Virus record (IMG/VR): IMGVR_UViG_3300029848_000008
DNA from: a virus
DNA length: 59,375 nt
Reading direction: 5' to 3' (one strand)
Shown here: piece by piece, positions 1 through 59,375 of the stretch
Numbering within the stretch: the stretch's first letter is position 1
How the letters are laid out: each line of letters begins with the position of its first letter
Made by a program: the position numbers and the translations under genes
The notes under the pieces: generated by a model
Told to the model about the DNA's origin: nothing
Databases searched by the model: none
Seen by the model: the letters and a program-made list of their open reading frames with translations, nothing else

Positions 1-99
1 ACGGACATCACCGAGAAGGTCTACACCCGCCGCGATCCCACCTGGCTGATGGACGAAATCTGCAAAATAAGATAAATGGTAAAACAAAAACTCCCTCGC
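1..99. repeat. Terminal direct repeat copy 1 (= 59277..59375). Assembly overlap of a circular genome; 1..75 duplicates the integrase 3' end
   Basis: 1..99 is base-for-base identical to 59277..59375. The int reading frame ends at TAA 73..75 in this copy. Confidence 0.97.
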
Positions 100-118
100 A
101 GCCGAGGCAACGAGGGAG
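91..118 (-). terminator. Hairpin terminator 3' of ORF 169..930 (also lies 3' of int on the plus strand)
   Basis: Stem ctccctcg/cgagggag (91-98/111-118). On the minus strand it is followed by TTTTTGTTTT. The loop is long (12 nt). Confidence 0.5.
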
Positions 119-168
119 TCGTTACATCTGTAATCATAAAAATAAGAGGGGCTTTAAGAAATGGAAAG

Positions 169-930
169 CTAATAACCGATTACTTCATGTTCAACTGTAT
201 CAATTATTTCATCAGGTATGTCAGAAGTTTGGATTGTATAACTGGTGTTTAATCTGGGATTAAAGATGCCGAGCATTGAAATAGAACGAAATTCTGGCTT
301 TTGAGAATGGAGCCCCATAATCCAATATACAAGTATTTGCAAAGTATGTTTGCTGGTAAGCTTGGAAGAAAGGACTTTAATATCCCAAAGACCATTTTGG
401 GTTAAATAATCTCCATCGCCGGAATCAATAATTTTTGTGTAACCTGTTGGTTCAAAAGTAAAGCCTGATTTTATTATTGGGCCATTTTGTGTAAAAAAAT
501 TGTGGCAACGTTGAACCATTATTTGGATATTTGAGACTGTTTGTTTATCAATTACTAGTTCAGAAGGTGGAGTTGCATGTATTGCACTAATTGGATTTCG
601 TACCCAGCAATCAAAGGCAGAAAGCTTACATGTATTTATGACTGATGATTCATCCATTCCTTTTATCTCTGACAAATATCCAAGAGCTTCCTCTGTTTTG
701 CCCGCTCGAATTGCCCCCTCGATTGATAAAGAAAAAATCTCGTGTACGGATATTCCTATAGAAAGTCTGGACAAATAATCCACAGCCATTCCGATTATGG
801 TAGATGCCACACTTTCCTGTTCGTTAAGCTGGAAATTATCGTGATAGACATCAATATGAAGGGAAGAAGGTTTTATAAAGCCGCCATATGGTTGTTTTAC
901 TTCTCGAACACGTTTAGTAACAGAACTCAT
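169..930 (-). CDS. AT-rich moron: hypothetical protein with a PD-(D/E)XK-like nuclease core
   Basis: 253-aa ORF with an AGGAGA RBS. It is clearly AT-rich versus its GC-rich neighbours. Core motif DSGDGDYLTQNGLWDIKVLS...HTLQILVYW (D...D-I-K). Bracketed by hairpin terminators. Confidence 0.5.
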   Translation of the reverse strand: MSSVTKRVREVKQPYGGFIKPSSLHIDVYHDNFQLNEQESVASTIIGMAVDYLSRLSIGISVHEIFSLSIEGAIRAGKTEEALGYLSEIKGMDESSVINTCKLSAFDCWVRNPISAIHATPPSELVIDKQTVSNIQIMVQRCHNFFTQNGPIIKSGFTFEPTGYTKIIDSGDGDYLTQNGLWDIKVLSSKLTSKHTLQILVYWIMGLHSQKPEFRSISMLGIFNPRLNTSYTIQTSDIPDEIIDTVEHEVIGY

Positions 931-954
931 TTTTTTCTCCTATGTCTATCAATT

Positions 955-991
955 TCAAAAAAACCTCTCGTTTAAAACGAGAGGTTTTTTT
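955..991. terminator. Bidirectional rho-independent terminator closing the tail-fibre operon
   Basis: A-run, stem cctctcgt/acgagagg (964-971/977-984), loop ttaaa, then a T-run. Confidence 0.8.
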
Positions 992-1124
992 GAAAAAATT
1001 ACTTCTGTGCTTCCTCTACAAAAGCAGCCCCATTCGTCCAAAGGCCGTGCTTTCCGGCGTACTGTACGAGTAATGCAGGAGTAACCGGCGCTTTAGCCGT
1101 ACTTTCTCCGGCTTAGGGCTGCGA

Positions 1125-2138
1125 TCAGCCTGCCTCGACTTCCGCCAGAGCGGCGTCGATTTCCTCGTTGGTCAAATACTCCATTGTGAAAATCGCGCCC
1201 AGCGGATCCCAGGTTCCGGCCTCGGTCCAGCCGTAGTTCATGTCGTCCTCCTCGACGTTGTACACGTCGCCCGCCGTCAGGTTGGTGGAGGGCAGATCGG
1301 CGAAGGCGGCCACGCTGCCCTTGTAGCGGTACACGTTGGTCAGGTCGCTCTTGAGGGCGTAGGAGGACGCGCTGCCGAAGCCGTCCAGCTTGGCCTTGTC
1401 CGTCTTGGACATCAGGCCATCCGCGGCGGAAGTGGCGGCATTGTATTCCGTGTTCGTGTCCTTGTAGTAGGGCACGCCGCCGATGATCGGCACAGGCGTG
1501 TAGCCGCTGGCGCTGGAAACCGTGCTGGTGGTTTTCACGCCGCCGAGGGCGCTTCCCGCCGTGGGCAGGGTGTAATTGTTGGCGTTTTCGGCGATGCCGT
1601 TCAGCTTCGCCTTGTCGGCGGCGGACATCAGACCGTCCGCGGCGGCGGTGGCCGGGTCGTACTCCGTGTTGGAGGCGGGAATGCCCAACGCGGTAATGTC
1701 GCCCTTTTCCACAGCCGAGGCCGCGGAAACGTGCCCCTCCGCATCCACCGTTACCTTGTACAAGCCGCTGGCCTTGGCGGTGTGGGTGGGGTGAACATAC
1801 TTGTTGGCCCCCTCCGCGATTCCATCCAGCTTGTTCTTCTCGGCGGTGGTGTAGTCGTTGGTGGAAAGCCCCTTGCCGGTTACCTTGTCCACCTTGGTGG
1901 TGTCGCTGGGGTGCCGGTGGTCTCCGCGGGCAAAGGCCATTTCAGTGCCAACCGCCGCGGTGCCGTCCATCTTCGGGGTGGTGGTGCTGGCGGCAGCGCC
2001 CTCGGGAATATCATTGGAAGTGATGAAGCCGCTGTCGTTCGTCAGCTGGCTGGTTTTCTTCGGCAGCTTGTTCAGCATCAGCTGCCACAGGTATTTCAGA
2101 CCCGCCCGGTTCAGGGCTTTTTCGTTCGTCTGGCTCAT
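1125..2138 (-). CDS. Tail fibre protein with three fibre repeats
   Basis: Start moved to MSQTNEK (GGGAGGA RBS; the upstream ORF stops at 2140). Repeats: GLSTNDYTTAEKNKLDGIAEGAN / GLMSAADKAKLNGIAENAN / GLMSKTDKAKLDGF. Confidence 0.8.
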   Translation of the reverse strand: MSQTNEKALNRAGLKYLWQLMLNKLPKKTSQLTNDSGFITSNDIPEGAAASTTTPKMDGTAAVGTEMAFARGDHRHPSDTTKVDKVTGKGLSTNDYTTAEKNKLDGIAEGANKYVHPTHTAKASGLYKVTVDAEGHVSAASAVEKGDITALGIPASNTEYDPATAAADGLMSAADKAKLNGIAENANNYTLPTAGSALGGVKTTSTVSSASGYTPVPIIGGVPYYKDTNTEYNAATSAADGLMSKTDKAKLDGFGSASSYALKSDLTNVYRYKGSVAAFADLPSTNLTAGDVYNVEEDDMNYGWTEAGTWDPLGAIFTMEYLTNEEIDAALAEVEAG

Positions 2139-2139
2139 G

Positions 2140-2400
2140 CTATATTCCTCCCTGCGCCTTTTCGGCTTCTTTGAGAATTTCGTCAATTTCCTCGTTGGTC
2201 AGGGCGGCTACCTCCGTGGAAATATCCACGTCCTGGCTGCCGTCAAACTGGGTCTGCCCGCTGACCCCACCCGTCAGGCGGATGACGCGGGCCGTCTCCA
2301 GCTTTTTGGCGATGCCGCTGCTGCCGCCGCTTTCCGTCAGTTCTTTCAGCAGCTCCTCGGCCCGGTCAATCCAGTCCTGCACCGGGCTAGGGAGGGTCAC
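2140..2400 (-). CDS. Hypothetical fibre-module protein
   Basis: 86-aa ORF with a GTG start and a weak RBS. Its C-terminus ALTNEEIDEILKEAE echoes the fibre C-terminus YLTNEEIDAALAEVE. Confidence 0.4.
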   Translation of the reverse strand: MTLPSPVQDWIDRAEELLKELTESGGSSGIAKKLETARVIRLTGGVSGQTQFDGSQDVDISTEVAALTNEEIDEILKEAEKAQGGI

Positions 2401-2740
2401 CGTCCTTGTCCACGATGGAACGGTTGACCACCGTCGTCACCACCGCGGATTTTTCTTTTTCTCCCTCAGCCCGGATGATGATCTGCGCCTCGCCCCGGCC
2501 CCTGGCGGCGGTGTCCGACTCATGCACTGGCCAGACCAGCGTGGTGCCCTCCAGCCGGGTTTCCGGGGAGTAGGTGACCCCGGCAGCGGATGTGGCCTTG
2601 ATGGTTACCGATGCATTGGGGCGATGCTCCAGCTCCTCCGACAGGTCAAAGCGGACCGTGGTGACACCGTGCTCGCCCTCCATGCCCAGAGGAATCACGG
2701 AGCGTCCCATGCGGGAAAAGATCAGGTTGACAGTTTTCAT
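2387..2740 (-). CDS. Hypothetical structural (tail/baseplate module) protein
   Basis: 117-aa ORF with an AGGAGG-type RBS. Called by position only. Confidence 0.5.
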   Translation of the reverse strand: MKTVNLIFSRMGRSVIPLGMEGEHGVTTVRFDLSEELEHRPNASVTIKATSAAGVTYSPETRLEGTTLVWPVHESDTAARGRGEAQIIIRAEGEKEKSAVVTTVVNRSIVDKDGDPP

Positions 2741-2823
2741 GTGTTCACCTCCTTAAAAAAAAGAGGGGCGGATGAATGACTCCGCCCCTGCATTGGGTGT
2801 CTGCACGGTGTGCAGACCTTACC

Positions 2824-2982
2824 TTACTCCACGTCAGCCGTGCCGCCGTACTCGGTCGGCACCAGCTCCGGCAGGCCGCTGTCGATCAGCACTTCCGCCA
2901 CGCCCTTTTTCAGGGCCTTTGGCACCTGCTCAAACGTGGTCTTCCCCAGAATTACCCTCTGCGCAAAGAACATAGCCATCAT
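2824..2982 (-). CDS. Small XkdX/CD1375-like tail-module protein
   Basis: Start taken at MMAMFFAQRVILGKTTFEQVPKALKKGVAEVLIDSGLPELV. The pattern matches small proteins that follow fibre genes in Firmicutes phages. Confidence 0.5.
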   Translation of the reverse strand: MMAMFFAQRVILGKTTFEQVPKALKKGVAEVLIDSGLPELVPTEYGGTADVE

Positions 2983-3043
2983 GATACACCATTCCTTTCC
3001 AAAGATGATTTTTATTGCGAACAGCTTGGTAGCTGTTATCGCC

Positions 3044-3379
3044 TTATGCAGTCGGTTCATCCGCATACACCACCGTCGCCATTTCGGCAATGCAGTCCTC
3101 TACAAAATCGTTTCGATCGCTGATAGCCTTGATCTGGGCTTTCAGCATGGGGATGTCCTCTTTCAGGGTCTGGGCCTCCTGCCGCGCCAACGCAAGGGGA
3201 CTGTCCAGCTTGTCGCCGCCTCGGTAAAAATGCTCCCCGTCGTAGGTGTCGCCGACAGCCACAGGCAAGTCCCCGCAGGGAACCGCCCCCTCAAATTCCG
3301 CCGCGTTGGGCGGGTAGAGCACCATCACATTCACCACCACGCCGTTTTCCACCAGTGCGTAAAACGTCTCGTTTGCCAT
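3044..3379 (-). CDS. Hypothetical protein in the XkdW-like position (possible fibre assembly factor)
   Basis: ATG at 3379 lies behind a GAGGAGGAG RBS that overlaps the upstream TGA. No recognisable motif. Confidence 0.5.
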   Translation of the reverse strand: MANETFYALVENGVVVNVMVLYPPNAAEFEGAVPCGDLPVAVGDTYDGEHFYRGGDKLDSPLALARQEAQTLKEDIPMLKAQIKAISDRNDFVEDCIAEMATVVYADEPTA

Positions 3380-3381
3380 TG

Positions 3382-3708
3382 TCACTCCTCCTCGTAAAGG
3401 ACTTCCAGTCCATATGCCTTCGCCGCTTCATGCTCGATGCGGCAACCACGGGCATTTTCCCAGCCAGCGCAGAAGTAGGCAGCATGGCATAGGCTCATGT
3501 TTTCAAGGCTTTTCGCCAGAAAGCAAAGCGGAATCTGCACAACGCCGCGTTCTTTCATGGCTTCGTCGCTGTACCATTCATCCGTAAACAGAGTGTTGAC
3601 GATCTCATAGCCACGCTCTTTCAGCGCTGCAATAGCGCGTTCGCGGGTTTCTACGATTTCCTTTTCGGTTTTGCCCGCCATGGGCTGAGACAACATAGCC
3701 TTTTTCAT
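3382..3708 (-). CDS. DUF4406-like protein (nucleoside 2-deoxyribosyltransferase-fold)
   Basis: N-terminal MLSQPMAGKTEKEI and C-terminal CHAAYFCAGWENARGCRIEHEAAKAYGLEV fit the DUF4406 pattern. AAGGAGGAAG RBS. Confidence 0.55.
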   Translation of the reverse strand: MKKAMLSQPMAGKTEKEIVETRERAIAALKERGYEIVNTLFTDEWYSDEAMKERGVVQIPLCFLAKSLENMSLCHAAYFCAGWENARGCRIEHEAAKAYGLEVLYEEE

Positions 3709-3723
3709 TTCGTTTCTTCCTCC

Positions 3724-4770
3724 TTATCTGTGGTTTCGGATAACGGCAATACCGCTACCGCCCTTGCCGACGTTCGTCAGGTTGTAGTACATGCCGCCGC
3801 CACCGCCGCCGGTATTCTCTCCGCCGCTGGTGGGCTGGTGTCCATTCCACGCTCCGTTTCCGCCGCCCCCGCTGCCGCCCATGGCCTGTGCGGAACCGTT
3901 GCCGCCTGCACCGCCGCCGCCCGCGTACAGCGTGCCGGTGGATTCGCCGAACTCGCGGGTCGTGGTTCCCTGCCCCTTGCCGGGGGAACCCCAATGATCG
4001 ATGCCGATGTTGGCGGCGTCCTGCGGTTCGCCATTGCCGCCGTCTGAGCCGCCGTTATAGACCTGCCCGTTGCCATAAGCCCCGCCGCCACTGCCGCCGC
4101 CCAGCTTCGTACCGCCGCCCGCCGTCACGCCCAATGCGCTGGTGCTTCCGCCCGATGCAAAGGCGCTTTGTCCGCCCGCGCCGATCACGATGCTGTAAGC
4201 GGTATTCACCGCCGCCTGAACGCTCTTCTGGGTCGTGGTGTAGCCGCCGCTGCCCGCTTTACCGTAGCCGTTGCCCGCGTCCCAGTAGCCACTACCACCT
4301 GCGCAGCCCCCGCCCACTAAGAATACATCCAGCTTGCCATCCCACTTGCCCAGATTGGTGAACACCAGCGTGCCGCTGCTCTTGAATTTGAGGCGCCAGT
4401 TGCCGCTTCCGTCGTCGATCTTCTCATGGTCGCCGGTGTAGGTGTAAGTCATGTTGGGGTTCTTCACCGTCAGCGTTGCCACCCGGCTGGTCACTTCCCC
4501 GGCTTTGTTTTTGACCACACAATAAATGGTATAAGTTCCTGGAGCCTGCAAATTTACATACGTATATGTAGGCCCGTTCCCCCCTGGGAGTTCTCCCGAA
4601 TCTTGGTACCATTTATAAGTGTATTCCGCTGGTACGCCGTCCGTGGCGATCTGCACCTGAAACGTGGCGTTTTCTCCAGCCCATACGGTCAGATCAGCCG
4701 GGTAGCTGGCGTTCAGCACCGGCAGCTTCTTGATCTCTCCGCCGCGCCGTAGTAATAGACATTCTCCCAT
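3724..4770 (-). CDS. Tail fibre/adhesin: N-terminal Ig-like domain plus a glycine-rich domain
   Basis: Ig-like signature ATFQVQ...YKWY...GTYTIYCVVKNKAGEVTSRVATLTV, followed by long GGxGG tracts. Confidence 0.7.
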   Translation of the reverse strand: MGECLLLRRGGEIKKLPVLNASYPADLTVWAGENATFQVQIATDGVPAEYTYKWYQDSGELPGGNGPTYTYVNLQAPGTYTIYCVVKNKAGEVTSRVATLTVKNPNMTYTYTGDHEKIDDGSGNWRLKFKSSGTLVFTNLGKWDGKLDVFLVGGGCAGGSGYWDAGNGYGKAGSGGYTTTQKSVQAAVNTAYSIVIGAGGQSAFASGGSTSALGVTAGGGTKLGGGSGGGAYGNGQVYNGGSDGGNGEPQDAANIGIDHWGSPGKGQGTTTREFGESTGTLYAGGGGAGGNGSAQAMGGSGGGGNGAWNGHQPTSGGENTGGGGGGMYYNLTNVGKGGSGIAVIRNHR

Positions 4771-4777
4771 TTTGAGT

Positions 4778-5125
4778 TCACCTCACAACTTTCACGTGGA
4801 CGGTCAGGTCCACCGTCGGTTTTTCACCATAGCAATAGGCCGTCAGGGCGCCGTTGCCTGTGGTCAGCCGCCCTACGGCAAACCAGCTTCCAAGCAGACT
4901 GGAAAAATTGTCGGCCGTCGCCCCGGACATGTCCACATCCGCCGGGCAGTTCTCGTCCGTTGCCAGCAGTCCTGGGGCCGCAGCCGTCTGAGTGTAGGGG
5001 GCCGTACCGCTCCAGCCGGAGGCCGGAAAGGTAACGGTCACATCGAAGGCCGTGGCTGTGCCAAAGGTTGCAATGGCCCGGGCCCAGAGCCGCTTCAGCC
5101 CGTCCCGGTTCATAGCCTTGTCCAT
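4778..5125 (-). CDS. Stand-alone paralogue of the C-terminal domain of fibre 5126..6559
   Basis: FDVTVTFPASGWSGTAPYTQT...ALTAYCYGEKPTVDLTV aligns with LDFTVTLPASGWSDTAPYTQT...SLTAYCYAEKPTVDLSV. Confidence 0.65.
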   Translation of the reverse strand: MDKAMNRDGLKRLWARAIATFGTATAFDVTVTFPASGWSGTAPYTQTAAAPGLLATDENCPADVDMSGATADNFSSLLGSWFAVGRLTTGNGALTAYCYGEKPTVDLTVHVKVVR

Positions 5126-6559
5126 TTACAGCACCGCCTTCAGGAACACGCTCAGGTCTACCGTGGGCTTTTCAGCATAGCAGTAGGCCGTCAGGCTTCC
5201 AGCAGCCGTAACCAGCCGGGTAATGCAGGCAAAGCCTTCCGCCAGCGCCTCGTAGTTATCCAGCGTCGCGCCGGAAAAGTCCCAGTCAGCGGTAGGCCGT
5301 TCCACCTCCGGCAGCCCCTCCACTGTCACCGTCTGGGTGTAGGGAGCCGTGTCGCTCCAGCCGGAAGCAGGCAGTGTAACGGTAAAGTCCAGCGCCCGCA
5401 GCAGCTCCCGGTCGCAGGCCACGGGCACGCCGCCCGCGAAATACACCGGCTTCACCGAGGAGCCCGCCGCCTGCGTGTCCTTCATGGCTCCCAGTCCGGA
5501 GCGAATCTGGCTTTGCTGCTCAGCCGTGTAGGTGGCTGCGGCCATGGCGGCGGCAAGGCCGGTTTTGTCCAGCTTCTTGTCCTCCAGCGCCTTGCCCTGG
5601 CTGGCGGCCAGCACCTTGCCTGCTGTATTGGTGGTCAGGTTGCTGACGACGTCCACCGCCTTCAGTGCACCCAGTGCCACATTGCCGTTTTCATCGGGGT
5701 ATAGACTGTCCACTGCAGATACACTGCCCGCGCCAGGAATACCCCGGGGAATTCGAAGGGTGATATACTTGTCCTCGGCAGTGCCGCTGACGTCGATGCC
5801 TACTTCCGTTCCTGGGTCGCCGGTTTCGGCAGAGAAGTGCAGATTGGGCGTAGCACCCGTGTCTCCTTTAGGAATGCCGAAAGCAATGTGATATGCACCA
5901 TTTTGATTGGTAATCTCCGCCGAAGCGTCGACAGTCGGCAGCTTGGTAACTGCTTCCACCGTCATGCCGGTAATAGCCGCTGCGGCCGTATTGGCAGCGC
6001 TGGCAGCAGTGTTGGCCGACTTTGCCGCCGTGTTGGCTGCGGTTGCTTTTTGGTCAGCCAGCGTGGCTTTGGTATTTGCGCTATCGGCGGCGGTCGTGGC
6101 ACTGTCCGCTGCCGTGTTGGCTGCGCTGGCAGCGTTGGTCGCACTTTCAGCTGCGCTTTGGGCGGCGGATGCTTTGCTCTCCGCCAGTGCCGCTTTTTCA
6201 TTCGCAAGGTCGGCCGCAGTGCTAGCCGCCTGCGCCGCCGTAGTGGCAGCAGCTGCTTTCTGATTGGCTGCGGTCGCGGCATCGTTGGCAGCGCTGGCCT
6301 TCTGATTGGCTGTCGCAGCGGCGTCATTGGCTGCGGTTGCCGCTGTGCTGGCCGTCTGAGCCGCCGTGTTTGCCGCTGCAGCCTTCTGGTCCGCTAACGC
6401 GGCTTTTTCCGTGGCGGCAGCCGCGGCGCTGTCGGCAAGGGTCTTGCTGGCGGATACATCCTCGTAGCACTGACGGATGCTGTCATGGATAGCCCCGCGC
6501 ACCTCCTCGCCGTATACGGCTTCCTTAATCGCCTGCAGGTTTTCGGCAATGGTCGCCAT
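5126..6559 (-). CDS. Alanine-rich coiled-coil tail fibre
   Basis: AGGAGG RBS. N-terminus IKEAVYGEEVRGAIHDSI is typical of fibre/RBP proteins. About 170 aa of A/T/N/K-rich repeats. Confidence 0.8.
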   Translation of the reverse strand: MATIAENLQAIKEAVYGEEVRGAIHDSIRQCYEDVSASKTLADSAAAAATEKAALADQKAAAANTAAQTASTAATAANDAAATANQKASAANDAATAANQKAAAATTAAQAASTAADLANEKAALAESKASAAQSAAESATNAASAANTAADSATTAADSANTKATLADQKATAANTAAKSANTAASAANTAAAAITGMTVEAVTKLPTVDASAEITNQNGAYHIAFGIPKGDTGATPNLHFSAETGDPGTEVGIDVSGTAEDKYITLRIPRGIPGAGSVSAVDSLYPDENGNVALGALKAVDVVSNLTTNTAGKVLAASQGKALEDKKLDKTGLAAAMAAATYTAEQQSQIRSGLGAMKDTQAAGSSVKPVYFAGGVPVACDRELLRALDFTVTLPASGWSDTAPYTQTVTVEGLPEVERPTADWDFSGATLDNYEALAEGFACITRLVTAAGSLTAYCYAEKPTVDLSVFLKAVL

Positions 6560-6794
6560 GGTCCTTCACCTCCTGTTGGGTTTGCTCCTCCGGAACGATC
6601 TCGATCTCGCCCGGCTGGGCCGTTTTACATGCTTCGTTCAGGGCCTCAATGATCTCGTTGGCCCGTTTGTTGCAGAAAATCACAATTTCGCAGTTGTGCT
6701 GAAGACTGTTCGGGTCGCCAAGCCACAGCATGTTCACCGCTTCCCGCATTTCAATCACGGCCTGCCCAAGTTCATGTAGGGTTGTCATGGTCAT
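6525..6794 (-). CDS. Hypothetical protein
   Basis: 89-aa ORF with an AAGGAGGA RBS. Its 3' end overlaps the next gene by 35 nt. Confidence 0.5.
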   Translation of the reverse strand: MTMTTLHELGQAVIEMREAVNMLWLGDPNSLQHNCEIVIFCNKRANEIIEALNEACKTAQPGEIEIVPEEQTQQEVKDHGDHCRKPAGD

Positions 6795-6800
6795 TCCTCC

Positions 6801-8675
6801 TTAGCTTCCGGCGTAGCTGGTGTAGTAGGTCGTCGAACCAACCTTGACCGAGTGCCGATGACTGGGCAGAGCCTTCAGGAAACCCTGCTGTTTCACCCAA
6901 CTCTGGGTAGCCACCACATTGTTTCCCATCGTGATCTTCAGGGCGTTGAGCGTATGGCACTTGATTATCTGACTCTGAAGCCAACTGACGTCTCCCTTCA
7001 GCGAGCTAATCTCATCCGCGATCAGCTTTCGCACCTGGGTGATCTGGGAGTTGATCCGGGTAATGCTGCTGTTGATGGTGACGATGTTCTCCTGAACCCC
7101 GTAAATATTGGTGGTGTTGACCTCGACATTCTTGCCGATGGCCGTGATGTTGTCCGCCTGCAGCTTGATCTCGCTCTCCAGCCCTTTCGTGCTGACGGTG
7201 ATTTCTGCACGAATGTTGTTAACTTCCTCTGTAATTTTGTTGCTGGTCAGCTTAATTTCGTTCGTATTGACAGCGATCTGTGATTCGTGCTTTTCCAGCA
7301 GGTTATGGTCTGCATCCTGAACGGTTTTAAGTGCCTGAATGTTGATGTTCCCGGTTTCGCCATCCAGATTGATGCCGACTGTGTTCAGGATCTTGTTGGT
7401 GTTGTTTACCGTCTCCCACAGGGCCCCGATGCTTACCTTGGGGTCTTCCGGTTTGTAATTGACCCAGCTTTTTACCTTGTCAAGTTCTTTTTCGTTCTTC
7501 TTCCCAGCGCCGCCGCCCCCGGAGGACGCCGCCTGCTTCACCTGCTCGGTTTCCTTCTGCTTGTCCCTGCGGTAACGCTCGGTCAGGCTCTGGGTAGGGT
7601 CGCCGAAGGTGTAGGTGGTATTACCCAGGTTGCTGAAGTCGTACTCGATCTTCGTGCAGGTCAGGTAGTCCTTGATGCCATGGGGCGCGGACCGCACCAG
7701 TACCTGGTCGCCAACGTAAATTTCCTGAATGTCCGGGTTGGCAAAGTGCAGGTCAACCGCCTTGATCTCGATGGTGACCGGCACGTTCGCATAGCTTTCC
7801 AAATAGCGCTTTCCGTTCTCCAGCAGAGTTTCTGGCTGGTTGACGCTGTCAAAGACATGGGTGCGCACAATCCGCCCATACTCGTTCACCAGCGCTTCAT
7901 CCTGAAGCTCCACATTGCCGTTGTTCGCGTCGGCAATGGTCAGGTTTTCGTCACCCAGAGGAATCAGCACTGTAAACAAATTCTCAGCAGAAATGCTTTC
8001 GGAAAAGTCCAGAAGGTTGGTCCCAAGCTCGATTTTCTGGGGAGCCCTGCTCTCGTAGTCCTGCAGGTAGTCGATGTACAGCCCGTCCTCGCCATGCCGG
8101 GCCCGAAGATATCCGCCCGCATAGGCGATCATGTAGCTGGAAATAAATTCCCAGCTGCTTTTCCACTCCCCGGTCATGGCGTTGATGGCGATCTGCTTGT
8201 AGTCGAAGCTATCATCGTCGCCGTCCTCCGTCTCATCCGACGTGCCGGTAATAATGATGTCGCGGTTTTCCGCCGTGATCTTTCCCATTTTGAATTGCTT
8301 GGCGGGTTCTACCATTTTATTGTGCCCTTCAATGATTTGGGCGAAAAGGTCATGGGTCTTTCCAGTAAATTTTTCCGAAGGTTGCACACTGTCGTTCAGG
8401 TAGGCCAGTACGCCCTCACAGTAAATCTGCTTAACATTATTAAAGGACCGGTCCATTGTCAGGATCCTGCCCCGGAAAATTTCCGTATCATCCAGTGTTA
8501 CGGTGATGATGGTTTTCAGCTTGGTCAGGGTGTTGTACTGGCTGTTGGATGGGGGAAGGCTGAACTGAAACGATCCCGCCTTTCCCATCTCCAGCGTCAG
8601 CCGCGGGTTCAGAATTACCCGCTTGTCATCCAGCGGAAACCAGAGCGATTCTCCGTCTGCGTATACGTAAAACAT
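6801..8675 (-). CDS. Tal-type tail tip/baseplate hub (phage minor structural protein, prophage-tail family N-terminus)
   Basis: N-terminus MFYVYADGESLWFPLDDKRVILNPRLTLEMGKAGSFQFSLP. Sits directly after Dit. The C-terminus is coiled-coil. Confidence 0.75.
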   Translation of the reverse strand: MFYVYADGESLWFPLDDKRVILNPRLTLEMGKAGSFQFSLPPSNSQYNTLTKLKTIITVTLDDTEIFRGRILTMDRSFNNVKQIYCEGVLAYLNDSVQPSEKFTGKTHDLFAQIIEGHNKMVEPAKQFKMGKITAENRDIIITGTSDETEDGDDDSFDYKQIAINAMTGEWKSSWEFISSYMIAYAGGYLRARHGEDGLYIDYLQDYESRAPQKIELGTNLLDFSESISAENLFTVLIPLGDENLTIADANNGNVELQDEALVNEYGRIVRTHVFDSVNQPETLLENGKRYLESYANVPVTIEIKAVDLHFANPDIQEIYVGDQVLVRSAPHGIKDYLTCTKIEYDFSNLGNTTYTFGDPTQSLTERYRRDKQKETEQVKQAASSGGGGAGKKNEKELDKVKSWVNYKPEDPKVSIGALWETVNNTNKILNTVGINLDGETGNINIQALKTVQDADHNLLEKHESQIAVNTNEIKLTSNKITEEVNNIRAEITVSTKGLESEIKLQADNITAIGKNVEVNTTNIYGVQENIVTINSSITRINSQITQVRKLIADEISSLKGDVSWLQSQIIKCHTLNALKITMGNNVVATQSWVKQQGFLKALPSHRHSVKVGSTTYYTSYAGS

Positions 8676-9379
8676 TACAGCTTGCCTCCAGCCAGATCAA
8701 TGCTGATGATTCCGCTGCCGGTAAAGGTCAGCTCGTTGATACCGTCTACAATCACGATGTCCTGATCCATGAAGGAGCCCTTGGGAAGCTCGTAGGTCAC
8801 GCCCTGGAAGGTTACGGTCATTCCCGTGGCCGACGCGGTAATGGTGATGTTGGTCGGCATGGTGGAGCCTACCACCCGCACCACCTTGGTGCCGTCCACC
8901 TGAATGTTTTTGTACACCCGGATGATGCCCGTCTTGAAGTTGAACGGGTCCCACAGCCACTGGTCCAGCGCCGCGCCGGTTTCCTTCTTGTAGGGGAATA
9001 CGTCGTAGTCGATGGTAATTTTGGAATACAGCTTATCGCTGTTCCACTGGTTCACCGTAAATCGGCCCTGATAGTAGTAGCCAGGGTCGTCCTCAAGCAC
9101 CGCCTTCAGGCTGCGGCCATGCAGGTAGTTGAGTATTTCGCTGTACAGCTCTTCCCACCGCATAAAGTCGTTGTCCGCAATAAATTCGAAGGATCCCGTC
9201 CGGTTGTTGTACAATGGCCTTCCGGCAATGAATTCCGTCAGGTCCAGCACACCGTCCCCGCCGGGCAGGTCAATGGTGCTGGCCTTTATGGTCGGCGGGT
9301 TGAACACCGGCCGCGTTGTGGGAATCAAATGCCAGTCGTCCCATGTGTTTTTGGTTCCGAAGGTAATAGAGTGGTACAT
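8675..9379 (-). CDS. Distal tail protein (Dit)
   Basis: N-terminus MYHSITFGTKNTWDDWHLIPTTRPVFNPP is typical of siphovirus tail-family proteins. Overlaps the Tal start. Confidence 0.8.
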   Translation of the reverse strand: MYHSITFGTKNTWDDWHLIPTTRPVFNPPTIKASTIDLPGGDGVLDLTEFIAGRPLYNNRTGSFEFIADNDFMRWEELYSEILNYLHGRSLKAVLEDDPGYYYQGRFTVNQWNSDKLYSKITIDYDVFPYKKETGAALDQWLWDPFNFKTGIIRVYKNIQVDGTKVVRVVGSTMPTNITITASATGMTVTFQGVTYELPKGSFMDQDIVIVDGINELTFTGSGIISIDLAGGKL

Positions 9380-9433
9380 TTCATTCCCCCTTTCATAAGA
9401 AATAAGAAAAAGCTCCCGCGGTGAAGCGGGAGC
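9371..9433. repeat. 63-nt junction repeat copy 1 (terminator + Dit RBS + ATGTACCAC)
   Basis: Matches 10416..10478 at 62 of 63 positions. Confidence 0.95.
9412..9433 (-). terminator. Rho-independent terminator immediately upstream of Dit
   Basis: Stem gctcccgc/gcgggagc with a 6-nt loop. On the minus strand it is followed by TTTTTCTTATTTC. Confidence 0.8.
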
Positions 9434-9453
9434 CTGTAGGTTATAGGAAAGAA

Positions 9454-9897
9454 TTACGGAGCATACTCAGCCGTAGGCAGAAGCTCAACCTGCGCCTGCC
9501 CCTGAACAATTTTCAGAAACATTCCTTCTTCCAGTAAAACGCTTAAGGAACGGCCAAAGCAGACGGCGTCGGAGGCCATACGATTAGAGTTTTCATACGC
9601 TGCTTTGTCGGCATATAGCCAATAGGCAAAATCCTCATCGTACTGAGCGTCAATGTCCTTATTGCAGGTGAACAGATACCGTCCGGGGGCGATGTCTTTT
9701 CCAACCAGATATTCTCCTTGATAGATTTCAGAAACGCTGACCGATGTCTTAAGCAGCTCGTCAATTTTGGCATCGACCTTGCTGCGCAGCTCCAGTAAGT
9801 CCGTAAGAGCCATGCTGTCTATGTCAATGCTTTCAGCGATAGCCCCCGGGATCCCTATAGTCGCCAAGACCAATAATACACATAAAAACCGTTTCAT
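9454..9897 (-). CDS. Secreted small protein, paralogue A
   Basis: Signal peptide MKRFLCVLLVLATIGIPGAIA. Shared core IYQGEYLVGKDIAPGRYLFTC. AGGAGG RBS 9 nt upstream. Confidence 0.75.
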   Translation of the reverse strand: MKRFLCVLLVLATIGIPGAIAESIDIDSMALTDLLELRSKVDAKIDELLKTSVSVSEIYQGEYLVGKDIAPGRYLFTCNKDIDAQYDEDFAYWLYADKAAYENSNRMASDAVCFGRSLSVLLEEGMFLKIVQGQAQVELLPTAEYAP

Positions 9898-9924
9898 CCC
9901 CATTAACCTCCTGTAAAGACAGAA

Positions 9925-10329
9925 TTACGGAGCCCAGTCAGCGGAAGCAGTCTTGATATAGCAGGAACCAGCATCGAGAGTGAGAATCATGCCCTCCGTC
10001 AAGTTCACATAAACGCTGGAACCGGTGACAAGATCATAGCTCTCCAGCCGTTCATCGGGATTATCGGCAGCGTATAGCCTTACATGCATAGCTGCCAATA
10101 TGCTCAGAAACTGATAGCAGGTTAGCTTGTACCGTCCAGGTTTGATGTCCGTTCCAACAACATATTTGCCTTCGTAAATCTTGCTGCTGTCGTCATCCAG
10201 AATTTCATCAATCTGCGCCCGCAGCTCTACCAGTTCAGCATCGGTCATAGTGGTCAGGTCAATTTCCGCGGCCAAAGCTGGGGTTACAGCCATAGTCAAC
10301 ACCAGTATGAGAAGAAGCAGACGTTTCAT
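9925..10329 (-). CDS. Secreted small protein, paralogue B
   Basis: Signal peptide MKRLLLLILVLTMAVTPALA. Shared core IYEGKYVVGTDIKPGRYKLTC. Confidence 0.75.
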   Translation of the reverse strand: MKRLLLLILVLTMAVTPALAAEIDLTTMTDAELVELRAQIDEILDDDSSKIYEGKYVVGTDIKPGRYKLTCYQFLSILAAMHVRLYAADNPDERLESYDLVTGSSVYVNLTEGMILTLDAGSCYIKTASADWAP

Positions 10330-10424
10330 GCAGTTTTCCTCCTAATTAAGTTCCCTTTGATTATACCATTTTGATTGTTTCCGTCAATGGTCAGTTTCCC
10401 CGTTCCCGCATTGCGGTGGTACAT
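10326..10424 (-). other. Chimeric 32-codon remnant ORF (Dit start fused to a tape-measure 3'-end-like sequence)
   Basis: ATGTACCAC (= Dit start) is followed by CGCAATGCGGGAACGGGGAAACTGA (compare the TMP end GCCGCGATGCGGGAACGGGGAAATTGA). It ends in an ATGA overlap with the paralogue B start. Confidence 0.6.
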
Positions 10425-10478
10425 TTCATTCCCCCTTTCATAAGAGATAAGAAAAAGCTCCCGCGGTGAAGCGGGAGC
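10416..10478. repeat. 63-nt junction repeat copy 2
   Basis: Matches 9371..9433 at 62 of 63 positions. Confidence 0.95.
10457..10478 (-). terminator. Rho-independent terminator (duplicate of 9412..9433)
   Basis: Same stem-loop and T-run. Confidence 0.8.
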
Positions 10479-10495
10479 TTATAAGTGAAAAGAAC

Positions 10496-10927
10496 TTATA
10501 GTGCCCAGTTGGGTGAAACGTTTTTAATAACTGCCGTTCCGTGGGAAATTTCCACGGCGACTCCTTCCGGAAGATTCAAGTATAATTCTTCACCGAGGCT
10601 AATATCGTACCTTTCGAAATCACCGGATGTTTCGTTTCCGGTGTATACCAGCATGGTCATGTACCGGTAGTCTTCAATTAACGAATTACAGGTAAACGTA
10701 TACTTACCGCTTGCAATATCTTTCCCGGTTACATATACACCGCTGTAAATTGTGTTACCTTCGTCCAGCAACTCATCAAGCTGCTGACGCTGCTCGTTTA
10801 ATAGTTCATCAATTTGCTGACGCAAAGAAATCAGCTCTTCAGTGCTCATACCACTCAGGTCGATTTCTGCCACAGACGGAGTTGCAGCCAAAAGAAGAAT
10901 TGTTACAAGTACCAAGAAACGTTTCAT
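10496..10927 (-). CDS. Secreted small protein, paralogue C
   Basis: Signal peptide MKRFLVLVTILLLAATPSVA. Shared core IYSGVYVTGKDIASGKYTFTC. The 28-nt leader and start are identical to paralogue A. Confidence 0.75.
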   Translation of the reverse strand: MKRFLVLVTILLLAATPSVAEIDLSGMSTEELISLRQQIDELLNEQRQQLDELLDEGNTIYSGVYVTGKDIASGKYTFTCNSLIEDYRYMTMLVYTGNETSGDFERYDISLGEELYLNLPEGVAVEISHGTAVIKNVSPNWAL

Positions 10928-10968
10928 CCCCATTAACCTCCTGTAAAGTTCCATTTTGATTCGTTTTG

Positions 10969-13900
10969 TCAATTTCCCCGTTCCCGCATCGCGGCGGTAA
11001 AGCCCAGCTGCTGGTCCATCTGGGCGCGGGTTTCGCCTACCAGCGTCCCGCTGTCCAGCACGATCTGCATGTGACTGACGGCCTCGCTCAGGTTGTTGAA
11101 CCGGCTTTCCAGCCGGGTAATGGCGTCTACCACGTTCTGGTTATCCGTTCCCCGGGACATGCGTCCGTCGTCCAGCCGCAGCTCGCCTACATTCTGCAGG
11201 GCGATGGAGCCGCCGAAGCTGCTCATGCTCGGGTTCATGGCAAACAAGCTGTTCAGGGCGGCTGCTCCGCTGGCAGCGCTGCTCAGGTCCACCACGGGCC
11301 GGATGGTCGGCGTGGTGTCGATGCTGCCGTCCAGCATGGCGCTGATTTTTCCAATGGCGTTGTTCAGGCCCGCCGCAGCGCCTTCTGCCATTCCGTCGGC
11401 GGCGTGTACCGCGCCGGAGGCATAGGCGGAAATGCCGTTGGCAAAGCCCTCGCTGAAGTATTGGCCAATCCCATACGTTACCCGGGAAGGAGAATGCTCG
11501 TCCAGCGCTCGCATGGCGGCGTTGGCGGCAAGCTGCGCCATATTGGAGGCCTGACGTTCCGCGTACCATGTGTACTCGGCAATGGCGTTGGCAAAGCCCA
11601 TCACTGCATTAAAGCCAGCCGTGTGGAAGCTCTGGTATTTGCCGCTCATAGCGTTGGCCGCTGTCACAGCCAGATTCCCAGCAATGATCTGCAGCCGAAC
11701 CTGCTGGTTGTTCATCCCCGTTGTCAGCGCGTCCATCAGCAGAATTCCGGCATTCCCGAAAGCCTGCTGGTGTTCTTCCGCGGTCAGCGCGGCGGTCATT
11801 CCGTCCAGAATACCGCTCAGCCGGGTCTGTACCGCTTTGCCGTCGCCGATCTCTTCGCCTACGCTGCTGAAGGATGTCAATGTGTCAATCAGCGCCTGCA
11901 GGTTGGTCTGCGCCGTTTCCGCCTCGTTGATCCCGGCTGCGAATTTGCCGAAGTTGTCGCCTACGGTGGCCATGTTGCCGGTCAGGGTCAGAAGCCCCTC
12001 CGTCTTGCTGCCGTTAAAGAATTCTCCAATGGAGTTCCACAATCCTCCTGTAGTGTTCAATCCGTCAGTAAATTTTTGTAACACGTCAAGTACGCCAATA
12101 GCGGATTCCGATTTCGTCGCGTCTACCGTTCCCGCGCCTTCTGCAAAAGCGGCCAGTGCGCCGCCAAGGGCTGAAATATCATCGCTGAATTCGCCAAGGT
12201 CCTTTGCTCCAGCCAGACCTTGCCATAATCCACCAGTATCCGGAATAGCCTGAGCCAGTTCAACCAATCCCTTGGCAGCAGCCGTCGAGTTTGTAACATC
12301 CGCTTTATTAACGGTAGTTGCGAAATCCTTCAGGTTGCTGGCATAGTCTTTTAGATTTTGAGCAAGGATTGGGAAACTCTCGCTAAAATCGCCAAGATCT
12401 TTTACCCCGACAAGTCCTTGCCATAATCCACCAGTATCCGGAATAGCCTGAGCTAATTCAGCCAGTCCCTTTGCAGCATTCGTAGAATTCGTAATGTCTG
12501 AATCTTTAATAGTCGAGGAAAAATTTGAAAGATGCTCAGCATAACTTTTCAGATTCTCAGCAAACGTTGGTAAGTCTTCGCTGAAAGTCCCCAGATCCTT
12601 CGTCCCGGCTAGTGCCTGCCATAAACCGCCGGTTCCGGAAAGCGAGTTGGTCAACTCAGCCAGTCCTGTGGCCGCCGCAATGGAATTCTCAACATCCGTC
12701 TGGCTGACCGCTGTGAATCCCTGAATCTTTTCAGCGTAGGAATTCAATCCTTCTGCCATGGCAGTAAGGTCATCTTTATACTTAGATATGGGGTCGCCGC
12801 CTGTGAACCAGCTCGTAAGCGCGGTTACCAGTTCGCCTTTGCAAATTTCCAGCAGCGCGCCCGTCAGGTTGGCTGCTCCGGTCTTGGCCGTTTCGTCAAT
12901 GCCGGACAATCCCTCAATAGCAGGCTGCACCGTGTCGATAAAGCCCTTGACGTCGTTCCCGATGGTGGTTAATACGCCGCCGTCGTCCAGCCCCAGCAGA
13001 CCGCTGATGAATTTTCCAATGCCTTCGCCGATCAGTCCCAGCACGTCTCCGCCGGAAACCAGAAAATCGTTCAAATCGGGCCATGCCTTTTGCAGTGCGC
13101 CTAACGCAACCATAATCGCGCCGAGACCTGCAATCACAATCGCCAGGTTCGCTACACCGATTCCGGCCTGCGCGGGGCTCAGTTTTCCAAGGATGCTCAT
13201 GGCTCCCGCCAGCGAGAGCAGAATGGCGGAAATGGATCCGGCAAAGCCGATCATGGACCGGGTATCCACTCCGCTGATGGATTCAAATACATCGGCAAAT
13301 AAATACAGGCTTCCCACCAGTGCGCCAAGCAGAATAATGCTTTTAACGTCCACTCGCATGCTGCCCAGCACTTTCATGCAGATAGTCAGGGCAGCCATCA
13401 TCGCTCCCAGTGCGACGCTTCCCTGTATCAGCTTGGATTTTTCCATCCCGCCCAGCCTTCCAAGGGTCGCGGCCAGCAGGGCGATGGCAATGGCAAAGGG
13501 CATCATGCCTTGGGCCTTCCCGGATTGCCGTTTGGCAATATTCAGGCATGCCGCCAGAGCAAACATAACCCCCGTCAGTACGCCGACGGCGGGCAGCATG
13601 GTGCTCATATCCATCCCCTCCAGCAGCTTCAGCGTCAGCACCAGAATGGCGGTAGCCGCGGCAAATCCGATAGCTCCCTTCATGTCGCCGGTCTGCTTTC
13701 CGGCAATTCGGAAGGCCAGCCCCAGTGCGGCCACTACTCCTGTCAGAACAATCACTCGTTCCAGCAATCCATTCGGGTTAATCCACTCTAATAGCTTCAG
13801 GGCGGCGGCCATAGCCAGAATACCAATTCCCAGCATCATCATGCTTTTGGCCCCGCCGCCAATATCTCCAATTCTGGTTTTGCTCAGCCCGCTCACGATT

Positions 13901-16900
13901 GCCGGAAGAAGAACCATGATAGCGCCCATTGCGGCAAGCGCTTCCACGGCAGGCCAAAGCTTGTCCGGATCAATCGTTGCTACCAAATATAACGCCCCGG
14001 CCACCATCAGCAGCGCCCCGGCGATCTGCAGTACCGTTTTCCCGATCGGCGTTTTGGATTCATTCAGATGGGCCAGGTCCTCCGCAAAGGCGCCTTTCAG
14101 GATGGTCATGATGTTGCCCAGCAGCTTTACAATCCCTGCCACCGCCAGCCCGGCGGGAATATACCAGTATTTGCCGATCAGGGCCCAGATGTCGATGCTG
14201 GCAAACCAGCTTTGGACCGATTCCAGAATTCCGTTAAGCTTATCCTTCGCTGTGTCCCATGCCCACTCCATGGCCTCCCCGACGGAGTCGAAGGAGGAAA
14301 GCTTCTCCTTGAATTTGCTGATAAAATCGCTGATGGGCTGGAAGGCCTTTCCCAGCCAGCCGCCCACGGTGCTGAATACCGTCTTGATCTTGGCCCAGAC
14401 GCTCTGCAGCTTTTCACCCAGCGCCTCAAAGCTGGGCAGCTTCAGATTCATTCCGGTGATGAATTCAATAAACCGGTCCTTCAGCTGCACAAGTCCCGCT
14501 TTGGCCTTCTGGATGAATTCCGACTGCCCGATGGCTTCAAAACCACTGCGGATCGCTTCCCAGCCCTTGGCAAATATCCCGCCGAGGGTTTCAAAGCTGG
14601 GCAGCTTGACGCTGATGCGTGACACAAAGTCCAGAAAGGCCGTCTTCAGCTTGCCAAGCCCAGCCTGTACATTCCGAAGAAATTCAGACCCGACAATGCG
14701 ACTCCACACCTGCTGAATTTTGCCCCATACCTTGGTGAAGATGTTTCCCAATCCCGTAAAGCGGGGCAGCTTGCCGGTTATGCCGGTCACAAATCCCACA
14801 AAGCTGTTCTTCAGCCCAGTCAGGATTTTCTTTACCTTCTGCACAAAGGCGGAATTGATGACCTTGTCATAAACGGTTTTGATCTTGCCCCAGAGCTTTT
14901 CAAAAGTCGCTCCCAGCTTTTCAAAGCTGGGCAGTTGAATTCCAAGCCCAGACAGAAATTCCGTCATCCGGCCCCAGAGGACCGCCGTTCGGTTCCTGAT
15001 CCCATGCAAAAATTCGGAGCTGCCGATGCCGGAAAACCAGTTCAGCAGCCCTTTCCAAACGCTGCTGATTCCGCTCTTCAGACCGTCCAGCAATTTGCCT
15101 CCGCTGCCGGCGGAAAAGCCGTTCATGATGCCATCCCAGAGCCCCGCAAACCATTTGCCGATTCCGGAAAGGTCCGGCAGCCTACTTTTCAGGCTGTTCA
15201 GCCCGGCTGTGATCTGCTGCCACGCCCACTGGATGCCTGCCTTTAAGGACCCCATTTCCCGAACCTTGGCCGTAAAATCGCTGATGAAGTCTGCCAGCGG
15301 CTTCACCCAGCCGCTCAGGCGCTGCACTACACTGCTCAGCACATTGCCAAGCCCGGTAAAGAAATCGGTAAAGGCTTTGCTAGAGGTCAGTGCTTCCGCC
15401 GCTCGGCTGATGCCGCTGCCGATGGTGGCCAGCACATCCAACATGCGCCCACCGCCTGGTGCCAGCACACCGAGAGCTTGTCCAACAGCTTTTCCGATGT
15501 TTTTGAAAATTTCAATCCCGGTCTTTACCACCGAAAAAACGCCGCCAAATACCTCCCGAATTTTCCCGGCAGTTTCCTCGCTGACCTTGAACCGCTCCGT
15601 CAGTTCCCGCACCTTTACGGTAATTTCTTTCAATCGCTCACCTGTCAGTGGCGGAAAAATATCGCTGAAGGCTTCCTTTACCGAGTGCACAATGTCCATC
15701 AAGCTGTGGAAAGTGTTCTTTATTGCCTCGATCAAGTTCTCCCGGCCCGATAGCTCCCCGAAGGCCTTAGCATATTCCGCCACATCAATGGTGCCGTCCT
15801 TCAGCTTCTGCTGCAGCTCCCTGGCATGGTCGATCTGGGCCTGGGTAATGCCCATCTCTTCCTTTTCTTCCTTGGAAAGGCCGTCATATTTGCTTACCAG
15901 CTTGTCAACCGATGCGGCCAGCAAGTCGTTGGTAATCCATCCATTTTGAAAAGTCTTCTCCAGCGAACCGGCCTGCTCCACCATTTCGTCGATGGAAATG
16001 CCCTGCTCCCGGGCTGTTTCCATCATGGCGGTTTTGTACATCTCACCGTCGTCGATGCCTTCCTTCAGCCACTTTTTCCAGCCGGAGGCCATGCCCTCGT
16101 ACAGCACGCTGTTCCGCGCCTGGGATGAAGTCTCGATCAGGGCGCTCAGCTCGTTGCCCACATCGGTAAACAGCGCCTTCGCCTCGTTGAAGTCGCCGAT
16201 CAGAAGCTCCCATGTCTGGGCCCAGCCGGAGCCCAGCGCTTCCTTCAGCGTGTCTATCAGCATGCTGAAGGTCTTGATGTCCTGCGCAGCGGCATAGGCC
16301 TTTTTGCCAATGTCCGTGGTTTCGTCGGCATACTTGGCCAGCGTGCTGGTCAGTACGTCCGTGGTCATCCACTGGTACGCCAGCGAATCATTGAAGTTGC
16401 TCGTTGCATCAAAGGCCTGATAGGTCTTTCCCGCCGCGTTTGTCGTCACCGTGGCGTACTGGTCGCCATACTTCACGATGGTGCCCAGCTCAATGGCCGT
16501 GTCCAGCAGCTGCTGCTTGAATTCCTGGGTGGCCATGTTGGCATTTTCAATGCTTTTCCAGTCGATCAGCTTGACGTACCCTGCAGACAGAGCCTGACTG
16601 AAATTATACATTGCCCTGCTAGCTTCTTCAGCCGTAGCACCGGAAACTGCAGCCACGTTACTAACACCCTTGATGGCCAGCACAGCCTTGTCCAGCTTGA
16701 CGCCTGCATTGGTGAATTTGCCAATGTTATTCGTCATGTTGGAGAAGGAATAGATCGTCTGGTCAGAGTATTTGTTCAGCTCCTCCAGATACCTGTTCAC
16801 CGTTTCCAGGCTTTCGCCCGTGCCTGCCATAATGGTCTGCACTGAGCCCATCTTCAGTTCATACTCGGCAAAGCCGTCTTTGGAGGACTGAAAAGCCAGT

Positions 16901-17199
16901 GCATTCACCATTTTCCGCCCGGTGTCGATGGCCGCATCCGTCAGCCGCTGAAAAACCCGCGCCGCGGCTACATCCAGCGCCGAAAATTTAAGAGACACGG
17001 TTTCTATGGCACTGCTCAAGCCGTTCAGCTTCACTTTCCGGGAAGCCTGCTCAACCTCTTCCAGCCCCTTGGCGGCATCGTCCAGCTTCAGGGCTTTCTT
17101 AAGCTTTTCAAGCGTGCCCAGGCTGGTCTGCACATTGTCCTCAAATTTTTGATTGTCAAAGCGCATCTCTACTACGCGCTCGTCGATTGTCCTGCTCAC
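10969..17199 (-). CDS. Tail tape measure protein (2076 aa)
   Basis: N-terminal TP901-type core (...AMYNFSQALSAGYVKLIDWKSIENANMATQEF...). About 12 hydrophobic helices in the centre. Two internal repeat families. Confidence 0.9.
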   Translation of the reverse strand: MSRTIDERVVEMRFDNQKFEDNVQTSLGTLEKLKKALKLDDAAKGLEEVEQASRKVKLNGLSSAIETVSLKFSALDVAAARVFQRLTDAAIDTGRKMVNALAFQSSKDGFAEYELKMGSVQTIMAGTGESLETVNRYLEELNKYSDQTIYSFSNMTNNIGKFTNAGVKLDKAVLAIKGVSNVAAVSGATAEEASRAMYNFSQALSAGYVKLIDWKSIENANMATQEFKQQLLDTAIELGTIVKYGDQYATVTTNAAGKTYQAFDATSNFNDSLAYQWMTTDVLTSTLAKYADETTDIGKKAYAAAQDIKTFSMLIDTLKEALGSGWAQTWELLIGDFNEAKALFTDVGNELSALIETSSQARNSVLYEGMASGWKKWLKEGIDDGEMYKTAMMETAREQGISIDEMVEQAGSLEKTFQNGWITNDLLAASVDKLVSKYDGLSKEEKEEMGITQAQIDHARELQQKLKDGTIDVAEYAKAFGELSGRENLIEAIKNTFHSLMDIVHSVKEAFSDIFPPLTGERLKEITVKVRELTERFKVSEETAGKIREVFGGVFSVVKTGIEIFKNIGKAVGQALGVLAPGGGRMLDVLATIGSGISRAAEALTSSKAFTDFFTGLGNVLSSVVQRLSGWVKPLADFISDFTAKVREMGSLKAGIQWAWQQITAGLNSLKSRLPDLSGIGKWFAGLWDGIMNGFSAGSGGKLLDGLKSGISSVWKGLLNWFSGIGSSEFLHGIRNRTAVLWGRMTEFLSGLGIQLPSFEKLGATFEKLWGKIKTVYDKVINSAFVQKVKKILTGLKNSFVGFVTGITGKLPRFTGLGNIFTKVWGKIQQVWSRIVGSEFLRNVQAGLGKLKTAFLDFVSRISVKLPSFETLGGIFAKGWEAIRSGFEAIGQSEFIQKAKAGLVQLKDRFIEFITGMNLKLPSFEALGEKLQSVWAKIKTVFSTVGGWLGKAFQPISDFISKFKEKLSSFDSVGEAMEWAWDTAKDKLNGILESVQSWFASIDIWALIGKYWYIPAGLAVAGIVKLLGNIMTILKGAFAEDLAHLNESKTPIGKTVLQIAGALLMVAGALYLVATIDPDKLWPAVEALAAMGAIMVLLPAIVSGLSKTRIGDIGGGAKSMMMLGIGILAMAAALKLLEWINPNGLLERVIVLTGVVAALGLAFRIAGKQTGDMKGAIGFAAATAILVLTLKLLEGMDMSTMLPAVGVLTGVMFALAACLNIAKRQSGKAQGMMPFAIAIALLAATLGRLGGMEKSKLIQGSVALGAMMAALTICMKVLGSMRVDVKSIILLGALVGSLYLFADVFESISGVDTRSMIGFAGSISAILLSLAGAMSILGKLSPAQAGIGVANLAIVIAGLGAIMVALGALQKAWPDLNDFLVSGGDVLGLIGEGIGKFISGLLGLDDGGVLTTIGNDVKGFIDTVQPAIEGLSGIDETAKTGAANLTGALLEICKGELVTALTSWFTGGDPISKYKDDLTAMAEGLNSYAEKIQGFTAVSQTDVENSIAAATGLAELTNSLSGTGGLWQALAGTKDLGTFSEDLPTFAENLKSYAEHLSNFSSTIKDSDITNSTNAAKGLAELAQAIPDTGGLWQGLVGVKDLGDFSESFPILAQNLKDYASNLKDFATTVNKADVTNSTAAAKGLVELAQAIPDTGGLWQGLAGAKDLGEFSDDISALGGALAAFAEGAGTVDATKSESAIGVLDVLQKFTDGLNTTGGLWNSIGEFFNGSKTEGLLTLTGNMATVGDNFGKFAAGINEAETAQTNLQALIDTLTSFSSVGEEIGDGKAVQTRLSGILDGMTAALTAEEHQQAFGNAGILLMDALTTGMNNQQVRLQIIAGNLAVTAANAMSGKYQSFHTAGFNAVMGFANAIAEYTWYAERQASNMAQLAANAAMRALDEHSPSRVTYGIGQYFSEGFANGISAYASGAVHAADGMAEGAAAGLNNAIGKISAMLDGSIDTTPTIRPVVDLSSAASGAAALNSLFAMNPSMSSFGGSIALQNVGELRLDDGRMSRGTDNQNVVDAITRLESRFNNLSEAVSHMQIVLDSGTLVGETRAQMDQQLGFTAAMRERGN
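12030..12700. repeat. ~198-nt (66-aa) tandem repeats inside the tape measure gene (~3.5 copies)
   Basis: ccataatccaccagtatccggaatagcctgagc recurs 198 nt apart (12222 and 12420). Protein unit: GGLWQGL.G.KDLG.FS...AAKGL.ELAQAIPDT. Confidence 0.85.
14260..15010. repeat. ~165-nt (55-aa) tandem repeats inside the tape measure gene (~4.5 copies)
   Basis: LPSFE/LPRFT-encoding caaagctgggcag recurs near 14427, 14591, 14757 and 14921. Confidence 0.85.
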
Positions 17200-17573
17200 A
17201 GGCTGGTCACCTCCTTCCAGGCGTTTTGTGCGATTTTATCAAATACCGGCTGAATGGCAGGATTGATATAATCCCGTCCTTCCACCCAACCGCCGGTTCC
17301 GGTGCCGTGGCCATACTGCAGGATGATGGCAATTGGCACGCCGTCGTTTATGTTGGAGTTGAAAAAGGAGATCGATGTTGATCCCCTTTGATGCTCTATC
17401 CTGTAGTACCACGAATTGGCCGTGGTTCCAGAGTCCGCAGGAGTAGCAGACGCAAGGGCGGCTACTCCCTCCCGGCCAAATCTGTCCAGATCCGACAGCC
17501 GGATCTTTTCCTTTATCCGCTCCAGAAAGCGGTTCAGTTTGGAGAAGTCGCCCTTTTGTCTGAATGTTATCAT
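17196..17573 (-). CDS. HK97-gp10-like head-tail/tail-completion family protein
   Basis: ATPADSGTTANSWYYRIE...VPIAIILQYGHGTGTGGWVEGRDYINPAIQP fits the gp10-family pattern. The position directly before the TMP is atypical. Confidence 0.5.
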   Translation of the reverse strand: MITFRQKGDFSKLNRFLERIKEKIRLSDLDRFGREGVAALASATPADSGTTANSWYYRIEHQRGSTSISFFNSNINDGVPIAIILQYGHGTGTGGWVEGRDYINPAIQPVFDKIAQNAWKEVTSL

Positions 17574-17585
17574 GCCCGCCTCTTT

Positions 17586-17870
17586 CTAGCCGTTGGCACT
17601 TTCGTCGTCCCCGGGCTTTTCCTCTTCAGCAGGCGGCTTCGGTTCCGGAGTCGGTTTGGCTGCGTCAATCAGCGGAGAAAGGACGATGTTCCACACAGCA
17701 CTCAGCCCCGCCGCGATTGTTGACAAAAGCAGACTCAGCCACAACTTATCGCTCCGGTCTGGAGCGAACAAGTCTACACCCTTCATCTGCATCAAAAGAC
17801 AGGTGACCGCGGCCTGCACAAACGTCTTGGCGGACCGCTCCAGCACATCCTTCCAGTCGATGTTTTTCAT
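17586..17870 (-). CDS. Holin (r1t-like family)
   Basis: N-terminus DWKDVLERSAKTFVQAAVTCLL, then two hydrophobic helices and a charged Pro/Glu-rich tail. Confidence 0.55.
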   Translation of the reverse strand: MKNIDWKDVLERSAKTFVQAAVTCLLMQMKGVDLFAPDRSDKLWLSLLLSTIAAGLSAVWNIVLSPLIDAAKPTPEPKPPAEEEKPGDDESANG

Positions 17871-17880
17871 ATTACCCTCC

Positions 17881-18159
17881 TCAGGTATGTTTCACCCGGT
17901 CATGCTCCTCGGCGCGCTTGGCATTGTTCCAGCGGCTCAGGCTTCCCACCAGGTATCCTGTAATACGGCGCAGCCGGTTGAAGGGAATCGCTTCATCCGT
18001 GTCGTAGTGGATGCTCACATACTCCCCGTCAATTTCCAGCTCCATTTTGAGCAGATGGTGGCCGTACTTTTCTCTTCCTCTGGCCACATAGGCCAGCAGT
18101 TCTTCCTCCGGTATCTCCTCCGATACCTGAATCTGGATCCCGTCAATGGTTCTCTGCAT
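17881..18159 (-). CDS. Small protein ending in an NrdD-type glycyl-radical loop
   Basis: C-terminus FNRLRRITGYLVGSLSRWNNAKRAEEHDRVKH resembles the class III RNR C-terminal R-I-T/C-G-Y-L...W-N-x-G/A-K-x-x-E...R-V-K-H signature. No Zn-ribbon cysteines. GAGG RBS before the ATG at 18159. Confidence 0.4.
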   Translation of the reverse strand: MQRTIDGIQIQVSEEIPEEELLAYVARGREKYGHHLLKMELEIDGEYVSIHYDTDEAIPFNRLRRITGYLVGSLSRWNNAKRAEEHDRVKHT

Positions 18160-18169
18160 GGTTTTCGCC

Positions 18170-18511
18170 TCAGCGTTCAATCAGAAAATTGGTCAGCTCG
18201 TCCTGGGCCTTTCGCAGCTTGTCTACGCTGTTGCCGTTGATTTCGTGGCTTAGCAGCGCCAGCATGCCCCGGCACACCATGTGCTGTCCGCTTTCGATGT
18301 CGTTCAGGCGGTTGTTGTCCTCCTGCAGTTTGTCCTCGCAGCTTTTCAGCCGGGACTGGGTCTTGTCACGCTGTTGGTCCACTGGTTTTATCCATCCTTG
18401 TATGGTTTGTAGGGTCTTTCCCACCAGGTTGATAACCTCGAAGATTACAAGCACCACAATCAGCGCCGTCAGAAGGTCCGCACCCGTCAGCCCGGTTATT
18501 TGTCCAAGCAT
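18170..18511 (-). CDS. Membrane-anchored coiled-coil protein (lysis accessory / holin-like)
   Basis: GGAGGG RBS. N-terminal TM LLTALIVVLVIFEVINLV followed by a coiled coil. Sits between the endolysin and the holin. Confidence 0.45.
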   Translation of the reverse strand: MLGQITGLTGADLLTALIVVLVIFEVINLVGKTLQTIQGWIKPVDQQRDKTQSRLKSCEDKLQEDNNRLNDIESGQHMVCRGMLALLSHEINGNSVDKLRKAQDELTNFLIER

Positions 18512-18525
18512 GGCTCTTCCCTCCA

Positions 18526-19296
18526 TTACTGTGCCGCTTCGGTGTACTGCTTGCTGATCCAGCGGTATTTCCCCTGGAAGTAAATGCGGTAAAAGCCGTT
18601 CTTCTCGCCCTCTACCCGGTACTGCTCGCCGGGATAGGCGTAGAAGCCCTTCTTGTGTACGGCGTTCAGGGAGGCTCCCTCCCGTACCCGTACCGGCCCG
18701 CCGTTGGGCGATACCACCCGGATCGTCTGGGCGGTCTCCGCGGAAGGGGTCGGCTCCTCGCTGGAGGAAGGCTCGTCCAGAATGTCCTGGGCGTCCTGTC
18801 CCAGCTCCACGCCGCTATTTATGGTGCCATAGTCCACCTCCTGAAGGTACAGCACATGGGTCCAGCCGTTTTTCAGCGTGGAGCCCGCTACCTTTCCCTT
18901 CTTCTTGGAGGAATGGACCACCTCATAGCTGTGCCGGGTGCCCAGCAGCCCCTTCTCAGTAAAGCCCTTGTCGCCTACATAAATGCCGATGTGGTTAAAG
19001 TCGCCCAGCCCATCCCCGCGGTATTTGGCGGGCAGCTGGTCGCTTTCTTCCTTCCAGATCAGCAGAAATGCCCCGGGTACCAGCTTTCCGGCGGCCTTAG
19101 CATTGTCCAGAGTACCCAGCCATGCGCAGTGATTGCGCACCATATCATTGGTACCGGAGGTGCGAATGCTGCCTCCGCACAGGTTGATGCATTTTTCTAC
19201 AAAGCCCTTGCAGTCTTCCTCACTGTAGGGAATCGTGGAGCCGCTGGCCCGTATAATGGCCATGTCGGCTACGGTTCTGGCCGTTGGTCTTGTCAT
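18526..19296 (-). CDS. Endolysin: NlpC/P60 peptidase + C-terminal SH3b
   Basis: Start at MTRPTARTV. Cys/His motifs CKGFVEKC, FNHIGIYVGD, VVHSS. SH3b-like VRVREGASLNAV...YRVEGEKNGFYRIYFQGKYRWI. Confidence 0.8.
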   Translation of the reverse strand: MTRPTARTVADMAIIRASGSTIPYSEEDCKGFVEKCINLCGGSIRTSGTNDMVRNHCAWLGTLDNAKAAGKLVPGAFLLIWKEESDQLPAKYRGDGLGDFNHIGIYVGDKGFTEKGLLGTRHSYEVVHSSKKKGKVAGSTLKNGWTHVLYLQEVDYGTINSGVELGQDAQDILDEPSSSEEPTPSAETAQTIRVVSPNGGPVRVREGASLNAVHKKGFYAYPGEQYRVEGEKNGFYRIYFQGKYRWISKQYTEAAQ

Positions 19297-19301
19297 ACTT
19301 T

Positions 19302-19844
19302 TTACCCCCTTGTCCTCAGTCGTTGCCTCCTGGCAGCGTTCAGCGCCCGGTTTTCCTGCAGAATGGCCCGCTGGCTTTTTTTGCGCGCAGGCTGGTTCTT
19401 CAGGTTGCATACCCGGATAAGTGCAAGCAGACGGTTCAGGTGCCATTTTTCGCATTCAAAGGGAATACTCAGTGTCACCATCCAGTAGTAAATCAGCTCT
19501 GCCGTTGTTTTCTCGCCATTTCGGTTCCCGTGCTGCTCCGCCGAAAAGGTGGTGGCTGTCATCGGCCTGCTGATGTACTGTTCAATTTCCGCCATGTTGC
19601 CTGTCGTCAGCCGGCTGTAGGTTTCAGGGCTTACATTCTGGGTGATAGTCATGCAGCGCACGTAGTCCAGCATTTCATCGCCGGTCTTCGGCTTCTGGTC
19701 CAGAAAGGGCTTTTGCCATTTTGATTCCCATTTGGCGAGGGAAACCAGGGAGTGCTCCAACATCAGTTCCCGCTCGCCTGTCTGAACGAATTCCTGCTTG
19801 CGCTCGTCCCACATTTCTGTCGGCGCGATTTTCAGTCGAAGCAT
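19302..19844 (-). CDS. Gp15-family tail protein (second tail assembly chaperone position)
   Basis: LEHSLVSLAKWESKWQKPFL resembles the bacteriophage Gp15 family found between the major tail protein and the TMP. Confidence 0.5.
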   Translation of the reverse strand: MLRLKIAPTEMWDERKQEFVQTGERELMLEHSLVSLAKWESKWQKPFLDQKPKTGDEMLDYVRCMTITQNVSPETYSRLTTGNMAEIEQYISRPMTATTFSAEQHGNRNGEKTTAELIYYWMVTLSIPFECEKWHLNRLLALIRVCNLKNQPARKKSQRAILQENRALNAARRQRLRTRG

Positions 19845-19864
19845 GCTCCCATCCCTCTAGGCCG

Positions 19865-20260
19865 TCAGGCGGCAGGACCCTGCTCTGCCATCTTCTTCAC
19901 CAGATCGGCGGGGAAGATGCCGTTCACAAAGGCGGCGGCAGCCTCCGCGTCGGTCGCCAGCTCCATAAAAATTTCGCTGTACGCTTCCGTCTGGGAAAAC
20001 AGCGTCGCCTTTTCGGGGGACTTAACAAAATGCTTGCCGTCCGGGCTCTTTTCACCATACGCCTTCAGCACCAGATCCTTGAAAATCTTGATGATGTTGG
20101 GACCGTCTTGGCTCTGGGCCACTCGCTGGATCATCTCTGCCAGCCCTCCCGCGGTGCTCATTTCCATTTCAGCCACTTCGGCCATGGAAAGGTTGAAGTA
20201 GAAGTCCTCGGTCCGGGTCATGCCATTATAGTCGGTATAGGTAATAGTCTTTTTCAGCAT
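19865..20260 (-). CDS. Tail assembly chaperone
   Basis: N-terminus ITYTDYNGMTRTEDFYFNLSMAEVAEMEM is typical of siphovirus TAC proteins. Directly follows the major tail gene. Confidence 0.55.
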   Translation of the reverse strand: MLKKTITYTDYNGMTRTEDFYFNLSMAEVAEMEMSTAGGLAEMIQRVAQSQDGPNIIKIFKDLVLKAYGEKSPDGKHFVKSPEKATLFSQTEAYSEIFMELATDAEAAAAFVNGIFPADLVKKMAEQGPAA

Positions 20261-20342
20261 AAGGTTTCTCCTTTCATCTTCTCGAACAGAAAAAGGGGCG
20301 CCGCGCGTTCAAACGGCGCCCCGGTTAATGTTGGGTGAAATA

Positions 20343-21017
20343 TCAGTTCGCCAGCAGAGTTACCAGCTCACTGGGAAGAGGCAGCTTCGGGTCGCTGGCG
20401 GCGGGGGTTCCCTCCGCACCGGCGTCCGTACCGTACAGCAGGGCTTCCAACTTCGCCAGCTTTTCCGGGGTCAGCTTGTTGGAGTTGATCGCAATGTGGG
20501 CGGTGGGCTTGTGACCGGCCACGTCCACAGGCGTGCAGCTCAGCTCCCAACTAAGGGTGATGGCCTCGGGGCTGTCGTTGATGGTGGAGTAGCTGCGCTC
20601 GCTGGGCTTGGCCCGGCAGCCGTATACCAGATGGATGATATAGCCATGGTCGAAGCCATCGGTGTCATTGCCGATTTTGGTCTGGTAGCTAAGTCCAAAC
20701 ATCTGGCGGTTCTGCTGGCCGAAGGTTACACCAGGTTCCAGCTCGGCGGAGCCATCACAGGCCTCAAACTCCTCCGGATAGGTGTACGCCTCCACCGTCA
20801 GACCGAATTTCTCCAGGCTCATCATATTGGCATATTCCTGATCGTCCGCATACAGGGTGGTGATTTCGCCGCCGGAGGGGCTCTGGTTGATGGCGGTCAG
20901 TCCGTTCCACGCCACGCCCTTCTGGTAGGCATTTTCGGAGTAGGGGTACAGTACGCCCTTCTCTACACCGTTTTCATACAGCTTTTCGCCGGTTCCATCC
21001 CACTGCAGTTTACTCAT
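20343..21017 (-). CDS. Major tail (tube) protein
   Basis: N-terminus QWDGTGEKLYENGVEKGVLYP is typical of major tail proteins; position is consistent. Confidence 0.7.
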   Translation of the reverse strand: MSKLQWDGTGEKLYENGVEKGVLYPYSENAYQKGVAWNGLTAINQSPSGGEITTLYADDQEYANMMSLEKFGLTVEAYTYPEEFEACDGSAELEPGVTFGQQNRQMFGLSYQTKIGNDTDGFDHGYIIHLVYGCRAKPSERSYSTINDSPEAITLSWELSCTPVDVAGHKPTAHIAINSNKLTPEKLAKLEALLYGTDAGAEGTPAASDPKLPLPSELVTLLAN

Positions 21018-21032
21018 AGGGAAATCCTCCTT

Positions 21033-21338
21033 TTAATAGTAAAGTAAAAAAACATCGTGATTGAGCCGGTCCGCTGCATAGTGCCGGATGAACCGGCATT
21101 GGGGAAGCTGTGCCACAGCCTCCACTACCTTGCTATCGGGGTCCTCGTCTATCACGATGATTTCGTAGGCTGCTGTCAGCCCGTAGGGAAGATTGTCCGC
21201 CGGTGTCTTCATTATGTCTTCCCGGGCATAACGAATGGCGGGATACTTCATCCGGGTGGTTCCGGGCGGCTGGAAGTATACGTTCCGGCTGCCCAGAAGC
21301 CCGCACAGAAGTTCATGCAGTTCAAGCCGGGGCCGCAT
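21033..21338 (-). CDS. Head-tail connector/tail completion candidate
   Basis: 101-aa ORF (NVYFQPPGTTRMKYPAIRY) between the capsid and tube genes. Mostly positional. Confidence 0.4.
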   Translation of the reverse strand: MRPRLELHELLCGLLGSRNVYFQPPGTTRMKYPAIRYAREDIMKTPADNLPYGLTAAYEIIVIDEDPDSKVVEAVAQLPQCRFIRHYAADRLNHDVFLLYY

Positions 21339-21645
21339 TATACACCCCTCCCAATGTCAGCACCAGCCGGGGGTACTGCACCTCCACACTGGATACCTCC
21401 CATCTTGTTCCCATGAAGCACGCATAGCGAATCATGTGAAAGTTCTCTCTGGCATAGGGGTCGGCCACCAGACTGATTTCATTAGTCACAGTCAGGCTCT
21501 GGTTCACCTGGTCGGTGCTGGTCAGTCTGCGGGTATTCCGGTTCAACTCGCCGAAATACTCCCGCTCTTCCACATGCTCCTTCCAGTAGCCGGGCCGTTC
21601 CTCCACTTCCTGTCCGAAGCCGATCATCCCATGAAACTTTGCCAT
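21322..21645 (-). CDS. Head closure/adaptor candidate
   Basis: 107-aa ORF. HMIRYACFMGTRWEVSSVEV resembles the head-tail joining family. Mostly positional. Confidence 0.4.
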   Translation of the reverse strand: MAKFHGMIGFGQEVEERPGYWKEHVEEREYFGELNRNTRRLTSTDQVNQSLTVTNEISLVADPYARENFHMIRYACFMGTRWEVSSVEVQYPRLVLTLGGVYNAAPA

Positions 21646-21662
21646 TTTGAATCTCTCCGCGT

Positions 21663-21956
21663 TTAGTCCTTCACAGCGGTCAGCGCACCCATCACAGCCG
21701 TGGTGGCGGTGGCAGTGTCGGCTTTCACATAAGCCACCGAGCCGGCACCGGCGGAAGCCACCGTAAAGTTCAGCGGCTGGTACAGTGCCTCGCCGATACG
21801 GATCACGCCGCCCTTCAGGAAGATTTCCTTCATCTGACTGACGGTCATCTTCTGGGTGCAGTCAGCGTCCACATAGGCCGCGGTGTCGCTGGCCTTTCCG
21901 TAGATGTAAGTGGCACGAACATGCAGGTCTTTCGCCTGTTCAAAAATGCGATCCAT
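21663..21956 (-). CDS. Hypothetical head-associated protein
   Basis: 97-aa ORF directly after the capsid gene. Confidence 0.4.
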   Translation of the reverse strand: MDRIFEQAKDLHVRATYIYGKASDTAAYVDADCTQKMTVSQMKEIFLKGGVIRIGEALYQPLNFTVASAGAGSVAYVKADTATATTAVMGALTAVKD

Positions 21957-21975
21957 CTTTTTGTCCTCCTATTCC

Positions 21976-23748
21976 TCAGGCAGCGGTGCTCTCCACCACG
22001 ATGGCGGAGAAGGGCTTGGTCAGCGCGCCGGAGCAGCGGGTCTCAATCAGATACTTCATCTGGTTGTAGTCAATGTCGAAATCGTCGAAGGCATTGACAG
22101 CGCCGCCCTTGTCCGCACCGATGGTGTAGTCGGCCAGGTTCACCACGATGCCCTGCAGGGTCTTGGTGGTGCCATTGTCGTTCCGGGTCAGGTTCTCCAT
22201 CACGGGCACGGTCACAATTTTCTTCACCCGCAGCGCGGTGCGCAGCTGATCCTCGCCGGTGTAGATCAGGCGGCCGGTGGTGTCCTCCAGCAGCAGGCAG
22301 TTGGTCAGCATGTCCTCCGTGGTGAACAGGGTGGGATTGCCGGAACCCTTGTAATCCTTGCGGCTCTTGATGATTTCACGGATGAAGGCCTTGGCCTTGG
22401 TGTCATCCGTGGCACCAGCGGCAAAGCTGATGGTGCGCTTGACGGCGAATAGCTCGTTTTCCGTCCAGATAGGGCGGATGCAGTTCTCGTCGATCTTATC
22501 GTCGGAGCTGGAAAGACGGCCGTCGCCGATCAGCGCCGCGCGGGCGATTTCCTCGTTCAGCATCACGCGCATTTCAGCACGGATCCAGCCCACCACGTCA
22601 AAGTCGGTAATATCCACCACGTCGTCCCGGTCCAGCTTCTGCTTCTTGTAGATGGTGGTGGGGGCGGTGGTGCGCTTCAGTAGGCTGAAGACCTCTTCCT
22701 TCTTCAGGTTGCCCTTCATGTAGCCCAGCGCACGGGCTTCGTCCTCCCGCAGGTCGGCGAACACGGACTTGATCCGGGAGAAGGGGGAGCGATGCACGCC
22801 GTTCATCACGTCGTCCACCCAGCCGGCATCCCGCTTGATGAATTCGGGGGTGTTGGTCAGCGCCTTGGGTTCGGGGAACAGCGTGCCGATGTTCTCAATG
22901 CCGTAGTCCTGGGCATGGGCCAGCACGCTTTCCTTCAGGCTGCCCAGACGCTTGCCGTCCTTGAAAATAACCTCCATGTCGCTGTGGCTCAGCACCTGGC
23001 CACGGGCTTCTTCTTCCTGGTCAAACACGTTGTGCTTCACAATGGTGTCCTCCTCGTCGTCTTTATTGTTCTGGTCTTCCTCGTTCTGGTTGTCTTCGTC
23101 GCCGGCGCTTTCATCCAACGCCAGGGCAATCACGCTGTAGACGGCAGTTTTCTGCTCTTCATTCAGCGTGTCGAAAACCTCGCCGACGGTCTTGTCCTCG
23201 GACTTCTTTTCCTTTTCCTTGTCCTTGTCCTGATCGTCGGCCATCGGCTTGTCCTCCTGTTTCTTTTCCGGCTCGTCGGCATGGTACAGTTCGATTCCCT
23301 CGCCGGTATAAATAAACCCGGAGTCCTCCAGCACCGTTTCCGTGCCGTCGCTGTGACGGATGACGGAATCAATGGAGGCTCCGGGGTTTGCGCCGGCCAG
23401 CACCAGACTGACCTCACGAATCATGCCGTGCACCACGTCGCTGCCGTGCTGCTTCAGCTGGTTCGCGTAGATGGAAAGGCCGACGACGTCGCCGTTGTCC
23501 ACCAGATTCTTGGCCGTCATCCCGGCTTCCGTTTTGTTGAAAACGCCGTAGGCATACACGCCCTCCGGCTTATTCACCAGCAGGGCATGGCCCAGCACGT
23601 CTTCGGGGCTGTCATGCTGATGGTTCCAGATCAGGGGCACCGTTTTGCCGTCGTTCTCCTTGAAGGCGTCCCGCCGAATGGTCCGCCCATCGGAGCAGCG
23701 AAGGTCGTTTTTGGTCGCCCAACCGCTGAAGTCATATCTACCTTCCAT
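21976..23748 (-). CDS. Prohead protease (HK97/S78 type) fused to an HK97-fold major capsid protein
   Basis: N-terminus GWATKNDLRCSDGRTIRRDAF...PLIWNHQHD...REVSLVLAGANPGA (protease), an acidic D/E/K linker, then a ~330-aa capsid-like C-terminus. Confidence 0.8.
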   Translation of the reverse strand: MEGRYDFSGWATKNDLRCSDGRTIRRDAFKENDGKTVPLIWNHQHDSPEDVLGHALLVNKPEGVYAYGVFNKTEAGMTAKNLVDNGDVVGLSIYANQLKQHGSDVVHGMIREVSLVLAGANPGASIDSVIRHSDGTETVLEDSGFIYTGEGIELYHADEPEKKQEDKPMADDQDKDKEKEKKSEDKTVGEVFDTLNEEQKTAVYSVIALALDESAGDEDNQNEEDQNNKDDEEDTIVKHNVFDQEEEARGQVLSHSDMEVIFKDGKRLGSLKESVLAHAQDYGIENIGTLFPEPKALTNTPEFIKRDAGWVDDVMNGVHRSPFSRIKSVFADLREDEARALGYMKGNLKKEEVFSLLKRTTAPTTIYKKQKLDRDDVVDITDFDVVGWIRAEMRVMLNEEIARAALIGDGRLSSSDDKIDENCIRPIWTENELFAVKRTISFAAGATDDTKAKAFIREIIKSRKDYKGSGNPTLFTTEDMLTNCLLLEDTTGRLIYTGEDQLRTALRVKKIVTVPVMENLTRNDNGTTKTLQGIVVNLADYTIGADKGGAVNAFDDFDIDYNQMKYLIETRCSGALTKPFSAIVVESTAA

Positions 23749-25021
23749 TTTGAGTTTCCTCCTTCAGGTCTTCCACGAGTCCGACATCATCCTTTCCCGT
23801 TTCTTGTGGGAGCGCCGCCTGCGTATCTCCGCCTTCCGATACCTTCAGGTTGCTGTTGCGCAGCTCGTCGGCTTTCGGGTCGTCGGACGGCTTCATGCCG
23901 ATAATCTGGCGGATCTCATTGCTGGTTACAATTTCATTGCGGGTAAACTTGTCCGCAATTTCCGCCAGCTGGTTCACCGGCACCAGCTTGAATGGATCCC
24001 GGAAATACGAAATGGTCTGCAGCTGCGAGCGGGCCGTTTGGGTCAGAAACTTACGCTTGAACTCGTCCACGAAGGCCGAAAGCATCGGCTCAATCGTCCG
24101 GTCGTAATAGTTCAGCATGGTTTCCTCGTTGGCTGTTCCATCCAGCACGCTCTGACTGATTCCCAACTGGCTGTACAGCATGCTCGTCAGGTATTCAATC
24201 TGAGACATCAGGTTGTTGCCAACGGACCGGTTCAGCTGTGTAATCCGTTCCGTTCCGTCGGTATACGCAATACCGTACTTGGATCCGGAAAGCTGCTCCT
24301 CAATGTCCCGGCGGCGCTTTTCCGCCTGATCCCGCCGGGCGTCGGTTTTGATGATGTAGGGCAGCTGAATAATCAGATCCAGCTTGCCCGAACTCGATTG
24401 TTCATCCACCAGGTCCAGAAGGTTCAGCTTCCGGATCAGCCGCTGCATGGTGGAGTTGGGTTCGTTGATGATGGCGTACAGCGGGTTTTCGATAATCGCC
24501 ACCATGTTTTTGGGCCGAATGATTTCTTCCTTCCGGCCGGTCTGCTCATTGTAGAGCTGCACCCGCACGGCGTTGGGAAACCATTCGGTGATTTTGCCTG
24601 TCCGCAGGGAAGAGATGGAGTAGAAGTTCCCTTCCCTCAGGCTGGACGTATACATGGTCGGCACCACTGCCACCACGCCTTCATCCAGCACGGACATCAC
24701 CATGTCCTGGTAAAAGGCGCGGGAGGTCTGATCCAGGTTGGCCTCCACCGTCAGGCAGTGGTTAAGGCTCGATTCCATCTCGTACAGAAAGCGGCCATTC
24801 TGGTCCTGCCGCACATGCCGTACGCCGATGGCCGCTACGTCCATAGCGATCCGGTTGTACACGGAGGTAACCACGGATCGCTCATTGCCCCGGGAAAGCC
24901 GCACCCGGTCCGGCCGGGACGAGGAACCGCCGCCCAGCACCTGATAGCTCATTCCGGTGGGGTCCCGGTTCATAAAAACATTCCAGGCGTGTTTCAGCCT
25001 GGAACCAAGGGATTGATCCAT
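23738..25021 (-). CDS. Portal protein
   Basis: 427 aa. Start at MDQSLGS behind an AAGGAGA RBS. Lies between TerL and the protease. Called by size and position. Confidence 0.65.
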   Translation of the reverse strand: MDQSLGSRLKHAWNVFMNRDPTGMSYQVLGGGSSSRPDRVRLSRGNERSVVTSVYNRIAMDVAAIGVRHVRQDQNGRFLYEMESSLNHCLTVEANLDQTSRAFYQDMVMSVLDEGVVAVVPTMYTSSLREGNFYSISSLRTGKITEWFPNAVRVQLYNEQTGRKEEIIRPKNMVAIIENPLYAIINEPNSTMQRLIRKLNLLDLVDEQSSSGKLDLIIQLPYIIKTDARRDQAEKRRRDIEEQLSGSKYGIAYTDGTERITQLNRSVGNNLMSQIEYLTSMLYSQLGISQSVLDGTANEETMLNYYDRTIEPMLSAFVDEFKRKFLTQTARSQLQTISYFRDPFKLVPVNQLAEIADKFTRNEIVTSNEIRQIIGMKPSDDPKADELRNSNLKVSEGGDTQAALPQETGKDDVGLVEDLKEETQNGR

Positions 25022-25027
25022 ATGCAG

Positions 25028-25056
25028 TTGTCTCCTTGTCAAAAATGTGGTATCAT
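25028..25056 (+). promoter_or_regulatory. Sigma70-like promoter for the plus-strand moron
   Basis: TTGTCT (25028-33), 17-nt spacer, TG-n-TATCAT (25048-56). GGGAGGG RBS at 25070. Confidence 0.55.
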
Positions 25057-25083
25057 TTAGCTGCTGAAAGGGAGGGTATACAA

Positions 25084-25443
25084 ATGAAAAACGATGTCCA
25101 TCAAAAAATTACCGCCTTCATGAAAAACATCAAGAGTAAAAATGCTGCCGAAATCAGCCAGTTCTTTACTGAACTGGGCGACGGTGAAATGAAGGTTGGG
25201 GTTGAGAGATTGAAAGATTACGTCCCGAAACTGACCCAGTGGAAGAATTATGCAATAGGCGGAGCAGCAATGGGGGCTGTATGGTTCTTTTCCGATCTCA
25301 TTAAACAGATTCACCAACAAAATAAAGAAAGCGATGAGCAGGCACAGAAAATCCTGACTGCTCTGGAATCAGCTATGACCCCCGAAGAGATTGCCGCCGC
25401 TGAATCAGACGAAGCTCCTGATTCTACGGACGAAAATCTGTAA
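25084..25443 (+). CDS. Plus-strand moron: small single-TM membrane protein
   Basis: 119 aa from MKNDVHQ. TM segment NYAIGGAAMGAVWFFSDLI and an acidic tail. AT-rich, and opposite in strand to all neighbours. Confidence 0.6.
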   Translation: MKNDVHQKITAFMKNIKSKNAAEISQFFTELGDGEMKVGVERLKDYVPKLTQWKNYAIGGAAMGAVWFFSDLIKQIHQQNKESDEQAQKILTALESAMTPEEIAAAESDEAPDSTDENL

Positions 25444-25468
25444 CCCGTTTCGGTTCGTTTGACGCTCA

Positions 25469-27211
25469 TCATTCGAACGCCTCCCGGTTCAGCTTGTACG
25501 CCACATAAGCGTCCAGCATGGCTGCCACGGCGTCAATCTTCTGGTCATACCGTTTTTTCATCAGCTTCCGGTTGCCATTGGTGTCCTCCATGGCGATGCA
25601 GTTGCCCATGGCGTAGCTCATCAGTTCTTCGTCGAACAGGAGCTTCCGGTCTTCGGACAGCTTCTTCAGCTCTCCCAGCGGAACGGATTCTGTCTTGGCC
25701 CCCTGAATCACTTTCTCAATACCGAAGGGGCCGTTTTCGTTTTGCCACCGTTCCACAAACTCCCGGGCATTGTACGGATCATACCCCAGGGAACGCACGT
25801 CGTAGCCGCAGTCGGTAATGTGCTGATCCAGGTCGTCGTATACCTGCATCATGTCCAGAACGGAGCCGTCCATCACCACCAGGCTTCCTTCCTGCAGAAA
25901 GGTTTCGTATTTCACCCGCATGGCGGCGGGCAGCCGGTCTAAGGTTCGGGAGGTAATGTAGTCCCGGGTCTTTACCCCGAAAGCGCCGCGGGCCATGGGG
26001 AACAGAAACGTGAAGGCGCAGAAGTCGTCGCCCTGAGAAAGGTCGGCTCCCAGGCTGCACGGCATTTGCCAGTAATCGCGGCGGCGATGGGGGAGTGTCT
26101 CTTCGTAGGTGAAGTAATACGTATACCCCTCCATGGGAATGCCGAAGCGCTTGGCCAGAATGTCGTTGCGGTTCGCCGGAGCAATTTCCATCTTGTCCAC
26201 GTCCCGCTGGTAGGTTTCGTAGGTGACGGTCTTTCCCAGATTGGGGTTGGCCTTCAGCCACATTTCGGGCCGGGCCACCTCGTCGATGGAGTCCAGCTTG
26301 TACCACCAGATGGACACATAGGGCATGGGGGTTTCGCCCTTCAGGATGGAAGCCAGCTCCATTTTGATCGTGTCGCCCGGTCCATTGCGTACCGTGCCCT
26401 CGGAGCTGATGGCTACGATGATGTAGTCCTCCAGCTTGGACGCGCCCTGCTCCACCGCGCCGATGATGTCCTCCCGGATGTCGCCGGAAAGCCATTCGTC
26501 GATGGTGGCCACCTTGGCCTGAAGCCCCTGCAGCTTGCTCACGCTCCATGGCCGTATCTCCAGAATGGAACCGGTCATGAAGTTCTCGATGCCCTTTTTC
26601 GTGCTGGCCAGCTTGGTCCGGTTGGCCTTGGAGCCGGTGGTGTTCTGAAGGGAGCCTTCCGTCAGAAATTTGAACAGCGGCCCCCGCGCCCGGGTAATCG
26701 CCGTTCGGATGGGGGAAAGCACCTCTTCCGCCTGCTTCATCGTGGGGGCGGTCGTGATCTGGTGGGTGGTGCTGGTGTCTACGTTCAGGAAGTAGTTTTG
26801 CAGGCAGCTGGCATACATGGATTTGGCCGCCCCTCGGGCGACGATCAGAATCTGTTTGTTGGTCAGCCGCCGCTTGATACGCTTGCGAACGTAATGCCCG
26901 CCATGACCGTCCGGGTTTGGCTCATACACGGTTCGCTCAACGAAATAAAACCAGGCCAGCAGGTCTTCCGCCCACAGCTTGAAGCTGTCCAGCAGCTTCA
27001 GGTCCGCCCCGTCCGTCAGGGTCAGCTCGTTTTCACAGTAGGCAATAAACCCGGCAATGGCCTGGTCGTCATAATAAAAATTCGGATTGGCGATCTTCTC
27101 GTCAACCCGGTGCATCTGCATTTCGATTTCTTTGTTGATAGGGATTTCCCCACGAAGAACCGAATCTCGAAATTCGCCGTAATAAATCGGCGTGGCAGTG
27201 TTGGATAGCAT
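25469..27211 (-). CDS. terL: Terminase large subunit
   Basis: 580 aa. IVARGAAKSMY Walker-like motif. Overall Terminase_1-like layout (ATPase N-terminus, nuclease C-terminus). An HNH gene lies nearby. Confidence 0.9.
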   Translation of the reverse strand: MLSNTATPIYYGEFRDSVLRGEIPINKEIEMQMHRVDEKIANPNFYYDDQAIAGFIAYCENELTLTDGADLKLLDSFKLWAEDLLAWFYFVERTVYEPNPDGHGGHYVRKRIKRRLTNKQILIVARGAAKSMYASCLQNYFLNVDTSTTHQITTAPTMKQAEEVLSPIRTAITRARGPLFKFLTEGSLQNTTGSKANRTKLASTKKGIENFMTGSILEIRPWSVSKLQGLQAKVATIDEWLSGDIREDIIGAVEQGASKLEDYIIVAISSEGTVRNGPGDTIKMELASILKGETPMPYVSIWWYKLDSIDEVARPEMWLKANPNLGKTVTYETYQRDVDKMEIAPANRNDILAKRFGIPMEGYTYYFTYEETLPHRRRDYWQMPCSLGADLSQGDDFCAFTFLFPMARGAFGVKTRDYITSRTLDRLPAAMRVKYETFLQEGSLVVMDGSVLDMMQVYDDLDQHITDCGYDVRSLGYDPYNAREFVERWQNENGPFGIEKVIQGAKTESVPLGELKKLSEDRKLLFDEELMSYAMGNCIAMEDTNGNRKLMKKRYDQKIDAVAAMLDAYVAYKLNREAFE

Positions 27212-27215
27212 GGTA

Positions 27216-27995
27216 TCAGTCCTTTATGCTGCCGTATTTTTTTTCCCGTTCTTTACGTTCTTGTTTGCTCTCAAAAAGAACAACACGTTCTCGATCAAAC
27301 AGTGTGTTCAACCAGTTTTCAGCATCTTGCTTATTAGCTGCGGCCGACCGATAACTCTCTTGGTTAGGCGCCCATTGGTTTCTTACCACATTTTGGTATT
27401 CCATATCCTTTTTGGCTCGATTAAGAATCGCGTTCAGTTCGGCATTACTATATTCACCTGGATTTTTCTTGGGGTCGATTTTTATTTCGGAGTTTTGATT
27501 CTTTTTTTTAGTTTGTTTATCGGCTTCGGATTCTTTTTTATCGCCATTGGCAATCTTATTAGCGAGTTTTTCTAAGCGACCAGCGACAATGGTTTGAATA
27601 AATTTTTTGGATTGGCTTTTAACAAATGATTCGGCCTTTTCCTGATTATTTTTCTTTTGCTTCTTGTTCTGCTCATTTTGGTTATTATTGCCTTGACCAT
27701 TCTGTTCCCCAAGCTCGTACTTTTTTAATTCAGCTTGGATTTGAGCAATATCTCGTTCCATCCGAAGACGCTTAAGTACTTGGCTAAGTTCCTCGTCGTT
27801 CATCTCGGAAACTTTCTTACCCCCGCTTTTTCCTGCTGGGGGCTTTCCGCCCTTTCCAGAGGAATCCGCTTCACCGCCGCCGATGCCATAACGCTTTTTC
27901 CCGGCAGCCGTAAGCGATCCATCTTTGTTCTGGAAACGGCGCACGCCCCACTTCATTCCATGAATGCCATGATGGGCCAATTCTTCGCTTTGCAT
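27216..27995 (-). CDS. Lys/Asn-rich protein with an N-terminal HHGIHGMKWGVRRF motif (function unknown)
   Basis: Start at MQSEELAHHGIHGMKWGVRRFQNKDGSLT behind an AAGGAGGG RBS. The centre is low-complexity K/N/Q/E. Confidence 0.6.
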   Translation of the reverse strand: MQSEELAHHGIHGMKWGVRRFQNKDGSLTAAGKKRYGIGGGEADSSGKGGKPPAGKSGGKKVSEMNDEELSQVLKRLRMERDIAQIQAELKKYELGEQNGQGNNNQNEQNKKQKKNNQEKAESFVKSQSKKFIQTIVAGRLEKLANKIANGDKKESEADKQTKKKNQNSEIKIDPKKNPGEYSNAELNAILNRAKKDMEYQNVVRNQWAPNQESYRSAAANKQDAENWLNTLFDRERVVLFESKQERKEREKKYGSIKD

Positions 27996-27996
27996 A

Positions 27997-28350
27997 TCAT
28001 CCCTCCTTACTTTTCTCTTCATCCGCCAGTATGGAAATGCGCCACTCGTACTCGTCGGCCTGCTTTTTCATGCTGTCGGCAACCGTGCCGATGGTCGGCG
28101 GGTCAAAGACCAGCTTGGTTCGCAGGTACATCCACGTCTGCACAATCTGCCATTTGGGGTCGTCCCCCAGCAGGTCGCGCCATGCGGTGGAACCGTCCGC
28201 CACACTCATGCCTTCCGCCGGGCCAACGCCAAGCTGGGTCAGCACCGCAAGCAGGGCGTTGATGTGAATCAGCAGATCGGTTTCAAACGCCGGGTCGTCG
28301 GACATGCCGCCCAGCAGCTTCCGAATGGAAAATAGAATACTTGCGCCCAT
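27997..28350 (-). CDS. Conserved phage protein, unknown function
   Basis: 117 aa. Motifs LLIHINALLAVLTQLGVGPAEG...KLVFDPP...EYEWR. Confidence 0.55.
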   Translation of the reverse strand: MGASILFSIRKLLGGMSDDPAFETDLLIHINALLAVLTQLGVGPAEGMSVADGSTAWRDLLGDDPKWQIVQTWMYLRTKLVFDPPTIGTVADSMKKQADEYEWRISILADEEKSKEG

Positions 28351-28362
28351 GTGCTTCCTCCT

Positions 28363-28806
28363 TTAGTGCCTCCATGGGCACATGTCGTTTTGGCTGCGGA
28401 CGACTGGTCCCTTCGGCAGCAGGGATTCGTCTCCGTAATGAATGGCGTTGTGGGTGGTCATTCGGGTGCACACCACGTTTTCCGGGTCCAGGATGCAGCG
28501 CCGGTGCTCCAGAATATCTTCTTTGCTCAGCGGGTTCAGGTGGTGGATGAGAATCTTGCTCCACCGCCTGTCCTTGCAGCTGGCCGGGTAAATTTCGTGC
28601 CCCGGCATGGCGAGGTCGCAGCCTTCATCCCGCACGATGATCTCGTTCCGAAAATGCCGCCATTCCTCCGACTGGTAAAACATCTGGTTCAGGTATCGGT
28701 CATAGCCGAAGGTCGTGTCTCCGATTTTTCCGTCCAGCCGCAAATATCGGAATCGCTCTTCAAACGTCGGCAGCTGAATCAGCTCGGAATAGGTTCGGTA
28801 AATCAT
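28363..28806 (-). CDS. HNH endonuclease (packaging-associated)
   Basis: ILIHHLNPLSKEDI...THNAIHYGD (H-N-H). Classic position next to the terminase genes in cos phages. Confidence 0.8.
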   Translation of the reverse strand: MIYRTYSELIQLPTFEERFRYLRLDGKIGDTTFGYDRYLNQMFYQSEEWRHFRNEIIVRDEGCDLAMPGHEIYPASCKDRRWSKILIHHLNPLSKEDILEHRRCILDPENVVCTRMTTHNAIHYGDESLLPKGPVVRSQNDMCPWRH

Positions 28807-29141
28807 TCGCCCTCCTGCCTGCCGCTGCCGGTATAGGTGCGCATGGCCTGCAGCGCGTTCGCATACAGCTCCTTGATCTCCTGAACCGATTCCAGATTCT
28901 GCGTTTTGGCCTTGATGAGCTTCGCCTGCTCCCGGAGAATATCCCGTTCCATCTTTTCCCGGGTGGACGCCAGCTTCAGAAAGTGCGTAACCTCCTGCGA
29001 ACTGGCCGTGCCCTCCAGAAGCCGCTTCTCCACCAGGTCAACCGCCAGCCCGATCAGCTGCTGCTCCCGTGCTTCCGGCGTAAGCGCCGGTCTGATTCTT
29101 TTCCCGGAGCCAGAAGAGCTACCGGTTCGTACTTTTGGCAC
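28803..29141 (-). CDS. Small basic coiled-coil protein, possible small terminase/packaging DNA-binding protein
   Basis: GTG start behind a GAGGAGG RBS. It is the first gene after the large non-coding region. Positional call. Confidence 0.35.
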   Translation of the reverse strand: MPKVRTGSSSGSGKRIRPALTPEAREQQLIGLAVDLVEKRLLEGTASSQEVTHFLKLASTREKMERDILREQAKLIKAKTQNLESVQEIKELYANALQAMRTYTGSGRQEGE

Positions 29142-29205
29142 CTTTTCTGCCTCCTCTCAGTTTGTTTCAGTAAAGAATACAGCTGTATCCTTATTGTTTT
29201 TCTAG

Positions 29206-29330
29206 GGTACTTGAAGGAACCTACAGAGCTTTGTTGGCGGTAAGCGATCCGATGAAAGGAGAAACCAATATGGCAGGAGGTTTCATATGAAAGAAAGGAG
29301 AGAAACACTCTGTAGGCTCGTTCAAATACC
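29206..29330. repeat. 23-nt imperfect inverted repeat pair in the non-coding region upstream of the packaging genes
   Basis: GGTACTTGAAGGAACCTACAGAG (29206-28) versus the reverse complement of 29308-30, GGTATTTGAACGAGCCTACAGAG. 20 of 23 match. Confidence 0.8.
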
Positions 29331-29539
29331 CCGGCAAAAAGTAAAAACACCTCCAAAAACCTACCCCCGGAGAATTTTCAAGGAGGCGCGCGATGCAGGA
29401 GGGGGAGTGTTTTTGGCGGACCCCCCTCCTATATGGGAAGGGGAAAGCGCCGTGCATGCAGAAGAAACCCGCGCTGCAGGGCCGGAAAACACGCAGCCTT
29501 GCGGCGATGCAGCGCAAAAGAAAGCCAGAAAGACGAGCA

Positions 29540-29788
29540 TCAGTCGTCTGGGAGATCACGCTGGACCTTGATGTAGAGGCCAGTGGGATCGTGGGCTATG
29601 ATGTCGTCAATGGCTCGCTCAATTTCAGCCTCGTTTTCCTGATCTGTCAGGGAATCGGAAGTGTGAGCGAAGCGGTCGAGGCGCTCACAGGAGAAATAGT
29701 GATGCTCCTGATCGAACGCCCACCACGAATTGAATTGCAGAAAGGGATCAAAGGGATTGTCCCGAGTAGAAAGCGCACATTTTGCCAT
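29540..29788 (-). CDS. Small acidic conserved phage protein
   Basis: 82 aa. DNPFDPFLQFNSWWAFDQEHHYFSCERLDRFA. Confidence 0.55.
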   Translation of the reverse strand: MAKCALSTRDNPFDPFLQFNSWWAFDQEHHYFSCERLDRFAHTSDSLTDQENEAEIERAIDDIIAHDPTGLYIKVQRDLPDD

Positions 29789-29801
29789 ATATTCACCACC
29801 T

Positions 29802-32495
29802 TCATTCTACGCCGCGAGCGTAGTTGGAAACGGTAGAGGTAGAAAGATTCAGCGCGTCGGCGATCTGCGAATAGGTGTAGCCGGAGGCGAGCATGGAGTC
29901 GATGCGGGCCTGCTTGGCAGTCGTTACATTGGCCCGTGTCTTGGGCAAGGCACGCTGGATGACCTCATTATCCTTGCAGTAGCGCAGAATAGCGGTCAGC
30001 TTGGTAGGGCTGATGGCACGGGCCTGAATGGCCTCCCATTCCCGGTCGGTGATCGTGATGCGGGTGTCCTTGCCGTTGGCTCCAACCTGCGCCCTGGCGT
30101 CGTATATGGCCTGATCCCGCAGCTTTCGCAGGGCCTTCTTATCCATGCCGGGGTTGTCGTCCTGCTGGGCCTTGATACGGGAGTTTGCGATAGCCTGGGC
30201 CCGGCGCTCACGGGGCGCGTTCTTCATGGCGATCTGCAGCTTGGCCTCCAGGGTGTCCACTTCCGCCCGGTAGGTCTCCCTGGAGCTGGAAAGGGCGGGT
30301 GGCTCTTTGGTAGCCAGGTACTCCTTCCGCGCCCTGTTTGCCAGTGCCTTCATCCGGTTCGCATAATCTGCGTACAGCTCCTCCTGCGGGGTGCCAGACG
30401 ACAAGCTGTGCACGTCCTTGGTGACGGACATGAGAGAAACCTTATCCATGACAGGAACCCACTCGCCGGTCTTGTCGTCTTTGTACTTGCGGCCGGAGGT
30501 CTTGTAGACCATCTCGCCGGTGACGGGGTCGATTCGCCCACTGCCCTTCCGCTCAGCTACCTCAACGGTCTGCTTCTTACGGCTTAAAAGAGTGGAAGCC
30601 CCACCCTCCTTGATCTCGCCGGTCTCCGGGTCCACCCGGCGCTGGTACCGGCTGCGCAGCTCCTGAATACCGTTGTCCTTCTCAGACTGCTTATAGTCCA
30701 GATGATGCTTGGCCGCGTCGATGACCACCATGGAGTGGCGCACAGCCCGGGCGATGTCGTCCTCAGAGGCGCCCTGCAGGGTCATGTCCGTGATGAGGTT
30801 AGAGACCATACCCATCTGCTTCTGGGTCATGGCCTTAGTCATAACCTTCATACCCGGGCGCTCTGCGTATTGAGTCTTGGGGTCAAAGCCTTCCAGCCCC
30901 TTCAGGGGACGGGTGGACTTAATCTGCACCCGATCGCTCAGTGGAATGACGGTGACGGTATCGCCGTCGAAGTCCGCGCCACTTAGCCGCTCGGCCACCT
31001 TTGCATTGATTCCTACCGCATCGGCCACGTTACCCAACAGGCTTTTGCCCGAAGGATTCTTGTTATTGACCGTCAGCACGGGGATCTCAAAGGTGCCGCC
31101 GTGAGGATAGCGGACCAGTGCCACCTGCTCTCCGTTGCGGTAATTGGGGGCGTAGATCTCCGTGTCGCTGATGCCGTCCAGCGGCAGAATGACCTGCGTG
31201 GACTGCCTGGGCAGCGCCGCCGCTTTCAAATGGACGGTGGCTCCGTCGCACTGTTTGGCAAAGTCCATCAGCATCTTTTTTTTGATGGTAGGATTGGTGT
31301 AGGAGCAGATCTCGTCGAACTGCGCCACTGCGTCGTCATAGGTCAGGTCCAGCTGACTCTTGATGAGCTTCAGCGGCTGCTTGCCAAGAAACTGCGAGGA
31401 CAGGGTGCGGCCCATGGTATCCCAGTCACCCTCCTCCTTCAGCTTGTTGATGGCGGAGAGGTGCTGCTTGCCGTCCTTATCAGTGTAGTAACTTTGTCCC
31501 TCGGCCTTGATGTATGCGCCGAAGGGGTTAGTGGGATCGTCGTGTTTGATCTCCTTGAGCACGTCCATCTTGTCGGTGCCGGATTTCTTATTGGTATTGA
31601 AGACGATGTCCTTGCCCTCGGGGATGTTGTCAGAATACATAGCCATGCCCTTGAGGTAGTGGTCGCCGTCCACCAGAATGCGCACCTGCGCGTAGTGAGC
31701 ATTGCCCAAGTCCAGATCGGCCACGCCCCGGCGAATCTCAATCACACCGTCCTTGCTAATGCCGCCCTGATCGCCATAGCGGATGTCCACCCGGCTGGAG
31801 TCGATGCTGGCCGGGTACTGCCGCTCACGGTAGGTGAAGCCGCCGTCGTCGGAGTGATAATCCATGACGGACTGAATCTCGCCCACCTTCTGGTAAATAT
31901 CCTTCTCCGGGATCTCGGGGCGGGTGAGGACAATGGTGTTGGACTGCTTGCCCGGATTGGTCACCTGGGGAATGCCGCCGCCGTAAACGTTGTAACCCTC
32001 GTTTTCCAGGATCATCAGCGCTTCCCGCAGCTTTGACTTGGAAATGCCCAGCTCAGTTTCCACGCCAGCGCCCACGTCGATCATGCTCTTAGATTCCAAC
32101 TGGCGGCGTAGAATATCCGCAGTGGCCTGGGCCTGATTTTTCCGCTCAGCTACCGCGCTGTTCTCCAGCGCCCGAATGGAGGACTCGTTCCTGCCCATCT
32201 GCCGGGCGATTTCCGCAGTGGTCAGGCCGTCGGCCCGCAGGCTCTTAATACGGTCGATCTCCAGATTGCGCCGCTCATGCTTGGCGGCGGTGACGTAGCG
32301 GCGAAGCTCGGTAGTGGAAATATTCATCTCCCGAGCCACATCCTTTTCAGAATATCCATTACCCTGAAGGCTCTCCACCCGGCTTAGGAAGTCCCCGCTT
32401 CGCTGGAAGGGCTTGTCGCCCGAGCCCCAGGGATAGCGGCCGGAACGCCGCTTGATGCCGTAGTGCATTAGAATATCATCGTTCACGCGGCCCAT
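29802..32495 (-). CDS. Candidate single-subunit two-barrel RNA polymerase (YonO/RdRP/beta-prime-like DFDGD centre) with HTH modules
   Basis: VALVRYPHGG...VAERLSGADFDGDTVTVIPL (DFDGD encoded at 30960..30974). HTH-like segments GLTTAEIARQMGRNESSIRALE and GYTYSQIADALNLSTSTVSNYARG. ATG at 32495 behind a GGGAGG RBS. Confidence 0.5.
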   Translation of the reverse strand: MGRVNDDILMHYGIKRRSGRYPWGSGDKPFQRSGDFLSRVESLQGNGYSEKDVAREMNISTTELRRYVTAAKHERRNLEIDRIKSLRADGLTTAEIARQMGRNESSIRALENSAVAERKNQAQATADILRRQLESKSMIDVGAGVETELGISKSKLREALMILENEGYNVYGGGIPQVTNPGKQSNTIVLTRPEIPEKDIYQKVGEIQSVMDYHSDDGGFTYRERQYPASIDSSRVDIRYGDQGGISKDGVIEIRRGVADLDLGNAHYAQVRILVDGDHYLKGMAMYSDNIPEGKDIVFNTNKKSGTDKMDVLKEIKHDDPTNPFGAYIKAEGQSYYTDKDGKQHLSAINKLKEEGDWDTMGRTLSSQFLGKQPLKLIKSQLDLTYDDAVAQFDEICSYTNPTIKKKMLMDFAKQCDGATVHLKAAALPRQSTQVILPLDGISDTEIYAPNYRNGEQVALVRYPHGGTFEIPVLTVNNKNPSGKSLLGNVADAVGINAKVAERLSGADFDGDTVTVIPLSDRVQIKSTRPLKGLEGFDPKTQYAERPGMKVMTKAMTQKQMGMVSNLITDMTLQGASEDDIARAVRHSMVVIDAAKHHLDYKQSEKDNGIQELRSRYQRRVDPETGEIKEGGASTLLSRKKQTVEVAERKGSGRIDPVTGEMVYKTSGRKYKDDKTGEWVPVMDKVSLMSVTKDVHSLSSGTPQEELYADYANRMKALANRARKEYLATKEPPALSSSRETYRAEVDTLEAKLQIAMKNAPRERRAQAIANSRIKAQQDDNPGMDKKALRKLRDQAIYDARAQVGANGKDTRITITDREWEAIQARAISPTKLTAILRYCKDNEVIQRALPKTRANVTTAKQARIDSMLASGYTYSQIADALNLSTSTVSNYARGVE

Positions 32496-32496
32496 C

Positions 32497-33057
32497 TCAG
32501 GCAACCTCCCTTCGTTTCATGGCCCGGATAATCTCGTCCGCCCGGACGATCCGCTCCATAATGGCGGAAATATCATTTGGATCGGGCTTGTCGTAAAGCA
32601 CCTCGTCGTTCTGATAGATGCGCAGCTCCATGGGAATATCCACGGGCTTGCGACGGTATTCCAGGCAGAAGAGCGCGGCGTAGATGCGCAGCTGCTCCAT
32701 GTGCGCCGGGACTGTTCCAGTCTTCAGATCATGGATGCGGAGAAAATCATTGCGAAAGCTGATGGCGTCCGCGGTGCCGAAGCAGTTTTCGGAATAATAT
32801 AAAACCTGCTCCGGCGTCATCTTGAATCCGATGGCGTCATTGACGTACATGTTCAGTGTCTTGGCGCTTTTCTGCAGCTTGATGCCGTGGCGGATAGCCT
32901 GTGCAGCGAAGGCATGAAGCTCCGTGCCCCGCTGCACCGCCAGAAAGTTCTGATAGCTTTCCGCCAGCTTGTCGTCTGTGTAGTTGATCCAGTGGTATTT
33001 GCTGGCTCCCAGAAAGGCGTGCTGCCCTTCAAGGTCCAAATGTCTGTTGAAGTCCAT
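32497..33057 (-). CDS. PD-(D/E)XK nuclease superfamily protein
   Basis: GTADAISFRNDFLRIHDLKTG (D...D-L-K). GAGGAGGAGG RBS. Confidence 0.6.
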   Translation of the reverse strand: MDFNRHLDLEGQHAFLGASKYHWINYTDDKLAESYQNFLAVQRGTELHAFAAQAIRHGIKLQKSAKTLNMYVNDAIGFKMTPEQVLYYSENCFGTADAISFRNDFLRIHDLKTGTVPAHMEQLRIYAALFCLEYRRKPVDIPMELRIYQNDEVLYDKPDPNDISAIMERIVRADEIIRAMKRREVA

Positions 33058-33319
33058 GGAGTACCTCCTCCTCGTTTTCCGGATAGATGAATGCGGCGAA
33101 GGACATCTGGTTCATTTTCTCCACGTAATACTGCTGATTGGGGCGGTGCGGGCTGATGGGGGATTGCTTTCCCTCCAGCGCGGCCCAACGGTTCTGGTAC
33201 AGAACCACCAGATCGGGAATGCCCTGAGTTTCGTTGGGGTTGGGATGTAAAATCACGCAGCCCGGAAACAGGTCCCGCAGCTTCCGGCACAGCCGGGTCT
33301 TGAAGCGGTTTTCCAGCAT
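33029..33319 (-). CDS. VRR-NUC domain nuclease
   Basis: GIPDLVVLYQNRWAALEGK (P-D...E-x-K), ~96 aa. Confidence 0.65.
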   Translation of the reverse strand: MLENRFKTRLCRKLRDLFPGCVILHPNPNETQGIPDLVVLYQNRWAALEGKQSPISPHRPNQQYYVEKMNQMSFAAFIYPENEEEVLHGLQQTFGP

Positions 33320-33378
33320 TCGCAGCGCCTCCTTTCAGACCAAATAGAAAAGAGAAGGGGGACAAAGGTCTCCTTCTC

Positions 33379-33406
33379 TTCATAAAAGGGGCTGTTTTTT
33401 TCGCGG
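33379..33406 (-). promoter_or_regulatory. Early-region motif copy 1
   Basis: Minus strand reads CCGCGAAAAAAACAGCCCCTTTTATGAA. Lies ~60 nt upstream of the VRR-NUC start. Confidence 0.5.
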
Positions 33407-33459
33407 ATGAAAAAACAGGGGCTGAAAAATATCAGACCCTGTCGCCAGTTCAGTGGTTT

Positions 33460-33759
33460 TCAGTAAACGTCGTCGTAATCGTCGCCCCAGACGGAGCCGG
33501 TATTTTTGTAAGACGAAATGCCGGAAGCCCAGCTCAGATACTCGGTGGGGCCGAAGACGAAATGGCACTGGTGGCAGAAATAGCACACACCGTCGGAGTC
33601 AGTGACGGTGCCCTTGCCGCCGCAGCGGGGACAGTCGCCCTTCACAAAGGTCTTGGCAAATTCCGCCATGTGTTTCTCGTCAGCCTCTTCGGCTTCGTAG
33701 TCTGTATCGTCATCAGGATCGTAAATATCACTGTAGTCATCATCGTCATACCAGCTCAT
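33460..33759 (-). CDS. Highly acidic zinc-ribbon protein
   Basis: D/E/Y-rich termini (MSWYDDDDYSDIYDPDDDTDYEAEE...GDDYDDVY) flank CPRCGG...CYFCHQC. Confidence 0.6.
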   Translation of the reverse strand: MSWYDDDDYSDIYDPDDDTDYEAEEADEKHMAEFAKTFVKGDCPRCGGKGTVTDSDGVCYFCHQCHFVFGPTEYLSWASGISSYKNTGSVWGDDYDDVY

Positions 33760-33803
33760 AGGGAGACCTCCTGTTTTGGCAGATTTCGAATGCTCGGGTC
33801 TTT

Positions 33804-33832
33804 ATCATAGCACCAGTTCATTCGTTCCGCAA
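33804..33832 (-). promoter_or_regulatory. Sigma70-like promoter
   Basis: Minus strand reads TTGCGG, 17-nt spacer, TG-c-TATGAT. Lies upstream of 33759. Confidence 0.45.
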
Positions 33833-33852
33833 GACAGGACGGCGGCTCCGGC

Positions 33853-34065
33853 CTAATTCGAAGGCTTCTGCTTCGCCAGCGAGGTCAGAATGTTTTTCCA
33901 AAGCTCCCGCCGGTCCTTGCACTCCTTCTCCCGCTGCCCCCGCAGGGTGACGGCCCCGAAGGAAATACTGCCCGCAATGGCGAACAGTCCGGACGCAATC
34001 ATCAGGGTCATGTTCTGGCGAACAATGGCCACGATGAAGGCCGCTAACGAGAATATCCAGCCCAT
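33853..34065 (-). CDS. Small 2-TM membrane protein
   Basis: Start at MGWIFSLAAFIVAIV behind an AAAGGAGAG RBS. Second hydrophobic helix LMIASGLFAIAGSISFGAV. Confidence 0.55.
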   Translation of the reverse strand: MGWIFSLAAFIVAIVRQNMTLMIASGLFAIAGSISFGAVTLRGQREKECKDRRELWKNILTSLAKQKPSN

Positions 34066-34121
34066 CTTTTTTTTCTCTCCTTTGCTGCGATTTTCGGGGG
34101 TAAAAGGGCCTGTGGCCAAAA

Positions 34122-34383
34122 GCCCACTTTGGTGACGCTATTTCTCTATATTTCTTTATTTTTTTTCCACGCATAAATAAAGAAAAAAAGTGGGCAAAGT
34201 GGGCAGAGACCCACAAACCCTTATACATCAACGGTTTGCGGCTGCCCACTTTTGAAATAAAAGTGGGCGAAAACCCACTTTTTTTGGGCTTTTTTCGTCC
34301 GAAGCCGTTTTGGCCGGCTCTCAAATTTGCCCAAAACCCACAAAAAGTGGGCGCGCGGCCACTTTTCCAATACCAAAGTGGGC
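34122..34383. repeat. Iteron-like array of AAGTGGGC/GCCCACTT 8-mers around an AT-rich core (putative replication origin or operator array)
   Basis: Forward copies at 34188, 34197, 34261, 34345, 34376. Reverse copies at 34122, 34244 and (7/8) 34273. GTGGG-N5/6-CCCAC pairs. AT-rich stretch 34141..34190. Confidence 0.6.
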
Positions 34384-34445
34384 AGAAAAAGAAGAGGGAC
34401 TGACCAATGTCAGCCCTCCCTTTTCTACCGAAAATCCGTCTCTTT

Positions 34446-34679
34446 TCAGTCCAGATGTTCCACGGTTTCCTCCGTCAGATTCACCGCATTCTCCGTCAAT
34501 TCCGGGAGCGCCTCCGGGGTGGTGGAGCCGCAGAGCTTCTTCAGGCCGAACACCGCGCCGCCGATTCCAGCGCCGATGCCCAGGCCGATGACTGTCCTGC
34601 GGAACCATTTTTTCTCCTTCAGATTTTCCCATTTTTCCTTGATGGTGGTCTTGGTTTCCTTCATTTCATTGGTTTCCAT
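34446..34679 (-). CDS. Small single-TM protein
   Basis: 77 aa. AAGGAGGA RBS. TM segment TVIGLGIGAGIGGAVFGL. Confidence 0.6.
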   Translation of the reverse strand: METNEMKETKTTIKEKWENLKEKKWFRRTVIGLGIGAGIGGAVFGLKKLCGSTTPEALPELTENAVNLTEETVEHLD

Positions 34680-34717
34680 GATGAATATCCTCCTTCAAAA
34701 TGTGATCCTTTTTCGGA

Positions 34718-34745
34718 TTCATAATAGCGAGTGTTTTTTACGCGG
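34718..34745 (-). promoter_or_regulatory. Early-region motif copy 2
   Basis: Minus strand reads CCGCGTAAAAAACACTCGCTATTATGAA. Overlaps the stop of 34738..35217. Confidence 0.5.
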
Positions 34746-35217
34746 AAAAGTGGGCGTCGTCCCACAGCTGCAAAAGGTGCCTGGACAGGCCCTCTGTCAC
34801 ATGCAGAAGATCCGCTGCTTCTTCCAGCGACTTGCCCTCCTCGCAGAACAGCCGGTGCATAGCAGAGATCAGCTCGGCGCGCTCCTCATCCGGCAGGGCC
34901 TCGAAGCCCCGGGCCGTCAGCTGTACGCCGGACTGAGCCCACGCTTCCTTCAGGGCCAGCACCCGTTCCCTGGCTTCCTTCATGGTGATGCCCTGAGCCT
35001 TGTGGCTGTCGTAGTACAGGCGTACCGCATCATATAGAAGATCGTGGGCGGCCAGATACTTGACACTTGGTCGCTCCACGCAGTAGGCCACGCCTGGCAG
35101 GCCCAGTGCGAAAGCACGTACCGCCGCGTCATCCTTCAGGCGCATGCCAAGGGCCAGCGCCACCTTGCGCACCTCCCGGCTATCCATCAGGGAACCATTG
35201 CGAAGACTGAAATACAT
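34738..35217 (-). CDS. Hypothetical protein with a C-terminal HTH-like segment
   Basis: 159 aa. KSLEEAADLLHVTEGLSRHLLQ. Its 3' end carries another GTGGGCGTCGTCCCAC iteron pair (34750..34765). Confidence 0.5.
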   Translation of the reverse strand: MYFSLRNGSLMDSREVRKVALALGMRLKDDAAVRAFALGLPGVAYCVERPSVKYLAAHDLLYDAVRLYYDSHKAQGITMKEARERVLALKEAWAQSGVQLTARGFEALPDEERAELISAMHRLFCEEGKSLEEAADLLHVTEGLSRHLLQLWDDAHFSA

Positions 35218-35264
35218 GGGAATTCCTCCTTTTTACTGAGCTACAGATAGAATATCAATGAGGT

Positions 35265-35711
35265 TTAGTGCAGATAGTGCTCCTTTTTATAGCGGCAAGT
35301 GACCACCTTGCCGATGCGAGCGTTCCGAATCAGCCGTGCACACATGTCACAGGGAACAGGCCGTGGAATGATCTTTCCATTTTCCCAGCCCGCCAGATAT
35401 AAGGTTGCGCCGATCATGTCCGCCGGGTCAGCATTCAGAATAGCGTTCGCCTCCGCGTGGACGGCCTGACACAGCTCGTACCGCTCGCCGTGAGGAATGT
35501 TCTGCTCCTCTCGAAGACACAGGCCAACGTCCGTACAATTCTGCTCGCCCCTGGCTGAGCCATTATAGCCGGTAGAGATGATGTGGTCATCCTTCACAAT
35601 GACCGCACCGTATTTTCGCCGAAGACAGGTGCTGCGCATGGCTACAGCCAGAGCAATGTTGAAATAGTATTCCTCCTTGGAGGGGCGCTCCTGTGGCTTT
35701 GGGGTACTCAT
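35265..35711 (-). CDS. dCMP deaminase (ComEB-type)
   Basis: HAEANAI and PCDMCARLI zinc motifs, plus TGYNG. ATG at 35711 behind a GAGGTG RBS. Confidence 0.85.
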   Translation of the reverse strand: MSTPKPQERPSKEEYYFNIALAVAMRSTCLRRKYGAVIVKDDHIISTGYNGSARGEQNCTDVGLCLREEQNIPHGERYELCQAVHAEANAILNADPADMIGATLYLAGWENGKIIPRPVPCDMCARLIRNARIGKVVTCRYKKEHYLH

Positions 35712-35716
35712 GATTA

Positions 35717-35884
35717 TCACCTCATTTGAAGAATATCAAAGACATAGCGAACAGCCAGCAGGCTCCAGTACAGCCATACAGCCTTTTCCAGTCCGCCTCC
35801 GGTCTGCTTGAACCGCCTGCGGGCCAGCAGGGCGATCACAACCGTAATAACGAAGAGGATGACTGTCAGCATATTCCGCTCCAT
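35717..35884 (-). CDS. Small 2-TM membrane protein (below the ORF-track size cutoff)
   Basis: Hand translation: MERNMLTVILFVITVVIALLARRRFKQTGGGLEKAVWLYWSLLAVRYVFDILQMR. TGATG coupling with the upstream ORF. Confidence 0.5.
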   Translation of the reverse strand: MERNMLTVILFVITVVIALLARRRFKQTGGGLEKAVWLYWSLLAVRYVFDILQMR

Positions 35885-36135
35885 CAGTCGCCCGCCTTTC
35901 CTGGTCCCTTATAGGAAACCCGTGCAGTATTCAAAGCTGTACTAATATCCTGCATTCGCACCGGCCCTGAATTTTGAAAGCGCTCTTTTCCGTCATTTTC
36001 GTTCAGTCCGGGGGAAGAATCCGCAGGCCCCAGCTTTTGACGATAGAACCAGAGCGCCATAGCCATGCTGGCATCTCGCTTCAGGTTACGACGTTTTTTC
36101 AGAATATGGCCCCGGTAAAAGGTGTAGCCGAACAT
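35884..36135 (-). CDS. Hypothetical basic protein
   Basis: 83-aa ORF tightly packed between its neighbours. Confidence 0.45.
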   Translation of the reverse strand: MFGYTFYRGHILKKRRNLKRDASMAMALWFYRQKLGPADSSPGLNENDGKERFQNSGPVRMQDISTALNTARVSYKGPGKAGD

Positions 36136-36136
36136 A

Positions 36137-36295
36137 CTAATCTCTCGCTTTCTCGTAAGTTATAGGCTTCACCGAGCCGTCGTTCATTGGGGTGGACAGG
36201 CATTCGTCGCAGGGATCGTCCGCCTGATCGACATCCTTGTACTTACAGGTGCAGCAATACAGATCATACCGCACTTCCTTATCATGGGTTTCCAT
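36137..36295 (-). CDS. Small Cys-rich (zinc-ribbon-like) protein (below the ORF-track size cutoff)
   Basis: Hand translation: METHDKEVRYDLYCCTCKYKDVDQADDPCDECLSTPMNDGSVKPITYEKARD. Confidence 0.45.
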   Translation of the reverse strand: METHDKEVRYDLYCCTCKYKDVDQADDPCDECLSTPMNDGSVKPITYEKARD

Positions 36296-36357
36296 TCTGG
36301 TTCACCTCACTTTTCCACTTCTTTCCAGGAAATGTCTGATCGTCAAATGCATACTTT

Positions 36358-36558
36358 TTAGATATTTTCGTTCTCCGTGACGAGTTCAAGTTCATCCTCC
36401 GCATATACACCAAACAAAGCATTGTTGAACTCAACACAATACAGGCCTGGAGTTAAAAACCCAGACCCATATCTGCGAATATCAGTTACAGTTCCAATCT
36501 GCTGATAATTATACCGATCAGGATTAGCCACTAATACCTTGTCGCCAATACTAATCAT
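36358..36558 (-). CDS. Hypothetical small protein
   Basis: 66-aa AT-rich ORF. ATGA overlap with the upstream gene. Confidence 0.5.
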   Translation of the reverse strand: MISIGDKVLVANPDRYNYQQIGTVTDIRRYGSGFLTPGLYCVEFNNALFGVYAEDELELVTENENI

Positions 36559-37241
36559 GCTTTCTCCTTTTCAATAATTAGCTCCGAATAAGGCAAACTC
36601 TCAATCCAGTCGCAGAAGGTATGCCACTCATCCAGCTTGTGATTGCGGCGGGCGGGATAGATGTTGGCCAGCACCTCGTAATTGAGCATCAGCGTCCGGC
36701 GCTGGTTGTAGCTGCTGGGCAGGAGCTGGATCATCTGCCACCAATCGTTCTTTGAACTGGCAAACGAGCCTTCATTAAACCATTGCCGGTGGACGTTCAT
36801 GGTATGGATCACATCTTCCAGTACGCTAATGGCGTCGGGTTCCAGATGCTCGTGGCTGAAGTCCTCCAGCGTGAACTCTTTTTCCGCAATTTTGTGCATG
36901 GTGCTGCACGAGTTCGCCACCGTGCCCACCTTGTAGGTGTCGTACTCCTTCCACCAATATAGGGGCGCAGTCACGTCCAGATAGACGGTAATCATCCGCA
37001 TGAACTTCCGATGGTCGGTGCCGGCGCTGGCGAGGGTTTCCGCCAGATGCAGGTCGTTTTCGCCCAGAACATAGCTCGGATTCCAGCAGCCGGAGGTGCA
37101 TTCATGGCAAAAAAAAGTCCCCTCCTGCTCCGAATGGCATCCGAGGCCGCTGTCGCTCTTCGCCCAGCTGTTCTTTGGGTTCCGCATACCGCGGATGGCG
37201 GGCTCCCAGCCATGAATTTCGACATTTTCAATTTTCAGCAT
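36555..37241 (-). CDS. Divergent ThyX-fold protein lacking the canonical RHR / SxRY motifs
   Basis: AGTDHRKFMRMITVYLDVTAPLYWWKEYDTYKVGTVANSCSTMH aligns by eye with ThyX HGHxxxxEH...APxxxxRQxxRHRxxSxxxxSxRY, but the catalytic residues are replaced. Cys-rich insert CHSEQEGTFFCHECTSGC. Confidence 0.45.
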   Translation of the reverse strand: MLKIENVEIHGWEPAIRGMRNPKNSWAKSDSGLGCHSEQEGTFFCHECTSGCWNPSYVLGENDLHLAETLASAGTDHRKFMRMITVYLDVTAPLYWWKEYDTYKVGTVANSCSTMHKIAEKEFTLEDFSHEHLEPDAISVLEDVIHTMNVHRQWFNEGSFASSKNDWWQMIQLLPSSYNQRRTLMLNYEVLANIYPARRNHKLDEWHTFCDWIESLPYSELIIEKEKA

Positions 37242-37316
37242 CCTACAAACCCTCCTAAAATAGAAAAAGTATTCATAATCTTCTTTTCAAACTCGAAGCG
37301 CTCATTATTGGTCATT

Positions 37317-37583
37317 TCATTTCACGTCAACTATCACAGCCCTTTTTAGACGGCCAGGTTCCATATCAAGCACCGTTACCTCCAGAATATAAGTGGCAAC
37401 AGGAATGGGATAACCCACGTTGACTCCACGATCATAATAGTAGATCCATTTTTCAGGATGCTCCTTACCGTACTGAATGAGCTGCTTATAACAGTCATCG
37501 AAGTTAGTACCATCGATAAAGAAGCCATCATGTTTTTCGCCGAAATCGTACAAGTCTTTGCGGGGGCAAACCTTATTCAGCAT
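37317..37583 (-). CDS. Hypothetical protein
   Basis: 88-aa ORF. Confidence 0.5.
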   Translation of the reverse strand: MLNKVCPRKDLYDFGEKHDGFFIDGTNFDDCYKQLIQYGKEHPEKWIYYYDRGVNVGYPIPVATYILEVTVLDMEPGRLKRAVIVDVK

Positions 37584-37782
37584 GATGCATTTTTTCCTTT
37601 CTGATGTGCGTGCTGTCCTTTCTCCGCTTGTCTATCTGCACGCTCAGCCATTCGTCGCAGTCATTGCAAATATCCACGGTTTGAAATGTGAAGGCGATAG
37701 GGGTCTGCTGAATGCGTAGCTGAAGGGCTTCGCCCTCAGGACACTGCTTTCCACACAGGTCACAGATTTTAATGGTGGCCAT
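37573..37782 (-). CDS. Small zinc-ribbon protein
   Basis: Start at MATIKICDLCGK...CNDCDEW behind a GGGAGGG RBS. Confidence 0.5.
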   Translation of the reverse strand: MATIKICDLCGKQCPEGEALQLRIQQTPIAFTFQTVDICNDCDEWLSVQIDKRRKDSTHIRKEKMHHAE

Positions 37783-37895
37783 CGTCCGTACCCTCCCTTT
37801 CCCGCTGGCAGGCAATCTGTACCTCCCGATCAGCCCATTCAGACATACCGCTCATGTTGTTTCTCTCCTTTTTTCGTTTTTTTTTTTTCAGAATA

Positions 37896-38198
37896 TCAAT
37901 ATTCCCCGGGAAACAGTAGGGTGGTGCTGCTCCCGTAAGCTTCCGTTACGATCCACAGGCAGTCCTCGCCTCCCCAGTGGATGCCATCTGGAAAATTGTA
38001 GCTGGCTATGATGCGCTCATCACCGCTTTGCAGGGCCTGATCGTTCATCTTCCGGTCCTCCTGGCTGATCTCGCCCCAGTCATTGCTGAAATATCTCATC
38101 AGAGAGCTGGCGCAGAAGAGATTGAATGACCTGTTCCCGCGTTGCAGCTCCTCCACTGCAGCGGACGCCAGCAAGGGCCCCATTTGTTTCTGTGTCAT
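37896..38198 (-). CDS. Conserved phage/plasmid small protein, unknown function
   Basis: GGAGGA RBS. C-terminal LWIVTEAYGSSTTLLFPGEY motif. Confidence 0.55.
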   Translation of the reverse strand: MTQKQMGPLLASAAVEELQRGNRSFNLFCASSLMRYFSNDWGEISQEDRKMNDQALQSGDERIIASYNFPDGIHWGGEDCLWIVTEAYGSSTTLLFPGEY

Positions 38199-38355
38199 TT
38201 GACTTATCCTCCAATATCAAGCGTTCAATGGTCTTCCAGCGCCGTCCGCATTCGTGACAGACCCGGTACCGGCGGATGTTACCGTCGGCGTCCTCCCGGC
38301 TTTCGGTTACATAGGTGCGAGCCCCACAGTCGGGGCATTCCCGTAAGGACATCAT
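38080..38355 (-). CDS. NrdR-like zinc-ribbon protein without an ATP-cone
   Basis: MSLRECPDCGARTYVTESREDADGNIRRYRVCHECGRRWKTIER matches the NrdR N-terminal pattern CPxCG...V.DSR...RRRReCxxCGxRFTTxE. Its tail overlaps the next gene by 119 nt. Confidence 0.45.
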   Translation of the reverse strand: MMSLRECPDCGARTYVTESREDADGNIRRYRVCHECGRRWKTIERLILEDKSNDTETNGALAGVRCSGGAATREQVIQSLLRQLSDEIFQQ

Positions 38356-38375
38356 GTTTTCCTCCTATTTTTGGC

Positions 38376-38424
38376 CAATGAAAAAGAGCCCTCGATTTTT
38401 TTCGAGAGCTCCTTGCGTATTTTA
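38376..38424. repeat. ~49-nt direct repeat copy 1 (contains a terminator hairpin)
   Basis: caatgaaaaagagccctcgattttttt cgagagctcctt.. matches 38928..38975 with 2 mismatches and 1 indel. Confidence 0.9.
38380..38411 (-). terminator. Rho-independent terminator after gene 38467..38895
   Basis: Minus strand reads GAGCTCTCGA-A7-TCGAGGGCTC followed by TTTTT. Confidence 0.7.
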
Positions 38425-38466
38425 GGGATGCGCCAATGTTTTCATTCTGCTTCTTTTTACAGCCGG

Positions 38467-38895
38467 TCAATAACCCGGGTTACGTTGCTGCTGAAGGTTC
38501 AGCCGTTGGAGAACCTCGCAAACAATATCATCGCTGCGCCCATATACGGAAAGAGCATTATTAACCATGTGCTTCGCCATGTCTTTGACAATCGCTTCTT
38601 CCCCGGCCTTTCGCGCGGCTTCCACCATCTCACGGGCTTTTTTCTCCAGAATTTCGTCGGAAACAGGCTCTTCCAGAATTACATGGATCTTTTCATACAG
38701 CCTTTTCAGGATTTCTTCCTTAATGAAACGCTCAATCTCCGGCTCTCTTCGGCCTCCCCAGGAGTCCTCCCAACGATTCAGGTCTTTCCAGACCTCCCGC
38801 GCTTTTCTTTGGAGTTCTTCTTCGGAAATGGTCGCGGCAAACAATTTTGCCATTTCCTGGCCAAAGATTTTATTCATTTCGGCGTTGAGTTCCAT
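38467..38895 (-). CDS. Hypothetical helical protein, flanked by the 49-nt repeats
   Basis: Start at MELNAEMNKIF behind a GGGAGG RBS. Confidence 0.55.
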   Translation of the reverse strand: MELNAEMNKIFGQEMAKLFAATISEEELQRKAREVWKDLNRWEDSWGGRREPEIERFIKEEILKRLYEKIHVILEEPVSDEILEKKAREMVEAARKAGEEAIVKDMAKHMVNNALSVYGRSDDIVCEVLQRLNLQQQRNPGY

Positions 38896-38927
38896 CGTTT
38901 TTGCCTCCCGTTTCTTATTCATGCTCC

Positions 38928-38975
38928 CAATGAAAAAGAGCCCTCGATTTTTTCGAGAGCTCCTTCAGTATTTTA
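38928..38975. repeat. ~49-nt direct repeat copy 2 (contains a terminator hairpin)
   Basis: See 38376..38424. Confidence 0.9.
38932..38962 (-). terminator. Rho-independent terminator after hepT
   Basis: Same hairpin and T-run as 38380..38411. Confidence 0.7.
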
Positions 38976-38979
38976 ATGA

Positions 38980-39315
38980 TTACAGAAATTTTTCGCACCT
39001 TTTCTTCAGGTCCGGCACTTCCTCGGTCAGAGTTACCCAAATGCTGCTCAGGCTTAGGCTGCCGTAGCTGTGGGCGCAGATGTTTCGCAGGCCGCGAATC
39101 TGCTTCCAGGGAATATCCGCAGTTTCGGCCAGTGCTTCCGGACTCAGCTTGCCCGCCAGCTCACCAATCTGCAAGAGGCACATGCAACAGGCGTTCTGAT
39201 AGACCTGATTTGTCAGAAAGACGGCTTCATCGTCCCCAAACACATCAATGGCCTGTCGGACCTGATCGCAGTATTCCACGATGTGGGAGAATATCATCTG
39301 ATCTCTATTGTTCAT
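38980..39315 (-). CDS. hepT: HepT-type HEPN toxin (DUF86)
   Basis: RGLRNICAHSY (R-x4-H-x-Y). 111 aa. Overlaps the upstream MNT gene by 11 nt. Confidence 0.8.
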   Translation of the reverse strand: MNNRDQMIFSHIVEYCDQVRQAIDVFGDDEAVFLTNQVYQNACCMCLLQIGELAGKLSPEALAETADIPWKQIRGLRNICAHSYGSLSLSSIWVTLTEEVPDLKKRCEKFL

Positions 39316-39598
39316 ACAGAATTACCTCGTCCTTTCGGATGCCGTCCAGAAAGCGCTGGTCACTGCTGTCATTGGTGACCACGTCCACCGGCGTTTTAAG
39401 GGCTTCCTCAATGTCCTGCTGGAAGGCGATGAGCTGAAGCAGGCTCCGCAGGCTGCCCTTGTCGATGCACAGGTCCACGTCGCTGCGCTCGGTGGCCTCG
39501 CCCCGTCCGTAGGAGCCGAAGACCGTCACCCGGCGCACGCCGTGCTTCCGCGCCACGGGGGCCACAATGGTTTTCAGTTCGGGAATGGTGTAAAGCAT
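39305..39598 (-). CDS. mntA: MntA-type minimal nucleotidyltransferase antitoxin
   Basis: VFGSYGRGEATERSDVDLCI (G-S-x-x-R-G...S-D-x-D-L). Confidence 0.8.
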   Translation of the reverse strand: MLYTIPELKTIVAPVARKHGVRRVTVFGSYGRGEATERSDVDLCIDKGSLRSLLQLIAFQQDIEEALKTPVDVVTNDSSDQRFLDGIRKDEVILYEQ

Positions 39599-39633
39599 AG
39601 GCCTTCCTCCTTCTGGTTCACGGCTTTAGTATA

Positions 39634-40095
39634 TCAGAAATCCTCCGAGGGGGCAACATATTCCGCGGCTATATATCCCTTAGCCGTCCGTACCCAGCCA
39701 TCCAGCGTACCCAAAATCTCCACCTCCGCGCCGGGCTTCAGCCATCCCACCCGTTTGCCATCAGGCGTTTCCCGAAGGGCCACCCGTCCGTCAGCGTCGA
39801 TCACACCCTGCTGGGGCTCATCCGTGGGAGGGGTCAGGCTTAGGTAGTCCAGGCAGCACCACAGGCTGTCCCCGGCCCAGACATTGGCCCAGCCGCCGTC
39901 AATGGCCAGCACCTCCACGCTGTCGCCATAGGCCAGAATGGTTTCTACCCTCGCCTTCCGGTTGGGCTCCCACCGGCAGTTCAGGCCGCTGGGGGCGGTG
40001 CAGTAGTAGGTTTCCGCATAAGCGGGGATGGCAGTCAGGCAGACCAGCAGAGAAAATATCCATAGAATGATTCGAATGCTTTTACTCGTTTTCAT
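39634..40095 (-). CDS. Secreted protein with two SH3b-like domains
   Basis: Signal peptide IILWIFSLLVCLTAIPAYA. Two W/G-rich SH3b-like halves (...GGWANVW..., ...LDGWVRTAKGYIAAEYV). Confidence 0.65.
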   Translation of the reverse strand: MKTSKSIRIILWIFSLLVCLTAIPAYAETYYCTAPSGLNCRWEPNRKARVETILAYGDSVEVLAIDGGWANVWAGDSLWCCLDYLSLTPPTDEPQQGVIDADGRVALRETPDGKRVGWLKPGAEVEILGTLDGWVRTAKGYIAAEYVAPSEDF

Positions 40096-40130
40096 ACTTC
40101 ACGGGGCTCCTTTTGCACTTTTTTCGTAAA

Positions 40131-40160
40131 CGAAAAGAGCTACTGTTTTTCAGCAGCTCT
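40131..40160 (-). terminator. Rho-independent terminator after 40172..40399
   Basis: Minus strand reads AGAGCTGCTG-aaaaa-CAGTAGCTCT followed by TTTT. Confidence 0.6.
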
Positions 40161-40171
40161 TCGTCACGGAT

Positions 40172-40399
40172 TCATCTGAAATTCATCGCCGAGTAATACG
40201 AGTAGGTAATACTGGGGTGTCGTTCTTCCGCGGGCATTTCCTCTTCCATTCGGATGGCGTGATGGGGATGTTCGGCTGCATAGTCCCGCATGTGAATATC
40301 AAAGATTTGTTTCACACTGCGGCCTCCTACAGCCAGAAATCCCATCGCCAACAGAATCAGGCAGAGACGCGCCAGAAGCTTTTCCCGTTTTTCCGTCAT
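40172..40399 (-). CDS. Small single-TM protein
   Basis: 75 aa. TM segment LCLILLAMGFLAVGG. Confidence 0.55.
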   Translation of the reverse strand: MTEKREKLLARLCLILLAMGFLAVGGRSVKQIFDIHMRDYAAEHPHHAIRMEEEMPAEERHPSITYSYYSAMNFR

Positions 40400-40404
40400 G
40401 TTTG

Positions 40405-40764
40405 TCAGCCCTTTCTTTTTTCAGGTTTCTCCGAAAAAGGGGCTGCTGATTTCGCGGACGCGATACGGATGAAATATCCCGTGGGTCCGGTGGGGGAAAC
40501 CACGTACTCCGCCCGTACAACCTGCCGTGCCAAAATGAAGCGGTTCAGGCACCGGGCCGCGATAGGCTTCCCCTTGGGCAGACCATCCAGCTCAATCACC
40601 AGCGTATCAGGGTCAGTGATTTCCAGAAGGAAGCACGCTTTTTTCTCCCGGATGGGAAGCTGCTTCAGCAGCTCGCCAAGAGACAGAAACGCAGGCATGG
40701 AGAAGACCCAGCGGGCGTCTCCGTTAGCATATTTTTCCGCCAGATGGGCTCTGAGCATGGTCAT
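40405..40764 (-). CDS. Hypothetical protein
   Basis: Start at MTMLRAHL with an ATGA overlap onto the upstream stop. Confidence 0.5.
   Translation of the reverse strand: MTMLRAHLAEKYANGDARWVFSMPAFLSLGELLKQLPIREKKACFLLEITDPDTLVIELDGLPKGKPIAARCLNRFILARQVVRAEYVVSPTGPTGYFIRIASAKSAAPFSEKPEKRKG
40430..40457 (-). promoter_or_regulatory. Early-region motif, degenerate copy
   Basis: Minus strand reads CCGCGAAATCAGCAGCCCCTTTTTCGGA. Shares CAGCCCCTTT with copy 1. Lies inside the 3' end of 40405..40764. Confidence 0.3.
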
Positions 40765-40997
40765 CCCTTCTTTCCCAATTTCTGCCGCCGCCATTTTTTG
40801 CGGGAATACTGCAGGATGAGTGGGCTTGTCATCCAGCCGTCCCGGGCCGCCTGGGCCCGCCGGTAACGCTCCTGCTTTTCCGCCTCCCGATACTGCCACC
40901 CGGCACATCCAGTCCGGCAGCTGAGACTTCGTTCCCTGCAGCCCTGACAGGTTTGGAAGGAGATAGGCAGCTCATCCGTTGAGATGGTCCGGCTCAT
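40761..40997 (-). CDS. Small Cys-rich basic protein
   Basis: Start at MSRTIS with an ATGA overlap onto the helicase stop. CQGCRERSLSCRTGCAGW. Confidence 0.5.
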   Translation of the reverse strand: MSRTISTDELPISFQTCQGCRERSLSCRTGCAGWQYREAEKQERYRRAQAARDGWMTSPLILQYSRKKWRRQKLGKKG

Positions 40998-42217
40998 GTC
41001 GATGGCCATTTGACCCACTTCCTTTCATTGAATTGTTTCTTCTGGCTCAAGGCCCTGGCAATGGCCAGATCAATGCCCGCCCGGCTTTTGAAGTGGTAGT
41101 AATACAGATCCGTATAGGGGGTATTCAGCCGGTCAATACGTCCGGCAGCCTGTGCCATCACCTTGTAGGAGTAGTTCTGTGAATAGAACACCGTGGTATC
41201 GGTTGTGATGCAGTTCCAGCCCTCGCAGCCAGCGGTATACTGTACCAGATACACCCAGCTTTTGCCCTTTGGCACCGGCTGATGGGCGTGGCCATTCCAC
41301 TGGGCCACCTCCGTGCCTGGAGCGTAGGCAAGATTTCTTAAAATATCCAGCTCGTAGTCAAAGTTGTAGAAGATGATGGCTCGTGGGTGTTTCTCCAGCA
41401 GAGCAAGCAGACGAAGCTGACGGCTTTCATCCTCATTGACCACCCGTCGCAGGTTGTAGCACAGCTCACTGGCATTCTTCACTGGCTCTCCGGTCCAGGG
41501 GTTCCACCGGTCTCGGAAAAGGCCTTTGTAGCGCAGAATATCATAGTCCGCGTATATGTCCTCGTGGTGAGCTACCGTTTCCCGGTGGAAGTCCATGGTG
41601 ACCAGAATTTCATTCCGGAGCCGGAGCAGCTTGCCGGTGTTCAGATACCGGTCGATCTGGGGGAAGGGCGTGCGGGGATTATAGACCACGTGCTCCCGCA
41701 GGAAGGCTGTGCGGTTCTTATAGAAGCCGTTGGCTAGAAACACAGGAATATAATCGCTCCAGGTGTCCCCCGGAGTGGCAGACAGCAGGATCCACTGGTT
41801 GACCTTGGCGATTTTCAGAAAGGCCTTTACCCAGCTGCCGCTGCCCACCACCCGCTGCTCGTCAAAAAGAAAAAACGCGCCGGTAACGGCTGCGTATTTT
41901 GGAATATTGTTCCAGCTGTCCACCACCACCCGGACGCCGTAGGGGTTCTCGTCAGGTTTAATGGACAGGCCGAAGGGGGCCAGCTCCGCCTCCCATTCCA
42001 GCGTGTCACGCTTCCGGGCCGTGGTGATTATGTACAGGTCGCGGGGGTTTTGCATGCGCACGTAGTTTTCCGGCCCCAGCACGCCGCCCTGCTGGAGGTA
42101 GTAGTAGCCAAGGGCGGTACGGCTTTTGCCGCTGCCCACGCCGCCGCACAGGATGCACCCGTTGCGCATTTTCCGCACGGCCTCCATCTGGTACGGGTAC
42201 AGGGAGACGCCCGCCAT
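40994..42217 (-). CDS. SF2 (SNF2/DEAD-like) helicase
   Basis: LYPYQ, GGVGSGKS (Walker A), FLFDEQ (motif II), LLSATPG (motif III), QAAGRIDR (motif VI). Confidence 0.8.
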   Translation of the reverse strand: MAGVSLYPYQMEAVRKMRNGCILCGGVGSGKSRTALGYYYLQQGGVLGPENYVRMQNPRDLYIITTARKRDTLEWEAELAPFGLSIKPDENPYGVRVVVDSWNNIPKYAAVTGAFFLFDEQRVVGSGSWVKAFLKIAKVNQWILLSATPGDTWSDYIPVFLANGFYKNRTAFLREHVVYNPRTPFPQIDRYLNTGKLLRLRNEILVTMDFHRETVAHHEDIYADYDILRYKGLFRDRWNPWTGEPVKNASELCYNLRRVVNEDESRQLRLLALLEKHPRAIIFYNFDYELDILRNLAYAPGTEVAQWNGHAHQPVPKGKSWVYLVQYTAGCEGWNCITTDTTVFYSQNYSYKVMAQAAGRIDRLNTPYTDLYYYHFKSRAGIDLAIARALSQKKQFNERKWVKWPST

Positions 42218-42219
42218 GG

Positions 42220-42879
42220 TCAGTGCCCTTCCTCGTCCAGACGGCGATGGGCCTCCCGCTTTGCCTGCATTTCATCCATATGCAGGCGTACAAAACGTTC
42301 CCACTCCTGACGCTTGTACTCCTGCTCCAGGCGGCGCTTCTCCGCCCTTGCCTTCTTCTCTTCCTCCCGAAGCCGCCGGGCACGGGCGTTCTTCCGTTCC
42401 TCGTCCGCCTGGTCTACCGCGTGGGAGAGCGCCGTGGTGCTGCCGAAGCAGCGCTTGGCATAGGCAATGCAGAAGGCCGCGAAGGTGCCGCAGTCCTGCT
42501 TGCCCTCCTCCAGCACCACGTGGGTCTTGCTGCCGTCCGTCCACCACACCACGGTGGTGCGGCCCCGGCGGGCGATGTGCTTGGGAATGATGGTGTTGTC
42601 CACGATGAATCCGTCGCCGCTATCAGAAGTGTACTCCTTGGGGATGTATCCATGGGCACCCTTGATATGTGGCGCGTAGGCCCGACTGCCCGGCTGAAGA
42701 TCACCGGTGCTGGTGGTCGTAGCACACGAGCAGGTGAAAATATCGTTCAGGTTATTGGATGTGATCGTGTCACGGGTAGTGATGTCTGCATTCATAATGG
42801 TTTGGACTCCTTCCTTTTCGAGCTGTTCCTGTTGTCTTCTCATGAAATATCCATCCAGAGGGTTGCACCATTTAGACAT
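42220..42879 (-). CDS. Hypothetical protein with a basic coiled-coil tail
   Basis: 219-aa ORF. TTVVWWTDGSKTHVVLEEGKQDCGTFAAFCIAYAKRCFG. Confidence 0.5.
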   Translation of the reverse strand: MSKWCNPLDGYFMRRQQEQLEKEGVQTIMNADITTRDTITSNNLNDIFTCSCATTTSTGDLQPGSRAYAPHIKGAHGYIPKEYTSDSGDGFIVDNTIIPKHIARRGRTTVVWWTDGSKTHVVLEEGKQDCGTFAAFCIAYAKRCFGSTTALSHAVDQADEERKNARARRLREEEKKARAEKRRLEQEYKRQEWERFVRLHMDEMQAKREAHRRLDEEGH

Positions 42880-43426
42880 ATTTCCAACTCCAATACTCGT
42901 TTTCTCCGATGAATTTCAGCACGATGTTGTAAATGGCCTCCGGTGGGAAAATATCACTGAGTAATACAAGGTCCGGCTGCACCAGCGCCTTCATGGCGGG
43001 GGAGAAACGCTCCCGATCTTCCTGGATGCGGCGCAGGGCTTGTTGCTCATCGTCCCCCCGGGCCAACATCCGTCCCTTGGCGGCTCTTTCCGAAATATCC
43101 AGCCAAATGATGCGCAGCTTCTTTTTGCAGCGCTGCCGCAAGGTCAATAGTCCCGCCGGGTCGATGACATACAGGTCGCAGCGAGAAAGCTCCTCAAAGG
43201 TAACGCCATAGTGGTAACCATCGTATTTGGTGTAGGCTGCCAGATTATGCCGCTGATCCTGAAACCATTTTTCATCCGTAAAAATGTGCCCAGGCTCGTT
43301 TGGATACCGGGGCGGACGAGTGGTGCGGCTGACCACCGGGGTCATGCGGCGCTTCATGGTCAGCTGAGCGGCCAGTGTGCTCTTGCCGCTGCCGCTGGGG
43401 CCGACAATGCAATATAAACACCTCAT
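42872..43426 (-). CDS. Guanylate-kinase-like P-loop nucleotide kinase
   Basis: GPSGSGKSTL, then SRTTRPPRYPNEPGHIF. Confidence 0.7.
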   Translation of the reverse strand: MRCLYCIVGPSGSGKSTLAAQLTMKRRMTPVVSRTTRPPRYPNEPGHIFTDEKWFQDQRHNLAAYTKYDGYHYGVTFEELSRCDLYVIDPAGLLTLRQRCKKKLRIIWLDISERAAKGRMLARGDDEQQALRRIQEDRERFSPAMKALVQPDLVLLSDIFPPEAIYNIVLKFIGENEYWSWKYV

Positions 43427-43905
43427 CAGAAGGGCTCCTCTCCGGGGTACTCCATGGCTGCATACTTCTCCGCGAATTCGTCCTCTTCAAGGGTGGCATA
43501 CATCGTCTTCAGGTATGCCTTCACGCCGGTCTTTCCGTTGACCTCCCACTGATAGGGGCGGATGACTACGTCAACAATGCACAGCTCCGCGTAGTCCAGC
43601 GTGGAAATGGTGTCCTCGGTCAGCTCGGTCATGACTTTGCGGGTCACCATGTAAATTTTCGGAGGAATATGGTCAAAGCTGACGGCCACCTGCAGGTAAT
43701 GGCGGGGCGCTTCGTCCTCATCCCGAGGCGCCAGCACGCGGATGTTCCACCCGTCCTCAGACAGTTGCTGGGCCATAGCCGGGTCCTCGATGACCACGCA
43801 GAAGTTGCGGCAGCCCTTGCGGTTGTACTTGGTTTCATTGCCCGCAAAGTTGCGGAACAGGATCCGGGCGTCTGCGATGGAGATGTTGGGAATACGCTTT
43901 TCCAT
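43426..43905 (-). CDS. Putative ssDNA-binding protein
   Basis: 159 aa. The acidic C-terminus ends in Phe (EYPGEEPF), as in SSB/gp2.5-type tails. Replication-module position. The fold was not verified. Confidence 0.4.
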
Positions 43906-44007
43906 GAGATTCAGTCTCCTTTCTTATTCAGAAACACATTTTTTGCATAAAGAAAAGAGGGACCGCTTTTCAGCAGCTCCTCTTTTTTGACAGGGGAAAA
44001 TGGGTGT

Positions 44008-44277
44008 TCAGTTATGAACCGGCGTACTCTGATGATACAGCCAGTCCGGGTCCACGTCCAGCTGTTTGTTCCAGACCACGGTGTTGTAATCCACGTGGGC
44101 CGTCTCAAACAAAGCCGGATCGTTGGCCAGCTCCCGATAACATGGAAGGCCAAACAGCTCCTTCCTCGCGTTGAAATCCCGAATTTCTCCGTTCCGGAAG
44201 CGTACCCGCAGGGTTCCGTCTCTGGCGCTGAGCACTTCCGCCGCCCTCGGCGTCTTCAGCGGTATTGCGTTTCTCAT
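44008..44277 (-). CDS. DUF2442 domain protein
   Basis: LRVRFRNGEIRDFNARKELF...YNTVVWNKQLDVDPDWLY fits the DUF2442 pattern. Confidence 0.65.
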   Translation of the reverse strand: MRNAIPLKTPRAAEVLSARDGTLRVRFRNGEIRDFNARKELFGLPCYRELANDPALFETAHVDYNTVVWNKQLDVDPDWLYHQSTPVHN

Positions 44278-44298
44278 TCTGTCAGCCTCCCGTTTTTC

Positions 44299-44574
44299 TT
44301 ATTTCCTCTTTTTCAGAGGATCAATCTGAATCAGTTCCCGATGGATGAGGGTCAAATACCAGTTTGCAGCCAATTCATTGTAATGAATCAGCGCCCATTT
44401 GCGGACCAGGCGGGCCTGTCTTCCCGGAAGATAACCTTCCATGATTTCTCCGTTCAGTGTGACCACTGCCTCGTTGCTTCCATACAGCACATGAAAATGG
44501 GGCGTATGATGTCGCTCGCCTTTTTCGTAGTGCATCATGATTACAATCCCATTGAATTCCGATACCACAGGCAT
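44299..44574 (-). CDS. DUF4160 domain protein
   Basis: Start at MPVVSEFNGIVIMMHYEKGERHHTPHFHVLYG behind an AAGGAGGG RBS. Classic DUF4160 N-terminus. Confidence 0.7.
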   Translation of the reverse strand: MPVVSEFNGIVIMMHYEKGERHHTPHFHVLYGSNEAVVTLNGEIMEGYLPGRQARLVRKWALIHYNELAANWYLTLIHRELIQIDPLKKRK

Positions 44575-44590
44575 ATCCCGTGCCCTCCTT

Positions 44591-44619
44591 AGTATAGAAA
44601 ATCCCATTTTCCCTGTCAA
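44591..44619 (-). promoter_or_regulatory. Near-consensus sigma70 promoter driving DUF4160/DUF2442
   Basis: Minus strand reads TTGACA (44619-14), 17-nt spacer, TATACT (44596-91). Confidence 0.7.
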
Positions 44620-44622
44620 GTC

Positions 44623-44639
44623 GGTGCGCAAAGCGCACC
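44623..44639. promoter_or_regulatory. 17-bp perfect palindrome GGTGCGCAAAGCGCACC (operator-like), copy 1
   Basis: Abuts the -35 of the minus-strand promoter. Same element at 44738 and 48962. Confidence 0.6.
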
Positions 44640-44690
44640 CTCCGTAAAACGCATGGTTTTTCACGCGGCATTCGGCGGCTAAACGGGGCG

Positions 44691-44719
44691 TTGACGGTTC
44701 CTCCTTTCTTTGATAGAAT
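44691..44719 (+). promoter_or_regulatory. Near-consensus sigma70 promoter on the plus strand (divergent from 44591..44619)
   Basis: TTGACG (44691-96), 17-nt spacer, TG-a-TAGAAT (44711-19). Confidence 0.7.
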
Positions 44720-44737
44720 CTTGAGCACCATCCCATC

Positions 44738-44754
44738 GGTGCACAAAGCGCACC
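44738..44754. promoter_or_regulatory. Palindrome copy 2 (GGTGCACAAAGCGCACC)
   Basis: One mismatch. Lies ~15-20 nt downstream of the predicted plus-strand start site. Confidence 0.6.
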
Positions 44755-44804
44755 CTCCATAAAAGCGTCCGCCCCCCAGCAGCCGCTTTCTGAAATCAGG
44801 TGCA

Positions 44805-44993
44805 ATGAAAGGAAAAAGCGGAATGAACGAAACGCAACTTTCCAATGTTCAAGTAGGCAAGTCAACGCCCTGGTTAGCCGCCGGTGCCATGATCGCAATC
44901 ACCGGATTGCTGGGATTTGCAATCGCTAAGGATGATCGGTTCCGATTGCGTTACCAGGGTTTCGAATGCACAATAGAGCCTGCTACGCTGTAA
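44805..44993 (+). CDS. Small plus-strand single-TM ORF converging on the polymerase gene
   Basis: 56-62 aa (ATG at 44805 or 44823). TM segment PWLAAGAMIAITGLLGFAIA. Weak RBS. Overlaps the polymerase stop by 11 nt. Confidence 0.4.
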   Translation: MKGKSGMNETQLSNVQVGKSTPWLAAGAMIAITGLLGFAIAKDDRFRLRYQGFECTIEPATL

Positions 44994-47900
44994 ACCCTTC
45001 AAAGTCGCCGTACTGGCTGATGGTCTGCACGGCGTCGTCCGCCAGCTTGCGGTAGTAGCTGCAGTCGATGTCCGCCTCCTTGCCCAGGCCTCGCACCATT
45101 TCCGATTCCAGCCAGCGGTAGCCCTTGCTGCCCGTGGCGGCGGAATACTTGCCGTCCTTTTCCCGCAGCAGCAGGCCTCCGCCCTTGCCGGGAAGGATGG
45201 GACAGAACTGACCTACCTTGCCCACAAAGCGGTAATGGTGCTCATCCTCCGGCAGGTCCTCGTTCATATCCAGGTATAAGCTGCTGGTAACGGACTTGGT
45301 TTCGCACAGGTCTTCGAAGGCGATTTCTTCCCGGCTGAACAGAGTCTTGAATACGTAGGGCACGGCAAACTGGGCCCCGGTGGCCGTCCATTGGCCGCCA
45401 TGTTTGGCGCAGTCCTTGGGAGAATATCCATAGGCGTTCTGGCACCAGTCCGCGTCCGCATATTTGGCAATGTATACAGCATCGTTCACCAAGCACATGC
45501 GTCCATATGTGGCCTCATGCTCGAAATTGTAGCCATAGCGCTTGCCGTACTCCATCACAAGGGCAATGATCTCCGGCGTCGCATTGGGAATCTTGATAGA
45601 GTCTGTCTTGATGTGAGCCACGGTAAAGCCCTGCTCCTGTACAACGCGCTTTAAGTTAATCATGAACAACGCGCCCCGCTTGGCCACAATGTTGTCCTTG
45701 TTTCGGATGTCCCTAAAGGGATTGTCGAACTTGGCACTTGTCAGGCCGTACACCGAGTTGATGGCGATTTTCAGTGCACCCGCCAGATCGTCCGCCGCGT
45801 TTTCGTCCGTCAGGTACTTGGCCAGCGCACCGCCCAGCATTTTCCTGGCCCGGTCGAAGTCCCGGTGCTTGATGGCAATGCGCGCGTCCAGAATTTCCTT
45901 GAACCGGGCGGTGTACTCTGGGCCGAACAGTTCCTCTGCTACGATGCTAGATGGGTGCATGCTGGCAATATCCAGAAGAGCCACGTCCGTATACATGCCA
46001 GGCTCGGCGTATACGTAGCCGCCTTCGCCAACCTCTTCGCCACGGTAGGTACTTTTACCGTTTTCGTATCGGTAGCCGGGGAACACAGGGCGGTTGTGAA
46101 TATCAAAGCGGGTGTGATCGTCCACCTTGCCGGTGAAGAACACGCTGTCCACCAGCACGGTGCAGTCGTCGTTGTCGTGCACTTCGCCCATGTCCCGGTA
46201 GGAAAAGGCACTTTGGGGGGTGCGATTCTTGCCGAAGATGATGCGGGTGGTCAGGCTGTTGGTGGTATCATTCACGGTCATGCCCGCCACGTCCGCCAGA
46301 ATCTGACGAGCGGTGAAGTCCGCTCTCAGATGGTTGAAGACCTTCTCGGTAGCGATGACGTCATTATCACAGTATTCTGCTACCTTGCTCCACTGGTCCT
46401 CAGGCACAGGCTGATCCCAGGGAAGGCCCAGTTCCTGATGGTGAATACCCAGCTCGATCTCCCATTTTTTCAGGCTCTGCTTTTTCTTGCTGAAGTCGTA
46501 CACATCCGTATAGCTCACGTTATACGCCTCTCCGAAGAAGCAGTTGGCGCTGCCCGTGACGATGCGGTTGGACAGAGTGTACAGCCGGGCGTTATCATAG
46601 CCCATCAGGCAGGCGTAGAGCATGTGGTTGTCGTACCGGCGGCAGTTAAAGCCCACCAGCCGGAACTTCATCAGGGCCTCGATTTCCGCGGGCTTGGGGT
46701 TTATCATGCGCACCACGGGCTTGCTCTCGCCCTGTTTTTTCCAGTTGACCAGAAACAGGTTGGGGAAGACCTCCACATCGTAGAACACCAGCTCACTGCC
46801 GTCGTTCACGGATGGGTCGGAGATCTCGTCGCTTTTGAACTTCATTTTGTTTACCAGCTTCAGGCAGGCATCCGCCTGATGGGTGCTGCTGGCGGCGAAG
46901 GCCAGAATGCCGTTGCGCATGTCGGTCACATCGTAGTGCAGGCCGCTTGCGTAGGCGTCTTCCAGAATTTTGTAGATGAAGTCCACGCTGGGCTTGGTGG
47001 CGGGGTGAATTTCCTTGTTCAGGTTTCGGAGGATCAGCGTCCGAAGCCCTTTTTCACTTTTGACAGTATCAAAGTTGACCATTTTCTCTCCTTTCAGGGG
47101 CAGACCCGAGGAAATCGTGCTGACGGGCAGCTGGTTGCAACGGCTCAGCCTGCGCCGTAGGCTGCTGCTGCCGGTGAATACCTTCACCTCGATATGGTCC
47201 TCGTACACCCGGCTCAGCCGGGAGGGGTCGCCAGAATAAAGATAATGCAGGTGAATACCCGCCCCACCCTTGCTGACTTCCGCGTAGGTGGGCGGCCACT
47301 TGCTTGCCTCCTGCCGGTTTTTCTCAAAGCATTTGTTTCCGTTTTCGTCCGTCAGGTCGAAGTCAATCACAATATGATTTTCCGGCACTCGCACATAGTG
47401 CAGACGGCGGGTGTCCAGCTCCTTGAGGGTGGTGGTCACGTCCGTCCACTTCTTCTGGGGCGTTTCCCGCTCGCTGGCGTACTGGGCCGGGCAGTCCGCG
47501 CAAAGCTTGTCCAGAATGGACTCGCCCTCCTCCAGTTGAAGCCAGCTCTTCGTACTGGCAGGCGGCGGTTCCGACTCTGATTCCTCGAAAATATCCGTGC
47601 GGAAGCCCGTATACCGGCTGCGCACCCGGGCGCCGTCCTCCTGCTGCCACCGGTCCCGGTATTCCCGAAAGTAGTTCTTCAGCTCTTCCTTAAACACACG
47701 CTGGCTCATGGGATAACCCACCTTGGCCTCGTCGCAGTAGGTCTTATACATCTCCCATGCGGCCTTCAGGGTGGTGCCATCCTCCTTAAGGAACACTGGG
47801 TAGCTGTCCAGCATGTAGTTATAGAAGTCGTTGCTGGCCCCCATCATGGCCGTGGGAATATAATGATCGTATCGGCCCGGGTCGCTGCGATAGAAGGCTA

Positions 47901-48891
47901 GGCATCGGCTGGCAATGGCCCCCAGCTCAAAGCTGACCTGCTTCATCACTTGCTTGTACTCTGCAGCGGGCAGCTTGTCACCGGAGGGTGAAATATCAAT
48001 CAAACGGCGGATGAGGCCGCTCTTGCCGTCGGTGATGCGCACAGGCTTGTTGGTGCCCATGAACAGGAAGCACTTGAAGCGGTTGGCGTAGGTGGACTTG
48101 AACTTTTCGTTCACGGTCATCAGCTCGTGGCTGACCAGTGAGTTCAGGCGGGTGTTGTCCTCGATCCGGCTCAGGTCGCCGTCGTGCTGAATGGCTACCA
48201 GCGGGTTGGACTTGAAGGCCTCCAGCGCAAAGCTGTTACTGGAGGAGCCCAGCGCCTTGGCGTCAAACACCGATGTATACCCCTCGAACAGCTGGCCGAT
48301 CACATTCAGGATGGTGGATTTACCCGTTCCAGCCGCACCATAGAGCACCGCGAACTTCTGCAGCTTCCGACTATCGCCGCTGACCACGCTGCCAATGGCC
48401 CATTCGATCTTCGCCCGCTCCTCGGGAGAATATAACGTGCCCGTCAGCCGGTCCCAGGCGTCAGTGGGCCCCTCCTCAAGCGGATAGGGCAGCTTTTTGG
48501 AGGCGTAGTCCTTCTTTACGGTGACCGTGTTCTGGAAGATTAGCTTCTCGTCCAGCATGTGGAAGCTGTCACGCATGTCCTTCTGGCAATACTGGTGCCA
48601 GACGGAGATCATGCGGCTTTCCGCGTCCCACATGTGCATCACTTTCACGTGGCCCTCCAGCCGTTCCTGGTTTTCGTCCGCATAGCGGTCCAGCTCCCGG
48701 TCAATCAGCTGCAGCGCGTCCTGTTCGTCGGTGGACCACAGACCCCGTTCCTCCAGCCAGACGGCGTAAAAGTCGCCGCCACGAATCATCAGGTCGGCGC
48801 TTTTCTTAATGATGAATTTTGGATAGATTTCGATGACGCCCCTCTTCGTGGGGCGGGTCGCAATGGTGACAAAGTCGAGCATGGTGTTCAT
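44983..48891 (-). CDS. Helicase (P4/D5-type P-loop) - AEP primase - family B DNA polymerase fusion protein
   Basis: VLYGAAGTGKST. HIVIDFDLTD plus GGAGIHLHY. Exo motifs FYDVEV, GFNCRRYDNHML, YCDNDV. Pol motifs LLDIASMHPS, KIAINSVYG, HIKTDS. The ATG at 48882 has the better RBS spacing. Confidence 0.8.
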   Translation of the reverse strand: MNTMLDFVTIATRPTKRGVIEIYPKFIIKKSADLMIRGGDFYAVWLEERGLWSTDEQDALQLIDRELDRYADENQERLEGHVKVMHMWDAESRMISVWHQYCQKDMRDSFHMLDEKLIFQNTVTVKKDYASKKLPYPLEEGPTDAWDRLTGTLYSPEERAKIEWAIGSVVSGDSRKLQKFAVLYGAAGTGKSTILNVIGQLFEGYTSVFDAKALGSSSNSFALEAFKSNPLVAIQHDGDLSRIEDNTRLNSLVSHELMTVNEKFKSTYANRFKCFLFMGTNKPVRITDGKSGLIRRLIDISPSGDKLPAAEYKQVMKQVSFELGAIASRCLAFYRSDPGRYDHYIPTAMMGASNDFYNYMLDSYPVFLKEDGTTLKAAWEMYKTYCDEAKVGYPMSQRVFKEELKNYFREYRDRWQQEDGARVRSRYTGFRTDIFEESESEPPPASTKSWLQLEEGESILDKLCADCPAQYASERETPQKKWTDVTTTLKELDTRRLHYVRVPENHIVIDFDLTDENGNKCFEKNRQEASKWPPTYAEVSKGGAGIHLHYLYSGDPSRLSRVYEDHIEVKVFTGSSSLRRRLSRCNQLPVSTISSGLPLKGEKMVNFDTVKSEKGLRTLILRNLNKEIHPATKPSVDFIYKILEDAYASGLHYDVTDMRNGILAFAASSTHQADACLKLVNKMKFKSDEISDPSVNDGSELVFYDVEVFPNLFLVNWKKQGESKPVVRMINPKPAEIEALMKFRLVGFNCRRYDNHMLYACLMGYDNARLYTLSNRIVTGSANCFFGEAYNVSYTDVYDFSKKKQSLKKWEIELGIHHQELGLPWDQPVPEDQWSKVAEYCDNDVIATEKVFNHLRADFTARQILADVAGMTVNDTTNSLTTRIIFGKNRTPQSAFSYRDMGEVHDNDDCTVLVDSVFFTGKVDDHTRFDIHNRPVFPGYRYENGKSTYRGEEVGEGGYVYAEPGMYTDVALLDIASMHPSSIVAEELFGPEYTARFKEILDARIAIKHRDFDRARKMLGGALAKYLTDENAADDLAGALKIAINSVYGLTSAKFDNPFRDIRNKDNIVAKRGALFMINLKRVVQEQGFTVAHIKTDSIKIPNATPEIIALVMEYGKRYGYNFEHEATYGRMCLVNDAVYIAKYADADWCQNAYGYSPKDCAKHGGQWTATGAQFAVPYVFKTLFSREEIAFEDLCETKSVTSSLYLDMNEDLPEDEHHYRFVGKVGQFCPILPGKGGGLLLREKDGKYSAATGSKGYRWLESEMVRGLGKEADIDCSYYRKLADDAVQTISQYGDFEGFTA

Positions 48892-48899
48892 CCTTCATG

Positions 48900-48985
48900 T
48901 CGGCCCGCATTTCATTGCGGGCTTCGGACTGCGGTACCGTTTCACGGTGTCCTCGTCCTCGGTGCGCTTTGCGCACCCTCCGTTT
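48900..48985 (-). repeat. Structured leader repeat copy A (upstream of the polymerase gene); includes palindrome copy 3 at 48962..48978
   Basis: gcggtaccgtttcacggtgtcctcgtcctcggt + GGTGCGCTTTGCGCACC + ctccgt. Homologous to 49259..49310. Confidence 0.8.
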
Positions 48986-49005
48986 CGGCCCGCATTTCAT
49001 TGCAT

Positions 49006-49245
49006 TCATTCTTCATTGGTTGCAGAATTCGTTCCGCCTCCTTCGGGCTGAGTGGTGTCCGTCTGCCGCTCATTGAGCAGATGCACCACAGCGCAACTCA
49101 GGACGCCCACGCCGAAGCACAACAGGCGGTTTATCTTTTTCTGGCGACGGAGCCGTTTTTCCATATCCCGCATCAGGGTTTCGGAGCGCTCCAGCGCCCG
49201 GTAGACCCAGTTCATCATTTCATCCATATTTTTCTCTCCCTTCAT
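49006..49245 (-). CDS. Small single-TM protein
   Basis: AGGAAGG RBS. TM segment LLCFGVGVLSCAVVHLL. Confidence 0.6.
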   Translation of the reverse strand: MKGEKNMDEMMNWVYRALERSETLMRDMEKRLRRQKKINRLLCFGVGVLSCAVVHLLNERQTDTTQPEGGGTNSATNEE

Positions 49246-49258
49246 TGTCGACCTTCCT

Positions 49259-49310
49259 ATCGGCCCGCGGTACCGCTTCGCGGTGTCCTCGTCCTCGGTT
49301 CACCCTCCGT
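49259..49310 (-). repeat. Structured leader repeat copy B (palindrome half deleted)
   Basis: tcggcccgcggtaccgcttcgcggtgtcctcgtcctcggttcaccctccgt. Confidence 0.8.
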
Positions 49311-49854
49311 ATCTCCCGGAAAGGTAATGACAGAGTTGGTACCAGATCTCAATTTTTCTCAGGTCCAGCGGGCAGCCGGGAATCCAGAATAGGCCCCCAT
49401 GCCCGTCGGCGGAATAATGCCGGTGCAGAAACCGGCGGATGGTTTTTTCCGCCCTCCGCCGGTCAAAGTATTCGTCGGTCATGTCCGCCAGGCCCAGATT
49501 GACCACCATCTCCCAAAACCACTGGCCGGTGCGGTCGCCGTACTGGGGGTCGGTCATCAGGTGCTCCTCCACCCGCAGGGCGAGGGCCGCCATCATTTCC
49601 AGCACGGTGCAGGGCGCGCCGTCCAGAAAGGTCTCCACATAGCGGTAGTCATAGCCCATCTCGCAGCCAAAACGGTAGCGGAGCTCGATTCCGTCTCTGG
49701 CGCGGTTCTCGTCCATCTCCACGGTCCAGGTAAACTCCTGTTCCGCAAGGCAGCCGAGGAGCTCCTGATAGGATCGAAACCCCGTAAATTTCCCGTTCTG
49801 AACGAGCTGGCACAGCCAGCGGAAATACCGCTTCTTCAGCTCGTTCTTGCTCAT
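49300..49854 (-). CDS. Conserved hypothetical phage protein
   Basis: 184 aa. DENRARDGIELRYRF...TVLEMMAALALRVEEH...GGLFWIPG...IEIWYQL. Confidence 0.55.
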   Translation of the reverse strand: MSKNELKKRYFRWLCQLVQNGKFTGFRSYQELLGCLAEQEFTWTVEMDENRARDGIELRYRFGCEMGYDYRYVETFLDGAPCTVLEMMAALALRVEEHLMTDPQYGDRTGQWFWEMVVNLGLADMTDEYFDRRRAEKTIRRFLHRHYSADGHGGLFWIPGCPLDLRKIEIWYQLCHYLSGRYGG

Positions 49855-50445
49855 TTAGTCCACCTCGTGCGGCTTACGGGTACGGATGGAGGCGTAGGTG
49901 CGCTCGTCCCGTAGAATTTCGTAATCGTGGCACAGGCGGTCGTTGCGCACGTAAACGCTGTCGTCCTCATACTCGCCGAAGTGGTCCGCAAAATCCACGG
50001 GCACGATGTCGGAGATGTCATCCACCTCCTCGTTGTTGTCGTCCGTCAACACCCCGTCGGCGTAGTAGGTTAAGCTGACCGGGTCATAGTCGTATTGGCT
50101 GCCGAATTCCTCGGGGGTGATAATATAAGGCGTTTCACCGTGGTTCTTCATAGCTTCCTCCATGGGGACAGTTTCTTCCTCCGGCTTCTGAGCCGGGGGA
50201 TCAAAGTGCTTGGCATAGCCGGCCTTGACCACCGTTTTGGCGTACTCTTTCAGGGCCGGCTTGTTCTGGGCCAGGGTTCGGACGTCCTTCTTCCGCTCCT
50301 CCAGCATGGCCCGGAAGGCTTCCCGGGCTGAGGCAATTTCCTCTTCCTTTTCCCGCTGATAGCGGCTCTTGGCAACGGTCCATCCGGCAAAAGTGCCTGC
50401 CACCGCGCCAAGACCGAAAATGCCTAAACTCATCCAGATTTTCAT
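49855..50445 (-). CDS. N-terminally membrane-anchored acidic protein
   Basis: TM segment LGIFGLGAVAGTFAGWTV. 196 aa. Confidence 0.55.
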   Translation of the reverse strand: MKIWMSLGIFGLGAVAGTFAGWTVAKSRYQREKEEEIASAREAFRAMLEERKKDVRTLAQNKPALKEYAKTVVKAGYAKHFDPPAQKPEEETVPMEEAMKNHGETPYIITPEEFGSQYDYDPVSLTYYADGVLTDDNNEEVDDISDIVPVDFADHFGEYEDDSVYVRNDRLCHDYEILRDERTYASIRTRKPHEVD

Positions 50446-50466
50446 AAAAACATCACGCTCTCCTTG

Positions 50467-51402
50467 TCAGATTTTGTCATAAATCACGCCGTCTACGTTG
50501 AAGTCCAGCGCTGTGACCTCCTCCATTTCGCCGTAGGCATTGCGGCGCAGCACCTTTGTCATGCCGAAATCTACCACGCTGTCGCCATCGTGGGCAGGGT
50601 TGTTGGGGTCGTAGATCCAGCCGACCACTGCGCCTGCGGGGGTGTGGTCGTAGCCCAGGCTCTCATATACATCGTTCAGGAACAGGTGACCCTGGGCCTT
50701 CAGTCGATTGTTCGCCCAGGTCTGCTGGGACCGCAGAAAGAAGTCGTTCATATCCTGATCCTCATCCCAGGCTCGGCTGTCCTCCCGGCGAAACAGACGT
50801 CCGTATTCGTTGCGGAAGTCCTGCTCACTGACCGTCACAGTTTCCTTCACCTTTTTCGCATGGCCCTTCTCATCCACCACGGTCTTTTCCACCTTTTCGG
50901 TGCGGATGCCGTAGCGCAGCTCCTTGTCCACGTCTGCACCATAGCGCTCAGTCACCCGGCCGCGGTATTCCCGGAAGCCCTTGTCCACCGCCGCGTAGGC
51001 CGCCGTCAGGGCCACCGCCCGCCTCTGGAGGAGCGTGTTGCTGCCCACCATGCCTGCAATGGACAGTCCACCCAGCAACGCGGCGGGAGCGTACAGGCGG
51101 CATACCTTCAGTCCGGCCTGCAGGTAGAGGATCACCTTATCATGAGCCGCGTCCTTCTTGGTATAATCCTTGCCATGGACGTTCTTGCCCTCCTCCTGGC
51201 AGCGGCGCAGCGTAGCCAGATCGTTTCGGGTGCTTTCCAGGGTGTCATTCAGGCGCAGAGTAGCCCGGCAGGCAAGCACCGTGCTGCCAACGGCCCCGGC
51301 GATGCCACCTGCCATCAGGATCTGCGGAGCATGCTTCTTCAGGGGAGCAAAGAGTTTCGTTATCGCCATTCCGGCGTTTTTCGTCATCTTGGAAAGCTTC
51401 AT
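50467..51402 (-). CDS. 2-TM membrane protein, paralogue 1 of 3
   Basis: Shared motifs LLQRRAVALTAAYAAVDKGFREYRGRVTERYG and FLNDVYESLGYDHTPAGAVVGW. Confidence 0.65.
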   Translation of the reverse strand: MKLSKMTKNAGMAITKLFAPLKKHAPQILMAGGIAGAVGSTVLACRATLRLNDTLESTRNDLATLRRCQEEGKNVHGKDYTKKDAAHDKVILYLQAGLKVCRLYAPAALLGGLSIAGMVGSNTLLQRRAVALTAAYAAVDKGFREYRGRVTERYGADVDKELRYGIRTEKVEKTVVDEKGHAKKVKETVTVSEQDFRNEYGRLFRREDSRAWDEDQDMNDFFLRSQQTWANNRLKAQGHLFLNDVYESLGYDHTPAGAVVGWIYDPNNPAHDGDSVVDFGMTKVLRRNAYGEMEEVTALDFNVDGVIYDKI

Positions 51403-51421
51403 TTTTGTATCTCCTTTTTTC

Positions 51422-52021
51422 TCAGTCTAAAGGCATAACCTTGGGCAATTTAAGCATGTAGCCGGTGGGCACGCGGACCACCTTGGCACTGGCAATGTTC
51501 GTCCAGCCGTAGCGGTTGTCCGTATAGCTGCCGTTGATCCCCACCAGATCGTACAGGTCGGCCACGCTGACCAACCCATAATTGGCAATAAGATCGTCCA
51601 TCTGCTGGAGCACGGTTTCTGCCTCGCCCCGGCTGTCCACCACTATGTCATCAAAGGCGTAACCGGTGCGGGCGATGGTCTGGCACGGGCGGCTTCTGGT
51701 TTCCGGCTCGTAATAGGCCCGGTAGTTCACCCGGGACGCGCCACTGGTCGTGGAGCCTGCCGTCCGGCCCTTGCCGAATACCATGTCCGCCACGGAGGTA
51801 ATCATGTCATGCAGGCCCCGGCGGATGCTGGGCACCAGAATATCCCAGATGAGGTAATCCTTTACATCGCCCGCGTCCTCAGACACAAAAATATCAGCGA
51901 ACCGGCGCAGTTCGCTTTTCTTCTGCACGCTGGCCGACCCGCTGATGACCTTTTCCACTTTCTTTTCTTCCTGCATGGCCGCCTCCCGGCTTTTATGGGA
52001 GTTGGAACGGTAATTTTCCAT
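51422..52021 (-). CDS. Conserved hypothetical protein
   Basis: 199 aa. GGAGGAAA RBS. C-terminus VSVADLYDLVGINGSYTDNRYGW. Confidence 0.55.
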   Translation of the reverse strand: MENYRSNSHKSREAAMQEEKKVEKVISGSASVQKKSELRRFADIFVSEDAGDVKDYLIWDILVPSIRRGLHDMITSVADMVFGKGRTAGSTTSGASRVNYRAYYEPETRSRPCQTIARTGYAFDDIVVDSRGEAETVLQQMDDLIANYGLVSVADLYDLVGINGSYTDNRYGWTNIASAKVVRVPTGYMLKLPKVMPLD

Positions 52022-52033
52022 GGGTTTCCTCCG

Positions 52034-52228
52034 TTACTCCGCCACGGGCAGCACTTTGCCCGGCAGCGTGATTTTGCTTTGGGGGCTTAAGCCCATCCTG
52101 CGTTTGTACTGGTAGGCCAGATTGGCCTTGGCCTTCGTCTCGGTGACCGCCACGGTGGAGGCCTTCCACTTCGGGTTCAGGCACTGGTGAAAGGCCATCA
52201 CAGGGCCCTCGTAATCGTAGCGCTGCAT
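52034..52228 (-). CDS. Small hypothetical protein
   Basis: 64 aa. AAGGAGGA RBS. Confidence 0.55.
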   Translation of the reverse strand: MQRYDYEGPVMAFHQCLNPKWKASTVAVTETKAKANLAYQYKRRMGLSPQSKITLPGKVLPVAE

Positions 52229-52240
52229 GGGGTCCTCCTT

Positions 52241-52999
52241 TCAGCGCTGATAGCCGTACTTGGGGGCCACAGCGTAGTCCAGCACCAAACATGGTGTGCC
52301 GTCCGCCGTCAGCTGGGCGTCAAAGCATAGCTCGATCAGGCCTCGATCCGTACACCAGCCCAGACTGTCCCCGACCCCGATGGACGGCAGACCCAGCTCG
52401 TAGTAAAAGTCGTTGAGGGAAATATACATTTCGCTGAGCATGCGGCGGTTCAACTCATTGACCGTCTGCCGCATTTTCTCGATGTCGGATTTGAAATACC
52501 GTCCGGACAGCACGTCATAGCACAGGGTGGAACCCTTGTCCGTCAGAATGACCTCCCGGCTTTCCACTGGGTTTTTGCTCAGCTTATCCCTGGCGACGGC
52601 GTCGTCCACGGCTTCAGCCTTCTTCGGTCCCACCGTTTCCGTCACCTTCTCCCGGTAGTCCTTCAGGGCGGATTCAGACAGGGCGTAGGCTGTGGCCAAA
52701 GCCGCGTTGCGCCGCTGGTTCTCCCCGTGGGCGGCGATCAGGCACACAGTGGAGCCAACGCTCAGCGCCGCCGAGGGTAGGTAACACTTCCATACCGTTT
52801 TCACGGTCTCAAGCGGGGGCAGCTTCTCCACCTCCAGCTCATCCTTTCGCTGCTCCATCAGACGCAGGGCCTTAGGAGTCTTCCACACGGCCAGCCCCAT
52901 AGCGGCGAACATACCGCCGATGCCAAGCCCTGTCAGAATTTCCGGGCTATGCTTGGCAAGGCCCACTTTCAGATGTTTTCCCCATTGGGAAAAGTTCAT
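52241..52999 (-). CDS. 2-TM membrane protein, paralogue 2 of 3
   Basis: ENQRRNAALATAYALSESALKDYREKVTETVG and SLNDFYYELGLPSIGVGDSLGW. Confidence 0.65.
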   Translation of the reverse strand: MNFSQWGKHLKVGLAKHSPEILTGLGIGGMFAAMGLAVWKTPKALRLMEQRKDELEVEKLPPLETVKTVWKCYLPSAALSVGSTVCLIAAHGENQRRNAALATAYALSESALKDYREKVTETVGPKKAEAVDDAVARDKLSKNPVESREVILTDKGSTLCYDVLSGRYFKSDIEKMRQTVNELNRRMLSEMYISLNDFYYELGLPSIGVGDSLGWCTDRGLIELCFDAQLTADGTPCLVLDYAVAPKYGYQR

Positions 53000-53014
53000 G
53001 GTTTTACCCTCCTG

Positions 53015-53362
53015 TCAAATTCGTTCTGTGGCAACGGAAAACAACTCATTTTCGAGTTCCATTGCCACCTTGTACGCTTCCTTGAAAATGTAAATGGAGC
53101 GCTTGCCACGGGATTCGTGGCAGAAACGCTCCATCTTTTCCCGAAAGAGCATCGCCGTTTTCAGAGGCGAACTTTCGGGGTGGAGCATCAGCTCCCGGAA
53201 CATTTCCTCTGCGGCCCAGCGCCTGTCACTGCGGCGGCGGAACTCCCGCGGCCGGTTCCACCATTCGGGCTCTGAGAAGGCCTCCCGGATGTATTCTCCA
53301 GCGGCCTCCAGTGCGTCCTCATAGCTCAGCGTCCAGTGAGCCAAAATTCTTTCATCCATCAT
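53015..53362 (-). CDS. Hypothetical protein
   Basis: 115-aa ORF. GGAGG RBS (the second ATG at 53359 is better spaced). Confidence 0.5.
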   Translation of the reverse strand: MMDERILAHWTLSYEDALEAAGEYIREAFSEPEWWNRPREFRRRSDRRWAAEEMFRELMLHPESSPLKTAMLFREKMERFCHESRGKRSIYIFKEAYKVAMELENELFSVATERI

Positions 53363-53397
53363 TGGCCTCCAATACAGTAAAAAGAAAAGAGGGTTTG

Positions 53398-53556
53398 TTA
53401 TCCCTCTTTGCTCGTCAGTTTTGCGACTGCTTCCGCTACCTTCTTTTCAATTTTGTCATCCTCCTGCTTTCCGCTGACCCAGTTGGAGAGCAGTGTTGCT
53501 CCCATCCCGATTGCGGTTGCGCCGATTCCGAGCCATTTGACCAGTTTGTTATCCAT
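53398..53556 (-). CDS. Small single-TM protein
   Basis: Start at MDNKLVKWLGIGATAIGMGATLLSNWV behind an AAGGAGG RBS. Confidence 0.55.
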   Translation of the reverse strand: MDNKLVKWLGIGATAIGMGATLLSNWVSGKQEDDKIEKKVAEAVAKLTSKEG

Positions 53557-53571
53557 AGCAGTAACCTCCTT

Positions 53572-53599
53572 TTCATAATACTTGCTGCTTTTTTCGCGG
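53572..53599 (-). promoter_or_regulatory. Early-region motif copy 3
   Basis: Minus strand reads CCGCGAAAAAAGCAGCAAGTATTATGAA, immediately before the RBS of 53556. Confidence 0.5.
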
Positions 53600-53609
53600 T
53601 TTTTCTGTT

Positions 53610-54353
53610 TCAGTAATCCAGATAATCCGCCGTGGGGCCGAATGGCAGCTCGATAAAGCAGCACTCCAGCCCGTCGTCCGTATGGGTGACGAAGTGAGAA
53701 AAATCAATCCACTGGTAACCGTAGAAGGCCTCGCCAGCGCCCACGGACCAGCCGGACCGGTCGCCGCCATCCGGCTTGGGCAGCCCCAGCAGCTCCGCCA
53801 GGTCGTTCAGGCAGCAGATTCCGGTGAGGGCATACTGCCGATTCAGGCGGTACTCCGCGTCCAGCACCTCCAGCAGAGGACGGCGGAAATATCCGAAGTG
53901 CTTTTCGTAAAACAGTTCGGGCTCCGTTTCGCAGGCGGGCGGGTCTTCCCACGGGGGACGGACCTCTGCTCGAATGGCCTGCTCGGTCTTCACACCTACC
54001 TTGGCGGCAGTTTTAGCCCGATACTCCCGAAAGGTACGATCCATAAGCAGATAGGCGCTGGCAAGGGCCGCCTGCTGGCGCTTGTCCAGCATCCGAGCGC
54101 CGAAAATACAGCCGACGGTTCCCAACCCCATCAGCCCGGCGGGGAGATAAACCGCCGCCGTTTTGGAAGCTTTTCGCCAAAAATCCCACCGGGAATTTTC
54201 TGACTCTTCACCGCGGCGAATGATCTCGTCCGCCTGACGGGACGCCTTCACCGCCAGCACTGCCGTGCCGCCAACGCCTGCCGCCGCTAGCACAGATAGG
54301 GCTGTTGGAGCCCAGCGCCTGAGAGTTCGTTCAATGGTCTTCATCCAGGGCAT
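53610..54353 (-). CDS. 2-TM membrane protein, paralogue 3 of 3
   Basis: LDKRQQAALASAYLLMDRTFREYRAKTAAKVG and CLNDLAELLGLPKPDGGDRSGW. Confidence 0.65.
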   Translation of the reverse strand: MPWMKTIERTLRRWAPTALSVLAAAGVGGTAVLAVKASRQADEIIRRGEESENSRWDFWRKASKTAAVYLPAGLMGLGTVGCIFGARMLDKRQQAALASAYLLMDRTFREYRAKTAAKVGVKTEQAIRAEVRPPWEDPPACETEPELFYEKHFGYFRRPLLEVLDAEYRLNRQYALTGICCLNDLAELLGLPKPDGGDRSGWSVGAGEAFYGYQWIDFSHFVTHTDDGLECCFIELPFGPTADYLDY

Positions 54354-54558
54354 AGTGTATGATCGCCTCCCGCTGCTTCACTTTGATAACGATTTCCTGC
54401 TGGTTCTGCTCGTCCCGGCCGATATAGGCCTCCAGCTTGTAGCCCTCCGGGTTTTCCATCAGGGCACTTAGAATCGAGTCGTTAGCCTTCTCATTCTTTT
54501 TGCGGAATTTCAGCTCCAGCACGTCCATTTTTCCAAGTAATGCCTTGATAATGTTCAT
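54331..54558 (-). CDS. Small hypothetical protein
   Basis: Start at MNIIKALLGK behind an AGGAGG RBS. Confidence 0.5.
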   Translation of the reverse strand: MNIIKALLGKMDVLELKFRKKNEKANDSILSALMENPEGYKLEAYIGRDEQNQQEIVIKVKQREAIIHYALDEDH

Positions 54559-54582
54559 TTGACTGACCTCCTGATTTTTTGC

Positions 54583-54613
54583 CAAAAAGAGAAGAGAGCC
54601 TGCTTTCAGGCTC
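54583..54613 (-). terminator. Rho-independent terminator
   Basis: Minus strand reads GAGCCTG-aaag-CAGGCTC followed by TCTTCTCTTTTT. Confidence 0.65.
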
Positions 54614-54626
54614 CCGTCCCTTTGAA

Positions 54627-54758
54627 TTACGAAAATCTGTCGTCCACTTTATCGAATAGATGATTGATGATTCGGATCACTACTTTTCCGCTTCGGAAAA
54701 ATGCTACCGTTGCACACACTCCCAAAAAGCCGAAAAAGATTGTTCCCAAAAACGCCAT
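54627..54758 (-). CDS. 43-aa single-TM peptide (below the ORF-track size cutoff)
   Basis: Hand translation: MAFLGTIFFGFLGVCATVAFFRSGKVVIRIINHLFDKVDDRFS. AAAGGAGGAAAAG RBS, with a motif copy upstream and a terminator downstream. Confidence 0.55.
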   Translation of the reverse strand: MAFLGTIFFGFLGVCATVAFFRSGKVVIRIINHLFDKVDDRFS

Positions 54759-54783
54759 TGTCTTTTCCTCCTTTATGCCAGCA

Positions 54784-54811
54784 AGTTTTCGCCTTCATAA
54801 AGGAAACGGTT
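54784..54811 (-). promoter_or_regulatory. Early-region motif copy 4
   Basis: Minus strand reads CCGCGAAAAAAACCGTTTCCTTTATGAA. Confidence 0.5.
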
Positions 54812-54875
54812 TTTTTCGCGGATGAATTTGGTCCGAAGCCTTCAATGAATGACAGGGCAAAAAAAGAAAAGAGTC

Positions 54876-55091
54876 TTATTCAGACTCTTCCTCTTCCTCT
54901 GTTTGGACCAGCTTTCCCGTTTGAATCCACTTTTTCGTCATCTGCCATATCATACATGCATACTCGTTTATGTATTCATTCTCCTCGCCGCTTCTCTCGC
55001 TTACCAGCAAAATTGCCAATGCCGCCAGATTAAAGGGCAGCGTGAGCAGATTGGCCACAACCAGTACCAGAACTCTGAGCAGTTTTTTCAT
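54876..55091 (-). CDS. Small membrane protein with an acidic tail
   Basis: Start at MKKLLRVLVLVVANLLTLPFNLAALAILLV behind a GAAGGAGGAA RBS. Confidence 0.6.
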   Translation of the reverse strand: MKKLLRVLVLVVANLLTLPFNLAALAILLVSERSGEENEYINEYACMIWQMTKKWIQTGKLVQTEEEEESE

Positions 55092-55124
55092 ATTGTATTC
55101 CTCCTTCAAATTTCGGGTTTCCTG

Positions 55125-55152
55125 TCCATAATATCTGCTGTTTTTTTCGCGG
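55125..55152 (-). promoter_or_regulatory. Early-region motif copy 5
   Basis: Minus strand reads CCGCGAAAAAAACAGCAGATATTATGGA. Confidence 0.5.
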
Positions 55153-55198
55153 AAAAGAAAACAGCCCTTATTTTTTGGACTGTTTCCAGTGATTGGAG

Positions 55199-55585
55199 TT
55201 ATTTCAATACATTCATTTCTCTCAAGATGTTTCCGATTCTTTCACCGGCTTGCCGTCGTTGATCCAATTCAATTTTCTGATGATTGCTCAGCTTCTTGGA
55301 AAGCTCATAGTACGCACCCAATGATGGATCGTATACAAATCCGGTCTTGATGTGTTCTTGCCTGCGCAGATTTGCCCGCACGACGGTTCCCTTCCAAATC
55401 GGTTTGATTACCCATTTGCCGAGAAGCGCCGCGCTGCTTGTCGCCACAGGGACCAGCACGACAATCATTTCCTTATTCTGGTTGATCCACTGCATCGCAC
55501 TTTTTGCTTTTTCAGAAGTCTTGCGTTTCAGTTTTTCCCATTTGGTTTCCACCTTGCATCCGTTTACATAGAGAATCTTGCTCAT
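55199..55585 (-). CDS. Single-TM protein
   Basis: 128 aa. TM segment MIVVLVPVATSSAALLG. CAGGAGG RBS. Confidence 0.6.
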   Translation of the reverse strand: MSKILYVNGCKVETKWEKLKRKTSEKAKSAMQWINQNKEMIVVLVPVATSSAALLGKWVIKPIWKGTVVRANLRRQEHIKTGFVYDPSLGAYYELSKKLSNHQKIELDQRRQAGERIGNILREMNVLK

Positions 55586-55612
55586 TTTTGATACCTCCTG
55601 CAGTTGTTTCTC

Positions 55613-55640
55613 TCCATGATATAGCCAGCTTTTCTCGCGG
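55613..55640 (-). promoter_or_regulatory. Early-region motif copy 6 (variant)
   Basis: Minus strand reads CCGCGAGAAAAGCTGGCTATATCATGGA. Confidence 0.4.
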
Positions 55641-55642
55641 CT

Positions 55643-56002
55643 TCAGATCTCCCGGCGGTCGAAGACCGTTTCCCAGCGGGCCTTGGGTAAGGGTTTCATC
55701 TTCAGCGCCCACATCATCTGGCGGACGGTCACAGTGGGGTAAAGGCCATCCGACGCCGGAGCCGCCCGTTTGGCAAAATATCCGGGAAAGGCGGGATGGG
55801 TGTACAGCGGAACCGTCAGCCAGGGGTCAATTTCGCCCCACCAGGTATGGCGGGTGGCCGGGTCCCAGCGCTGCTGGATCACCGCCAGCCCCTTTTCTTC
55901 CGTCCGAAACAGGGTGCAGCGCCGGTAGACCGGGTGGGCACACTCGTAGGTTTCGCCGTACAGTGTGCCGTAAAAGGCCGGTTTTTTGTAATGATAGCGC
56001 AT
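55643..56002 (-). CDS. Conserved hypothetical protein
   Basis: 119 aa. YECAHPVYRRCTLF...VTVRQMMWALKMKPLPKARWETVFDR. No obvious SD sequence. Confidence 0.5.
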   Translation of the reverse strand: MRYHYKKPAFYGTLYGETYECAHPVYRRCTLFRTEEKGLAVIQQRWDPATRHTWWGEIDPWLTVPLYTHPAFPGYFAKRAAPASDGLYPTVTVRQMMWALKMKPLPKARWETVFDRREI

Positions 56003-56048
56003 TTCGAAAACGAAAAGGGATTGTTTTTCGCAATCCCCTTTGATTGGT

Positions 56049-56441
56049 TCACCCTTTCACCGTAGGCTTGAAGAATTTGGTCAATCCCTGAAAGGTTTTG
56101 GACGTGAACGAACCTGTCTCCTCGAACTGGAGGCCCCGCTTCATCCACACGGCATAGAAGCTGAGAGGCAGCACAATGCCCAGCGCCTGCAGGCCGTACC
56201 CCACCCAGCGGTCGATGCGGGCGGAACGAAGCTCCTTCTCCGCAATCTGTTCCTTGGCGAAATTATCGTCCTGAACCTTGCGAAGCTCGGTCTCGTTCTT
56301 ATCCTCGTCGATCCTGAGCCGGTACAGCTTGCAAAGGCTGTCCACCGCCGCTTCCCGGTCCTTGCCCTGGGGAAGGGAGTCCAGTTCCTTCAGAGTGGCT
56401 TCGATCTGTTCCGTCAATAGCTTTCTGGTTTGATCTTCCAT
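56049..56441 (-). CDS. Coiled-coil protein with a C-terminal TM
   Basis: Start at MEDQTRK behind an AAAGGAGGAGAAAG RBS. TM segment GYGLQALGIVLPLSFYAVWM. Confidence 0.6.
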   Translation of the reverse strand: MEDQTRKLLTEQIEATLKELDSLPQGKDREAAVDSLCKLYRLRIDEDKNETELRKVQDDNFAKEQIAEKELRSARIDRWVGYGLQALGIVLPLSFYAVWMKRGLQFEETGSFTSKTFQGLTKFFKPTVKG

Positions 56442-56467
56442 ATCTTTCTCCTCCTTTGGAATGGTTT

Positions 56468-56495
56468 TCCGTAAAAGGCGCGGATTTTTTCGCGC
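56468..56495 (-). promoter_or_regulatory. Early-region motif copy 7 (variant)
   Basis: Minus strand reads GCGCGAAAAAATCCGCGCCTTTTACGGA. Confidence 0.4.
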
Positions 56496-56545
56496 TATCA
56501 GGGTAGCAGGGTTTTTGCTCGGGTGCGTGCGGTTTTTTTTTGGAC

Positions 56546-56573
56546 AAATAAAAGAGGGGGCGATTATGCCCCC
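56546..56573 (-). terminator. Rho-independent terminator after 56564..56902
   Basis: Minus strand reads GGGGGC-ataatc-GCCCCC followed by TCTTTTATTTG. The stop codon lies in the loop. Confidence 0.65.
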
Positions 56574-56902
56574 AACAGTTTGGCCGCCAGTTCCTCCAGC
56601 CGCTTGGTCTGTTCGTCCAAAAGTAACCGTGCTGCCTGAAAATCCTCCAGCGCCGCCTTTAGCTCCGTCAGTAAAGCCGGGTCCGCCTGTCTCACCTTTG
56701 GCATGTTTCGGCCTGCGGCCCGCTGCTTCTGATACTCCATCACGTCCTGATAGAAGTATCCGTAGCCCGGATTGCCGCACCAGCCGCCGCTTTGCCGCGG
56801 GTGAGCCTTCAGCTTTCCCTTCTTTACTAATGCCGTCACATACGGCGCACTCAGATTCAGGATTTCCGCAACCTCTTTGGTACTCAGTTCCCGATGTTCC
56901 AT
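56564..56902 (-). CDS. HTH DNA-binding protein (excisionase/MerR-like HTH)
   Basis: LSTKEVAEILNLSAPYVTALVKKGKL. Confidence 0.6.
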   Translation of the reverse strand: MEHRELSTKEVAEILNLSAPYVTALVKKGKLKAHPRQSGGWCGNPGYGYFYQDVMEYQKQRAAGRNMPKVRQADPALLTELKAALEDFQAARLLLDEQTKRLEELAAKLLGA

Positions 56903-56958
56903 ACCTGCCGCTCCTTTCTATTGGCCTGCCATAAGAGGGGCTGCAGAATACGCGGGAT

Positions 56959-57393
56959 TTATTGTCGCTTCTCACTGAGCAACCAGAAGAACTTGCGGTA
57001 GCTTTCGTAGTAGGCTTCCCGGGAGCAGGGGAGTGCCAGCCGGGCCTTCAGGCAGTCGTAGGACAGGCCCTCCGTCACGCCCCGCAGCAGGTAGGGCCCA
57101 AGCAGCGGGTCCGCCTCGGCAGCGGATTCCTCCACCATGGCGATGCGCTCCGTGTACCACAGGCGCTGCTCGGCGCAGCGGGACGTGGGGCTTTGCACAA
57201 GGCCGGTGGGGGAGGGCAGCGTCAGGCGCAGGGCACGGCGGCTCAGCCCGTCCAGACTGGCCCGCGCCCGGATCCACAGAGGATACTGCAGGCAGAAGTG
57301 CTTCAACTCGTAATACCGGTGCCGGTCGATCCAGTACCGGCTTTTGGGACTTAGCTCGGGATGAATGGCCGTCACGCTCGTTCCCCCTTCCAT
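56959..57393 (-). CDS. Possible sigma-region-4/ArpU/RinA-like transcription regulator
   Basis: YYELKHFCLQYPLW... and C-terminal GLSYDCLKARLALPCSREAYYESYRKFFWLL. An alternative GTG start at 57376 is coupled (GTGA) to the upstream stop. Confidence 0.35.
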   Translation of the reverse strand: MEGGTSVTAIHPELSPKSRYWIDRHRYYELKHFCLQYPLWIRARASLDGLSRRALRLTLPSPTGLVQSPTSRCAEQRLWYTERIAMVEESAAEADPLLGPYLLRGVTEGLSYDCLKARLALPCSREAYYESYRKFFWLLSEKRQ

Positions 57394-57632
57394 ACGTAGC
57401 CTGTCTGCTCCCAGAGGAGCTTGGGCGAAATATAAAAGTTGATGCGTCCGTAGCGGCTGTTCATCTGTTCAATGCTGGTAATCAGCTCGCCCCTTCGGGT
57501 GGCCTTTCCGATAGGCAGCCAACCAGCGATGATTCCGGCCCGCACCCACGTGGGTTCCTTGCCATACACCCGGGCGGCCACGGCCACCGGCACCGATCCG
57601 GCGGCAAATTCCAGGTCTTCCATGCCGCTCAC
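57372..57632 (-). CDS. Small DNA-binding-like protein (Xis/regulator candidate)
   Basis: 86 aa. AARVYGKEPTWVRAGIIAGWLPIG. AAAGGAGGTGAG RBS directly after the palindrome. Confidence 0.45.
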   Translation of the reverse strand: MSGMEDLEFAAGSVPVAVAARVYGKEPTWVRAGIIAGWLPIGKATRRGELITSIEQMNSRYGRINFYISPKLLWEQTGYVWKGERA

Positions 57633-57645
57633 CTCCTTTCTGAGG

Positions 57646-57659
57646 CTATTCTAGAATAG
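57646..57659. promoter_or_regulatory. Perfect 14-bp palindrome CTATTCTAGAATAG (operator candidate; contains TAGAAT on both strands)
   Basis: Read directly. Lies between 57695 and the RBS of 57632. Confidence 0.5.
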
Positions 57660-57694
57660 AATGCCCGCCGAAAGGAATCAAAAGCGAGTGAAGC

Positions 57695-57997
57695 CTAACC
57701 GAACCGGTTAAGCCAGCGCCGCATGGTGGCCTCGCAGGGGTAGTCCTCATAGCCAAGGGTTTCCACGGTAATCAGCCCTTCCAGCACCCCGCGGATCAGC
57801 TCTGCCTCATACCGCTGGTAGGGAACCACGTTTTCCGGCAGCACCCGGTGGACGGTGCGGCATGCCGGGCAGCGGTAACGTGGAATGTAGACGATCTGCT
57901 TTTTCTGGTGCTTGGTCCACAGCTTTCGCTTCACCGTGTCGAAATAGGTAAGCCTGCTCGCACAGCAGGGGCACAGCAGATTACCGCTGGGGATCAT
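57695..57997 (-). CDS. Zinc-ribbon protein (DUF6431-like)
   Basis: CPCCASRL...RYRCPACRTVHRVLPENVVPYQRY. First minus-strand gene, divergent from int. Confidence 0.45.
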   Translation of the reverse strand: MIPSGNLLCPCCASRLTYFDTVKRKLWTKHQKKQIVYIPRYRCPACRTVHRVLPENVVPYQRYEAELIRGVLEGLITVETLGYEDYPCEATMRRWLNRFG

Positions 57998-58020
57998 GAA
58001 ATTCTTCCTTTCGGTTCACT

Positions 58021-58079
58021 TCCTATAGGGCTTCTATAGGAGTTGACATTTCGTACATCATCCTATAAGATGAACGGGA
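58021..58079. promoter_or_regulatory. TCCTATAG repeats around the int promoter (operator/arm-site candidates)
   Basis: TCCTATAG (58021-28), inverted CTATAGGA (58034-41), TCCTATAA (58061-68, overlapping the -10). Confidence 0.5.
58043..58071 (+). promoter_or_regulatory. Sigma70-like promoter of int
   Basis: TTGACA (58043-48), 17-nt spacer, TAAGAT (58066-71). GGAGGA RBS before the ATG at 58104. Confidence 0.6.
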
Positions 58080-58103
58080 AGAAAGCAATGGAGGAAATGG
58101 TGT

Positions 58104-59351
58104 ATGCTCCTAAAATGCCCGGAATGCGAACTTCAGGTCAGCGACAAAGCGGCAAACTGCCCCCATTGCGGTTACCCACTAAACCCTATAGCTGGCACAC
58201 TTAAACCCATTAAGAGCAACAAACGGAAACGAAAACGCCTTCCAAACGGGTTTGGGCAAATATCAGAAGTGAAGGATCAACGCCTGCGCAAACCCTTTCG
58301 GGCCATGATATGCACGGGTAAAACACCCACAGGGCGGTACATCGTTCGTCCGCTGAAGCCTGAATCCTACTTTGCGACCTATAATGATGCCTACGCCGCC
58401 CTGCTGGAATACAACCGTAATCCCTACGATCTGGAGGCGGACATCACGGTGGCAGAGCTGTACGAGCGCTGGACCAACGTCTATTTTGAAAATCTGAAGT
58501 CCGATTCCAGCTGCCGGACCATTACGAACGCCTGGAAATACTGCTCCACGCTGTACAACATGCGGGTCAAGGATCTGCGGGCCCGGCACATCAAGGGCTG
58601 CATGGAGGAAGGAACCGCCAGCGTAAGAGGCGAGCTCCGCCGCGCCAGCCCGGGCGTACAGGGACGCATCAAATCCTTATTCAATCTGATGCTGGACTAC
58701 GCGCTGGAATATGAGCTGGTGGATCGGAACTACGCCCGCACCTTTGACATCTCGGACGACATCATCGAGGAACAGGAAAAGGCCCGGCGTGGCCATCTTC
58801 CCTTCACGGAGGAAGAAATGGAGCAGCTCTGGGCCCATGCGGACGACCGAAAGGACTATGTGGACGTGGTGCTGATTCAGTGCTACTCCGGCTGGCGTCC
58901 GCAGGAGTTGGGGCTGATTGAGCTGAAAAACGTGGATCTGACGAACTGGACGTTTACCGGCGGCATGAAAACCGACGCCGGACGGGAACGGATGGTGCCT
59001 ATTCATCCGCGCATTCGGGAGCTGGTCGCCCGGCGGTACAAGGAGGCACAAAACGCGGGCAGTCCATATCTCATCAGCTGTCCGGACGGGCGGACCCACT
59101 GCAGCAGCAAGCTTTTCACCTACGACAAATATCAGACCCGCTTTACCAAAATCAGGGACAGTCTGAACCTGAATCCTCAGCACCGCCCTCATGACGGACG
59201 GATGCACTTCATCACCCTGGCCAAGAAGTACAAGGTGGACGAATACGCCATCAAGTACATGGTTGGCCACCAGATTACGGACATCACCGAGAAGGTCTAC
59301 ACCCGCCGCGATCCCACCTGGCTGATGGACGAAATCTGCAAAATAAGATAA
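58104..59351 (+). CDS. int: Tyrosine-type site-specific integrase with an N-terminal zinc ribbon
   Basis: CPECELQVSDKAANCPHCG. Catalytic-domain residues in YSGWRPQEL, HRPHDGRMHF, GHQITDITEKVYT (R...H-x-x-R...H...Y). Confidence 0.9.
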   Translation: MLLKCPECELQVSDKAANCPHCGYPLNPIAGTLKPIKSNKRKRKRLPNGFGQISEVKDQRLRKPFRAMICTGKTPTGRYIVRPLKPESYFATYNDAYAALLEYNRNPYDLEADITVAELYERWTNVYFENLKSDSSCRTITNAWKYCSTLYNMRVKDLRARHIKGCMEEGTASVRGELRRASPGVQGRIKSLFNLMLDYALEYELVDRNYARTFDISDDIIEEQEKARRGHLPFTEEEMEQLWAHADDRKDYVDVVLIQCYSGWRPQELGLIELKNVDLTNWTFTGGMKTDAGRERMVPIHPRIRELVARRYKEAQNAGSPYLISCPDGRTHCSSKLFTYDKYQTRFTKIRDSLNLNPQHRPHDGRMHFITLAKKYKVDEYAIKYMVGHQITDITEKVYTRRDPTWLMDEICKIR

Positions 59352-59375
59352 ATGGTAAAACAAAAACTCCCTCGC
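59277..59375. repeat. Terminal direct repeat copy 2 (= 1..99)
   Basis: Identical 99 nt read directly at both window ends. Confidence 0.97.

Follow-up and report, generated by a model that had tools for sequence, protein, structure and literature searches.

The open reading frame at 44983..48891 on the minus strand very probably encodes a replicative enzyme, the GP55-like (HelPrimPolB) "four-in-one" replicase of a temperate siphovirus-like phage that is itself uncultured and is related to FP_oengus. The window, which is the whole stretch of 59,375 nt analyzed here (IMG/VR record IMGVR_UViG_3300029848_000008), was found to be a complete phage genome that carries genes for terminase, integrase, a single-stranded DNA-binding protein (SSB), and an SF2 helicase. 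The assignment was based on full-length homology, domain folds, conserved catalytic residues, the published biochemistry of GP55, and the phage context. The architecture, the helicase and primase folds, the conservation of catalytic residues, and the collinearity with GP55 were computed for the replicase itself.

Relationship to GP55 and motif conservation

The replicase was compared with GP55 of Lactococcus phage 1706. A tblastn search gave 40.6% identity over 94% of the query, and the MAFFT alignment was collinear, with no gaps at the domain junctions. Both proteins belong to the same length class (1317 aa for GP55 and 1299–1302 aa for the replicase) and have the same order of SF3 helicase, PriS-like archaeo-eukaryotic primase (AEP), alpha-HD, and family B polymerase (PolB) with exonuclease. 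They also share unusual PolB motifs, namely S-x-H-P in motif A and KTDS in motif C. Identity was approximately 30–33% in the helicase, 60% in the AEP, 40% in the alpha-HD, and 48% in PolB. Moreover, the residues associated with loss of activity in GP55 (K189, D509, D712, E714, D949, Y655, and F667) were identical in the replicase in seven of seven cases. In the replicase and its gut relatives, PolB is enlarged by insertions at approximately aa 896–935 and 1145–1165, both of which are missing in phage 1706, whereas GP55 has its own insertion of about 50 aa near the C-terminus. The host lineages also differ, the replicase belonging to a gut Clostridia-type phage and GP55 to a Lactococcus phage.

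Every motif quoted in the earlier note was located in the 1302-aa ORF where that note had placed it (Table 1). Conservation was determined from an alignment of 108 full-length representatives clustered at 50% identity. The catalytic residues of all modules were 98–100% conserved overall, and those conserved in 100% of the representatives were K191, N281, and R296 in the helicase; D510, D512, H547, and E568 in the AEP; D705, E707, Y753, D754, and D844 in the exonuclease; and D974, K1041, N1045, Y1048, and D1097 in the polymerase. Judged from this invariance across the representatives, the motif matches are not due to chance. Profile searches supported the helicase, primase, and PolB assignments, the AEP being sub-threshold in Pfam. 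Together with the predicted structures, fold comparison, and GP55 biochemistry, they agreed with the order that had been read from the motifs, in which the helicase is followed by the AEP primase and then by an exonuclease-proficient PolB.

The earlier note had also implied that a single chain with three activities was new, and this part did not hold. The helicase-AEP-PolB fusion was recognized for GP55 in 2016 (Kazlauskas et al., PMC4889955) and named HelPrimPolB in 2020 (Kazlauskas et al., PMC7544198), and the UTP/dTTP-dependent helicase, RNA primase, DNA polymerase, and 3'-5' exonuclease activities of GP55 were shown in 2025 (Zhang et al., NAR, PMC12205980); the fusion is also abundant. The replicase is a correctly read member of a known family. 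As the architecture, evolutionary placement, and four activities have already been published, it carries little weight as a discovery.

Table 1. Domains and motifs of the replicase, and the neighboring SSB gene
Feature	Residues (aa)	Position (strand)	Basis
N-terminal beta-rich and helical part of helicase module	1–160	48412..48891 (-)	AF2 model vs 7OLA
SF3 (D5/P4-type) P-loop ATPase core	165–340	47872..48399 (-)	profiles, conserved residues
Helicase motif VLYGAAGTGKST	182–193		
C-terminal helical and small beta domain of helicase module	345–435	47587..47859 (-)	superposed on D5-type helicases
Acidic, Pro-rich flexible linker, helicase to primase	438–455	47527..47580 (-)	low pLDDT, variable alignment
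AEP (PriS-like or prim-pol) catalytic domain	456–600	47092..47526 (-)	AF2 model, Foldseek, sub-threshold profiles
Primase motif HIVIDFDLTD	506–515		
Primase motif GGAGIHLHY	542–550		
alpha-HD, four helices, accessory for primer synthesis	605–685	46837..47079 (-)	model, GP55 alignment
PolB 3'-5' exonuclease subdomain	700–860	46312..46794 (-)	invariant motifs, GP55 alignment
Exo motif FYDVEV	703–708		
Exo motif GFNCRRYDNHML	747–758		
Exo motif YCDNDV	840–845		
PolB polymerase subdomains	935–1302	44986..46089 (-)	profiles, GP55 alignment
Pol motif DIASMHPS	974–981		
Pol motif KIAINSVYG	1041–1049		
Pol motif KTDS	1095–1098		
Phage ssDNA-binding protein, 159 aa, ends ...EYPGEEPF		43426..43905 (-)	PF24083, PHROG 4787

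Helicase and primase modules

The first 437 aa form a D5-type SF3 helicase module (DUF5906), the model of which matched SaPI5 Pri-Rep, poxvirus D5/E5, and ASFV PrimPol. The AF2 model of aa 1–450 (pLDDT 89, pTM 0.85) aligned with the SaPI5 primase-helicase 7OLA over 414 columns with a TM score of 0.60, and the fold also matched D5, E5, and the C-terminal region of NrS-1. In the case of the ATPase core, DUF5906 matched at 2e-13, over the Pfam threshold, and the C-terminal domain of the P4-family primase (TIGR01613) matched at 9e-14, while the family profile found 7OLA in the PDB at 4.9e-8. Walker A (G185–T193, with K191), Walker B (D237/D239), the sensor-1 asparagine (N281), and the arginine finger (R295/R296) were located on a predicted AAA+-like core, a combination that indicates an SF3 helicase of the D5/P4 type. 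The region at aa 1–160 gave no separate Pfam or PHROG family match; because of the extent of its alignment with 7OLA, it is probably a collar or D5N-type region ahead of the ATPase. The part after the core gave a weak, sub-threshold Pfam match to Pox_D5 (aa 355–417, E 0.027) and is tentatively regarded as Pox_D5-like, possibly with a winged helix. In the linker, pLDDT was below 50 at aa 438–450, and both length and sequence varied among the aligned homologues.

K191 aligned with K189 of GP55, and the K189A mutant of GP55 loses helicase activity (PMC12205980). GP55 is a dimer in solution by SEC-MALS (PMC12205980), unlike all structural neighbors of the helicase module, which are hexamers. Since the helicase has only the low identity to GP55 given above, the NTP preference and oligomeric state of the replicase may differ from those of GP55. 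Having the helicase ahead of the primase is an uncommon arrangement, as the earlier note had pointed out, because the primase comes first in 94% of primase-helicase fusions (PMC4889955).

The AEP carries motif I as D510-F-D512 and motif II as S540..G543xG545xH547. E568, which is followed by R579/R580, is the putative acidic residue of motif III, as suggested by its position and invariance. The AF2 model covering the AEP and alpha-HD had a pLDDT of 92.7. In the Foldseek search of the PDB, the top 10 matches to the AEP were all NrS-1 N300 or pRN1 ORF904 prim-pols (E 1.2e-5 to 3e-4, probability ≥0.99), and the next match had an E of 0.08. Similarly, Pfam Prim-Pol was matched sub-threshold by 10 of 10 diverse homologues, the best at 0.0019, and PHROG primase families matched the same region. 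The DxD and sxH motifs and the acidic residue on the modeled AEP fold are consistent with membership of the AEP superfamily. D512 aligned with D509 of GP55, the mutation of which to alanine abolishes primase activity (PMC12205980).

Between the primase and the polymerase, a four-helix alpha-HD, which the earlier note had overlooked and which GP55 requires for priming, was recognized. Its modeled helices span aa 613–624, 632–648, 656–667, and 673–682. The alpha-HD had no relative in the PDB by sequence, and profile searches of the PDB gave no primase accessory domain. The predicted arrangement, two helix pairs that follow the AEP and are not homologous to PriL or to helix-bundle domains, is that of an alpha-HD. 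Y653 and F665 aligned with Y655 and F667 of GP55, and mutation of either GP55 residue abolishes priming (PMC12205980).

Whether the protein is a true multi-enzyme was also considered. One module could be a dead relic, with the AEP only tethering DNA or the helicase only oligomerizing; in favor of this are the sub-threshold Pfam searches for the AEP and the finding that GP55 still synthesizes de novo after deletion of its helicase domain (PMC12205980). However, the four AEP residues and three helicase residues listed above were invariant, and the replicase has the same residues as those lost in the primase-dead D509A and helicase-dead K189A mutants. A dead module was thus considered improbable.

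Family B polymerase and proposed mode of action

The polymerase module at aa 697–1302 contains all Exo and Pol motifs in invariant form, which by sequence characterizes it as a predicted exonuclease-proficient PolB. Exo I comprises D705/E707, Exo II N749..Y753-D754, and Exo III Y840..D844. In the polymerase subdomains, motif A reads D974..S977-M-H979-P, motif B K1041..N1045..Y1048-G1049, and motif C K1095-T-D1097-S. PHROG 1252, a PolB-only family, matched aa 689–1292 at 6.5e-47, and NCBIfam Pol II matched at 1.9e-7. D705/E707 aligned with D712/E714 of GP55, mutation of which abolishes exonuclease activity, and D974 aligned with D949, the D949A mutant of which loses polymerase activity (PMC12205980).

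Two motifs are non-canonical when aligned to E. coli Pol II, the motif A tyrosine being replaced by His979 and the first aspartate of DTD by Lys1095. The steric-gate residue was histidine in 100% of the 108 representatives. KTDS was 98–100% conserved among them, matching the published divergent motif C of the HelPrimPolB group (PMC7544198, PMC4889955). The closest non-fused relatives are the standalone PolBs of Pseudomonas phage Ab26-like phages, Nonagvirus (9g/JenK1), and Listeria P35, with 22–25% identity. These proteins of about 660 aa are encoded beside a sliding-clamp-like processivity factor, and their motif C, NTDG, likewise lacks the first aspartate, but they keep the canonical steric-gate tyrosine. 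GP55 shares the histidine gate and KTDS with the replicase, yet it is an active polymerase, and most concern over the non-canonical motifs was therefore removed. The change from tyrosine to histidine in motif A is not discussed in PMC12205980, PMC7544198, or PMC4889955.

The family profile found E. coli Pol II in the PDB at 5.8e-7, as well as archaeal PolBs and Pol alpha. Phi29-type and pipolin polymerases were rejected as the closest PolB relatives, as this search gave no phi29-type chain at E ≤ 0.01. This result weighs against a PolB of the protein-primed or piPolB type that starts DNA synthesis itself and leaves the AEP with another role, a reading to which the alignment of GP55 motifs with phi29 polymerase by the GP55 authors (PMC12205980) and the strand displacement common to both enzymes lend some support. 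However, Kazlauskas et al. placed HelPrimPolB in the EpsilonN-like clade of RNA/DNA-primed PolBs (PMC7544198, PMC4889955), primase-dead GP55 mutants show no de novo synthesis, and strand displacement by GP55 needs the helicase domain (PMC12205980). Such a polymerase is accordingly very improbable here.

A GP55-like, RNA-primed mode of action is preferred, in which activities, nucleotide preferences, primer-site specificity, and oligomeric state are carried over from GP55. The N-terminal D5-type SF3 helicase would unwind the duplex and provide strand-displacement capacity, driven by UTP/dTTP in GP55. On ssDNA, the AEP and four-helix alpha-HD would together synthesize short RNA primers de novo, possibly with the GTP-first preference and loosely specified sites of GP55, such as 5'-CCAAC-3'. 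The C-terminal PolB would then extend these primers with dNTPs and proofread with its own 3'-5' exonuclease, and primers may be handed over in trans, from one subunit of an oligomer to another.

Reading frame, genome context, and related systems

The uninterrupted ORF gives 1302 aa including Met1, with its stop codon at 44983–44985. A Shine-Dalgarno sequence, GAAGGA, leaves no spacer before the first ATG (48891) and lies 9–10 nt upstream of the second (48882, Met4). Gene callers predicted 1299 aa for most of the near-identical and cluster proteins listed and 1302 aa for two. From this spacing and these lengths, the true start is probably the ATG at 48882, with a product of 1299 aa rather than 1302. 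PHROG 4210 (profile length 1304) matched aa 5–1300 with E = 0 and 2031 bits. In hundreds of independent genomes, homologues were full-length and collinear and showed no gap at any domain junction, a homology that supports a continuous frame and makes a sequencing-level frameshift very unlikely. The chance that the helicase-primase and PolB are really separate genes, joined here by an error of assembly or sequencing or by a recent pseudo-fusion, is negligible. Two relatives in the databases do have fragmented annotations: the match in Streptomyces phage Bing falls into two pieces over 6.7 kb with CDSs between, and "Siphovirus contig89" has several CDSs beneath the match. Against this, all 1302 codons are open in frame, and in 252 cultured-phage genomes a single place spans at least 80% of the query. 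Homologues in the 120 best-scoring of >8000 metagenomic clusters, and in the majority of 136 genome loci, are full-length and collinear without junction gaps. Furthermore, the identical protein is present on four independent contigs, and GP55 was purified as one chain (PMC12205980).

The neighboring SSB gene matched Pfam PF24083 at 1.6e-54 and PHROG 4787 at 1.1e-64. Members of this family were also encoded close to the replicase in FP_oengus and Gordonia phage Tanis; in phage 1706, none was found in the 3-kb flanks of the replicase gene. The C-terminal ...PF occurs in the FP_oengus SSB and is absent from the Tanis homologue. That the SSB is a partner of the replicase, as had been suggested earlier, is a reasonable idea and possible. 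More speculatively, and with rather low probability, the histidine steric gate and KTDS, by which the HelPrimPolB lineage departed from the universally conserved tyrosine and from DTDS, could reflect an active site retuned for life beside an RNA primase, and the PF24083 SSB with its ...PF tip could then complete a minimal two-protein replisome as its dedicated third component. If so, altered rNTP discrimination or better take-over of very short RNA primers, in cis or trans, would be examples of such retuning.

As for other known systems, the "helicase/polymerase" of Faecalibacterium phage FP_oengus (AUV56521.1; 61.7% identity over 100% of the query) and the "DNA primase/polymerase" genes of actinophages (Gordonia, Arthrobacter, Streptomyces, and Rhodococcus ReqiPepy6 gp072) are orthologues, with 47–62% identity over the full length. 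They are known from sequence, under annotations that name two activities only, and belong to the same phage lineage, with a similar replication module (PF24083 SSB and SF2 helicase nearby) and a YonO/RdRP-like RNA polymerase. The best structural matches (phage NrS-1 primase-polymerase, poxvirus D5/E5, ASFV C962R (PrimPol), SaPI5 Pri-Rep, and pRN1 ORF904) have the same AEP and D5-type SF3 folds. Unlike the replicase, these classical fusions place the primase N-terminal to the helicase, lack PolB, and have a helix-bundle or PriL-like accessory domain instead of the alpha-HD; in NrS-1 and ORF904, the AEP site itself is the DNA polymerase. The only other helicase-primase-polymerase single chain noted by Kazlauskas et al. 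in 2016 (PMC4889955) is Pas55 of Actinoplanes phage phiAsp2, which combines an SF3 helicase with a DnaG/TOPRIM primase and PolA. Compared by description, Pas55 is regarded as a convergent solution because its primase and polymerase family are different.

A large group of temperate phages and prophages in gut Clostridia (Lachnospiraceae, Ruminococcus, Oscillospiraceae, and Christensenellaceae) relies on GP55-type replicases to copy its DNA, and divergent members, the present replicase among them, are natural variants for the use of GP55-like enzymes in primer-free isothermal amplification. The exact protein found on the four contigs is already in public metagenomes, unnamed, and database labels for it and its relatives go no further than "DUF5906 domain-containing," "hypothetical," or even "EcfA2." It and many metagenomic relatives can now be named with confidence as helicase-primase-PolB replicases.

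Domain composition of the replicase

The replicase is encoded by a 1302-aa ORF without interruption on the minus strand. A GAAGGA Shine-Dalgarno sequence (48882-48897) touches the first ATG (48891) and lies 9-10 nt ahead of the ATG at 48882, and near-identical database proteins were called as 1299 aa. Judging from this spacing and these calls, the replicase would start at Met4, and its product is most likely a 1299-aa protein initiating at ATG 48882; residues are numbered here from Met1. The earlier note had read a helicase, a primase and a family B polymerase (PolB) in this single chain, and all nine motifs that it quoted were found at the positions given. Its reading was right in substance, the evidence being profile matches, structural models, residue conservation and the characterized homologue GP55, the replicase of Lactococcus phage 1706. 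The unusual order, with the helicase N-terminal to the primase, was also borne out; the primase comes first in 94% of primase-helicase fusions (PMC4889955).

The helicase module is of the D5 type and occupies aa 1-437. Pfam DUF5906 matched above threshold at aa 183-295 (2e-13), Pox_D5 matched weakly at aa 355-417, and the NCBIfam model "phage/plasmid primase, P4 family, C-terminal domain" covered aa 170-397. The best PDB sequence match, obtained with a family profile, was the SaPI5 primase-helicase 7OLA (4.9e-8). An AlphaFold2 model of aa 1-450 (pLDDT 89, pTM 0.85) superposed on 7OLA with a TM score of 0.60 over 414 columns, and further fold matches were ASFV PrimPol, monkeypox E5, vaccinia D5 and the C-terminal region of NrS-1. 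That the N-terminal 160 aa form a separate origin-binding or novel domain was rejected as the main interpretation, since it was all of aa 1-450 that could be superposed on the SaPI5 Pri-Rep helicase portion. On the model, aa 1-160 are best read as the pre-ATPase part of the D5-type helicase, with no extra activity.

In the case of the archaeo-eukaryotic primase (AEP), Pfam Prim-Pol matched the motif I-II segment in 10 of 10 diverse homologues, all below threshold, which is consistent with a primase but no proof by itself. Several PHROG primase families matched the AEP region through their N-terminal parts, while PDB profile searches with the central domain (10- and 36-sequence profiles) returned only spurious matches, namely, lactococcin immunity protein and mannanase. 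A model of aa 455-695 was built from 36 diverse sequences (pLDDT 92.7), and its ten best PDB neighbours were all AEP prim-pol catalytic domains, including phage NrS-1 N300 and pRN1 ORF904 (E 1.2e-5 to 3e-4, probability at least 0.99); the next neighbour was much weaker (E 0.08). The predicted primase at aa 456-600, weak by sequence alone, was thus resolved solely by fold comparison. In the same model, the AEP domain is followed by four helices corresponding to the alpha-HD (aa 605-685), the four-helix domain between primase and PolB, for which a PDB relative was not detectable. When the central domain was compared with 1.84 billion representatives, 470 clusters were obtained, and nearly all carried it at about residues 450-700 of proteins of 1250-1450 aa. 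Therefore, the domain is essentially confined to the helicase-primase-PolB fusion.

The polymerase part (aa 697-1302) matched a PolB-only PHROG (6.5e-47) as well as E. coli Pol II, archaeal PolBs and Pol alpha, and carries all Exo I-III and Pol A-C motifs. Motif A of the fused family reads S-M/L-H-P, with His979 invariant among 108 representatives; on alignment to E. coli Pol II, this residue occupies the steric-gate Tyr position of SLYPS. In contrast, Tyr is retained there in Ab26 and JenK1, the nearest standalone relatives. Motif C is KTDS in the replicase, compared with NTDG in Ab26 and JenK1 and the canonical DTDS. Since GP55 has both features and polymerizes efficiently, neither His979 nor KTDS is a sign of inactivity; they might conceivably affect the discrimination between sugars or the take-over of RNA primers. 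PMC12205980, PMC7544198 and PMC4889955 do not mention the change in motif A. The replicase and some gut-phage relatives have two PolB insertions, one at aa 896-935 and another, containing two Cys, at aa 1145-1165; these are missing from the 1706 and actinophage homologues. In other relatives, there is an additional insertion of about 40 aa close to aa 1215.

Family membership and proposed mechanism

Collinear ORFs were found in 252 cultured-phage records. The identity to the replicase was 61.7% for the orthologous "helicase/polymerase" of the Faecalibacterium phage FP_oengus, 47-54% for the ORFs of Gordonia, Arthrobacter, Streptomyces, Curtobacterium and Rhodococcus phages, and 37-41% for those of Lactococcus phages 1706, P092 and P118. 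The GenBank record of ReqiPepy6 (GU580941.1) is annotated with a primase-C-terminal domain and PolB. In Streptomyces phage Bing (NC_042106.1), the homologue lies in two pieces over 6.7 kb (36238-42938) with three hypothetical CDSs between, which could be an intein, intron or homing-endonuclease insertion in the replicase gene.

The helicase-AEP-PolB fusion was listed as one of two three-way fusions then known (PMC4889955). Kazlauskas et al. (2020) named its polymerase group HelPrimPolB and assigned it, as a divergent member, to the EpsilonN-like clade of RNA/DNA-primed PolBs; they described its motif C as divergent and the group as prevalent in metagenomes (PMC7544198). Zhang et al. (2025) showed that purified GP55 has DNA polymerase and 3'-5' exonuclease activity, that its helicase is UTP/dTTP-dependent and gives strand displacement, and that GTP is the preferred first nucleotide of its RNA primers, which begin at sites such as 5'-CCAAC-3' (PMC12205980). 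Moreover, the alpha-HD proved new and essential, GP55 replicated ssM13 de novo, hand-off worked in trans, and the protein was dimeric in solution (PMC12205980). Counts of 5'-CCAAC-3' in the window (39 and 81 per strand against about 57 and 66 expected) were uninformative. Compared with GP55, the replicase is only about 33% identical in its helicase module and about 60% identical in its AEP domain. The GP55 mutant sites were mapped by alignment (K189 to K191, D509 to D512, D712/E714 to D705/E707, D949 to D974, Y655 to Y653 and F667 to F665), and all of these residues are identical in the replicase.

The helicase, primase, exonuclease and polymerase catalytic residues were 98-100% conserved among 108 full-length representatives, which argues that selection acts on all four sites. 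That one module is catalytically dead is unlikely, as both this conservation and the GP55 mutants oppose it. A protein-primed or primer-independent PolB was not supported by the profile matches; the published phylogeny also opposes it (PMC7544198), and de novo synthesis by GP55 depends on the primase (PMC12205980). Hundreds of independent full-length homologues, together with identical replicase copies on four contigs, practically rule out an assembly artefact joining separate genes.

The replicase is a further member of a described, characterized and very abundant family. The observation is confirmed and its interpretation supported; the novelty is low. If the published mechanism is transferred by homology with GP55, the helicase module would open the DNA duplex, short RNA primers would be made by the AEP domain and the alpha-HD together, and PolB would extend and proofread them, probably in an oligomer whose subunits can act for one another. 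For the replicase itself, the activities, the preferences for nucleotides and the state of assembly are inferred from GP55.

Genome, neighbouring genes and repeats

The coordinates of the features are summarized in the table.

Features of the window
Feature	Position	Strand	Remark
Replicase ORF	44983..48891	-	
His979 codon	45955-45957		
Lys1095 codon	45607-45609		
PolB insertion, aa 896-935	about 46089-46205		
PolB insertion, aa 1145-1165	about 45397-45459		
Exact direct repeat, 99 nt	1-99 and 59277-59375		window ends
Tyrosine-integrase-like gene	58104-59351	+	opposite strand to replicase
SF2 helicase (second helicase)	40994-42217	-	PHROG 62; replicase module
Guanylate-kinase-like P-loop kinase	42872-43426	-	replicase module
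Phage ssDNA-binding protein (SSB), 159 aa	43426-43905	-	PF24083 (1.6e-54); ends ...EYPGEEPF
DUF2442 protein	44008-44277	-	between SSB and replicase
ORF adjoining DUF2442 gene	44299-44898	-	between SSB and replicase
RdRP-like ORF, 900 aa	29802-32504	-	PHROG 4291 "RNA-dependent RNA polymerase"
Three paralogous DUF6353 genes	50467-51402, 52241-52999, 53610-54353	all -	PHROG 2152; function unknown
Direct repeat, 59 nt, 78% identity	48924-48982 and 49260-49318		
Repeat of about 43 nt, six copies	starts 33376, 34715, 40427, 53569, 54791, 55122		early and replication region
Repeat, 79 nt, 91% identity	9371-9449 and 10416-10494		between structural or lysis-region genes
21-nt-periodic repeat, eight copies	5981-6382		inside 477-aa ORF 5126-6559 (-)

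The 99-nt end repeat points to an assembly closed into a circle, or else to terminal redundancy. Since the window also carries terminase and integrase genes, it would appear to be the entire genome of a temperate phage, about 59.28 kb long (59,276 bp) and assembled as a circle; the tyrosine-integrase-like gene in particular makes a temperate lifestyle probable. A search for tRNA genes in the window returned none. Megablast of 40000-52000 returned no cultured-phage match, and thus a close cultured relative is absent at the DNA level. Large contigs of cultured isolates, namely, Hungatella hathewayi (3.5-Mb scaffold), Blautia faecis and Enterocloster lavalensis, harbour replicase relatives of 66-68% identity, which points to prophages. 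A host could not be assigned by scanning the genome collection; among species representatives, the best matches were at most 73% identical, and some MAG labels (Bacteroidota, Kiritimatiellae) on phage-sized contigs of about 57 kb are probably binning artefacts.

Downstream of the replicase on the same strand, genes for a DUF2442 protein, the SSB, a guanylate-kinase-like protein and an SF2 helicase were found; the SF2 helicase is similarly placed in FP_oengus. The C-terminal half of the ORF adjoining the DUF2442 gene (…HHTPHFHVLYG…) presumably resembles DUF4160, and its listed TTG start is probably too far upstream. PHROGs labels the PF24083 SSB a "single strand annealing protein". Acidic, aromatic C-terminal tips are a feature of T7 gp2.5 and E. 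coli SSB, and by analogy a partnership of the SSB with the replicase is plausible. A PF24083 SSB near the replicase gene ends in ...APEVPF in FP_oengus and in ...AIES, not PF, in Gordonia phage Tanis; in phage 1706, none was found within 3 kb either side of that gene. No SSB is mentioned in the study of GP55 (PMC12205980).

HTH domains of the sigma-70 region-4 and LuxR types lie at the ends of the 900-aa RdRP-like ORF, whose centre matches RdRP weakly (PF05183). Its genus distribution in cultured phages is that of the replicase (Arthrobacter 95, Gordonia 55, Streptomyces 54, Lactococcus 13 and others), and a preprint (10.1101/842583) has previously presented it as a YonO/RdRP-like signature gene of the phage group. 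Upstream of the replicase, the DUF6353 paralogues are interspersed with further conserved unknowns (PHROGs 4678, 4695 and 4079).

The 59-nt repeat copies lie directly upstream of the replicase start and of a small ORF (49006-49245), include the GC-rich palindrome GGTGCGCAAAGCGCACC, and may be a regulatory or terminator element. The repeat of about 43 nt, with the core TTCATAA...GCTG-T(6-7)-CGCGGA, could be of phage promoter or terminator type. In the 79-nt repeat, the hairpin GCTCCCGCGGTGAAGCGGGAGC is followed by an RBS-like stretch. The 21-nt periodicity corresponds to a 7-residue periodic segment in the protein of the 477-aa ORF.
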